64,000 bases of DNA. It comes from Paraspadella gotoi. Lineage: Eukaryota; Animalia; Chaetognatha. The notes beneath the pieces were generated by a model, which searched no databases, was not told where the DNA came from, and saw nothing but the letters and a program-made list of their open reading frames with translations. Positions within the stretch are counted from its first letter, which is position 1; the number at the start of each line of letters is the position of its first letter. The stretch is from positions 1,487,576-1,551,575 of the forward strand of contig JBJCIZ010000028.1 in the NCBI GenBank assembly GCA_051294375.1. Direction: 5' to 3'. Position numbers and translations under genes: made by a program. Below, piece after piece: positions 1 through 64,000 of this stretch.

Positions 1-1577
1 CCCTTCGAGAACGCCTTCGTCCGCTCCGTCGACGGCGTCCGCCTCCATCTCGTCTTCGTCAAACAGCGCGACCTCCTCCTTCCTCTCTGCCCGACCGTCG
101 TCTACTTCCACGGAAACGCGGGCAACGTCGGGCATCGTCTCGCCAACGTCGCCGCGCTGCATCGACGATTCGGGTGCAACGTCCTCTTGGTCGAGTATCG
201 AGGATACGGGAAGAGCGAGGGACGGCCCGGGGAGACGGGATTCTACAGGTCAGCTCGTTTTTGTGATTATGTAATAAAATGGGTGATGGTAAAGGGGCAA
301 CTCACCAGTGAGAAAGTGGTATTTATTGTACGATTGATTATCTATTGTTAGATGGCTTAGTTGCAAAGCAGTTGTTGTATGACTTGTTATAATCGAGTTC
401 ATAATTTAACCTCTAACCAATGAATTACAGAAGTAAAAGAATGAGTAGCAGAGATCCTTTTGTCATAAATCAGGGACGCGCGGACGGCGATGGAATATCT
501 GCGTCGGAGAGGAGACGTGGACAAACGACAGATCGTCGTCTTCGGGAGATCATTGGGCGGCGCCATGGCAACCTACTTGGCGTCAGATCCTAGGTGTGGG
601 GGTGGTAGTAGTGTGTGTGTGAGAGACCAAGAGTGTGTCATTGTTAGTTTGATACAAATAATATTTCACTTAAATAAGGTGAATAAACGTGTAAGTAAAA
701 TTTCTTTTGTTGATCTTTTTGTCGCTCTTTCTTTCTCTCTCTCTCTCTCTCTCTCTCTCCTTTTTCTCAAGCTACTCCGACTTGATCCGTTTCGCCGTGG
801 TGGAGAACTCCTTCACCAACATCCCGGAAGTGGCTCGAGTCCTCTTCGACTTCAGCCCGATTCGTCTTCTTCCCGATTTCGTCTTCAAGAATCAATTTCC
901 CAACGACGTCCACTCGAGGAAGATCCGAGTTCCCGTCCTCTTCCTCTCCGGATCCGATGACGCCCTCATTCCCTCTTGGATGATGAGGAAGCTGCACGAG
1001 GTTTGTATGATTGATTGATTGGTTTGTTGCCGCGTATTGTCACTACCCGTTGTCTATCATCACCTTAATATCGCAAAAAGAGTGACGGGCCGGTTGAACC
1101 ACCTTGAGCCAACGGCCGAATCCGAAGTTGAGAAAAACCAAACGACAGTCGAAAAAGTTTCACTAAGTGTGGGTGCTCTCCACGCTGTCAGCAGAGTGGC
1201 ATCTTATTTTATCCCCGTTATTTTATATCCATTTGCACTAAACAAACAGCCAAGATATCAATACCACTACCCACCCCCCCTCCTCTTCCCCCCAGATTTG
1301 CTCGAGTCCCTTCAAGAGATTCGTCTCCTTCGAATCCGGGGGCCACAACGACACTTGGCAAAGTCCCGGTTACTACGAAGCCTGGAACGACTTCGCCGGC
1401 GAAGTCGCTCAGTTCTACGCCAACCGCGAGTCCGCCGCCGCCGCTTCGCCCGCGTCGTCCGCCGCTCCCGACGCCGCCGCCGCCGCCGCAGCCACAACCT
1501 CCTCGGATCTCAAAGCGTCCGAGTCTTTCACTCTTTTGATGCCTCGACCCACGGACGACATTTTCGAACCTCATTGA
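1..1577 (+). CDS. ABHD13: ABHD13-like alpha/beta hydrolase (5' part outside window); exons <1-248, 474-593, 772-1000, 1296-1577
   Basis: Spliced translation gives YFHGNAGNVGHR, VEYRGYGKSEG, nucleophile elbow FGRSLGG, VENSFT, Asp in SGSDDALIP and His in GGHNDTW. GT-AG introns have consistent phases. Confidence 0.88.
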
Positions 1578-1860
1578 TATATATGTGTCTCTCTCAATAA
1601 CAAACAAATGTAAACTATATATTTGTTTAAATATAATTGAACGATTATTTATTTCGCGAAGGATTTTTTTTTTTTACCAGTTTTCAATCTCCCCCTCTTT
1701 TTTTTGATAACTGTTATTCCACTGCTCGTTTTCTTTAGTTAAGCTTTTCTCCGCATCTCGCGCAGTTAAAGATACTAGATATAACGAAAAGGGCTCGACT
1801 AATATTACATCTGCAGTTCTATCTGCAGTTCTATCCGCAATTTCCCGTCTTTTCCAAGAA

Positions 1861-2892
1861 ATGGTTTCGGCGCAACCGACGATGACCGAAGCTTTAGAAA
1901 CTCACCTTCGATCGTTGATGGGGCAGATCGACGGACTGCACTGCATCATCATCACCGACCGGTGAGGTTCGGGGGGGGGGTTGCTGCTGTTGTTTTTGTT
2001 GTTGTTGATGATGATGGTGGTGGTGGTAGAAAGGGCTAGAACTAATGGTCGTCATTGTAGTCTTACCTTTCTGGTTATTTAATACTTAATATTTAATACT
2101 TGACATCCGCCTCGTTTCTCTTTCGCCTTCTATTAATTTGTTCATTTTCCTACGCCGTTTAACAGTTAACCATACTAAAAATAGTTCATACTTCTTTGTC
2201 CACTCTTCTAAGTCCGCTCACGGATAAACTAAACTGAATGTCCGCACGCTGATAAATATTCCATCCCATTATCTTCGACCATGACCCCCTCCGTCTCTGT
2301 TTGCCCAGCGACGGCGTGCCCGTCTTAAAAGTGACGGACAACTCGTTGCCCTCCCTGGCGACGCGGCCGCCTTTCCTCGCCACCCTCGCCATGGGCGCCG
2401 AGCAGCAGGCCAAGTTGTCCGTCGGCGCCTCCAAGTCTCTCGTCTGCCTCTACGACACTTATCAAGGTTAACATCTAAAATGCAACCAATATCAAAGAAT
2501 GTGCAATTGTGCATTGTCAGATTTATTATTAGTCTGTATAATATTTAATTATGAAAAACGTAAAATTATGTACTTGGAAATCTATTTGTAAATTCTTGAT
2601 TTAATTTGAGAATTTAACTGTTATCAACTACAACTACGGTAATCTAATTCAAATTCGATATGTAGAGACGAAATCTAAATCTACGTCCAACTCTAAATGT
2701 AACTACCAAATCTAAATCTTAAACCCCCTTTCAGTCGTGGTCCTCAACAAAGCCCCTCTCCTCGTGAGCCTCATCGCATCTGAGACTTCGAACACTGGTC
2801 AGCTCTTGGAGATCGACTCTTTGATGACTCCGCTCTTGGATTATCTCGTCCCCGCTCTGGCCACGGACTCTCTCGCTCCCACCATGGTGTGA
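1861..2892 (+). CDS. LAMTOR3: Ragulator subunit LAMTOR3 (MP1); exons 1861-1961, 2309-2466, 2735-2892
   Basis: Spliced product contains GLHCIIITDRDGVPVLKV, RPPFLATLAMGAEQQAKLSVGASKSLVCLYDTYQVVVLNKAPLLVSLIASETSNTG, typical of MP1/LAMTOR3. Intron phases match. Not in the ORF track. Confidence 0.9.
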
Positions 2893-4448
2893 AGACGCTA
2901 CGAACTATCTCGCGCCCACTATGGTGTGAAGTCGATAGTTCTTGCATCACGAAATCAAATCGACGATTTTCGCTCGCCGAAAAATTAAATCATGGGTGAC
3001 CCATTTTGAAATCCCCCCCCCCATTTTTCTAAAACTCTCCCAACTGTGATGAAATAAGGAAATGAGGAAATGATGAAATGAGGAATGATGAAATGAGGAA
3101 AAAAGCGTCGCTCGGATTCGCTGGTCGTCGTCCTTCCTCGATTCTCATTCACTCTCTTCGTCTTTCGATTTTTAAAATTAATTTCGGTTACATCATTTCC
3201 TTTTCGATATCGAGTTTCTGTTTCCTATAAAAAGATTTGACTTTTAAAAGATCGACGCGTTGGGTAAATTTCATTGGCGACGCTTTTCTTCGCTTCGCTA
3301 CTGATTGACTGAGTCCCTTTTTCGACACCAAATATTTAAAAATGTCTGCCGTCGACATCGCACCGAATGGCGAACGTTCGAACGATCGGGGACGCCAACA
3401 CCCTCGCTATCAAGTTTTTTTCCTGAAGACCCCCCCCCCCCAAATAGGGTGGACCTTTTTGGTTGACCATGCGGTCGTCGTCCCGAGAGGGGACGTCGCG
3501 GCGGTCGACCTGTACTGCCGCGAAATCTCCGCCGCCGCGCAATTTTATCTCGGTTGCTCAATCGTGACTTGGAAAAAAATATCGTTTCGTCGGAGAGAAT
3601 CGCCGGCCCGAATCCTTAATGACCTCCCTAAGTCGTTGGCGGCGGAGGAGGAAGCGGAAAATGACTACTTCAGGCCAGAAGGGGTTACTAAGTTTCTGTG
3701 ACAGAGAAAAGAAAATTGAAGTCCTGGAATTCTTTAACTCCGCTTCTTACGCGTCATTCTGTTGCGATACATGACATGAATCTTTTGACAATTATCTCTT
3801 TATTTCCTTGTTATTATTGATTACTATGATTGTTATTTTGCCCCGTTTCATTAGCAAAATTATCCAGTCGAAATTCGTTTCGCATTTTCCTTTTGTTTGA
3901 TTCGATTATATGAAATCCAAGCTTTTGTTTAATTTTGTTTACAGTCATCGCAAGTAAATTTTATAAAAAAATTCTTGCATCGATTTCGTCACTTTTCTTC
4001 GTTCCGCCGTCATTATTATTTAGTTTTGAAATACTTGGATTTTCTTACGTTTAAAACTTTAAATATAATTTAATTATTAACATCTTAAGCTTTAAATGCC
4101 AAAGTTTTTGAAAATAAGTCTTGCAACAGATTTATGTCAGGTTTCTCATCCCATGCATTTAACCCGATTCGCCTTCAAAGTTTTTTTCACCATCTAATCT
4201 CAGTTCGATCGACTTGGGAGAAAAAAAAAAACTTGTTTTGGTCATTTTAAACTTTTTCGAGAAAAAAAAAAAGGATCCGCCCGGAGATGACGATGCGTCT
4301 ATTTTTAGATTCGAGATTCGTGACGGATTCGTTCCCCTTCCTTTTCGTTCCGATCGGCGTTAGAAGAGTCGAAAACAACTTATTAATTGAATTAATTATA
4401 ATAAAATTATTATAATTTATAATATAACAAGTTATATTTTTAAAGGCA

Positions 4449-4503
<55 letters not shown>

Positions 4504-4666
4504 CAATTTCTTTTCACAAACTATCTCTGTCCTCACCTTCACCTGTCCCTAATAAAAAACTGAACCACTATCCTTTCTCTCAAACTCTGTGTTGGAAACT
4601 TTGCTCTGTCTCTCTCTCTCTCTCTCTCTCTTTTTTATGCACAAAATTCTCTTCAAATTCACAAAT

Positions 4667-4720
4667 TGAATTGGCGCTGAAGAAGACTCGTATGTGAGTC
4701 GAAACATGTCGGTTTCACTA
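4667..4720 (+). ncRNA. Minimal type-I hammerhead ribozyme-like motif (Penelope-like element type), stem I weak
   Basis: CTGAAGA (4677-4683), then hairpin GACTC-gtatgt-GAGTC, then GAAA (4701), palindromic ACATGT and GTC, followed by AATAAA. Confidence 0.55.
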
Positions 4721-4827
4721 TGAAATAAAAATCGTTGTTAAATCTCTCTTCAAACTTTGTTCTAAATAAAAAAGTTGTAAAATTTTAAGGATGTCATGAC
4801 TCCAGACGTTTCAAATGTTCAAATATA

Positions 4828-5050
4828 TGAAATTGGTACAACTAATATAAAAATTATCCATTCGTTTAATAAATAAGCTATCTCGCCCCTGACTTTGGAC
4901 AGGCTTTGCTGGTTTAAGGCCTCCATCACTCTTACAAGATAATGACATAGCAGGTCCCTGCAAGCTTTCAATCAAGACTCTCTCACAGTCCGTTTATTCA
5001 CTCCCAGAGTACCTGGCTTCCTTATCAATGAAGTGGTTAATATTTCAAAG
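4828..5050. repeat. Dispersed interspersed repeat (retroelement/SINE-like fragment), copy A
   Basis: Sequence aattggtacaac..aaaattatccatt..aaataagctatct.gcccctgactttgga..cctccatcactcttacaagataatgacatagcaggtccctgca recurs at about 27280-27440, 44757-44903, inverted at 50812-50930, with partial copies at about 22065 and 49705. Confidence 0.8.
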
Positions 5051-7178
5051 ATTGTTTCAATTGTATGAAAGTATTAGATCGGGGAATACTGTATTGTACA
5101 TATATATATATATGTATTTTGATGCTGGGTGGAGTACAATATATATATATAATATTATATTATATATATAAGAAGCGTAAATGTCTGACAGATCGGAATG
5201 CGTCGTTTGTTCATGTTTAATTGTTATACTAAATTTATATAAATACATGTATTCGGTTAAAAATATGGATTTCCATAAAACCGGCTCCGCATTGGCGTTC
5301 ATCCGCCCACGCGCCCGCATTTCAGGTTTAATTGTTACAAAGTTCGACGACCGAGAGACAAAAAATAAGAATTCCATCATGACTCTGCTTCCTTTGTTTA
5401 AGTTTTGTTATGTTTTCCCTTCGTTGAAGGCTTCAATCTCGACACAGTTGCCCAGGATTCCCCGTCGTAAAATTATTTTTATCGAAAGGAATTCCTTTTT
5501 CTCTCAATTAAATTTCTTAACGAATCAAATAATTTTTATCAGCCTTTTTTTTTAGCTCGTGATCGTTTTTAAATTATTCCCAGTCATCACTCTTGACGAA
5601 TAAAACTTTGAATAACTGCGTTATTAACGGTTATTAACGGTTATTAACGGTCGTGAAAATATCGTGTTAATTATCTGACGATGTATATCAACATTTAAGC
5701 GCTAATCTCAGAGACGGAATATGTTATTTTGGTTGTCCTGTAAAATTTAAAAGATAAGATCCGACGACAAACCGCCCCCCCAAAAAAGAGTAATATCGAG
5801 AGGAACGGATTAACCGTTTGGATTCATTTGGATTCGCGTCGACGAGAATTAGATTAGTTTCAACGCCCTCGCTCTCTTTCGTTGCTATGGTGATTGAGGA
5901 ATTGGATTAGATTAGAATTGGATTAGAATTCGATTAGTTTCACCGACCTCGTTCTCTTTCGTTGCTAAGGATATTGAGGAATTAAGAATGTCCCCATTGT
6001 CCCCCTGCCCTTTGGAGACGAGTTAAAAAGTTAGGAAGACAAAGAAGTGACCTTATGGGATATTACCTGAGTGCAAAGTCCTGACCTCCAGACAACAAGC
6101 TGCGTTGGGAACCGATGCTGGGACATTGCTCATTGCTCACGTCCTTCATTTCTACACATGGTTCATTTGAGTCAGGAAGTGCCAAACTCTTCATGTTAAG
6201 TTTAAAAATTCGTTGAAAATGATCCCGTTAAATTCCACTTAATCATTCGCCGGTTGTAAATTTCTTGGTAGTTTTTCTCTTTCGAAAAAAAGTCGAGGGA
6301 AAAAAATGTTGAAGATTTCTCCTCCTCTTCCTCCTCCTTTAGAAGAACCGATTGTCTTTTTAAATCTTAATCGAGTCAAGATTCAAAATCAGTTCAACCA
6401 CTTTTTTCCATGAGACCGACTTCACCTCCAGAAAAAAAAACCTACAAGCAAATCCACACTATATAATCTTAATGCAAAACTTTTGGAATAATGCCTTCGA
6501 AATGAAACATTTTTCTAGTCACTTTGTTAAATATTAAACGACTGCATTATATGAATAATATTTTTGCTCCACTTCTCTGGGTTTGAAGGACTGAAAAAAA
6601 AAAAGACAAGTTTTTCTTCCTTGAAACATCTCTAAGAACCCAACTACGATTCGAGGTTAGTTCTTAAATAGATTTTAGTCAAGAAGTTTATTGTTCAACA
6701 AGAAAACGGTTACGATGTTTTCTTTTCTCTTGGGATGAAGAGAAAGGCCGAGGTGCGGCCCGAGAATAACACTCACATTCATCATCCACTTTATTTTTCT
6801 ACAACGCTCCTCCTCATTTTGTTTCGTTTAATTTTCATCATACGTCATTCAACTTTGTTTCATTTTCTCTCCATCTTTCCAGTTTTTTTAAAGAAAGTTC
6901 CGCCGATCCGTCGAATCGACTTCGATCAAAAAAGGACGACGACGACGACGACGATGATGTCGCTTCCCTTTTCGAACTTAATTTTCTTATAAAAGAAAAA
7001 GAAATCAATCGGGTTCCGTAAAAAAAGTTGTAGGCGATTTTAACTCGTTCTCTCTTTTCGTCCGAAGATGGATTGAGGAGTGAGATTGAGAGGGAGATAC
7101 AGAAGAGATTTGAGGGAGAGAGAGAGAGATCTACCGACGTTTTATAACAACAACAACAACAACAACAAAAAAAAAACA

Positions 7179-8171
7179 ATGGCGCGAAATCCGCAAACGT
7201 TCTCCATCGTCGTTGAATCCATAGACCAACGATTGACTCGCGAAGGACACGAATGGGCGGGGCACCCCCGGCGTCGCCTCCCTGCGGAAGAGGAGCTGCC
7301 TCCGCCGCAGCCGGACGACGACGCCGCCGCCCGCCGTCTGGTCGAAGTGGAGCCGGAACTCCGGGAGACGGTGACGCGGATGACGAGGGAGTTCGAGGAG
7401 AGATTCGTGGAAGCCTTTGACGAACTCGGCGACCAGTTGGACTTTGATCGAGCGACGGCGGATCAGACTTTTCACGGGATCATCTCGTCCACTTTTCAAG
7501 AGGGAATCAGTTGGACGAGGATCGTCGCTTTGTTGTGTCTCAGCGGAGCCATGGCAACCAAATGCGTGGCGCTGGGGATGCCGGAGTTGGGTAAGAGGGG
7601 GAGACCGGGTTGGGAGGGGGTGAAGATGGAAAGGAGATGGGGGTAGGAGGGAAAGGAGAGGGGGGGGGAGAAGGGAAAGGAGAGGGAGGGCTATGTAGAA
7701 AATAATCGGAAATAAGGAGAAAGGGAAAGAGATATAGAATGAGAGTTGGTAAGAAAGGGGAACAAAAGAAGTGAAAAGATGAGAATTGGGTCTTTCAATC
7801 TCATTTACATATTGTGGTATTAAACTTTAATCGCTTTATATTAATTTCAAAGTTTCATATTAGATAGTTTTTTTCGTATTTATTTATTAGTTTTATTAAA
7901 AGAGAAATGGAACCCTTTAAAGATTATTTTCTTCCTTGTTGACTTCCCCTCCTCTTCAACTGGCTCGCGTATTTTAGCGAGAGAGATATTTTGATTTTCA
8001 CATTCATTGCCGATTTGTCTAATTCGGTTATTTTCGCTTTATCTTGTAATTATTTGAGGGAGGTTTACCTCCATCCCGCTATCATTGATCAATATTTCCA
8101 ATTAGGCTAATGATCGAGAGGAAGTGTGGGAACGTTGAAAGAGTAAAAGGAAAAAGAGAGAGAGAGAGAGA

Positions 8172-8204
<33 letters not shown>

Positions 8205-8958
8205 CTGAAAGGAGGGACGAATAGAGAGAGGCAGGAGGAGAGATGATGGGAACAAAAAGAAGGGGATGAATGTCTTATCGCCGTTGAGGTGAGCTAAAGT
8301 AATTTCAAAATATTTATTAAAAATATAAAAGTATGGCAACAGCCGGGTTGCCTGTGATGCCCATTGGGATGGGGCATCTCTCTGTTGGCTTTGGGGGCTT
8401 CCGACTCTCAGTGACGCCTCCAGTCACTGGCGCGGTTACCCTTGGACGGTCTCGCTTTGCCAACGCAGAGGGAAGTCGTTAGGATGGTGTGTTCCCCCTA
8501 TGAGCCAATGGTATTGGCTGAACGATGGTGGATGTTAGGCGTTGCGAATATACCGCCACAAAAGATTGATATTAATATGAAAATCTTACTAAAAAGGTTA
8601 ACCAAAACTTGATTATTTATAAAGTTTCACTGTCAAAAACCCTTAGTGACCCTCTTCACAAGGAACAATTTTAATTAATTTAATGATCAAGATTAACCCC
8701 GTGTGACACCGTTTCCCCCCCCCCTTTCTCTCGTCTCCAGTGGACGACGTCGCCGAATGGACAGTCCGCTACTTCGATCATCACCTCCACGAGTGGATGA
8801 GCGACCACGGCGGGTGGGAAGGCTTCCTCCACTTTTACCAAAACCAAGATCACGTGGACGGCGGTTGGAGAGGGTTCAGCGCCAGCCGGGTCTTGGGCTA
8901 CGCGGCTGGACTCGTCGGGGTCCTTACCATCGGAGCCTTCCTGGGGCAGCGGGCCTGA
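7179..8958 (+). CDS. Bcl-2 family protein, Bcl-2/Bcl-xL-like architecture (BH4-BH3-BH1-BH2-TM); exons 7179-7590, 8741-8958
   Basis: BH4-like SIVVESIDQRLTREGHEW; BH3-like ETVTRMTREFEERF..AFDEL..QL; BH1 TFQEGISWTRIVALL; BH2 WMSDHGGWEGF; C-terminal hydrophobic anchor VLGYAAGLVGVLTIGAFL. Phase-1 GT-AG intron. Confidence 0.9.
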
Positions 8959-10378
8959 AGATCCTCTCGGGAGGGTGGGTGTCTGTTTGACGATTTGGCT
9001 TTCTGTATAAGGAAACGTTGTTCAGCAGCATGGAAACCAAAATATTCATCATGATTATAATCATTAATGAACGTTAAATTATGCCAAGTAGAAAACTGGT
9101 TCAAATCTTCCTTGTCTTAAGTAGCATCGGCGTTGAGAGAGAGAGAGAGTGAGTGAGTGAGTGAGAGAGAGTGAGAGAGAGCGTGGAGTCTGCTTTTCTC
9201 GATCGATATATTTACTAAAACGCATCGAATTTTATTATTATATTATAACAATTCATCCACATCTTTTTGGCTTTTTTTATTTTTGTATGTTTTTCGTTTT
9301 GTTTTTTTTTTCTTGTTTTGTCTGTGCGAAAAAAAGAAAGACGCCTCTGTCAGTTGATCATGTTCAATCAGTCGTATTATCAAATACCAATTTATTCTTT
9401 TTAAAACTGACGAAACAAATGGTAATGTTTTTTTTTAAATAAAAGATCCCTCGATTTCGTACATATTTATTCTGTTTATCGTGATAATTTATTATTAGTT
9501 CATATGACCGTTTTTACGTGTAATCTTGAAATTTTGTCACCGTTAATAATCTCTCTCTCTTCTGATTGTTGGATCGTGTCTGTAAAATTTTCTTTTTATT
9601 TTCCTCCCTTTTTTTTCCATCCCAGGAATAAAGCAGGAGCATACTGCCTATCATAGCGACATAGCGCGACATAAACACTTTTTTTTCCGTCTACCAGATT
9701 AAATTAAATTAAATTATACTCCTATGAATGCGTCAACTCGCTTTAGATTTTTTTATTTTTTTAATTTTCTCGATTCGATTTGTTGTAACTTACGATTTAG
9801 GGGAAAAGTGAAAAGTAATAATTAAAAAAAAGCATTGCGATTATTGATAGGGTTATTTTTCATTTTTATGCCCAAAATATTAGCCAGATATCTAAGCTAA
9901 AGTGAAACATTTTATCGGGGGGAAATATCTTAAGCTTAGCTCGTCTTTACTCCTCATTTTTTATTTTGCGTTTCCAGATTCGTTTAAAACGTATCTAATA
10001 ATCAGTTTGCTCTCGCTGTTGACAATCGTACGTTAAAATATGCAGCTAAGTTAATTCTACTATTCGAGTTAGTAATTTTCTGTGTCAAATAATCATGGTA
10101 CGATCTCTCCTCGGAATGGCAACGGCCCAGCCAATCTACAAAGATGACGGGCCAGTTTGTAATTCGAGCAATGTGACGGTTTAATTGTAAAAAGAAAAGT
10201 ACTCTTGGCCGGTTCGGGCCATTTTAAACTTTTGGCCGGTTCGGGCCATTTTAAATCGAGCGCCGTCTTACGATTGTTACCTCAAGCCTGTCGCGGTTCG
10301 CCAAGGATCACTCCCACTTAATCGAGCTCCACCTCCGTCAGTCCAACCTCCCAACTCCTTCAACTTCCGTCAACGAAC

Positions 10379-11728
10379 ATGTTGGGCCGATTCTCCAAGT
10401 TTCTCAACCACGCCGTGGAAGCCCTCGCTCCCGCTCAGTCGAGTCTGGACGATTTCGAGTTCCACTGGCGGGCCACCACCGGTTATTTTCTCGAGAATCG
10501 AGACGCAAAGGCGCCGCTGCACGAGACATCTATTCCTGGTGAGAAGGGGTAGTTGTTGTCGTTGTTATGATCGTCCTCATGTAGTCTACGAGAAAGAGGC
10601 TTGATTTTCTGACGTTTAATCGTTGTTAAATATCGTAAACGTCGATGATATTTTGAATTAAGTCGTGACACCTGTGTTGCGGTCATGTCTCGAAAAAGAC
10701 GTCAAGTAATTTCGATGTTCTCCTGTTGTTGCCATGTTTTAAATCCATTTGCTACGATTTTGATATTCAATTTAAAAGTAAAGAGATAAAAAAATAATTA
10801 AATGAATGTATTTTACCAACAATGACCACTTTATATTGTAAATGTCGCCATCTGAATGACCTGAACAAACTCTTGTGGAATCTCGATTGGATCTTTGTAG
10901 AAATCCGTATAAACATTTGTGGATTTAATTCATTCATTGATTGTCTTATTTAAATAAAGATTCATTGATTGTTCATTCATTCGCCATTGCTAATTATTTA
11001 ATTGATTCATTACTCTTATCTCCCCTCAGCTATCATGAGTTAATGATTATTGATTAATGCTGCCCGCATTCTGTGGCATATGAGCAATGCCGAGACTCTT
11101 TAAGCTGCCCCTTTGGTCTGCAGCCACCCATCGACTCTTTAGGTGGTCCGCAAGGTTTGCCCCCTAACAGTGGTGCATCGGTGATTTAGTGGTAGAATAC
11201 TCTCCTGCTACATGGGTGGCCCGGGTTTGATTCTTGGGTGGCTGCAAACCAAAGGGGCAGCTTAAAGACTCTCGGCATTGCTCATATGCCACAAGACGCG
11301 GGCAGCAGGTCATCAACAGTTTAATTAGCCCAGAGTCACTACACTGTTATAATATATCAAGAGAGAAATACAATGGAACAGTAGCCACACGTAAGTGAGC
11401 ACAAAGGAATCACTAAGAAAACACAAAGAAGTACCCAACACCTCTGCTATAAAATATTAATCCTTAACTCATGAAAGCTGAGGGGAGAAAAGAGTAATAA
11501 ATCAATTAAATAATTATCAATGGCGAATGAATGAATAATCAATGAATCTTTATTTAAATACGACAATCAATGAATGAATTAAATCCACAAATGTTTATAC
11601 GTATTTCCACAAAGATCCAATCGAGATTCCACAAGAGTTTGTTCCTGACGCTGAACACTTAACAATTCAGGTCACCTAAACTCGATGCTCAACCTTCTTT
11701 GTGATGAAGAATCTCGCTTCCTCGACTC

Positions 11729-11759
<31 letters not shown>

Positions 11760-14442
11760 TCCCCGCCCCCATCTCCGGCACCGCCACGGGCCCCTGCATG
11801 GAATACCTCCTCCAACACAACATCCTCGAGACTCTCCGCGCCCTCGGCACGGCCGACTGCCCCACGGGCATGCGGCAGCAGATGCTGGACTTTTTCGCCA
11901 AGCTGCTCGGCCGCGTCCGCCAGCCGATCCTGCCGCACGTGAACGTCCACCGTCCCGTCCGCCTGCTGGTCAAGACTTGCGGGAAATGCCGCGCCGGGCC
12001 GCACGAGACCGAGGAGATCTCTTTTCTGCGGACGATCGCTTCCAAGTTGAAGAGGGATCCTTATCTCGTCGACTTCTTCCTCGAGGATGCGAAGGTGGCG
12101 GCGGAGAAGGCGGTGGAGGAGGAGGAAGGGGAGGGCGGGTCCAAAGAGTACGCCCTCGCCGCTGCCCTCGTCGCGCTGACTGATTCTCCCGACGCCGAGG
12201 TACCGTTAAGATTTCGACGTAAAAATTCAATAAAGATATATCAATATATATATCTTTGACTATATATATATATGTATGCAAAACGAATATTAAATCAAAT
12301 GAAGATAATGAACCCGAAAAGGTTTCAAGTTTCGAGTTGTGTCTTTCCTCTTTCCTCTTCATTGTTCGTCCTTTATATCCGCCTCGTTTGTCGACGTCTC
12401 CTCATTAGTTTTACGGTAGATAAGAGAGAGAGATAAAGAGAGTCAGCCCAACATTCACGGTGGCCCGGAATGACCATAGAATCGTGACCAAAATTCAATC
12501 AATCAATCAATCAATCATCATCCTCCTCCCTCTTAGGTCGCCATCAAAGCCAGCGAAGGCCTCCTCCTAATCTCCAGCCTTCCCGAGCCTCGCGCTTCCT
12601 CCGCTCTCGTCGCCAACACTTCCTTCGCCGCCTCTCTCACCGAACGCCTCGTCCGCTCCTACAGAGCCATTCCCGTCGAACTGGAGCCGGTGTTGGAGCT
12701 CCTCTCTAGCGGCTCCGAGATCCACTGGGGCCTTCGTTGGGAGGCGGAGAATGCCGAGGCGTTTCCTGGGAAAAGAAGACTCGTCTCTTTCCTCAGTTGG
12801 TTCGATTATCTCGATCAACTCGTCAACGACGCGGATTCGGTCGCGGCCGACTCTTTGGCCGACGAAATCAAGTCTCGCTTCTTAGAGGACGTGCTCGAGA
12901 CGGACTTGTTGACGGAAGTGTCTGCTTCTTCCGTCCCTTTCTCTTCCTCTCGCCATCATCTGTCTCTCTTCGCCACCGCGCTGCTCACTCGATGTCTGAC
13001 GATGATTCGGTCGCGTCGCCTTCTCGACGCAGCCGTCGCCTTTCTCCTCGGCGTCAACGCGGAGCCGGAACCGCAGGCCGGCGACGCGGAGCCGCACGTG
13101 CTGCGCAGCCGGCTGTTGGGCCGCTGCGGACGCGACGACGACGCCGCCTTGGCCGCGGCGTCGCTGCGTCTGTTCGAAGTGCTGCTCTCGCGTCCGCATC
13201 CTTTCGTCCATCGGAATTTGCTTCTCCGGAATCTCGAGGGGCGGCGCTATTTGGACGAAGAGCGGCGCCACGACGCCGATGGACGCCGCCGACCGCCGAA
13301 CGGACTCGATAAAGAATTGGCCGAGTTTTTGGAGAGTTTGGATTTGTTGTCCGTCGGAGACGAGGACGCCGCTGCAGCAGCCGCCGCCCCGTCGCACCGC
13401 ACCGTCGCTTGGCTGCTGAACATCGTTCCCGCCAACGCCAAAGGCGGCGAAGGCGGCGACGGCGGCGGATTTGAAGTCTATCTACTCGAAGCCCATCGTC
13501 AACTCAGCGCCTTCGCCGAAGACTTCGCCGTCTGTGATTGGCCCAAGTCTCCCGTCGCCGTGGCAGAGTTTCCTGCGCCGCCGCCGCTGCCAGTTTTCTT
13601 TGAAGGAAGTTTCTTGCGGATGCTGCTGCGGCGGCTGGACCGGCTGCTGTCGGGGAAGCAGAGCTACGAGTTGAATCTGCAGGTTTTTAAAGTTTTGGGT
13701 TTTATGGTTTGGGTCCAAAGAGTCTAAACTCGAGAAACTTCAACAACAGAGAAAAACACAGATAAATCATTACGTAAATATGAAAAATAAAGCCAGTTCG
13801 AACAAAATAATTGAAAGAAGTAATAAAAACAAGATATTATCACTTGAGAATTAATAACAAAAACAAACTATAAAACAACAAAAAACAGCAAACAGCAATA
13901 AACCGCCACAAAAGCAAACTGCAGCAAACTACAACAAAGAACGACAAACAAACAGAAACAACAACAAACCACAACAAACAAAGTACAACAAACAAACAAA
14001 AACCAACCGAAAGAAACAACAACAGACAAAGAAACAACCATAAACTACAAGAATTAATCTCAGTGAATTATCTCCTCTTTCCCAGGTGACGGCTTTGGTC
14101 TCCCTAGTCGCTTCTCTTCCTCATCCAAATCTCAACGAGTTTTGGTTGTCGGCGCCGGACGAGGAGGAGGAAGAAGATCCGGAAGGGGCCCTGACCCTCT
14201 ATCGCGTCCTACGGCGACTCGGCCGGAAATTGGATCGCCTCGCCGACGCGGACGCGTCTTTCGGCGCCGCCGTCGCCGAGAGAAAGCGGCGTCTTCAAGT
14301 CGGCGACGTCGACGACAACGACAACAACGTGGATGAGCGACGAGGGATTCTGGAAGGCGCCGTCTTGTTGGACGAATTGTGCAAAGAATTGGCATCCATC
14401 GTTTTGGTCAAGGATCAACTGGAGGTCGAGAAGACGGACTGA
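10379..14442 (+). CDS. FHIP2: FHF complex subunit FHIP2 (FAM160B); exons 10379-10538, 11671-12199, 12537-13682, 14086-14442 (apparent 1-nt frameshift near 11725-11790)
   Basis: N-terminus [18 protein letters not shown]...[83 protein letters not shown] match FAM160B1/FHIP2A hallmarks. Confidence 0.9.
10863..11644. repeat. Nested inverted repeat (foldback) in FHIP2 intron 1: outer arms 10863-11049 / 11458-11644, inner arms 11058-11130 / 11235-11307
   Basis: Outer arms of about 187 bp are reverse complements with about 9 substitutions. Inner arms of about 73 bp are also reverse complements. Confidence 0.92.
11175..11246 (+). pseudogene. Degenerate tRNA-Gly(GCC)-derived sequence (pseudo-tRNA or SINE head)
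   Basis: GCATCGGTGATTTAGTGGTAGAATACTCTCCTGCTACATGGGTGGCCCGGGTTTGATTC resembles metazoan tRNA-Gly GCATCGGTGGTTCAGTGGTAGAATGCTCGCCTGCCACGCGGGCGGCCCGGGTTCGATTCC. Differences are mostly transitions; the T-loop and acceptor stem are damaged. Confidence 0.75.
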
Positions 14443-14956
14443 ACTAATAGCTTCTTGATTTGGTCTCTGTTGTTGTTGTCGTCGTCGTCGTTGTTGCATT
14501 TGTTACGGTCTCGCACTGAGTTACATCAAAACGATTTGATTTTATTATTATATGCATATATTATATAAACAAAACTTCTTTAGTTTAGGGGTGATCCATT
14601 TTGTAGTTGGATTATAATTGATTTGATTCTAGTAGATTTAATGAATCGACTTTAAATTTAAATTTTAAGAAGTAGAACAAACAAATTTTCGTGAAAAGCA
14701 ATCGTTAATTAGGAATTTTTTTATGCTTAAAAAAGGTCACCTCTTTACGACTTTCCCTATCGAATTCTGGTATTCTAGTCGGTGCACCAATTAAGCGTTG
14801 TTGGCCATGACGAGATTTTTAATAACCTCGAGTCTATACTTAAACAATTTTTTTTTTTACATACCCCTGGGGCAATATTATTTCCTTTAATCGCGCTGTT
14901 GGCAATTTATTTATTATTATTTTTTTTAAAGGCAGATTTGAAAGTTCAACCTAAAT

Positions 14957-15379
14957 ATGGAAGGAAAAGATAAAGAAGTCGACGAGACGAAACGCGAGAA
15001 ACAAACGAAACAAAAGAAACAGACTTTGTCGTCCATCCACCCGAACGAGCTTCAATCCCGATCCACTCAAACGTATTGGCCTCAAGTCAGGGGCGCGGCC
15101 CCTCCCGGCGGAAAGGCTCGAAGCGTGCCCGATCCCGGCGGAAAGGCTCGAAGCGTGCCCGATACCGGCTCGGGCGGTCAAGGCCCGGCCGAGCCCGAAT
15201 CCAATGGAAAAGAGGACTCCGAAGGTCGGAAGATGGAAAGTCTCCCGACTCCCGCGTCCGATGGAAGTCAGCGCCTCTCTTGCGGCGCTGGCGGCGCCGA
15301 TGGGGACGGCGCCGGCGCCAATGAAAACCGCGACGAGAAGGGCGACGAAGAACGCGGACCCAAATGTTTCTTAATGTGA
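14957..15379 (+). CDS. Orphan 140-aa hydrophilic, disordered protein with C-terminal CaaX (CFLM) motif
   Basis: GC-rich ORF in AT-rich surroundings, good Kozak context (aatATGG), in-frame 30-bp tandem repeat, ends PKCFLM-stop. Confidence 0.55.
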   Translation: MEGKDKEVDETKREKQTKQKKQTLSSIHPNELQSRSTQTYWPQVRGAAPPGGKARSVPDPGGKARSVPDTGSGGQGPAEPESNGKEDSEGRKMESLPTPASDGSQRLSCGAGGADGDGAGANENRDEKGDEERGPKCFLM

Positions 15380-15946
15380 TTGACTTTTTAAAATTTTGTG
15401 ATCGACTCTTTTCAAATTTTGCTCCGTCCAAAATCGTGATATATATACGTATATTTCATTCGTTTCTATTCTATTTTAATATTTTTTACGTCTTCTTAGA
15501 TTCTCGGGTTATTTTTATTATTGATTTCGTCCGCGTCTCCATTTTTTCATTGTTGAACGCAGGGTCACTGAGGAGACCGAGCGGGTTACGTCGGGGGTCG
15601 CAATATCTAGTCACTCGCCCCACAAAGACTAAAACTAATAATATTAACGAAGAAAAGTTAACCGAAGCGAAAAAGGAAAAGACGAAGCGATAGACTATAG
15701 TCCTCTTTTTATCCTCACGAACATTTTGTTCTCTTTTAGAACGCGCGGAACAATTGAAAGAAAAAAAAACACAAAAACAGCATAATTCATTCTGCTCATC
15801 CCGTACGTGTTCTCTCTCTCTGTGATTCGCACGTACGCTCAAAATTCGTCGCTCGACTCGGTAAAAAAAAAGAAAAAGAAAAAGATTTTTGTTTTTCTAC
15901 TAAAAATCAAAGGAGATAAAGAAAAGTCTGTGGCCGTGGCGTCCAC

Positions 15947-18900
15947 ATGCCTAATCAGGGGGAGGAGGAGGAGGGGGAGGTGGAGAGAGCTCCCCCGCCG
16001 ACCTCGCTCGCCCGCNNNNNNNNNNGCGGCAGCGGTAGCGGCGAAGAATCGGCGGTGAGCGGCGCCGCCATGCAAATGCCCGTCTATGCGAGGGTGAGAA
16101 GAGTTGTCATTAAATTAATTAAGTGTTAATAATTAATTAATTATAATTATCTCAAGTTTGAAGTTGAAGGAAAGTTCGGGAGGGGGGGGATGAGAAGCCA
16201 AAAAAAGCCCGATCAGAAAATATAAAACGAAAAAAAAAATCAAAGAAAACAAAATACATAGTTGAGTCTTTGATTTTTTTTCCCGTTTTTATATTTTCTG
16301 TCGGGTCTTTTTTGGCTTCTCATTCCCCCCCCCCGAACTTTCCTTCAACTTCAAAACCCACAGCCACCTCTACTTCATCCAGGCCTTCGTCGTCGACCGA
16401 GCGGCGCCGCTCGACGCTTCGCCCGAAGTCTCCTCCCTCAACGCCATTGACGACGAAGACGACGACGACGACTTCTCCATTCCCATCGCGCAGGCGGCCA
16501 CGTCCTCCAAGCACACCCTCAAGTGCCTCGTCTGCGGCGACAAGTCCTCGGGGGTGCACTACGGGGTGTTGGCCTGCGAGGGATGCAAAGGATTTTTCCG
16601 CCGCGCCCTGCAGGACATCGGAGATCCGGGGCGGAAACGGTGAGGGAGGAGTAGTGATAGGGAGAAAGGGATAGGGGAAGACTTTTGGGAAGGGCACACT
16701 AAGAGAAGAGGGAAGGGATAGGGTAGACTTTTGGGAAGGGCAAACTAAGAGAAGAAGGAAGGGATAGGGGAAGACTTTTGGGGAAGGGCAAACTAAGAGA
16801 AGAAGGAAGGATAGGGGAAGACTTTTGGGAAGGGCACACTAAGAGAAGAGGGAAGGGATAGGGAAGACTTTTGGGAAGGGCACACTAAGAGAAGAGGGAA
16901 GGATAGGGAAGACTTTTGGGGAAGGGCAAACTAAGAGAAGAGGGAAGGGATAGGGGAAGACTTTTGGGGAAGGGCACACTAAGAGAAGGAGGAAGGGATA
17001 GGGGAAGACTTTTGGGGAAGGGCACACTAAGAGAAGAAGGAAGGGATAGGGGAAGACTTTTGGGGAAGGCACACTAAAAGAAGAGGAAGGGATAGGGGAA
17101 GACTTTTGGGGAAGGGCACACTAAGAGAAGAGGGAAGGGATAAACTTAAAAACAAAGGAAATTAAGGATGAGGATGAGGAGTTTTGACGAATGATTGAAC
17201 GAATGATTTGGTAGCATCAAGATGAAAAGAAAATGAAATAATTCTGGAGGAAACATGATTTGTTATTAGATTTATCCCTGACTTTAGAGCTTTTGCTGCC
17301 TTTATTAACGAACGTAAAATCGAAAATTATTCCATGTTATACTCTAAACTGCAATATGCAAATGTGATTAAAAAAACTTTATCTTATTTCATATTGAATT
17401 TAATTAAGTTCATCCCTTGTAGAGATGCTCTGATTCCCACGTTGTATTTATTTTCTTCCTTCCTCATCCACAGTTGTTTCTACAACCGGAACTGCGAGAT
17501 CACGATCCTCACCCGCAACCGTTGTCAATACTGTCGCCTGCAGAAATGCCTGGCGATGGGAATGTCCAAGAACGCGGCTCGTCTCGGCCGTCGATCTAAG
17601 AGAGTCAGGGAACTCATCGATCAGGTCTCCAAGTCGACCGAGGACGTGCAGACAACTCAGGCGTTGCATGGACTTTTATCGCTCAATTCACAGGTCGGTC
17701 GGTCGTTGCTTCTTTGTTCTTCATTAACTGTCGGTGCATATTGTTCTTTGTTGTTTTTATTTTTGGTTACCTTTTGTTTGTGGTGGTGTCGTTAGTTTTG
17801 GACCTCCTTGTTAATGTTATCATCGAACACTTTGTTTCGCTCGTTGTCTCTGGTAATCTGTCGGAGACAATATCGTGGACAATCTCAAAGACTCTAAACT
17901 TACCGATGCATATTATTATTAATCAATAATCATTGTCCACTTAATTCGTGTCTATTTATATTATAGTTTCCCTTTCAGCCCTCTGAGCATCGTGTGTTTA
18001 TTATCATAGAAACTAAAAGGTTTTTTTTTAATTCTTGCTATGAAAAGTTGCAAGATTATTTAGTTGATGTTTATTATTTGATGCAGTTTGTTATGGGTTG
18101 TTGTTTTTCATTTGTTTCAAGATTCCATTTGATGTTTGTTTTAAGATTTTGTTCTTTGTTCCTCCTCTTCTCAGAAAAGCCCCGTTGAGAACATTTACAA
18201 CTCCAGCCAATGCATCCAACGCGTCGCCAAGGAGATGGCGGGCATCGACGAGGAGGAGCCGCACGCCCTCGATTCGGTCGTCGACTCCATCGTCGCCGCC
18301 GACGACGACACGGAGGACGACTTCAACGCCGAGTCGTCATCATCCCCGGCCGACAGACTCAAGACCGACAGACCGACATCTTCCTCCTCCGTCGGTCTGG
18401 GTTCGCCGCCCGGCAAATTGGTGGCGAACATGTTGAGTCAACCCGCGATGATTCATCCCAACGACGCCTTCCTTCAATTCCTCGCCCTTCAGCAGGGAAA
18501 GAGCGAGACCGACGCCAAGCCGACAATTGTTGTCGGTGGAGAAAATCCGGAGACGAAGCCGACAACGATTAAGGACGACGTCTTCGATTCCTTACTGCCT
18601 CCTCCGCCGCCAGACGCCGCAGCGACGTCCGTTCTCGTCGAAAAGGACGCCTCCTCGTCGCTCGATTTCCCGGCGTCTCACGCCGCCGCCGCCACCGCCG
18701 CGACGAAGCGATCGTGGGAAGCGGCGATCGGCGACGCCGCCGCAACTCGCGCCGTCGTCGCCGCCAAGTCCATTCGCGCCGCGGATCCGGCGCCGCTCGA
18801 TCAGATTCACTTATTCATCCCCAACACCGCCGACGGAGAAGAGCGCCTTGCCTACGTAGTGGCGCCGCCGCCGCCTCAGACGCAGCCCCGTCCGTCGTCG

Positions 18901-21900
18901 CAACTTTTTCTTCAGGAGCAACAACAACAACAACAACAAGCGAACCTTTTGCATCAAGTCAACCGAAGCCACAACGACACACAACAACAACAACAACAAC
19001 ATAGCATACTGATCGTTTCCTCGGGTCCTCCTCCTCTTCCTCCTCCTCCTCCTCAAACCTCCTCCTCCTCGTCGTCGTCTTTACTCGGCGTCGCCAACAA
19101 TCCCAGTTCTCTCTTCGATTCCTTCCCTTCTACCTCAACAGCCACGCCCACTCCGAGCGCCACCTCCGTCGTCTTGCCCGGGCACGCCCACCAAATCTCT
19201 TCGGCGCCCAAGACCCAGGGTCTCTTGACGTCTGCGTCGACGACTCAGCCGAGGCGTTGCGAAGCCGAAGACGCCGCCTCCGCCGCCGGCGCCGCAGGGA
19301 TTCAGCTCCTGCTGCTGCCGACGGTGACGTTCGTCTCGGCGCCGGACGGAAAGTTGATGCCCGCCGTCGGACAGGAGATGGGATCCTTGCCCGCGCTGCC
19401 CGATCCTCAAAGTCGACGGGAAAACCTCGAAAGCCTCGAAACGAAACCCATCCTCGTCGCCGCTGCTCCTCCTCCTCCTCAGCAGCCGCTTCAGTCGCCG
19501 CCGAAAGTCGCCTTTTCCGCCTCAGAGACTCGAACCCGGCCCTTGGCGCCGGCGCCGTCGGCGGGACCCGCGCAATCAACGCTCGTGTCATCCTCGGCGC
19601 CGCATCGGCCGCTGCTGGTGGCGCCGCCGCCGATCTCGGGGAATTCGTCTTCCGTCGGCGGCGGCGATTCGCCGCCGTCGCAACAGCAGCGCCTTCCGGC
19701 CTCCGACGCCGGATCCGTGTCTCGTCCGGTGCTGGACGCTGCCGCCCTCGTCCTCAACGTGGATCATCTCTTCTCGATGCTCTGCCGATTTCCGGCGGAG
19801 CGCGTGGCAGAGATACGGACGGGTTTGGTGAAGAGCGGACGGACGCCAGACCGGACGATCCTCTCCGCGGATCCCGTCACCGTCATCCTTAAGCATCAAC
19901 GCTTCATGGAGGACGTCCTGCATTCCGTCGTCCAGTTTGCAAAGGGAATTCCCGGTGGGTATTTTCCTTGTTGGTCCCGACAATCTCTCCTTTTGATAGT
20001 AATGCAATTACAATGCTTAATGCTTATCGCATAATGCATTCGTCAGTTACATCGTTGTTAATTCTCGGGTTTGAGCTCTTTAATTTTGCCGTCAATCCTC
20101 AAAGTGTGTGCAACATATTTTACAATATTTTTTATGGCGTTTTCTAATCTTATTTGCATTTTGCAGTCATTTCGTTTTCTTTCCTTTTTTAGTACTCGCG
20201 GAGCAACTCTATAAGTCACTTTCGGCGGGTCTGCTCGGATTCGGTTGGTATGTCTTCGTCCGTCGCCGTCTGTCCCACTTATTGTTAAAAAATGCTTATA
20301 ATTTGCCTATGGTTGGTTCTTCATTTGTTATGATAGAAAAAAACCTCAACTCTAAGGGACTGCAAGCGCCACCTTCAGGAAATCCTAAAACTAAATGGAA
20401 TAAATGACGGAATTTTGATGCATTACATTTCATAAATACACGGGCTAAGAAAATTATTGTAGTCATGTTATTGTCATGTCACGTCAGTCATGTCACAAAA
20501 ATACACGTGATAAGGCAGTCACTGCGAATTACATTTTTGTTTTCATAATTCTTTCGTTTTTTGAATTGTTTTTTATCGTCGAAATCGCTATGCGTTTGCA
20601 ACATATTGTAACGCTTTTGCGCATAAGTGGCGTGTCTCGTCGTCGTTGTTGTCGGCGTTCAAATTATAGATCGCCTTTTAGGTGTATGAAGCTGAAAATT
20701 ATATATACAGCTTCTCATCATCGATGTGCTTAAAATTGAGTCTGGACTGTTATTAAATATGTTTTGTTTACGTTTTATCAAAATAAAACAAATTTTCTCT
20801 CTTTTATTTATATTTTCTTTCTCTCTCTTTTCTCTTTTAATTACATGTCTCTCTCCCTCTCTCTTTTCCCTAGTCACTGATTCATAATCATAGGGAAAAA
20901 AAAAAGCAGCTGGCTCTGCAGGGGTTTATTCTTTTTCTCTCTTTTCTCCTGCTGCTTCTGCAGTTCCCTTTTGATTCTGCAGCTGGCTCTGCAGGGGCTC
21001 TTTCTTTTTCTCTCTTTTCTCCTGCTGCTTCTGCTGCTGCCTTTTGATTTCTTTCTTTTCTCTCTCTCTTTCTCTCTCTCTCTTCTCTCTTCCTGCGTTT
21101 TTTTAAAAAAAAATTGAATTAGGATTGAACTCGTAAAATTAGGCATCGCATTCGTGCATGTTATCATTTTGCTATCGCAACATCTGGTTTTTATTTTGTT
21201 TTTTTTTCTTAGGTACTGCGTCTGCTGATCAGTTTATTTTTTTTTAACAATGAATTTTTTTTTTTTTTTTCAGAAACTGTAACTTAATTTTCCTCGGTAC
21301 TTTATTATTTTTTTTAATTGACAATCGCAAAATATAATTTTTCTTCTGTTTATAATTTAATTTTCTTTCTTAAATTTTATTTTTTTTTAGTATCAAAATT
21401 TGTCGTCAATCCAGATTTTTCTTATGCGATTGCGACGATCCTTATGCTATTAAGATTTTTTAACAAAAATGTTTAAATTGCTTTTTATCACTTTATGAAA
21501 AGTAAATTGGAAAAAAAACTAACTATTTTACAATTGTAAAGTGCCGTATAACATTTTAAAGCGAAGAAGCCGATAACCAATTGAAAAGAGTCGTGCGTTA
21601 GCACCAACTGCCCTTCTCGTCTCGTGTGATCCTCAACCTCTTCCCCCCCCCCATCTTTCCCAGGCTTCACCGGTTTCCACCCAGACGATCAACTGACCCT
21701 GGTCAAGCAGGGCGCCTTGGAAGCCACCCTCGTCTCCTACCACCCCCTGGTCGACCTGGAATCCAATAGCATATACTCTCCCTCTCTGGAGGAAGTCGTC
21801 ACCCGGGAGGGACTCGTCTCCTTCGCCGGCGACGACAAATTCGTCGAACTCTTGTTCAGCCTCGCCTCCCGGTTTCGCTCCTTCGCTCTGCGCCGAGTCG

Positions 21901-22567
21901 AGACCGGCCTCTTCGCCGCCCTGCTCCTTATATCCTCAGATCGGCAGGGACTCAGGGACAGGGCCAGAGTCTCCAAAACTCAGGAGCTACTTATTCAAGC
22001 TTTACAGGTGGAGAAAGAGAGGGGAGAGAGAGAGAGAGGTTGGGACTGTTTCTTAGCGTTATAGTTGGTACAACCTATTTAAAAAGAATTTATTAATTTA
22101 ATATCTTGCTATCTTGCCACCGACCTTGTTCTGACCAAGGTTTATTTCGTTTACATTTATCCATTTTATCATGAAAGAGACATTCTTAAAATAATACTAT
22201 GTGAGAGTTAATTTATCAATCTCATTTGCATATAGTAGCAAACTATTTCCAGTCCCTTTAGCTTATGTTCTGTTTTAATATTAATCCTATTTAGTATTTA
22301 TGGGTATTTGTGGGTTTTTCCTCGTATTTTTATATTGTTTAGTTGTTTAATTGATAATCTTATAATCACCCCCCCCTCTCAAAAAACCTTTAGGTTCAAA
22401 TACCCTCGGGTCACCCTTCCGAGCTCGGCCTCTTCCCCCGCCTCCTCATGACGATCCCGACGCTTCGGCAGCTCAACGACGAACATCGCCGCGTGCTGCT
22501 GCGACTCAAGAGTCGACACGGAGTTGAGTTCCCGGGCGGACTCTTTGAAGAGATCTTCTTCAGTTGA
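15947..22567 (+). CDS. Nuclear receptor, NR1 subfamily (ROR/Rev-erb/E75/E78-related); exons about 15947-16093 (spans N gap), 16383-16639, 17474-17693, 18175-19954, 21664-22007, 22394-22567
   Basis: C4 zinc fingers [28 protein letters not shown] and [31 protein letters not shown]; LBD signature [24 protein letters not shown]; [15 protein letters not shown]; [19 protein letters not shown]; AF-2-like LFEEIF. Exon phases are consistent. Confidence 0.9.
16668..17141. repeat. Purine-rich minisatellite, unit of about 47-48 bp, about 10 copies, in the intron between the two zinc-finger exons
   Basis: Repeated unit gggataggggaagacttttgg(g)gaagggca(c/a)actaagagaaga(g)ggaa. Confidence 0.9.
20906..21045. 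repeat. Tandem duplication, about 70 bp x2 (intronic)
   Basis: gcagctggctctgcagggg...tttttctctcttttctcctgctgcttctgc occurs twice. Confidence 0.75.
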
Positions 22568-23610
22568 GAGGATAGATTGTCAGAGAGAGAGAGAGATGGA
22601 TTTTTTTAAAAAATTGTCACCGGAGTTATTCTCTCTTTAATATTTTTGTTTATTTTTTTAATTTTTTATTCAAATCAGTTTTTTTGTGGACAAAAGTTTC
22701 CGATGTCACGAAGATTTTTCGCTTTTTATTCTCCCAAATATGGAATGTTTTTTTTTTCCAATCTTTCTCCGCCATCCCCCAGGAGTGATACCGCCTTAGA
22801 AATTTATTAAACTTTTATTACAAAATTGTAGTTAGTATTGAAAAGGGGAGGGAGGTTAAGTCAAACCAAACGAAAAAAACAAAAAAAACGTTAATAACCT
22901 CATCTGTTCAACTCTTAAACGGAACAGCAACAAAAACAGCAAAACGACAACAATAAAACAACAGGAAGACAGCAACAAAACAAAGACGAAACAACGACAA
23001 AACATGATGAAAACAACGGCTACATCAATCAGACAACAACAAACAATATGGAAATGAGCTTCTTGTCTTCACTTCAATTTTTTTTTACTCCCTAAAATNN
23101 NNNNNNNNACATCAACCAGACAACAACAAACGACATGGAAATGAGCTTCTTGTCTTCACTTCAATTTTTGTTTTACTCCCTAAAATTGTCAAGTGGCGGC
23201 GCCGAAACCTGCGAATCGCTCTCAACGATATTTTCTTTTTCATGTCAACTGCTACTGTTATTTCTTTTTAATTTTATGTTTCAATAGAATTTTTTTTAAA
23301 ACTATTAATACGCCATATGCTGTTCATTTTATATTTTTGAAACGAAACCGTGATGGTATGAATTTAAAAGAGGCACCCATTTTCGGCCCTGAAATGTAAA
23401 TCGACTGAAATACTGTAATGTAATCAGTAATGTAAATATTTAGCTTCGGCAGGATTAATTTTTTTTACCCCACGTTTGAATGAAAGTCGACAATAGTTCA
23501 GTTCGAGAATCCACTTAGGCCATCTTTATTTTATATATATTTGAAAAGTTTGTTTTTATCTTTAAAAAGGTTTTGGTGCATAATTAACACCGGAAGTATT
23601 TTTCCTTCAA

Positions 23611-23740
23611 AATATCATCATAATCATCATCATAATAATTATTATATAAATATCATAATAATAATATCATCATAATCATCATCATAATAATTATTATATA
23701 AATATCATAATAATAATATCATCATAATCATCATCGTAAT
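23611..23740. repeat. AT-rich tandem repeat, about 52 bp x2.5
   Basis: aatatcatcataatcatcatcataataattattatataaatatcataataat repeated. Confidence 0.75.
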
Positions 23741-25460
23741 ACCGAGAGAGAGATTTTGACATCGACGGGAATGATTTTTGTGTCATTCCCGCCTCCGCAA
23801 AACTGCCATCCGCTCCTTAATACACGGGGACATAATTTGGTCAAAAGTGACGAATTTATCATTTTTTAACTCTGCCTTTTTCAGATAAACATTTTTAATT
23901 AATTCGACTAAAATTGAGAATAAGAAGTAAAAACTTTCTCGGATGTTCATTTATCTTCCCTTCCCCTCTTCTCATTTCCGCCCTCTCTCGTCTCCCGCCT
24001 GCAACTCTCTCTCCCTCGCCGCCGCCGCCTCCGCCGCCGCAGCCTAAAACCAAAAACTTCCGTCCTCCTTTGGAACTCCTCAGGCTCAGGCCCTCTGGCT
24101 CTCTGGTTTCGTACCCTGGACCCAACCTTTTTTTTTTATACATCGCTCTTTTATCAAGGATCGCGAGACGTCGAATCCTTCGCCACGTGGCCACGCCCAT
24201 CGAAAAGGGTAAGCTCGTCGTCACGAGTTACATTTCAAGATGTTAACCTCAAATTTTCAATTAAAAAAAAAACAGTAATCGATGGATATTTGTTGAAAAA
24301 AAAAGTCAGCGGCCGCGACAGCCGCCTCAGCCGCGGCGGCGGCCTCGACTGGCCTTTCGTTAATGTTTAAGAATGACGTCGTTGACGTGGAAACGTTCCC
24401 GGCGACGCTATTCGCCCTTTCTCTTCTCCCTCGCCGTTGATTGGCCGAGGAGGAAGGGATAAGAATGTCTGGGGGTTATAAATCTCTTCGAATTACATCT
24501 ATTGTGAACTGTTATTTCTCTTTTTTTAAAGTTTGATGATACTTGGTTATTGTTTTGAAAGAATAAGCATCGTCTCTGTTCGATACACGATTTATAAATA
24601 ATATTAAATTCCATTTTGGATCAAAATTCTTCAAAAAGACTCGAATTTTCGTCGATTCACGATTTTTCGTTTTTCCTGTTTTCTGTTTTCTGTTTTCTGT
24701 TTTGATTGATCGATTGTTTTGGAGATTTGAGTTACTTTCTCTTTTTTGCATTCGAACTGTAATTCGCTGTGAAAGGAGGGACTGTTGAATGTTGGCATTC
24801 TAATCTAAATGTTGGTACTGCGGTTGTAATGCACGCCATCATACTAAAACGATAACCTCTTGGGAAAAAAAAGTCTATCGCATAGTTTTAAATCGATCCC
24901 ATGTGATAAAAGTTATTGTCTCTCGTTCATGTCCTAACTTTTTCCTTTTATTTTCTTAAGTTGACCTTCATTCAAAATTTGACTTTCCGAAAGTCATGGT
25001 TAACTTACCTTTTTGTATTTTTTCCCGTGTCTCTCTCTGTTCCACTCGTTTGTTTAATATTTACATTACTGCTTCTTTCAAAACTATCTTAAGGGATTTT
25101 TAATTATATTTATTCTTCTGGGGTGTAAAAACTTTTATCGTTATCAAAATGTTTTTCGAAAAAATCTGAGGCATAAATCACAATTTTTGTATTTGTTTTC
25201 AATCCATAGCAAAAAAAAGATGAGAACGGAGTGAAATCCCCGTCCTCTTTGGCCATAAAACTTTTATCGTAATACATTTAATTAAATCCAAATCGGTTAA
25301 AGAAAGAAACCGAGGTTCCCCCCTCCTCCTCGCCTCACGCCCGGGTTGTTTCTATTTCAAATTTCATTATGTGCAAATCGTCTTCAAATTTTGATTCCAT
25401 CTCTTTTCGTCTTCGTCTTCGTCTTCGCCCTGGGTCGCGGCATCGCTCCCTGCCAGATTG

Positions 25461-25464
<4 letters not shown>

Positions 25465-25498
<34 letters not shown>

Positions 25499-25522
25499 TC
25501 TTCCTCTTTTCTCTCTCTCTTT

Positions 25523-25574
<52 letters not shown>

Positions 25575-25609
25575 TCTTTTTTGGCAGTTTGTCTTTACTT
25601 TGGGCCTCA

Positions 25610-25684
<75 letters not shown>

Positions 25685-25774
25685 CTGCTGCAGTGGCTCG
25701 CTTCCGAAAAAAAAGATAAGCGTAAATAGGCTAGAGAGAGAGCGAAAAAAGAGAGGGGAAAAATCGACAAATAT

Positions 25775-25812
<38 letters not shown>
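25465..25812. repeat. Cluster of (CT)n and (GA)n microsatellites
   Basis: Long CT tract followed by a long GA tract and another CT tract. Similar tracts occur at 4452, 35384, 39063, 46500, 52000 and 52650. Confidence 0.9.
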
Positions 25813-25814
<2 letters not shown>

Positions 25815-27279
25815 CCTCCTTTTTTTCACGGGAAATCTCGCGCTTAATCTTCAATCTCTTTTTCCTCTTTTTTCTTGATTTATATTTAAAGTCGCTGAAT
25901 ACATTTTCCGCTTTTTTATTTTTTTAAAGAACGACAAATCGTTGAATCGCCTTTGTTCTTAAAACTCGATTTTCTTTGTTCTTCGAACTCGATCCCTTTC
26001 AAAGTTTCTCGAGTCGCCAATAAATATCGCAACCGGTGGCTGCGCCTCTTTTTTATTCTATGCCAGATCTTGAGATAAAATTTGGATATTTGAGATTTTA
26101 TTTTGATAAATATGTTTCTTTGGTTTTAATTGTTGTAAGTGCTATTAATTTAAAATTAATTTTAACGATATTGTACATCCTGAAATGGCTAATGTGTATA
26201 TATATATATAATATTATAAATATTATCTAAAAATTTATTTGTTATTTTGCCCCTTATATCCGAAATCTGTTTTTAGCGCTATTGTTAATATTAAAAAATG
26301 AAACTTAATAATAAAATAAAAATTTAAAAACCCCAAACTTTAGCCATAAAAAGTGAATCGCTACTCGGGCCTCGCTATTATAGCTTCGCAGGATTCTAAA
26401 TGTCTCACTGAAATTTCAACGAAAAAACTGAAAAAAAAAAAATCAAATCAAAAGTTTGATCAGAAAAAAAAGGTTATAACAAAAAAGAGAAAACATTAAA
26501 ACCAAGTGGGCTGGAATCTGTGGCTTCAGATTCATTGGCATTTTACCTTAAAAAGAAAAAAAGAAGAAAATCGCCAAAGGCCCAACGCAATAATCGAGAA
26601 AGAGTTTTGATCAAAAAAAAAGAAAAGAAAAACCCAGTCGACGTTTCCCTAATTTGTCATTTGCTCGATGTCTAATTTGTCATTTGGGACCCGTTCGTCA
26701 TTTTGTCGTTGTTAGACTATCGGTGGTAAGGAAAGAAGCCCTACCTCCGCGGGTGAGGGACTCGAGAGATTAAGTCTCCAACTTTTTGTGTAGCGACTTC
26801 GGTTTTTAGACAAAGATCCAATCAGCGACGACGCTGGAGATCGTTCCACCAATCAAAATCCTTCTCTTTCCCTTGGAATCCTTTAAGATTGATGGCCTGT
26901 CTTCACACCCCCCCCCATTTTCCTAAACCCGGAGCCTTTGGAAAAAAAAGTTTTCGTCCTTTTTTGACTGAATCGTATTGAGGTTGAGGGGAAAGCTTTT
27001 GATCGATCTGAGATGTATTCCGCCTCAAATTTATTATAGAATTAAGGTTTTTTTTTATTGGACCAAAATTCCTGGGATTTTTCAGACAAAGTTTTTGATG
27101 CTTACTTGAAACTGACTCGCTTTGGATTTCCTTTTTAAAAGTGTATTTCATTTATCGCAATGCGTTTGTTTTTATTCTACCAGTAATAAGATGTCTTCCG
27201 TGTACCGTCTTTTCCTGAAATTTCCCTTTCCTCATAAATTTACATTTCACTTATAATTATTTCTTTTTTTTCTATAATT

Positions 27280-27440
27280 TATCTTGCCCCTGACTTAGGA
27301 CAGGTTATGGTGGGTTAATGCCCTCCATCCCTCGCATAGCAGAACCTTGGTGGGACCCTGCAATCTTTCAATCTAAACTCTCTCACAGTCCGGTTTATTT
27401 CCAAGAGCACCTGGCTTTCCTTTCGATGAAGTGGTATAAT
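27280..27440. repeat. Dispersed repeat, diverged copy
   Basis: tcttgcccctgacttaggacagg...ccctgcaatctttcaatctaaactctctcacagtcc...acctggctt..gatgaagtggt matches 4880-5040. Confidence 0.7.
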
Positions 27441-28447
27441 TTTCCTATGAAATGTTTTAATAGTGTAAACTCCCTTAGAATAAGTGCAGGGTATACTGTT
27501 ATAAATATAATCCGTACTAACATTGAGTTTTAAATAAAATATCAGCATTGAGTTGATTTCAAAGTTTTTTGTTGGACTTCAAGCAAAAAGTCTTCAACAA
27601 GAGAAAAAAAATCTCAAATTGGCAGCTGAAAAACATTCGGTCCGAGTTCATCAACTCACGTTTTTGGCACAAAGATTAGCCAGAGTTCGAGGAATCCCTC
27701 GGTTTGAGAGTCTTTTGTTTGTATAGTGTAATTCTTTTCTTGTCTTTAAAATTGTCCCCCAGAGAGGCGCTGGTAAATTGGGTTATATCGACGTAATTGA
27801 TGAAATGTTTTAACGACTCGAGCGCGAAAGATGAAATAAAAAGAGGGCCACCAAGATTAGTTAAAAAAGAAGAGGACCAGTGGCCGAGGTCGATTGATGT
27901 TATCAGTTTTTGTTTAAATTGGTTAATTAAAATTTTAATTATATAATAAATTTTAAATTGTTTTTTAAATTTAAAAAGTAATTAAAAATCAGACTTAATA
28001 TTTGATATGGTAGAATTATTTTTATTTATTATGAATATTGTCGCATAACACTCTCACTTTTGTATATTTTTAAAAACTACAAAAATTTTTAATATGCATT
28101 TTTAAAAAAATTAGTCTTAATAGTAAATCGTATTTTCTTTTAAGAATCGATCGATCATTTTTCATTAAATCAAACAAAAAAAAAACCAAAAAAAAAAGAA
28201 AAATCGGAAATTTCGTCTCTTGAATCAATTTTTCTCTTTTCGACGTCGCGAGGATTAAATTTATGTCCAGCGAAACTCGACGAAATCGACTCCTTTCATT
28301 CTTCTATCCTATTTTTCTATCTTTTAAGGTCAAGAAAACTAGATTCTATTTTCTTTCTTTCTTTCTTTCTCTTTCTTTCTTTTTTCTCTTTTTATTTTTT
28401 TATTTTTTTCTCTTTTTCTCTTTTTCTCTTTTTTTTTTCCTCTTTTC

Positions 28448-28479
<32 letters not shown>

Positions 28480-31400
28480 ACTTTATTTCTCTTTATTTCT
28501 TTTTCTTTATTTCTCTCTTTCTCTTTTTCTTTTTCTTTCTCTCTCTCTCTCTTTCTTTTCTTTCTTTCATTCTCTCACTCTGCTTTCCTCCGATTAATAG
28601 GTTCCCCTCCCGTCCCCATTGTTCGCTGCCCTCACCCCCCCCTCTCACCCCCCCCTCTCACGGTCGACTTTTGTCCCTCTGTCCTCTCTACTGTCCCCAT
28701 CTCTCTCTCGCTCTCGCTCTCTCTTCCACTGTCCCCTTCGCTATCTCCTGCCCATCTATTATTCCTTCGTGACCACCGATCTTTTGTTCTCTCTTTCTCC
28801 CCGTTGACCACGAGTTTGTCTCTCTCTCTCTTTCTCGGTCGACGGCCTCCGGTGGGGCATTTCCCGTCCTCAGAAATCTCAATGACAATGAAGATCGAGC
28901 CAAATGGAAGAGAATTGTAGTTCGGGAAACGTCAATTGTAACAAAAAAAATGCGGTGACTCAACTGACGAAAAAAATGTAAAGAAAATGTATACACTAAG
29001 CATATTACGTCCAGAGTTTCATTTTGGGAAAAGTATAGATGTATAGATGTATAGTATAGATGCTCCCTCTATTTCCAGAAGACAACACTAACTTCCCCTT
29101 CCCAAATTGAATTATTAGATAAATAAAACATTTTTAAGAAAGAAAGCAATATATATTTGATTAAATAATAAGATTAAATAATAAATCCTTCATAAAATAT
29201 AAAAATAGAAAATAGTGAAACAAGTAATTTGCAAATTTTCATAGAACGGAAAAGAAACTTTAAAAGAAGATAATAATTTCGAAAGAAATCTAACTGTTAA
29301 TTCACTTTCATAGCCTCACGATAATTAACGATTAATTCTCATGTCGAATGTTGTTAAATTATTCTTTCTTTCTCCATTCATATTTTTCTGACTCGCTATA
29401 AAAGAAATTCACTGTGGAAATAAGAAATAAAGGAATCCGCTGTACTCGATTCAACTTCGCTTTCGATTTTTCGAGTTGGATGAGGAAGAAGAGGAAGAGG
29501 AGGAAGAGGAGCAAGGGGGGAGGAGGAGCGAGCCAGGAGGGGGAGGAGATTCGAGGCTAATAATTCCTTCTCTTCTCTCGATCTCACAAAAGAGTTGGGA
29601 GTCTTCAGCGCAGTGATCTTCCTTCGCTTTGGCGCTCGTTATCCCGCGGAATCGGGGGTGGAGGCTTTTGGGGGGGGGACCGAGGCTGTGGGCCTCCCCC
29701 CCCCCAATACCTACGGGGTCGGTTCCTCGGTGTCCGCTTTTTCCATTGGGAGAAATAACAACAAAAACAATTTTCTTAATGTCGCCGACGATCGTTTTGT
29801 CAGACACGGAAAAAGATCCTTCGTTTGATTCTCGCGCGTGAAATTGATTTCCGTTTTTTTTTTCTGAAAAAAAAATATCTGAAGTTTATAAAATTCTTTT
29901 GATTTTTCTCTCGGTCTTTTTTGGGGGGGTGTTGCTGGGGGCGGAGTGGCTGGGGGGGAGATATTCGATCGTCGATGTTCTTATAAAATGCGTTACAGGA
30001 AAACGAGAGAGAGAGAGAGAGAGAGAGAGAGGAAGGAGGGAAAAACGTGTATTCTGGGAAAGCTAAGCAAACACAAGGCTGCCAAAGAGAAAGGAGAGAA
30101 AAGAGGTCGAGAAGGCGAGAGAGAGAGAGAGAGAAAGAAAGAAAGAAAATAGTTGATCCGGTAGCAAGCAGCACCTCCTCCAAAACACAATTTGGGACTA
30201 GAGAGATAATCTGAAATACTTAAATACTCCTGATTCGATCCTTGGATCGAAAAAAGCGAGAGAGAATGAGAGAGAGAGAGAGAGAACGAGAACCACCACC
30301 TATGTTTTTTCTGGAGTTTTATTCTCAAGAAAATCCACTAAATCAGACATGTACCCTTTATACAAGGAAAATGTCACGAATAAAGCCGTTTTAAGCGGAG
30401 CTATTAAAAGTATTTCCTAAATGCAGAAAGAGAGAGAGAGAGATTTTCTGTGTGGTAGTGGTGTGTTTGTGCGCTGTATTAAACTCCTCCTCCTCTTAAA
30501 CTCATCGAGAATTCAGTCTCTCTCTCTCTCTGCGCCTGGCCTCCCGAGTTCCGAATCCCCGAGTCTTTAATGTCGGCGGAGCGAGAGAGAGAGAGCGAGT
30601 GAGAGAGAGCGAGATCTTCTCTTTCTCTCTGCCCTCCACCGCATCCACCGCAAAGGCCGGCCTCGTCCTTTCGGCTTTATTATAGTTGCTATTTCAAAGT
30701 AACTCCCGTTGCCTTACAAGTTTACGGCCGAGGCGTTAAGTCGAGAAACGGCGCGCGATCGAGAGTGAGAGAGAGAGATAGGAAGAGAGAGAGAAAAAGA
30801 GGGGCCCCACGCTAGATTTAAAAAAAGAGAGAGAGAATAAAAAATCCCGTCCAGGAAGAAAAATCGATATTTCTGTATCTTTTGACGCATCGAGCGGCTT
30901 TTACTGTACTTTGCCTACTCGATTCAAATTATTTTTCATTAAAAAAAGACTAAACTCGGTTTATTGTATCCTGAATAAATGGACCCAGGATTTAGCGTCT
31001 GTTTTTCATTCAAATTGTTTTGTGGGCGGACGAGAATTCGAAATAAGACTTGAAGATGTTAAACATTTTCAGACAAAAAAGATTTTATTTTGATTGGCAA
31101 ACAACCGGGCATTTTTTTATTTTTTACTGAGTACACGCGGTCTGAGTATGTTTTTTTTTTGTCTTGGGATTTCGTATTGAACTGCATGTGGAGAAATAAT
31201 AAGTAAGGAAAAACGTAAAATTATAAAAAGTTGCTATCCTTATGCTTGGGAAGTTTCTCACGTTGACAAGGAAGGCAAATACTTTAGAAAGTAATTAAAC
31301 TGGACTGTTAGTCTGTGATAAAAGCTTTGCTATGAATGTTCATTTCTTGTACTTAGGTTTAATCATTGAGCCATTTAACTATCCTTGCTTTTAATAGGCT

Positions 31401-34400
31401 ATAAAAATAGTAAAAAGCAATGCTCTTTTTAAGTTATCAATGTTTTAAAAAGAGGGCTCTTTGAGGTGGGTCTTATCTCTTGGGCCTCCCTCCAATATTC
31501 CTTCGATTTTGTAGTCTATCGTGGATAAAAAAAAAACCTGAAAGTTGGAAGGAGAATCGAGTGAGAAAATTCTCTACCAAAACAAATATTCATTTCTTTT
31601 GTTTCAGTTTAAGAATAAAATTTATCTTTCCCGACTGAACATATTTCGTTGGCCGCCTTTCTCCCCCCCCAGTTCTTGATTTTTTTAGGGGAATTTAAGT
31701 TGGAAATGAGCGTCTCAAGTCGGAAAAGATTTACATTTAAAATTTGCTATCAATGTGTATTTAAAGATGGGACAAATCGATATTAAACGTTCAGCCTTAA
31801 ACCCCAGTAGAGGCGTGTTCGGCCAACAAATCCTGTCAACACGAAAAACACGGCTAATTTCTCGATCTCGTTTAGATAGAGAGAGAGAGAGTAGAACAGT
31901 TATAATCCTCGGGCCTCTGGTCTCGTTATTTGTCCTCCCATAATCCCATTTTGTGGCCAGTCTCTCTCTCTCTCTCTCTGGGCTACTCGGGGACCACTTT
32001 GCGGCCGGGGCGGAGTCGTCCTCTAATTCTCTCCACGACACGATTCCTTCTTTTTCTTTTAATCTCCTCCATCGATCAGAATTCTCTTCCGACTTTTTTG
32101 AGTGGATTAAATAATATTTAATCCACTCAAAAAAAAATAAATATTTGTTGCTGGGGATTTTTCTTCTCTCCTTCACCTTTCTCTCGACCTTTCTCTTCCT
32201 TTACTGTCTTTTCAGCTGGTTTTTTCCCGGGGGTTTTGTTTTTTGAGAGATTAAATAGGTTTTTTAATTTTTTTAAAAGTTTTCTGTTCCTGTTTAAAAT
32301 GACTATATTCTTGTCTTTATTTTGGAATCGTTTTCGTAATCAACGATCATCAATTTTCGACTTTCAGCGATTATGAATCGATCATTGGGCCTCATTGGGC
32401 CTCTCTTTTGAAATCACTGGCCATTTGATTTCACTCTTAGTCTCACCGAAAAATCGAAACCAAACAAATAGAGAAACAACTTCAACTCTCTCACACACAC
32501 AAAATCACTCCCCATAGAATTTTGATTTTTCTCTCGTGGGTTTTGTTGTTGTTGTTGTTGTTATTCTCTCATGGGCCGAATCGAAGATCGCGGCGGCGCC
32601 GTAGTTTTTTTTTCTTTCTTTTTCTTTGGGCGGAAGGAAGATTTTTTTGTGTTTTTGTTCTGGCGACGTCGGCGTGGGAAGTCTCTCTCTCTCTCTCTCT
32701 CTCCCCGACGAGAGGTTTGCGTCGTCGTCGTCGTCGTCCTCTTTGGCGCGCGCCGAAACGTCTCCCTCTCGCGCGGGAATCTCCTTTGAAGGAAAATTTA
32801 CGGTCGTAACTCGCGAGTAGCGGATGTTTTGGTGGGAGGAGATAGAGGGGGGAGGAGAGATAGAGAGAGAGAGATCGGCAGAGAAAGAGAGCTCGTAGCT
32901 GTCAATTTTTTTTCTTTGCTTTTAATAATTAGAGCGAAATAGAGACGTTTTTCGCACCTCGTTCGCCGATTGGGGTTCGCCTCTTTTGAAGCTGCGAGAT
33001 TAATTATCATGGGTACAAAAGTTTTGTTTTTCTTTGGTATTATTTGGGGTCTCAACGCTACAGTTTTGACTAAAACTTAACAGAGTAAGATTTAAGGCTT
33101 TTACTTATTAAAGTGTACTTTTCAAAATTAAACTTTTAAAGCTTTATTATAATCTTTAAGGAAAAAAAAAATTAAAAAGGAACCAGAATTTTTTTTTCTT
33201 CCATTTTTATCCCGTCCCTTTTTCTCGCTAAAAAAAAACAGCTGTTTTAAAATAGTTGATAATTTGGCTTTAATCTCTTCCACGTTTCTCGAGTTTGGGT
33301 GCAAAAAAGAAGGAGGAGGAGCGATTCTCTCTCTCTCTCTCTGTCGTCGCCCGGCCGAGATGCGTCGCCCGCTCATGCGTCTCTGCCTTTCAAAGATCCT
33401 GAATCCCAGACCACCTGAAATAAAAATAAAAGATTAGGACGCAACCGAAAAAGTGAGCCGGTGTGCGGAAATTCTCGGCGGTGCGGGAAAAAAAACCGGG
33501 CGATCACTACGGTGCTAGAATAATAAAATCATTCGCCCACTACTATGCCAGGGAAAGAGAATCATGTTCTTCACTGCTTGAGTTTTGTTTTGTATTGTTA
33601 GATTAACAAAATGCATTTCCATCGCGCATCCACTCTCAGGGACGTTTCAGCATGTGTACACTTTTGTACGAGATAAAAAACAAATATTCTAAATATTTCA
33701 AAACTTTAGCAGTTGGGCTAGACCGATAGATAGCCTGGTCTGTAAAGTTTCAAGAAAAAGATGAAAATATAATTAAACAGTATAAAATAATGAAGATAAT
33801 GTTAACAATGAGTAACACTTTCCTCCGAAATCATCTCGCACCCCGCGTCGTTGTAAAATTCGGTGACTGAAGATCAGATCCTCCAACCCAATCGACGATC
33901 ATCTCTGAATCATCTCGACTCGAAAATTTCCTGTTTGAGTCGAACCACCAAAGTTGTCCTCTTAAACTCTCGCCTTTTTACAATCTCGAGACCTCGTCGC
34001 TCTAGCCCGTTTTTACAGCCGGCAATTATCTTGTTAATGATGGGTTTTCTTTGCTGTTCAATGTTCAGATTCTCGATTGAGGGAGCGGGCTAACTGTTTT
34101 TGAGCAGTGTTTCTTCACAGTCCTTTTTTTTTCATGCTGGGAGAGCAAGATTTTTTCACGGCTTTTTTTTTTTTATGGCACGTTTCTTCTATTCTTTTTG
34201 TCACGAACAAAATGGGTTCCCCCATCTTGAAACTCCATTCATTTCTTATCCTTAAATTTATTCGTTGAAACAACGTCATTGTTAAGAGACCACACCTCGA
34301 TCATTGACGCTTTTGTTGCACAATAAACATCTCTGAATAGAGTCATCCGTATATCGTATATCGTGGGGCATTTTTGTTTATCCCACGCATTCATCGGCTT

Positions 34401-35382
34401 TTGTTGTTGTCGAAGCAAAGAAATTTTCATGTTTCTTTTTTGTTTCGTTGGACTTTATTGTTTTCAATATTTCTGTGTTCCTTTTTCTCTCCCCAACAGA
34501 TCAATTCGCGGTCATCAATTTCATCTTTAAAAACAAACATTTCTTTTTCCGCAAAAAAAAGACTTCTACCTCCAGAAAAGAATACCGCCTGATCCTCTCC
34601 AATAAAATCCATTCCTCTCCCGAAAATACAGAGCGATTCCCATCAAATCACATCCAACAACAAAAAAATGCGGTCTCGATTCTCTGCGTTTCTTTTCTCG
34701 AGACACACATACGACGTAACCGACTCACACACAACTCCTCAAAACAAACTGCTTCGCGCTCTCAGCTTCGCTCGTTAGTTGTCGATCTAGGTTAAGATAT
34801 GCTCCCTCTCCTGGTAACGAGGCACGGCGTCCGGAGAAGAAGGAAGGAGAGGAGAAAATAACTGTGAGGAGAAGGAGAAGAGGAGAAAATAACTGTGGGG
34901 AGAGAAGGAGAGGAGCGAAGTAAAAGAAGAAAAAATTAATAAGGAAATGAAGAGAGAACTCTAAGATTGGAGAAGGAAGAGGAGGAGTGGAAATCCTAGG
35001 ATCGCCGGCCGAGTTAGTAGTGGTTTCTCTTTTTTTTTTTGTGGGGAATAGAGAGCGAGAGAGAGAAGGACAGAGAAGGAGACGAACCAAAAAAAAAGGA
35101 AAATTTCCTCACGAAGAAAAAAAAATTCGATCGCGGAATAAAAAAAAGACTCGGATAGAGAGCGAGACGAAAAACGGGGGTGGAGCAGATTCGATCCCGA
35201 ATATCCATTTGACAGGGGATCCGGAGCGGAGAAAGAAAGGAAGGAACTCTCTCTCTCTCTGTTACTCTCTCTCTCTGTTTCGCTCGGAGCCAGAGCTGAG
35301 AGAGAGAGAGAGCCTGGACTTGTTCTCGCGTTAGGCTTCAACCCACTCGATTTCTCTCTTTCGCATTCAGCCAACTTTCGAT

Positions 35383-35455
<73 letters not shown>

Positions 35456-36509
35456 CTTCCCCGAATTGTTTGGCGAGTGAACTATTCGCGTCGGGAACCG
35501 AGAAGGGGCTGGCCTTCCATTATGTTTGCGGCGGCGGCGGCGGCGGCGGAGTCGGCGAATTCCATTCTCACCCTGAAAGAGAGAGAGAAAGAGAACGGCC
35601 GCTGGCCCCAAACGGATCAGAGCCCTGCCCCGTCCCGAGTTCCTCCTCCCCCTACGGCTCATATCCTAATCGCCGTCGATGACCGACAACGCGATACCGA
35701 CAGATCGACCTCGCGACCGACAACGCGATACCGACATATTCACCTCGCGACCGACAAGAGACAAAAAAAATCACAACTTTTATTCTTTTTGGTTTTTTAT
35801 TCTATTGATCAACAAAACTCACCGCTTCTTTTTAATTTTTTCATGTTTCGTGTGAAAAAGGAAAACAACCAAAACAAATGAAAAAAAACATAATCAAATG
35901 TCTCTGTCACAACCGAAATGATAACCGAACGATCAAGAAAAAGTGATACTTTTCGCCAAATAAAAAAAAAAGCCTTAAAATAAAACCAATGCCTTAAATA
36001 AAGAAGAAACCTCATGAAAAAAAGAAGCGGAAGTGCTCCCTCTCAAATCGAATCCACACACACAAAAAAGCCTCTTATTGTTGATAAATCGTTTTGTTTT
36101 TTTTTTTTTAAATCGGTTCCGTCGTTTTGAATCCTTCGCCGGATTATCACTCCACACACACACAGTGCCTCATCACACAGCCTTTATTAATTCGTTTTTT
36201 TTTAAATCGGAAAGTTCTCGGAATCGTGGTACATTTTTCTTTTCTAGCGCTCTTTCGAAAATCGAGCTACATCAATAGGATTATACGTGCGACGTCGAGG
36301 CTTTTTTAAAAAAAAAAGAAGAATGAATATTTAGTCCGTCCGTCCATTCGTCGCGTTTTCCAGTTTTTAAATAATTTTAAAAGTGAATAGAAATTTACAA
36401 ATCGGATTAAAAAAAAATCGTTATGGATACCGATTAATAACGTCGCATCCACGCGCCACATATTAGCGTCTCTTACTTTTCCGTCGCGTTTTCTCTCCGC
36501 CTCTCAAAG

Positions 36510-39109
36510 ATGGCGACGCACGTGAACGGCGGCGGAAGTGGCGGCGGCGGCGGCGACGACCTCGCCTCTTCCGACGAAATCAAAGTCTTCAACACAGAAG
36601 GCGAAGAATCAGACGAAAAACTTTCATCTGAAAAAACTTTGAGCGAAGATAAATTCGGCCTCATTTCCGAAAGCGAACTCGGCGGGAAAGGATCCGCCGC
36701 CAACCCAGCTGGCTCGGGGGCGAGTGCTGCAGCGGCGGCCTTGGGCGGACTACATCCTCCGCCGCCACCTCACCTCTTCAAACACTCGATCGACAATCTG
36801 GCGCGAAGCAGCGCCGCTTATCATTATGGCTACTTTTATCCTTACCATCCCTACGCCCATCCCGGGCTTGGTAAGGTTTCGCCCCATCACCCGTCCTACC
36901 CGCTCAGCGCCTCGCCTCACCACGCTGCCGCCCTTCAGGCTCTTTACAGCCCTTTCGGACAACCCCCTCCGGCCCACATGGGAATCCCGCCGATGGCTAT
37001 CGACCCTAAGACGGGGATGCCCCGTTCCGTCTACGCCCCTTTCCCTCATGGCCCGGGATCGCCCGGGTTTCCTCATCCGGCTTACAGCCCCGACGGCTTG
37101 GCGCAAGTGTCGTGGTCGCCGCCTCCCATGTACCCAATGGCCTCCAGCCCTTATCGGTCGCCGTATCCGCCTGGGCTGTCGCCCCTGGGGCGGTTCACTC
37201 ATTCGCCCGTCGCGCAAAGTCTCTTGTCCTCTACGCCGTCGCACCCGGGACTCATGGGTCATCCCGCAGCGGCGGCTGCGGCTGCGGCGGCGGCGGCAGC
37301 CGCGGGAATGATCACGCCTCCTCCAGGTGAGATATATTTATATATATTTCTCCATTTAAACCTTAATCCTTACAAATTTCTAGCATTAACTCATTTTGCA
37401 TTTTGATATGCTAATGAGATTGTAGAGAGTAATTATCTTCCTCAATTCGCGCCAGGGTCTTCGGCATTCGGCCACGGATCCCTCACCTCGCCCAAGTCGT
37501 CGGTGACGGCGGCGGCCAACGCGGCGGCGGCTGCGGCCGCGCTGCTCGCGCCTCACTCGCCCCACCTCCACCCGAGTCTTCCTCACCCACCACCTCACCT
37601 ATCGGGTCCGCCCACTTCCGGTTCCGCTTCGTCGCTCGACAGCGTCGCTCATCGTTTCGTCTCCAATCATCCGCTCGTCCACGACAAACCGAGCGGCCAT
37701 CTCGATCCGCATCATCATCATCATTACGCCTCCTTGTTGCCAGGTGATTGGTTTTCATTGCTTGTCTCCCTTGCCGGGCATTGTTAAAAGTTCAACCCGC
37801 CTATAAGCTATAAATGATGGTATCAGAAAAATATTTGGATTCAACCGATGGGAAAGTATTAGAGAGCTGCGGAGTTTATTTGCTTACTGTGACATTATTA
37901 CTATGTTTAACCAACGTAGAAAGAATTTTATTTCAAAGATCTATTGTTCGAAAAATTTATTTCTCAAAAAATAGTTGTATTCTTTACTGATTGAAATATT
38001 TTTATCAATAACTTTAACCTTTAGTGGTAGTTTACATGTTTTGTCTTCAGTCTTAGCTTTTTTGATGCTCATGTATGTACTGAATCAACCTTGTTGAATT
38101 CGAAATTAAACGCATATAAGCATGACACCTTCAGTTGTCACCCGGTGGCTCATTGAGTAATTCCATCAGCTAATGACCGCGATCAATCCCCAATGGTACC
38201 TACCATCGGATAAGCGTGAGGACGGCCGTAACTGTTATGGGGATCTGGTAAACCCTCAAGCTTAGTTCCATGCGCACTGCCCAGGTCCCTTTTCATGGGT
38301 TTAAGAAGTTGCGGATAGCACTCTTCAGCCCACTTAGGGCCTTATCCACGTTCTTATTGCTTTAGTTGATCTGTCATCAAAACTTTATGGTTATGAGCTT
38401 GTGAAGGCCTGGTTCTGGTATTCATTTTTGCTTACGAGCCCCACTCTTATAATTATTATTATTATTATTATCGTCGGCTTTTTCATGTATTATTTTTTCC
38501 TTTGTCATCATAACTTTTTTGTTGAGTTATTTATTCTGATTTCTTTTTATTGCTTCCCATCGCTTATGGTTAAATTATCCGTCACTCAGATCCGATTGCC
38601 TTTTGTTAAAAATCCTTAACTGGCTTTTAGCTCATATCCCTCGCCGAAAGGCTTTATGCTCCAGCTTTTCTACCTGGGCGATTTAGTCCCATAATCCTCT
38701 TGACTTAAGCCTTAAGGAGGCCTCTGGCTAATAACCTTTTGAATCGGTATGAATTGGCCGGGAGTTAGTAGCTTATTGGGTTTAGCTGTGTTCAGAGTTA
38801 ATGAGCCCTTACGTTTTAAGACGTTTTAGTAGCACTGAATCTTAACTATAATCAGGTTGTCTGTGTTTAAGTAGGTTAAGTTCAAGCGAGATTTCGCCGA
38901 ATATCTTGGGTCACTTATCAAGTGCAGACGCCGTGTTATCTTTGAACTCAACTTATCAGTTCGCCTGTTTTTTTTCAGTTCAACCCGGTGAAAGCCTCAT
39001 TTTCCGAGTTGCTCATTCAGATAAACTCTATCCGTTCTAAATCTTATACTAACTGATTTTCATCTCTCTCTCTCACTCATTCCCTCTCTCTCTCCTCTCT
39101 CTCTCCTCC

Positions 39110-39156
<47 letters not shown>

Positions 39157-42100
39157 CTCTCCCTCTCTCTCTCTCTCTCTCTCCTCTCTCTTCTAGGTTC
39201 TGGTCACCCACTCCATTGTCAGTCCGTCAAATCCGAGCCTCAGGACAAAGACAGAAAGTCCACATCAAAAAGCCACTCAACGCTTTTATGCTTTTCATGA
39301 AGGATCAGCGGGGCGAAGGTTGTGGCCGAATGCACGCTCAAGGAGAGCGCCGCCGCATTAATCAAATCTTGGGTCAGTTCATTTATAAATATTATATTTA
39401 TTAAATTAAAAACTTAATTATTACTACACCGTTGTCCCTCCAATATAAATTATTTTTATCTACAACTATGCTTGTGTGGTGTAATGTGTTTTTTGTTTTT
39501 TTTTCAAAAATACAATATCAAACATTATTTATCTATGATAATCCTGATTTATGTCGCAATGCAATATAAAAGCGAAAAGGGAGTTTCATCAATTTATTGA
39601 TCTCAAAGAGACAACTCCTTTACCCAATATTATCAATTATGCAGCCATTTGGTACTCAGAAGGTTCAGTTACAATGTGAAGGAGCGTCATTTTCCTGTGA
39701 GAAGATTAACAAGGTCCAATCGTTGACAAAATAGAAAAAAATATAAAAAAAAGTGTGACAAATTTTTTTACTGTATGTTTTCGAAATTATGGTACTGTCA
39801 CAAAATGGTTTAAAAAACGCATTTTTAATACATATTCTGTTAGAGGCAGACCAAGCCCTTACCTCTACATATTTTTGCGACAATTTTGAATCAGGGCTTG
39901 TTCATAATCAATTAATATATCAGAAATTTGGACTGACAAACAGATTTTTACTTTTTGTCAAATATTTTACTTTTTTGCACTGATGTCTTTGTATATGAGA
40001 AAAAAAACGAAAATGGAGGATAGTAGGCGGTAAATCTATGTTGTTGTGATCATTCATGATAATTTGAATAAAAAATATGCACAACTTTGATGACAGGACA
40101 TTTTTCTTTAATAAAAAATTGAATTTTCCAGTTTTTCGAAAATATTATTTTTTGCGTTCATAATTATAATAAAGAAAACGCATAAACATTTGCATTTCTA
40201 AAAACATCAGATTGGAGGTAATCAATTTGCGCAAAATCTGATGTTTTTTATTTTTTGATATTTTTATTTTTTATGCAAAAACATAATTATGAATGAGCCT
40301 TGGTCAAATCAATTTTTTTTATCATTTTTTCATATAAGCCTGACTTTTTTGCCCTGATGTCTTTTGTACAAGAAGACCATGGATTTCGAGGGTAGTAGCC
40401 ATAAATCTATATTTTTATGATAATCCATGATTAATTTGGAACAAAAATGCGTACAACTTTGAAGACAGGGCATTTTTATTTATTAAAATAACTGAATTTT
40501 TTAGTTGAAAAAAAAAAATTTGTTCATAATTAAGAATAAAGAAAACGGCAAACATTTTGTATTTCTAAAAACATCGATTGGTGATAATTATTTTGGGCCA
40601 AATTTGATGTTTTTCATTTTTTTAAATTTTCATTTTTTATGCAAAAATATAATTATCTATCATATCATTGGTCAAACCATTTTTTAAATATTTTTCTTAT
40701 ACAAGACTGACTTTCTTTAACTGAAGAGAGAAAGAGAGAAGAAGAGAGAGATTGATTGATTAATTTTTAATTGATTGATTGATTGATTGGTTAGGCTGAA
40801 AGCTCTTAAATTAGTACAGGATTTTTCCTAATTGGATTACGAGACTATTCATTCTTTGGCTTTGATTTTCTATCTTTTTTATAAGATTTAATTATGTTCA
40901 TTACTTTGTATTTCTGCCAAAGATTCTTTCTATCATTCAATCTCTTTCTCTCTCTTTTTTTTTAATTAATTTAAACCTTTACACAGTGACATCCAAATGT
41001 GTGACCTTTGAGTCTTTTTCTTGTTTTTCTTTTTTTTTAAAGCTTTACTAATAATTAACTTTTTGGGATTGATGGATTGATGGATACTCATTGATGAATT
41101 ATTTTTTTATATTGATAAGTTTAAATTCATCTATTTGTTACCCTAAAAGTTTTCAAATATATTTTTTATTCCATTAAAGATCATGCGTTAGATTACTTAA
41201 AGTTTTTTAAATGCTCCATTATAAAAAGCTAAAAATGCAATAATCTCATTTGCATATTGCAGTAAAAAGAAATAATCTTTTAAAAAAATATACATAATAT
41301 ATAATTTTTCTTTTCAGGTTTAAAAAAACGCTTATAACTATATGTTTTTGGTATTATGATTCAAAAGGTTATTAAGAAAGAAATTTTTTTTTTACAAAAA
41401 AATAAATTTGAAAAAAGTACCTTGTCAAAGTGAAAAAAAGATAAATGTGAAAACAGAATCGCAGCCAGAAATTCAGAAATCGACAAAAATCGATCGAAAT
41501 GACTTTTTACGCAATGGCAAAGTTTAGTTCCAATAATATTTATGGGTAAATGGATTTTTAAATTATTCACTGTATTTTACTGTATCTCGATAGCCTGTAA
41601 CAATTTTGCATAGATTTTTTAGATAACTTCTGTAAAGACTCAGGGAATAAAAAAAAAATATTCAGATGGGCTGAAATCAATAATATTTTTTTCGCCTCGG
41701 TTGGAACTCTCTTCAGCTTTTTATCTTGCATTGCGTCTCTGATTACGAATGGTGCCAAGTTTTAGGTCAAAACCCTGTAATGCTAATGTGATTTTTTCTT
41801 TCGCGTTTCTCAGGGCGAAAATGGCACGCTCTCGACCGTGCCCAACAGGCCAAGTACTACGAAATGGCGCGAAAGGAGCGCGCGTTGCACATGCAAAGAT
41901 ATCCTGGTTGGAGTGCGCGAGACAATTACGCGCAGGTTAGCCTGAGGATTAATTAATTATTATTCGTTCTCTTTTATATCTCGTTTTTTTCCTTCCTTTT
42001 TTTTTGTTCTTTAATCTTTTCTCTTTCTTTGAATTTAATTTCCTTTCTGTCATTTTCATTTTGCTAATCATATAATCATTGATTAATCAATTATTAATCA

Positions 42101-45100
42101 ACGATCTCTACATTCTAAAAACCTCCCTCCCCCCCAATTTCCCCCCCCAATTCCCCCCCCCCAATTCCCCCCCCCCCAATTCCCCCCCCCAATTCCCCCC
42201 CAAAAGCAGCAAAGCTCCAAACGCAAGAAGCGCAAGCGAGAGAAGTCGGCCTCCGGATCCGGCGACCCAGCTGACTGCAACAACCCGAAAAAGTGTCGAG
42301 CCAGATTCGGTCTGGACCAACAGGCCCAGTGGTGCAAACCCTGCAGGCGGAAGAAGAAGTGCATCCGGTTCTTGCAGGGAGACGAAGCGGGCGACGACGA
42401 CAACGGCGACGATCACGACTCGGGTATTAAAGGAGGGCGGATGGGGGGGGGGATCGATCTCTCGTTCAAAGATTTAGGGCGGTTGTCGGGGAATAGCTAG
42501 AATATAAATTGTATACATTGTGTTTGTAAGTTGTGGGAATATTTTAATTTCTTCGCATCTGTCGAGTGGCGCTATTGCTGAAAGAACAATGGTTGAAACA
42601 TAAGTTTATCAATACTAATTGAAAACCCGACAATATGCAAATGATATTTAGGGACTCGAGATAGAACCGGACATTTTTACTTTCTATTGTCTAACCATAG
42701 CGAAAGCATACGTATTATTTGTAATTTTACCATTTGTCAATTAATTATTTGGCTATCGACTAAAAATAGTCATAATAAAAATAAAAATAACAAAAGGGGT
42801 CATTTATTTACAGTCCCCCAACTCCTTTTATCATCAACCAGATATTCTAAATGCTTGGTATATTATTATTTATCCTTTAGTTTCACAGGAAATCTTCAAC
42901 ATAGAAGTTCGTCTATTTTTCCTTTTATTTATATCTAAAATTAAAAGTATTTCCTATTATTAAATGAGAATATTAATTGTTAAGCCCCCCCCTCCTCTCT
43001 TCCCCAGGGAACTCGGAAGGAGAAGAAGACGAAGAGATCGACCCAGGAACTCGAAGCGGAATGCCCGGCTTTCACGGCGACGGCGACGACGACGACGATT
43101 ATCTGGACGACAGCGACGGCGACTTGGGCGACGTTCGTTGGGACGACGACGAACCTTCTCCGTCCACTCTGGACCCCGAGAATCCCGGAGCCGACAATTC
43201 GGCCAACGGAGGCGGAGGCGAACCCCCTACTCCCGCCACCCCTGGAGACATCAAGTCGCCCGAGACTCCCGGCACCTCCGCCTACAGTACGCTCTCCCCA
43301 ACCGAGTCGTCCAGTCCGCAATCGACGACCGCGCCTACCAGCGTCAAGGCGCCGGCCAGCGCCGCGGACGGCGCCGTCAAAGGAGAACGCTGCGCCGAGG
43401 CGTCGCCGATATCGTCGCTAAGCAACGGTGGAAACTCTTTGCCGAATCAAAGCCAAAGTTCTACGACGACGACGACGACTACGACGACAACGTCTTCCTC
43501 TCCTCCTCCTCCTCCTCCTTCTTCCGTCGTCTCTTCTTTCTCTCGTAATCATTTGTCTCATTTTTCTCATTCGAAACATTTCGCTTCTTCGCCGCTGGCG
43601 TCTCTGGCGCCACCGTCGATATCCTCGCGTCTTCCTCCTCATCATCTCCATCAGCTTCACCATCAACTCCATCAACATCCGGGTCAACTACATCAACATC
43701 CTGGTCTTCTTCCGAACTCTTCCTCGCCGACGACGACGACGACGTCGACGACCTCATCGACGATAGCGTCTCTCCCTCCGCGTCTTCCGCCGACGACGCC
43801 GACGACCGGTTCCGGCATCACAGGGTCTTCCTCTTCTTCCTCGACCTCGGTGGCGTTGCCGTCCTCGCTCCGCGGCGCCCGCCACGCCCTTCCGGCTCCG
43901 CAACCGGTTCCATCGCACGACGAGATTAAAGTTTTTTCCACGGAAGGTCCGCCGCCGCCCGCGCCGACGCCGCAGCCGCCCGGCTGCTCTACCGCGTCGC
44001 CCTCTCCGGCTGCCTCGCCGCTTTCGACGCCGCCCACGACGACGACGCCGGGCGTAGCGGCGCCGCTGGGACTGATGCATCCGCCTCCGCAGCATCTCGT
44101 CGACAGGCACAAGTTTCATCCGCCGCTGGATTCGTATCCGCCCTTTCATCGTGAGTCTTCGGGAGTTCTTGAATCGTGGGAACCGAAGAGAAATGAAAAG
44201 AAATTAAATATAGGAATTAAATGGAATAGAAGGAAAGAAATTGTAATGGAGGGAAGAATATTTAAATGTTCTCAACTTCTGAGGAAGAAGGAAAAAGGAA
44301 AGTTAAATGCAAAGAGAAAGAGATGAACAGCTCAGGTGAGGTGAGAAAGAGATGAACAGCTTAGGTGAGTTGAGAAAGAAGTGCTGACGGGCGTTTCTTT
44401 GATTCTGTGGCGACCAAGTGGATTCGGGCGACGAAGTGGTGCGGGATCGCCGACGAGGTTGCCAACTTCTTGAAGGCCGTCTTGATGACGAGAGTGTTGA
44501 GGGATGCTTCGTTCGTAAAAACAGTCTCTTACAAAGTCATATTTTGTTCAATATTACAATTAACCTTACAATTAACATAATGTAAAGCAAGAATTTAAAT
44601 TGAGTAATAACGGTAAAGAGTGGATGGCTGAAGTTTCAAGTAAGAGAGTGAATGGATTTCACACAACAAGATAATACAAAGCAGAGATGGCTGCTAAACT
44701 AGTAGAGGTAGTTAAACGTTAATAAGGTTCTTTTGTTTGACATATATTTTACTTTTTGAAATTGGTACAACCAAAATAAAAATTATCCATTCATTTAATA
44801 AATAAGCTATCTTGCCCCTGACTTTGGAAAGGCTTTGATTTAAGACCTCCATCACTCTTACAAGATAATGACATAGCAGGTCCCTGCAGAGTACCTGGCT
44901 TCCCTATCCCTATGTGAGACGAGTTAAAATATAAGAGTACTTTGTTCTTTGCCAAAGTGACGCTTGTGGCTGATGAATCACTCTCGGTGACGAGGGTCCC
45001 GGGATCACATCCCACAATTCTGTGCTGTTCTGACTTTTAATAAAAAAAATTAATTCACGTTGTAGCGATTATTATAATTATTATTATTTTTATTCGGTTC

Positions 45101-45397
45101 AATTCTCATTTCCTCTTTCCCCCTCCTCTCCCCCTGTCTCCTTTGTCTCCAGCACACCATCCCGGTCTTCCCCATCACCTCCATCCACTACATCATTTGG
45201 CCGCCCTCAATCCTTCCGTCAACTCTCTCTCCCTTCTTTCCAACTCCTCGTCGTCGTCTCGTCCTCCTCCTCCTCCAACGACGACCACGCCGCTCCCTTC
45301 CTCCAACGCTCCGTCGCGCAAACATCCTCCGCTCAAACCCTCGTCGACGCCGTTGACCAAATCCCTCGCCCCTTCCACGCCGGCCAAGGAGAGATGA
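36510..45397 (+). CDS. TCF: TCF/LEF (pangolin) HMG-box transcription factor with C-clamp; exons 36510-37326, 37456-37743, 39197-39372 (indels), 41814-41935, about 42207-42423, 43008-44150, 45153-45397
   Basis: N-terminal beta-catenin-binding motif [18 protein letters not shown]; [10 protein letters not shown]; HMG box [14 protein letters not shown]...[58 protein letters not shown] (restored across small indels); basic tail KRKKRKREK; C-clamp [25 protein letters not shown]. Confidence 0.95.
38125..38345 (+). mobile_element. Possible tRNA-derived SINE-like insertion in TCF intron
   Basis: Non-AT-rich island with A-box-like GGTGGCTCATTGAGT and B-box-like GCGATCAATCCC at tRNA-like spacing. Confidence 0.3.
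39970..40720. repeat. Diverged direct tandem duplication, about 370 bp x2 (likely internal repeats of a DNA-transposon relic)
   Basis: Blocks ctgatgtcttt, tagtag..taaatctat, acaactttga.gacagg, aataaagaaaacg..aaacattt..atttctaaaaacatc, ttttatgcaaaaa.ataattat and ttggtcaaa each occur twice in the same order. Confidence 0.7.
44757..44903. repeat. Dispersed repeat, copy B
   Basis: Near-identical to 4828-4962. Confidence 0.8.
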
Positions 45398-46573
45398 TAG
45401 AGGGCGCGGCGGAGTTGGGCGTTTCCTCTTCCGGTTTGAAAAACTCGAAACAAGTGGCCTTCGTTGTTTATCGTCGTCGTCTTATTTTTTTTAACGTCAA
45501 TCGTTCTTCGCTTTTTTTATTTTCTCTCTCTCTCTCTCTCTCTCTCTCTTCCCTCCCAGAAAACGAGGAAACGAATAGAAAGAGACTCGACGTCCATCGA
45601 AACTCGAGTCCTCCTTTCATCCTCTTTAGCCAAAACACAAAACAAAAAAGGAAAATAAAACATAAAAACAAGAAAACCAAAAAAAAAACAAGAAATCAAC
45701 ATCCCGGGTCGTCAAGGACGTATTGTGCAAAAAAAGTCGACGCTCTCTCTCTCTCTCTACATTCGCCTTAATATGTTGGAACAAACATAACACGCCTCTT
45801 TATGGTTCTCGTTATTTCATAATAAACCAGAGAATGAAATTTATTCTTACTAGTTGTGTTTTTTTTTTATGGAAACAATGTTCAGTGCCTGAGATTTTTT
45901 TTTTATATCAACTTCCAGTTGTTTTAAATTCGTTATCGGTTGAGCTTTTTTTTTTTTTTAAACCTTATCTCCCCGGTTTGGCTCTTTACGCTTTTCTCGT
46001 GAAAAAAAAAAGAAAAAAACTGACATTTTTTCTTTTTTTTTTTTTGTCGTCGGTCATCGTCAAAATGGAATTAAATATGGAAAGAAGTTTAGTTTTTGTT
46101 CACTTAATCCGATCCCCGTTTGTGTTCACTTTCCTTATTCAGTTCATCCCATTTCCTTCCTTTTATTTTAGTTTTATCTCTTTCACGAATCTTAAGAGAT
46201 TTATTACAACTCATTCGTGACTCCCGGCGATTTTATTTCATTCATTCTTTTTCTTTTCCCCATTTTTTTTTTCCACGAGAGCGTAATTAGCCATCCTCCC
46301 CTTCTCTCCCTTCTCCCCCCCTTTCCCCTTCTTTTCTCTTCCTGCCCCAACGCCCCCCAACCTCTTTAGTCCCACAGCATAAATTTCTCATCTCGAAATT
46401 CTATACAAACTTCGCCACTTTCCTCATAAATGTTCTTCTATTGTTTATTATTAAAAGAAAACAGCAAATTTAAATCTGTGGATTTCGACGCTGAGAAATT
46501 TATTTCTCTCTTTTCTCTCTTCTTTCTCTTTCTCTTTCTTCTCTTTTTCTCTTTCTTTCTCTTTCTTTCTCTT

Positions 46574-46623
<50 letters not shown>

Positions 46624-48787
46624 TCTTCTCTCTCTCTTCTCTCTCTCTCTCTCTCTCTGCTGCCCCAATTCCCCCTTCCCTCTCCCCCAATTTTTTAGTT
46701 TTTATTTTCTTTTTTAGCTCCAATTTGTATACAAAAGTTGTATACGTTCGTCTACAACAAAAACTGCTAACTCTACCGCAATTTTTTTTTCTAAGAAATT
46801 CGCAATCAAAACAAAAACATAAAAAAAATCCGTAAAACCGAAATAATTCTAGTCGGTGTTTTATTATATTTAGTCCAGCGCGAAACAAACAAACAAAAAC
46901 TCAATAGTTTATCTTCCTCCTCGGTCGCGGGACAATCAACCTTGTCTTAACGTTAGAGAGAATTTTACTTAACATATTCTTGTCATAAACTCGTTACATT
47001 TATTAAAAAAAAAACGTTAACCGTTTTTTCTTTCGTTTCTGACGTGCTCAATACTAATGCTTAAAATAACGTTAAAAAAATAGGAGGACACAAGTTGATA
47101 ATATTAACAATATGAGCGATATACTTTATTACCACAGTGAACGAATGTTTTTTATTGATAAATTTCCCCCCTCCCTCCCTCCCATTAAACTCGGCAACAA
47201 GTGTGATCATATTATAGACTGAATTCATTCAAGTTGTACAGCCTTTATTAGATTTAGCATTGAGCAAAAAAGGCGATTTATAAATAAAATGAATTTCTAT
47301 TGACAAAAAGTTTGTTCATGTTTATAATTTGTGCGCGTGTTAAATCCTCTAGGTTTTTTCATTTTTAACAGATATTTTAAACAAGCCTTTTACGGTTTAC
47401 TGCTTTTGCGCCAATTGAAGAAAATATCAGTCAGTTAATTGGGAGATAACGCTGTAACTTTCAACGATATTTAGATAAACATGGCTTTACATTTACGGGT
47501 CTGTTTAGTTTAGTTCTGTTTAGTTTGGCTTAGAAGTAATTTTCATCGTATTTTTATCTAGTTTAGGTTCTTTATCTTTCAAAGACTTGTTCAAACCTTA
47601 TTTATTAATAGAAGAGCGTACCTGTTAGGTTAAGTGAAATTTTCTTTTATCAACTACTTACTTGCAGTACTGCTAGTACATCGTTATCGTAGTATATCTA
47701 AATTAATTAGCGATACAGATAAGACGTAAATTTTGCTCGGCCCTTTCTATGTCTTCACTGTTTTGATACAAAATAGAATTATCTTGGAGCGAATCATGAA
47801 CTGTTCTGATCCTCGTTTCATAATCATAGTGATGTAAAATGGCTGAGCGGTTCTCCCTCCGCCACCTTTGTCTCTCTTCTTCTCCCCAGACAGATGCTCT
47901 TTTGTTCTCAGTTAATAAGCATCGAACTCGTAGCGACCTCTTTCTCGAGTCCTAGTTTATTAAATAACAATGGAACAGCGATGATTTGGTTCTCTGTTTC
48001 ATACAGTTAAGTATGAAAATTATTTTTATCCTTCTTTGATAATGAACTAGTAGGCGATATTGAGATAATCGTGAGCGTATTTATTAGTTTTCTAGTTACC
48101 AGATGGGTATCAACTTTCCAATTTTAATATCACTCTTCGTTTGTTATGTACAGTTTTTTACGCCGTTTAGTTATTTTTATAATTATACTTTCACGTTATT
48201 TTATACTTTTATAAAGTTGAGTTATAAGATAGACTTTTTTATTATAGCCGCAATTTTTTTACCGCCCTTGATTTTTAGTCAGGCTTAATTAAGTTTAATT
48301 TGAAAACGTTTTTCGTGAAATAATTTCAGATTGTAGTATCACTTTGTATTATAAACAATTTATTATTTAGTTAACTCTTTTCCAGAAATTTTTTTTAGAA
48401 TTAAGGCGCCTTTTAAATTGGCCTCAATTAAGCCAAAAAATTGGCCTCAATTTGGCCAAATCATTTACGCGTTGGTTGTTCCAGTTATTTTCGTTATTTT
48501 CTATCTTTCAGATAAAAACTTAAGATGGCGCGAGACGAAGTCGATCTGTTGAAGTTGAACGGGACTCAAGTCTCAACAGTTGGGAAATGTTCGCTCCTTT
48601 TTTTTTTCAAAACGAAAACTCATAGAATAACTAAGTCAAAGTTTCACTAATAAATGAGAAAACTGACCGCCAACTTTTATCTAATTTAAGCAGTTGTAGC
48701 TTTATTTTTATTCATTGATTACAATGATTGATTGTATAACAATTTTATTTATTTTTTATTAAGTATATTTGGGTCATAACGAACGCG

Positions 48788-49499
48788 ATGGGTTTCACCG
48801 GGACCAGAGTCTTCATCGGAGGAATCTACGACACGGATTTGCGAGATCGGGATTTGGAGAAAATATTTCAGAGTGGGTCCAAGTCCTTAGTGTGTTTGGT
48901 TTATTCATTATGTAATGTATAGTTTGGTCATTGGGCGGAGTTTAATTTTTTGGGATTATCGTTGTTTCGGCTTCTTGTAAGTTAATCCTCTTCTTGGTTC
49001 ATATTAAAAGGTTTGTCATTTTTACATTTTGAAGTTTTGAATCCTGTTAATGTCGCTAATGTCCTGTCAATCACGATGTTGATGTAATAATAATTCATTC
49101 ATTCAGTTGTCCTTCCGCTTAACAGGACATGTTAATGTTTGGTAAGTCTATTGCCTCCTCTCTTACCGCATAATGACATGCAGACTTTAAATATATATTC
49201 TCCCATTCTCTCATGTCTACAACTCCTAATAACAACTTTAGTTTATCACAACTTTTATCACAACTCTCAGAGTACGGGGAGATCGAAGAGGTGGTGATAA
49301 AAAAAGGTTTCGGCTTCGTCGTCTTCGCCAGGGAAGATGATGCATGGAATGCCATCCAGGATTGTCACGGGATGTACATCGCCGAAAAACGCGTGGTGGT
49401 CAGGATGGCGCACAGACCTGGACAAAAGAATAATGAAGGGCCCAAGGATGGCGGGGGAAGCAAGAAGGATGCGGCTGGAGGAAAGGACAGGCGAGTCTT

Positions 49500-49543
<44 letters not shown>

Positions 49544-51385
49544 ATGAGAGAGACACAGAAAAATATTAGAGATAGTTATGGAATAAAAAGGAAGAAATGT
49601 TTGGAAGGAATCAGCGGAGGCAATAAAATATTTGAAACTTTCGATTAAAATAAATACGAAGAAATATATTTAGAAAATTAATAAAAAAATAAAGTTACAT
49701 TATGAATAATTTTTATATTGGTTGTACATACAAATTTCATTATCAAAATCATTAAAAACGCATAATGACTGGAGGACCCGGGTTCGCGCCCTGCTGATTC
49801 ACACTATCTTGTATGGAAGCGACATCGTATCGTCAATATTAATTAAAGAACAACAACAACAACAATCTTCTTTTTCGTTTTCTAAGAAATTGGGAGATTC
49901 GATCAGAATACAGACTCATCGTGAAGAACCTTTCGTCGACTCTCGCCTGGCAAGATCTCAAGGACTTCATGAGACAGACTGGAGACGTTCATTTCGCCGA
50001 CGTCGGCTGCGGAGAGAAACACACCGGTGAGGAGACCGCTATTCGATATTACTAATTAACCATTATCTAAAAATAATGTTATAGTGGTTTTTTGATCATA
50101 AAAATTAAAAGACCGTTGAAAATATTCACTCGGTTGAGTCTTCTTGTCGATTCTCCATTTTTAATGGCTAGAAAAACGTAACTGTAGAGTGTAGTTATTG
50201 TAATGCAATGCCATTACAAAATAGTTGAAATATTTTCTATTTAGTATAAGTACTGTAATAATAGATGTAATGTTTAATTGGCACTCAAGGAAAAAAAAAA
50301 CCAGAAATCATCATTCATCACAATAAAATAAATAAATAAATTGTCACGATTGATTGATTCTAGGAGCCACAGATAGTTATCAAGATAATTATCACTATCG
50401 CCTCCTCCATAGGCGTGGTCGACTTCGTGACTCGACGCGGGATGGAAGAGGCGCTGAGGAAGTTGGACGGATCCGTCCTCAACGGACGAAGCATTCGACT
50501 CTACATGGACAGCACCTCCAGGTTCGCCGTCGTTGTCAGTTTTTAAGGACTTCGTCTTTTGGATCATTCTTTCCTATTTCTTTTCGGCATCGCGGGATTC
50601 GGCATCCGAGAAGTATTGTAATTGTTAAAATCACTCTTAATAAATCTTGTAATACTGCAATAATTATAAAATGTCTAACTATAATTTAGAAAAATGAATC
50701 ATTGTTAAACACGTTTAATATAAACCGTATCCTGGAAATAGTAAAACGAAATTTACGAGTAAACCAAATCGTTAGGATATGTTTATTACTTATTTTGATA
50801 TATTAATAACATATTATCTTGTAAGAGTGACGGAGGCATTAAACCAGCAATGCCTGTTCAAAGTCAGGGGCAAGATAGCTTATTTATTAAATTAATGGAT
50901 AATTTTTATATTGGTTGTACCAATTTCATAATGTATTCTTGAAATCTTCATCATTTTTCTCTCTTCCTTCCTAAGATCTTGTGTGACGAATCGCGAGTCT
51001 CGATCTCGAAGCCGAAGTGGATCGTCGAGAGGCGCCGGGCGAAGTCGGAGCCCGTCGTCGGAGTCTAAGAGCAGGACGTCGTCGAGGTTTAATCGGGGGG
51101 GAGGAAGTAAAAGAGAAAATAAAAGAGAGAAAAAGAAGGGAAATGTGAAAGAAAAATGGAAAGAAAAGAAAGGGAAGGAAAAGAAATTTAGAAAAGATTT
51201 AAAAATTAAAGTATGAAGCAGCATCAACACGCGACTAATCTCTTCCTCTAAGATGGAGTTAAATGAACAACTTAAAAAAAGGAAAAGGAAAGGAAAAGAA
51301 AATAATTTAAAAGAAAGAAAAATCCTTTTTATCTTTAAGGTCGAAAAATCGAGGAAAAGATTTTGCCAAAAAAATGATTGATTAA
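48788..51385 (+). CDS. SR splicing factor, SRSF4/5/6 (B52)-like, two RRMs plus a short RS domain; exons 48788-48872, 49271-49490, 49887-50026, 50413-50521, 50976-51086, 51340-51385
   Basis: RRM1 [39 protein letters not shown]; RRM2 [58 protein letters not shown]; SRSRSRS tail. The last exon is uncertain. Confidence 0.85.
50812..50930. repeat. Dispersed repeat, copy C (inverted relative to A and B)
   Basis: ttatcttgtaagagtgacggaggc...aaagtcaggggcaagatagcttatttatt..atggataatttttatattggttgtaccaatttc is the reverse complement of copy A. Confidence 0.8.
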
Positions 51386-51995
51386 AAGAAGAGGAAGAAA
51401 TTGCGAAGACCGACCTGGACGGAGAATCGTCTCTCGCTCTCTATCGTCGAAATCCAATCTCTTTAATTTCATTCGTTCCATTTTAATTTTCTTTTACGTT
51501 TTACGAGAGCGAGACGAGTCGAGACTGCATCTTTGGAGTATCGCCTACGATCATTTAACTTATTTGCTAATACTTATATTCAATTTTAGAAAATGGAATT
51601 GATAAACCGCGGGTTTTATCGGCCCAGGTTAGCGTTTTAAACGAATTCTTTTGTTGCGATTGTAATTTAATTATTTATTTGTTATTCAAATAGAATAAAT
51701 ATTTGAAATCTTTTACGGCGGTGAATTATTTATTTCTTCTTTTAAATTCTCTCCAGATATTAATTAAAGATATCGAGTTTAATTTCGTTTACGTTTACGT
51801 TAAAGGAAATGAACTGTCGCTTAATTCGTATTGTTGTTGTTCTTAATCCTTCATATTACAGCGCCAACGAACGTAACTTATAGATCGTGATGTGATGATG
51901 TTTTAAGATTTACTTAACCGAAACTGAATCGGAACTGGCGTTTAAAAGCTTATTTTTATGTTTAGCTTCCTTTCTTATCTCGAGTATATTTCGTC

Positions 51996-52122
<127 letters not shown>

Positions 52123-52165
52123 CTCCCAAGTTTTCCTCCAGTTCCACCCACATCTCTTTTTCTCG

Positions 52166-52647
52166 ATGGCGTCTGCCCACAACTTCGCCCACAACTTTAC
52201 CCAACGTCACGAAGCTTCCGACTCCCAACGCTTCCTTCCTTCTTCCGATCGCCCGCGGTCTCCGGCGCCGCAAAGCGCCGTCGTCGAGGCGGACGCCGCC
52301 GGCACCGCCAGCGGCACCGCCAATGGAACGGCCGGCGCCGTCAACGGGCGACCGGGCTGGCACGATGATCCTCGGCGGCCGACGTCGAGGGCGGGATGGC
52401 TCGCTCCCGACTGTTCCATCCGAACGAGGTTTGGTATCGGGGTAAATGTATGGATAGGAAAAAATATCGTATAAATAGATTACTAGTTGAATTAAATAGA
52501 TTAATTAGGAAATAACGAATAACGATTGTTTAACGAATCAACTTTACAACTTTTTATTTATTCCGATTAAGTTCGGGATTCAGAGGCTCACTTTTATCGT
52601 CTGTTGGCGACCAATTAATTACGGCAAAAAATTGAGTTACATCTACG

Positions 52648-52728
<81 letters not shown>

Positions 52729-54967
52729 TTTCATTATTATTATTAAACACACATATCCCCCTCTTCCCTATTCCCCCTCTTCCCTCTCTTCCATATCCCC
52801 TATTCCCCACTAACCCTCTCACCCTTCCACCCCCCCCGTTTCCACTCACAGCAACGTCTCCGTGATCGAAGACGATCCTCACAACCCGATTCCCGACTCG
52901 ATCTTCCACGGCGGCGCAAACGTCACCTGGACTCTCTTCCGATGCCGACGTCTCGTCCTTCGCCCTTTCGTTTTCCTCCTAGAATTTATCTCCTGGTATC
53001 CATTTCCCTATCGCTATCAAAGCGCCGGCGTCGTCGGCGCCGGGGACGAGTCTTCGCCGCGCCGGGTCTGCAACGGCGTCGTCGGATTCCTCAACGCCGG
53101 TTATCCCATTTTCGTCCTCCTCTTCCTCATTTATTCTTACGTCTACGAGGCGTTGGCCTGTCACGGGAGGATCTCCGTCAAGCCGTCGAACGAGTCGAGG
53201 GGACAGGAGCTGGAATTAGCGGCGCTGCTGGCCGGCGGAGGGGTGAGGCGGAGTCCTGCCGCTGCTGAAGCGATGCTGCTTTTTTTGGCTTCACAGTTTT
53301 TATGTTTACGAAAGAGATTTGATATCGACAGTTTAATGATATGAGTTTGAGCTCCAATTACTTTTAAATTGTTTAAAATAAAAGGCTGCGATTTAAATTT
53401 TGATCTAGAAATATGACAAGACTCGATGCGTGAACACTGAACAGTTGTTAATCCAAAGGTCTTAGTCAAGCCATACTACTACAGTATCTAAATTATTTAA
53501 ATGTCTTATAATAAAAGATAGTCGACTTAATCCTGACCAGGGCTCATTTCCCGCCAAATGTCCTCACCTCGTCACGACTTCCGTCCTTCCGAGTCTTCTT
53601 CATCTCATCGTCTTCGTCATCGGATTTTATTCTTTTCGAATCCAACAATACGAATCCTTTTTCTCTCTCCTCGAAAAGGTCTTCATTGAGACCGGTGAGT
53701 CAGTCAGTCTCTCTCTTCATTGAGACCGGTGAGTCAGTCAGTCTCTCTCTTCATTGAGACCGGTGAGTCAGTCAGTCTCTCTCTTCATTGAGACCGGTGA
53801 GTCAGTCAGTCTCTCTCTTCATTGAGACCGGTGAGTCAGTCAGTCTCTCTCTTCATTGAGACCGGTGAGTCTCGCTCTCGCTCTCTTTCTCTCTCTCTTT
53901 TAATTCTTTCCTCCTTCCCCCCCCGCCCCCTTCCTCCTCCCCCCGCCCCCTTCCTCCTCTTCTCCCTCCCCCTTCCTCCCCTTCTCCCTCCCCCCTTCCT
54001 CCCCTTCTCCCTCCCCCTTTCCTTCCTCCCCCCGCCCCTTCCTCCTCTTCTCCCTCCCCCACTTCCTCCCCTCCAGCCCCCTACTTCTCCGCCTCCTTCT
54101 CCCAGAAACGCATCGTCCGTCGTCTCCGCCTCTTCCTCCTCCTCTCCCTCTTCTGGGTCATCGCCTCCGTCGGTCAAGACATCCTCTACGTCGTCGCCTT
54201 CGGCCTCGACTCGCCCGCCGACGGACTCGTCCGAACCGTCCTCTTGCCCGCCCCTTCCTCGCCCGCCTGGCTCGCCCGCTGGCTGCCGTGGATCCTCGAT
54301 CTCCTCGGCTCGCTGCTCCGCCGCGCCGTCTACGCCGCCGTGCTGCTGGACTACGCCACCGAATGCGAGATCATCCGCTTTTCCGTGCTGGGGCTGGAGA
54401 TGCGGCTGCAGGAGCGGACGGCGCCGCTGGAACGCGCCTTCAAGGACGTGCTGCATCTTCGCGCCAAAGTGGCGGCGCTCAACGGCGTCGTTGGTCGAAT
54501 GGCGTCGGTGGTGACGGCGTCGTCCGGGATCGGCGTCGTCGTCGGCGTCAGATTCTTCGTGTTAGACGGAAGCGACGCCGGCGTCGCCGCCTCAATCTAC
54601 CACGCCCTCTTTCTTATCGTCTGGACGGCGGCGTTCTTGACGTCGCTGGTCCAGGCGGCGCGCGTCAACGTGGCGCTGGACAATATTCAATCGTTAGCGT
54701 TGGACGGGAGGGGATTCGGGTATCCAGGTGAGAGAGAGAGAGAGGGAGAGAGAGAGAGCGCGCTAAATCCTCTTTCCCATCTCAGGCGCTTCCTCCCACG
54801 AGCTGGACTCGTTCCTCTCATTCTCCGCCCACGCCCCCATCCGCGCCAAGATCTGCCACGTGCCCGTCGCCTCCACCGCTCTCGTCGTCGTCGTCGTCAT
54901 CGTCGTCGCCAGTTTGCTCGTCCTCGTTCAGTTGAACGTCATCCTTCCAGTCGCGACGGCATTTTGA
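52166..54967 (+). CDS. Multi-pass membrane protein of the 7TM ion-channel / gustatory-receptor-like superfamily, most like GrlHz; exons 52166-52428, 52852-53242, 53541-53694, 54077-54727, 54786-54967
   Basis: Phase-consistent spliced ORF with about 7 hydrophobic segments. Motifs LPSLLHL..F..FRIQQYE..SLLEKVFI, SLVQAARVN, FGY..ASSHELDSFL.F..IRAKI.HVPV and C-terminal ASLLVLVQL, which resembles the GR TM7b TYhhhhhQF motif. Family call is from memory. Confidence 0.6.
53680..53870 (+). repeat. 34-bp tandem repeat x about 6, each unit containing the exon end and 5' splice site
   Basis: Unit tcttcattgagaccggtgagtcagtcagtctctc with period 34 (accggt at 53691, 53725, 53759, 53793, 53827, 53861). Confidence 0.92.
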
Positions 54968-56704
54968 GACGACTTTCGCTCCTTTAGTCATTTAATCATT
55001 TATAGTCACTCATTCATTTTTAGTATTATATTATTTTAGTCGTAGTGTGTTTATTCATTCATTCTTAAATTTACCCTTTATCCCTTATTTCAGTTCGAAC
55101 GTTCTTTAATTTAGTGCTAAGTAATTTAGTATATTATATTATTTTAGTCATTACCTAGACTGTTAAATTTTGTAGTTTGTTTTTTTCGTTCATTCATTAA
55201 CTAACCTTTATTACTTAATCGTTAGTTCAATTGTTTAAACGTATATTCATTTATTGGTTTTCGTGTCAATTCATTCATTTTAGTTCTGCTTTATTTTAGT
55301 CTTTCCACCGTTTCAAATTCTGTAGAAATTTAATTCATAATTTATATTCAATCTGAAGCGACATTTTTTGTCTTTTATGTACAATTTATAAATTAACCTT
55401 ATCACTTATTCGTTAATTCAATTGTTCAAACGTTTATTCATTCAGTCTTTTAATCACACAATTTTGAATTGATACCTAGTGTTTCTCGATATTATTTATT
55501 CACTCGAACCTCATTTGGTCACAGTAAATATTAGATGACTCAATCACACAATTTTCCCATTTCCAAATGGAAACTCGCGAATTAAATTTGTGCCATCGTC
55601 TTCTTTCGCGTGTAGCGTTTTTGACTTTTATACTTAATTTAATAAATGATATGAAATAAAATGTCGGCATCCTAAGATTTATGCATTTATGCATCAAGAC
55701 GAGTCAGTTTTGAATCAGCGGAAAGAAAAAGAAGAGGAGCTAAAAGAAAAATTCGGAATGTTTTAAAATTTTACGTGTATTTAAAGATTAGTTATATTCA
55801 ATTATTATCGCTGAACCGATGCGGGCATCCGTGCAAACTGGAGAAACTCTGATTAAAGTCGTAGCACGTTGAGTTTAAAGACTTTTTTGATCACTCCTTA
55901 TTTTGCCTATTAAAAATTAGAGGAAAAAACTTGCTAATTAAATTGCAGAGGCAAATAATATTATTTATTAGCGAATATCAATTGAGCAACGAATTGTTAA
56001 CAAGAATGATGATAGAGCCAGGAGAGGACAGAAGAAGCTGGGGCAGTGAAAGAGTAAGAGCGGAGAGTAAGTCAACTTCTCTCGTGATCACTGAACTCGT
56101 CAATGTCCTATTTTAACCCCGTGGCTCCGAAACCTTAGTAGCCATACTGTCTTTTTATTATAACGACTTGCTTAGTGGTAGTATTCCGCTATGACTTTGA
56201 ATTCTTTTCTAAAAAGCATACGACTGGCTCGGATACAACGTCAACGAGTTGAGGCGCGTCACGGATTTTCGCCCACAGTTGCGCCCGCGGGGGCGAGCCC
56301 ATTTTTCCGCCCATTTAAGAATGTATTTTTATTCGCCCTTTAAAAAGGAAATAAGAATACTGAAAAAAAGGGACACAAGCTCCTGACAGTTTTAGTAGAG
56401 AGACTTTACTAAGTTATCTTAAGCAATTACTGACTGCACCCACTCGATAATAATTTCGTTTGGTGAAGATATAAAGTTTGCAATACAATAATGTAGTATT
56501 GTTATCGCCTTTCACTTTTTGGGGCAATGCATAATTCTCTGATTGTTGTGAACATCAGTCACACAACTTCAGGACTGAATGTTTGTTATAAATATTTGAA
56601 ACTTTTCTGTTCATGGTCTATTTAGTCTTGCTGAGGAGAAAAGGGGCTTCGAAAAGTTATGTAGAATGTACTTAAAGCCGTCGTTTGAAAATGTTATAAA
56701 ATAT

Positions 56705-56776
56705 TTCCCATGCGGGGAATCGAACCCCGGCCGCGGCGGTGAGAGCGCCGAATCCTAACCACTAGACCACATGGGA
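56705..56776 (-). tRNA. tRNA-Glu (anticodon CTC)
   Basis: Reverse complement TCCCATGTGGTCTAGTGGTTAGGATTCGGCGCTCTCACCGCCGCGGCCGGGGTTCGATTCCCCGCATGGGAA: 72 nt, intact cloverleaf, A and B boxes. Confidence 0.95.
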
Positions 56777-57145
56777 AGCTATGTATAGACGGAGCAAAAG
56801 AAAAGTCTTTTTCGTTCTTTCAGAACAAAACGACAAATCGGAGAGGAAATTTAGATTTTAATTTAAAATTCAACTCAATTTTTTTTTATTAAACTTTAAA
56901 GATTTGAAGCAATAAATGATTAGCAACGAATATGAGCAAGATAATCCTAGGAAGATACAGTAAACAAGAACCAATAAAGCTTAATCATAACTTTTCTTTA
57001 AAATGATACCAATGATACCGTTTATTTTACTGGAATATAATCAAACCAATTGTAAGTAAAATTTAGATATTGCAGCAATAATTGCTAAAATCAAAGCCCG
57101 ACAAAAATTGTGTACATGACATACATCTTACAACATTAATCCAAA

Positions 57146-60100
57146 TTACGCCTTTCTAGTTTTTATCGTCACAGAAACCGAATTCCCAGAACTAATATCT
57201 TTGATCAAAGTTTTTCTCCCAACTCCTTTTTTTCCGATTGATAATGTGAAACCATCATCGTTAATGACAGTCAATCGTGAATCAGTCTTAGATTTTTCAT
57301 TCGAAATTTGTTTAGCTAAATCAAAAATTTTTGCACCTTTTTGCGCAGAACTGACAAACACGGTTCCAATAACCTCTGACCCGGTGGCCTCGTGAAGAAG
57401 GTCTACTTGCAAGTCCCGGCTTAAATCAAACACATTGACAATTTGCTCTTTTTCTTTGTCTAATTTTAGATCTGAAAGTTTTATTTTTTGATCCTTCAAG
57501 TTGACCACAACATCCTGAAATTCAACCCGACTTTGTCCCTGATCAAACAGTTCGTGATTGACTCGGGAATTAATTTCATAAATGACATCCTTGACTAGAG
57601 TTTCGGCCGGAAAAGGTATCATTCCCTCCAACACTGGATCTTTGCTTTTGTCTTCTCCTTTGAAGAGTTTAATTCTAATACGGTAAGACTCTAATTTTAT
57701 TTTTCCTAAACTCATGGCCGAGGAAAACGCTGCCCTTTCATTTTTGACATATTCTTGAGCACAGTCTAAGAGTGTGTCATCCTGTTCGTCTTTAACATAC
57801 AGCTGTACAAACGCAAAACAATGCATGACCATTCTATCGAACCACTTATCAAGTTTTTTCATCAATACTTTTTTATCTTTATCATAGTGGATAATGCCAT
57901 TTCTGAGGTTTCTACACAAGCTCATAAGACTGGAAAAGTTTCCCTTTACGGTATTAAATTTATTTTGCACCAGGTCCGTAAGTTCTTGGTCCATAACGTC
58001 TTTCCAATTACCGTCAGGATACATAACCGGACCATTTTCTTCAAATAGTTCAGAATACTTGTTGAATCTGACTTTACTTTCCAGCGCTGTACCATCCAAT
58101 CTTTCCAGAAATGTGTGAACACTTTCTAGCACTTCTTTCCTTTCCAAGAGTTCAAGAAGAGAGGGGTGTTCGGTCAGGCTGTCTGGGTTTTTGCCCTTGA
58201 AGAAAACCAAAAGCAAATTTTGAAATTCAAATTCCGTCTCCCAACGGAAAATCAAGCACCAACTCCTGTTAAAAGCGACATTCAACACAATTTGTTTTGG
58301 AAACAAGTACTCCAAAGAAGGAGCCAAGTTACAGGCGCAATTTATCTTCTTTTTGTACACGTCAATCAGAGGTGATTCTAAAGTTCTCATGTGATCAAAT
58401 TCAGTTCTTCCATGATTTATTTTGGGATTTGAAAGAGAGTCATTACATAGCAAAAAACTATCCATTTCATTTTGCACTAGGACTTCAAGTAATAAAAATC
58501 CTAGTTTTGAAAGAATTAGCCATGATGCGTGCAATTTGATTGATTCATTCCCCTTAATTATCAAAATCAAAGAAGATTCATTTTCTGTTATCATTTCTGC
58601 AGAATACGGCCATGAAATGATATTTTTGTCCTCACAGTTTAGCAGTTGCATTAAAATCTCGTGACCTTCAAAATATATAATTAAGCCGCCCTTCCAGATC
58701 TCAAAAGTCCAACCTTTATTTAAGAGAAGAGCGAGACCGCGAATAAAGTTTATCACTTTGCTGCAGCAAATAGCAAATGTCGCAAGGGACAGACAATGAT
58801 CAATCTCGAAGGTACTACCCAAGTTCCCCGTATTTTTCATTAGAATAGGATCCCATAAAATTCGTTTCTTTGGAGGTTCGGCTGTTACTAAAAATGGAAC
58901 CAGACTCATGTTTGATTGAGAATCTTTAAATAAACATAATAATCCTATGTCTTCCAAAGTTTTCAAAAAAACATCAAATGCTTTTTCATTATTTTTGTCG
59001 GTCCCAAGTTTATAAAGCTCTAAATTATCATAGTTCCTCGTGATATCAATATTTATTCCCCCAGAGTAATCAATGTTATGCATAAACAACGACTCAATCA
59101 GAGATAATGGTAGTTTTCCTCTGGAAAACGAATCATGTAATGTTTCTAAAGGAGTGTCACTAATTTGAGAAAACTTCTGTAAAATTCCATCCATGCCATG
59201 ATGAAATAAGCTCTTCATCATTGCCGCGAGTTTTTCAACTCGATGGAAAATGATCTCTTTCTTCATTGGACTGGGGGACCAAACAATCAGCCCCATGGAT
59301 GCCATGCATTCAAGTAACATCATCACATCCCATTCATCCAACTTTGGTTCAGCCGAAAGAAAATCCGAGAAACGTACGAAAAATTTGTCAGCAAAGTTTG
59401 ACATCAACGATTTCATCTTCTTTTCCCACTCGGAAGGCACAGAAATCGTTGGAATTCTTTTTAGAGCTAAATCCATGTTTTTTTTCAAGTTCTCCATTCC
59501 TTCGCCGGTCTTTGTACTGAAACTACATATCAAATCGGTATAAAATTCGGGAGGATGAGTTTTCGTAAACTCAGCTTCCTTCAGCCTGTAATTAAGAACG
59601 TGTATTTCTGTTTCTGCTGATTTTATTTTGGTTTCGTCATCGGTCTCCTCCAAATATTTCTTCCAAATTTCTAACTCTTCCTTAAATTCCCGGATTTTAG
59701 CGTCGACTCGATTGTCAAAACGGCCAATTTTTTTGGCCACGAATTGGGTCAGCAGGTCTTGGCATTCCTTGGCTTTCCTCGCGGTCAAAACGTCCAGCTT
59801 GGAAAAACAAAAAAAGAAATGAGGCCGTTTGATGGCCTCCAAAACTTTTTGTATCCACGACCAACAAGAGTTCTCGAAAAATTTTTCAATGTCCCCGGGT
59901 TCTTTGTCTAGAATTTGTAATTGCTGTTCCCCGTCAATAAGCAAAGCGTAAAGAGATGTTTCCCGACTTACGACCGGTAACACAGCGTGATAATCAGTCT
60001 GACCCCCGATATCTATCACGTTGATGAAAGAATCGGCGATGTTGATCGGGTAAGTATCGAAAGCTTCGGTTCTATTCGAAATCTCGATCGAATCCGCGAC

Positions 60101-62655
60101 GGGAGCTTCCGCCAATTTCATTCCCAACGACGTCTTCCCGGCCAAAGCGTTTCCGATCAAAGTTAAAGCCAAATTTTTTTGTTCCCTCATGTCTGTTTTT
60201 TCGTAGCGATTGAGAAATTTCAGTACGTCGTCTTTTCCTTTGCTGTATACGAACAGAGGAACGTACGCCAAGGGGTTTCCTCTATAATCTATGGTCACGT
60301 CGGCGGGTGTTTCAATTTTCAATACGGTTCCGGGGCTTATTTTAAATCCGCCCGTCAGAATTTCACCCGTTTTCAAATATTTAATCATTGATTCTTTTGG
60401 CATTTCTCGAATATTGTTTTTGGATAAGACAATTTTCATTCCTTCCTTAATGAGGGAAGGAGGAACTGCTCTTATCGAACATAAATCAGCAGAAAGTAAT
60501 TCCAAAGGAGATTCATCCGGGGAGGGAGGAAGTGTCACAAGATCTGAAATACAAAATTACTTAAAACTTAAACCGTTTATAAGTTGCATACTAGGGTGAT
60601 GTGAAAGTTTGGAATCCAAATTTAGCAGTTATATCTTGAAAACTATCATATTAGTAAATACTAATCTGAAGTTATTTTTCTTTTTTTATAAATATAGTAG
60701 CCCAGTCAGCTTATTTTGTATATAGTACTACCCTTATATAATGTCAAAATTTATAAATTATTTTTCTTTAAATTCTGAAAACTGATTCGGATTCCTCCTT
60801 AAAAGTTGATAAAAATAATATAAATCTTTTTCAAAAATTATATCATTAAGTAGGTTAAAATTACAAAAAAACTATATTTTTAAGCTGGAAATTAAAAATT
60901 GGTGTCTTAAAAATATTTTTTATATTTTTGACTAACTTAATAAAATAATTTTTAAAAAAGAATTATACTTTCTTATATCAACTTTTTGCAAGGAATCCAA
61001 ATCCGATCTTAAAATTATAACATTTACATTTTGAAATTTTAGTTATTATATACTGATTACTATATAGAAATATAGCTCACTTTTGCCCACTATTGAATAA
61101 AATTAAAAAATAATTTTATTAAAGTATGTTTATTGGTTTTTGTTTTTATTTTTTATTTGCTAAATTTTAATTTTCTAAAATTTTATCATTTTCACATCAC
61201 TCTATTGCATAACCACAATACCTTTAAAGGCAATGCCTGACAAAGCAATGCCTGCTACAGAGAATGCCAACTCTTAAACCTGATAATAATTTAATGCCTC
61301 CATCTTAAGGCATAACTAGCGATGAATATTTAATATTATTCAAAAGTAATATAACGAGTTTTATATAAAATTGATATTTTTTGTACATTTTGTTAATTGG
61401 CAAAATAAAATCTTACAAAGAAAATTTTGCATTATCTTCGTTAATTGGCAAAAAAAATCTTCATGTTCGAATAATTTTGTCTTATCTTAATTGCTATTTT
61501 TATTATTTTTTAACTGTTTAAGGGTGGTTAGGGGTGGTTACTGGTTAGGGTTAGGGGTGGTTAAGGTGGCAGGTGGTTGGGGTTTAGGGTGGTTAAGATT
61601 AGGGATTTGGGATAGTTATAATTTCAATACAGCGTTCATAATAAGAAGCGAAAAACAAATAACCGACCGGAAAATCCCGGTCGGCGAATGTACAATTTAG
61701 CCCATATTTATTTCGTCGGACAATTGTTGTATCGATTGAAAGCTAACATAAACATAAAATATTTTTTTAAAAGTTTAACCGTTTTCAGATAGTTATGCCC
61801 TAAGGTTTTTTTAGAAAGGATCTGGACCTCCCTTTATTTAAAAATTAAATGTTATTTTTAAAAAAATGTAAGCAAAAACAAGTTTTATCGACAACCACCG
61901 AACCAAATGGTCGACTACAGCATGATCCGAAGTCCGTAGTAAATGACATGCGGTACTTTATCCTGTCTGTGCGGTATTATATTTAAACATTTGCCTCCCA
62001 ACTTGTAATTACTTTTATTGCCGTCCAAAACGAGGGACCGTAGTTGATGATGAAATAGTTCGTCCGGGAGCTCATAAATGTCACACATTTTAACGTTGAG
62101 TTCCAACAACACGTCATTGATTCTCGGGATAGTTCTCAATTTCCCGTTGACGGAAACGTCGCATTTTGTTAGACGACGTTGAAAAAGTTCATTGGGTAGG
62201 CTCAACAAGTTGCAGTGGCTCAAAGTCAGTTCGCTCAGTCGGTCAGCGAACCCATCCGGAATGAGCATCAGCGGTCTATTTGACACAACCTCAACTTTCT
62301 CCAGCGCGGGTAAGTTTCCTAACCAAGGAGGAAACAAGTAAAATTCGTCTTCTTTTTTTCGAAACGAAGTCACTTTGGAGAATTTTTTCATTTCCTCATC
62401 CGAGTCGACGATTTCCATGGGACCGATAAAGTCGAAAGCTGTGATTTTGCTCGCCGTATCTTCGTCCACCTGCATCTTTAAAAACTTCAAATCTCTGACT
62501 CCCAAGGATCGCAAGTCGAGCTGGAGTTTCGTGCCCATTTTGGGATTTTTAAGAATGACCCGTTCGATAAAGTCAGAGGTCAGACGGAAAACTCGGCAGT
62601 TTCCGTCCGTAACAATAGAATCGCGGTGGAAATAGAGATATTCTTCGGGATCCAT
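57146..62655 (-). CDS. Kinase-less Roco protein (MFHAS1-like LRR-ROC-COR) with C-terminal KEN-like RNase and two ubiquitin-like domains; exons 62655-62013 and 60543-57146 (about 1346 aa)
   Basis: LRRs (LSELTLSHCNLLSLPNEL, LRSLVLDGNKNLVTLP, GNPLAYVP); ROC G1 GNALAGKTS, G3 DIGGQ, G4 SKLD, G5 STKTGEGM; COR-like LLECMASMGLIVW and SLVPFLV. Phase-1 intron joins GNK|NLV. Confidence 0.85.
60592..61204. mobile_element. Non-autonomous hAT-like MITE in Roco intron
   Basis: 15-bp TIRs tagggtgatgtgaaa / tttcacatcactcta (1 mismatch), 8-bp TSD ttgcatac / ttgcataa, and internal imperfect palindromy. Confidence 0.75.
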
Positions 62656-63184
62656 GATTGTAATGGGAAAGAAAAGTTCTGCGCTCTAATGACCTTTTGG
62701 TGGATTCAAATTTTTCATTAGTTTAACTGAAAAATTTATTTCTGTAAATGNNNNNNNNNNCATCGCGTCATATTTACGAACGGTGAGTCTAAAAGAATTT
62801 GATCCAACTGTCTTTTTTTTTTCACAAGTCACGTTTTTCTCGATTTCATCGGTAAATATATATATATATATATCTAATCTAAAAAAAAAGAATGGAATTG
62901 GAAACGAACTTTGTGCCTTTGATTCTGCATGTAGGGACTTACCTGAACCAGGGTAATGAGTTATTTTTTTTAAAAGAAGTCGATCTGTATATATATGTAG
63001 CTTCCAAATCCCTGGCACCAAAATTATTTTGACATCTCGCCGTCTTTTGTTCCCGATATATCAGATAGATTAATATGGCTCCCTCCTGTGATTAATCCTT
63101 TATTATTTACCTTTCATCTGGCTCTATATTCCGATGTTCTCTCAGTTTGATTTTATCTCGGTGCCAGGGTGTTCCTCTAATATC

Positions 63185-63223
<39 letters not shown>

Positions 63224-63317
63224 CCCATAGCAACTTGCTATAACTTTACTCTCTTACCAAATTGAAGAGACAGTAAATATTGTTGTGTATTAGTGACAGA
63301 ACCGTTCAATATAAGCA

Positions 63318-63462
63318 GTCCCTGAGCTTCGGATCAGGCTGTAACACCGAGTTACAGGCGGGTTAGGCGCCCCATCCCTCTTAACTGCTAGGCGACCACC
63401 GGGCTAGAACCCAGGACTTTTGGGTTGGGAGGCGAATGACTTGCCCCCGGCACCAATGGCCG
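63318..63462 (-). mobile_element. tRNA-derived SINE-like element
   Basis: Reverse complement begins ggccattggtgccgggggcaagtcattcgcctcccaacccaaaagtcctgggttctagcccgg: tRNA-like head with B-box GGTTCTAGCCC, then a GC-rich body. Confidence 0.45.
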
Positions 63463-64000
63463 CTGAAGAACGGTTGAATGGTTGAATGGTCCACCATAAA
63501 ATGTTGATTAAAATAATAATTTACTTAATACAATATTTAAAATTAGTTGAAACATAAATTATTAAATGGTATTATTTAATAGGCAAATAGATCGTCTGAC
63601 CAAAAATTTATTTATAGAGTTGCTCCTTATGGCATAAGTTATGCGCTACTAGAATATTCGTTTCATCTGGAATTTGTCAACCACCAGACAAATAGGATTT
63701 CTAAAGGATATTAGTAATTTTGTTAAAAATAGATGTCATTATCAATAATTAAAAAGAGGGGCGTCAATAAAAATTTTTTTTATAAGTTGCTACTTAACAA
63801 GATAACATTTTTTTATTTCCAATTTTTGTTATTTCTTTTTTCTTTTTCTTTTTATTTTGTCCTTTAATGTTGGTAATAAACGAAGAAAATATCGTCAGAC
63901 TCGATCCGGCGAGGATTTTTTTAAACCTTTGATAAACAATTTTGATATCATGTGCTTCGTTTTATCAGCTTTAAAAAAAAAAAGCGTTAAAAAAAAATAA

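Follow-up and report, generated by a model that had tools for sequence, protein, structure and literature searches.

A kinase-less LRR-Roc-COR protein with a KEN-type RNase domain in the chaetognath Paraspadella gotoi: a candidate sensor-switch-effector in a single chain

Described KEN and Roc-COR proteins

In IRE1 and RNase L, it is a kinase or a pseudokinase that brings two KEN domains together, and RNase L is defined by ankyrin repeats together with the pseudokinase. The cleft of the RNase dimer houses the catalytic centres of IRE1, which involve R905, N906, H910 and Y892; in the yeast enzyme, activity falls more than 300,000-fold in the His mutant and about 10-fold in the Tyr mutant (PMC9472280). 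For HEPN RNases in general, the motif is defined as Rx4-6H with a polar residue after the R, located at the end of a helix (PMC3710099). The same survey (Anantharaman et al. 2013) describes kinase, ankyrin, CCCH, UBI or BRCT partners for KEN, as well as expansions of kinase-free KEN proteins in Oikopleura dioica and in monocots, which are predicted to be defensive RNases. In the sections of the survey covered here, Roc, COR or LRR are not listed among the partners.

Proteins that place an effector behind Roc-COR have been described in bacteria. The bacterial LRR-AP-GTPase(Roc)-COR proteins of Kaur et al. 2021 carry at least 24 swappable C-terminal effectors, and two proteins of Thioflexothrix psekupsii (WP_086489369.1 and WP_086489735.1) have the order LRR-AP-GTPase-COR-HEPN (PMC8195603). 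The protein reported here has the sensor-switch-effector order in common with them, and a HEPN-superfamily RNase can occupy the effector slot. No KEN fusion was found in 13 source-data files of the study, one of them covered in part.

Among the animal Rocos, a kinase and WD40 repeats after COR make up the LRRK1/2 layout (PMC6337361). About forty animal Roco architectures are figured in PMC11378527 and may bear on the novelty of a Roco-KEN protein. The covered portions of PMC11378527, PMC6337361, PMC9334734 and the bioRxiv preprints 2025.07.21.665930 and 2026.10.19.760177 do not mention a Roco-RNase in animals. Likewise, no Roco-KEN fusion was found in the literature searched, which included few subscription papers. 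In some molluscs, COR is combined with DZIP3-type HEPN domains in automatic annotations; if true, this lowers the novelty of an animal Roco-plus-HEPN protein, and not that of the KEN version. The first-pass annotation of the locus had known of no description of the architecture. This stands for the fusion itself within the literature searched, but bacterial COR-plus-HEPN and kinase-free KEN proteins were already known, and given these precedents the sensor-effector idea is less unprecedented than the annotation held.

The gene and the domain order of its product

The window is a stretch of 64,000 nucleotides of the Paraspadella gotoi assembly. Its minus strand holds a stop-to-stop frame of 3.4 kb (60556..57146, 1136 aa; residue numbering starts at 60556). 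The features of this frame and of the region upstream of it are as follows:

62013..62655, minus strand: predicted exon 1, N-terminal region and about four leucine-rich repeats (ORF 61915-62685)
60544..62012, minus strand: predicted GT-AG intron of 1469 nt (phase-matched donor and acceptor)
60592..61204, no strand assigned: MITE-like high-copy element, polymorphic, inside the predicted intron (15-bp terminal inverted repeats)
57146..60543, minus strand: exon 2, one open frame with LRR cap, Roc, COR, KEN and ubiquitin-like tail (ORF and contig of run X4)
60197..60543, minus strand: last LRRs and LRR-to-Roc linker, residues 5-120 (model and profile match)
59447..60190, minus strand: Roc GTPase, residues about 123-370 (Pfam, family profile, model)
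60154-60128, minus strand: Roc G1 motif
60013-59999, minus strand: Roc G3 motif
59803-59792, minus strand: Roc G4 motif
59782-59558, minus strand: helical-hairpin insert in Roc, residues 259-333 (model)
58292..59446, minus strand: COR-A and COR-B, residues about 371-755 (model)
57710..58231, minus strand: all-helical KEN-type (HEPN) domain, residues 776-949, with a core at 795-921 (58174-57794) (Pfam PF06479, family invariants, model)
57887..57904, minus strand: RNGIIH, an Rx4H catalytic motif, R885-H890 (R885, N886, H890) (sequence)
57149..57694, minus strand: ubiquitin-like region, probably two units, residues about 955-1136 (family profiles)

The join between the exons is a prediction from sequence, and other GT and AG sites are also present. 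The donor (AAA/GTAATT at 62012, phase 1) and the acceptor at 60544 give a joined frame of 1347 aa and rebuild a canonical LxxLxLxxNxxLxxLP repeat over the junction. Among the family N-termini caught by the search pattern, 13 of 14 open with S, L or P, followed by the same G/D-L-x-x-LP; this is what read-through of a pyrimidine-rich acceptor would give, and thus supports the acceptor at 60544. The full protein probably has 1347 aa, with most of its LRRs on the upstream exon (62655-62013), so that the length of about 1130 aa first given for it applies to the frame and not to the whole chain. The LRRs of exon 1 are weak Pfam matches (E 0.002-0.005, below the cut-off), while the exon 2 cap aligns with Roco LRRs.

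The junction of Roc and KEN does not come from faulty assembly. A single contig of the public run X4 spans 57637-60582, from Roc to KEN, with one difference and no gap, and a single contig of run X6 spans 57000-58972; the best-matching runs may be the source sample itself. Nine coding variants are listed, of which four are silent and five missense, and none makes a stop or falls in a catalytic motif. A chimeric assembly or a dead gene is thereby largely refuted, and the six other full chains of the family that share the layout leave this explanation with a very small chance. What speaks for it is that exon 2 is one long, GC-poor frame and that no spliced RNA was seen. None of the 15 joints listed is a spliced joint, and run X6, which is guessed to be RNA, covers intron sequence too, so this result weighs neither way on expression.

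The MITE-like element within the predicted intron has a summed depth far above that of the exons in all four runs, and it is missing from a contig in runs X1 and X4, being present in some alleles and absent from others. The same intron contains degenerate TTAGGG-like repeats at 61518-61619. In run X1, a contig over the KEN core (57764-58113) has a depth of 42.8, compared to 26-29 in the flanking contigs, which could be due to merged alleles or a second copy. No second copy of the Roco-KEN gene was seen within the 64-kb window.

Fold and motifs make the window protein a Roco. Its structure model aligns with LRRK2 and the C. tepidum Roco from residue 1, and a profile search matches the LRR-cap region to an LRR-Roc-COR protein at probability 98.3. 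The Roc domain is below the Pfam cut-off in the window protein (E 4e-4) and above it in the relatives P0002, P0003, P0006 and P0007; the family profile matches 4wnr at E 6e-13, and the G1, G3 and G4 motifs are all present in the window protein and conserved in the family. COR follows Roc directly and is supported by the structure model, there being no Pfam COR match. No Pfam kinase family and no kinase motifs were found in the window protein. A scan of exon 2 gave no clear transmembrane helix, the top hydropathy window (1.79) lying inside COR-B.

In the place where LRRK proteins have their kinase, the first-pass annotation had seen a KEN domain, in one frame with LRR, Roc and COR, and this reading is borne out. 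Ribonuc_2-5A (KEN) is the best Pfam family for the C-terminal part: in the whole frame it matches residues 831-924 at E 1.1e-4 and 22.8 bits, just under the cut-off of 23.3, and when 57731-58240 is excised the match (PF06479, E 3.4e-6, 27.6 bits) passes. A leave-one-out profile, built from six relatives with the window protein excluded, scores 68.6 bits on the KEN region, while the best of 200 shuffles scores 0.6. The core opens with a TEHP block at 58174-58163. The RNxxxH motif proposed as the catalytic site is RNGIIH, exactly at the position claimed for it, and in the model H890 closes helix 877-890 (pLDDT 73 for the block), as expected for a catalytic helix of this type. The proposed block-by-block likeness to IRE1 is found in the HMMER alignment to human IRE1 (4yz9), where E839, W851, G872, S876, R882, R885, N886 and H890 are identical, although the family KEN profile retrieves IRE1 from the PDB at E 1.6 only, behind three unrelated chains. 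The column of the IRE1 general-acid Tyr (human Y892) has V870 in the window protein, as had been noted, and Tyr in none of the 10 family rows shown. With the KEN stretch as query, phmmer retrieved chance matches only from the PDB. When the full model was used for fold searches, its GTPase part took up the matches and KEN was not listed, which is evidence in neither direction.

The domain order LRR-Roc-COR-KEN without a kinase is, in our judgement, almost certainly real. With IRE1 and RNase L the window protein has in common the KEN profile, the R-N-x3-H site and the order of the conserved blocks. Unlike IRE1, it lacks a kinase before KEN, a lumenal sensor, the general-acid Tyr and, in exon 2, a clear transmembrane helix; unlike RNase L, it has no ankyrin repeats or pseudokinase by Pfam in either exon. 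Instead, Roc-COR occupies the position of the dimerising kinase, with COR ending about 40 residues ahead of the KEN core. An IRE1 or RNase L orthologue was considered and dropped, since kinase or pseudokinase, ankyrin repeats and lumenal sensor are all missing, and an LRRK orthologue was dropped in the absence of a kinase and WD40 repeats after COR. In comparison to LRRK1, LRRK2, MFHAS1-type Rocos and LRR-Roc-COR-CARD proteins, KEN and ubiquitin-like units replace the kinase-WD40 part, the CARD or the empty C-terminus.

The domain inventory of the first-pass annotation (LRR, Roc, COR, KEN) was correct as far as it went, but it missed the C-terminal ubiquitin-like region. Family profiles of the tail match polyubiquitin (5vix) at E 9e-4 and 0.0075, and the model has the order beta-beta-alpha-beta-beta at residues 957-1042 (pLDDT 45-64), the second unit being below pLDDT 50. 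The kinase-free KEN proteins of Oikopleura and monocots resemble the window protein in the lack of a kinase, and the described KEN-UBI fusion is a precedent for its tail. As a guess, the tail sets turnover of the protein or serves as a decoy.

A divergent family

Word-based searches with the single protein retrieved no homologs. Of 599 candidate stretches from a scan of metagenome contigs, one proved to be a locus, and by eye it encodes an LRR-Roc-COR protein of ordinary bacterial type without KEN; in viral contigs, 0 of 340 pattern matches held. A full HMMER scan with the window protein yielded 96 proteins at E<=0.001, the best of them 25-32% identical over most of the chain; 7 further proteins came from a cluster look-up and a KEN-profile search, and the total stored set is 104. 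Those close relatives for which records were consulted lie on contigs of 1.3-4.8 kb in ENA or JGI assemblies and are unnamed or "hypothetical".

The family KEN profile matches 13 of the 104 proteins, and RNxxxH is kept in all 13, of which 7 were used to build the profile and several are near copies. Roc and KEN occur in a single chain in seven of the 13 (the window protein and six others), the remaining six being C-terminal fragments. Across these seven chains, the distance from G1 to the catalytic R is 744-771 residues and the tail has 250-284 residues, and the kinase motifs HRD, DFG and VAIK are absent from every one. In nine non-redundant members, 32 of 36 pairs are 18-37% identical in the KEN core, and P798, E839, N841, G849, W851, G872, S876, R882, R885, N886, H890, F914 and A933 are invariant. 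Given that R, N and H are all kept, the KEN domain is probably an active RNase. PF06479 was found at E<=1 in three of the seven excised family KEN domains, which explains the family's lack of annotation. No NCBIfam family matches the window protein.

A tree of the Roc domain was built from the 65 of 104 proteins with a long enough region. The seven KEN chains fall within one long-branch clade of 20 rows with support of 100/100; the root is at the midpoint, and the sister group is without resolution. The other 13 rows of this clade are fragments of up to 606 aa that end before KEN, so the four label changes on the tree do not show losses. Other Roco matches end in CARD, GT4, CHAT, Mrr or Death-FIIND.

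These data also bear on whether the RNase domain belongs to another HEPN lineage and merely resembles KEN, having come, for example, from a bacterial LRR-Roc-COR-HEPN gene with no piece of IRE1 or RNase L captured. This is quite improbable. The bacterial COR-plus-HEPN proteins would provide a source, there are weak second matches to Apea-like HEPN (Pfam, E 0.024) and to Cas13 models (E 0.001-0.004), and the look-alikes in the ESM Atlas, which gave matches below 0.9 only or none, are bacterial HEPN clusters. However, PF06479 matches four orders of magnitude better and over positions 20-120 of its 127, and IRE1 has the E..G...W and G..S..R..RN..H blocks in matching order and at matching distances. 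In addition, KEN is described as having no specific prokaryotic relatives (PMC3710099), and the Roc domains of the family form a clade of their own.

Several relatives differ in detail. One of 468 aa (P0063) has the same exon-2 LRR cap, but where the window protein has Roc-COR-KEN it continues with low-complexity sequence and a RING finger, which suggests module shuffling behind a shared LRR exon. A Cys/His-rich insert inside KEN, possibly zinc-binding, is present in P0002, P0003, P0005, P0012, P0026 and P0102-P0104, and absent from the window protein and P0016. In P0025 the family Roc has an eroded G1 motif.

A possible switch and its setting

In its mode of action the protein most likely resembles the bacterial Roc-COR-effector proteins, its effector being a eukaryotic RNase; the sensor-switch-effector logic proposed in the first-pass annotation fits those proteins (PMC8195603). 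The reading that is favoured on balance is a cytosolic immune sensor, switch and RNase in one chain. In such a protein, recognition of an invader molecule or a disturbed host target by the LRRs would shift Roc-COR into a dimer state. COR has been described as a dimerisation domain (PMC11378527), and since it sits at the position of the kinase, the simplest model leads from LRR sensing through a Roc-COR dimer to paired KEN domains and RNA cleavage. The COR dimer would take the part that the kinase or pseudokinase dimer plays in IRE1 and RNase L, and the paired KEN domains would cut RNA without metal via H890, R885 and N886, with an antiviral or cell-death output. Against this stand the short LRR array, whose first exon is joined by prediction, the weak KEN similarity in relatives, the lack of the Tyr, the single copy seen in the window and the eroded G1 of P0025.

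By analogy with these systems, gating of KEN by Roc-COR dimerisation is proposed tentatively. The Roco of C. tepidum forms mainly dimers in its GDP-bound and empty states, and monomers once GTP is bound (PMC5714945). If the same applies here, a GDP-bound or empty dimer is more likely to be the RNase-on state and GTP may hold the RNase off; the sense of "GTP-gated", as the protein had been termed, may thus have to be reversed.

Alternatively, the RNase may be active or latent and not gated by Roc-COR dimerisation, the GTPase being a localisation, filament or scaffold module and KEN responding to a partner, to a ligand or to the removal of its ubiquitin-like tail. Other control points of this kind are offered by the tail and by the long helical insert of Roc; the working mode of Rocos is still debated, and the Roc of DAPK1 acts within the chain on its own kinase (PMC6337361). 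Such a protein is nevertheless unlikely, given that KEN follows COR-B at constant spacing in all seven full chains, in the position of the dimerising kinase of IRE1, and that the G motifs are conserved.

An immune role is fairly likely, because of the rapid divergence of the family, the effector-slot pattern and the defensive prediction for other kinase-free KEN domains. The RNase might instead serve stress or housekeeping functions, as IRE1 does, by regulated mRNA decay or non-spliceosomal splicing of a host transcript. The ancestral role of KEN is in the ER stress response (PMC3710099), and by Pfam the neighbours on the plus strand within positions 1-50000 of the window are ordinary animal genes:

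1-348, plus strand: alpha/beta hydrolase
7179-7646, plus strand: Bcl-2 family protein exon
11700-13727, plus strand: RAI16/FHIP-like
16266-20034, plus strand: nuclear receptor, C4 zinc finger
36510-37406, plus strand: TCF-like exon, TCF-type beta-catenin-binding domain
49177-49566, plus strand: RRM protein

A stress RNase is rather improbable all the same. Identity among family members is just 22-30% along the chain, a level more in keeping with conflict genes than with housekeeping genes, exon 2 has no clear membrane anchor, and related Rocos carry immune effectors. The surroundings also set the gene apart from the bacterial proteins of Kaur et al.: it is an animal gene with a predicted spliceosomal intron among animal neighbours, and its product has a eukaryote-specific KEN effector, ubiquitin-like units and a helical insert in Roc.

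A more far-reaching version of the immune reading would make the protein an invertebrate counterpart of RNase L that is independent of a kinase and of a second messenger. The LRRs and a GTP/GDP monomer-dimer cycle of the Roco would directly switch a KEN RNase captured from an IRE1/RNase L-like gene, and the tandem ubiquitin-like tail would be a degron or a decoy for viral enzymes. This is doubtful as a whole. If it were true, the conformational cycle of a Roco would be read out directly as RNA cleavage. The OAS-RNase L axis is absent in Aplysia (PMC9334734), and many invertebrates seem to be without it; the Roco-KEN family would couple sensing to RNA destruction in animals by another route, and would parallel in animals the bacterial Roc-COR-effector defence proteins. 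It would also directly test a question from the LRRK2 field, namely which nucleotide or oligomer state of Roc-COR is active, as a KEN RNase needs two protomers and is therefore a simple read-out of that state.

Two further observations concern the region between the RRM gene and the Roco-KEN gene. Hydrophobic reading frames at 52800-54990, without a Pfam family, may be exons of a multi-pass membrane protein. A single tRNA-Glu(CTC) gene lies at about 56700-56780, on the same strand as the Roco-KEN gene and about 370 nt downstream of its stop codon.
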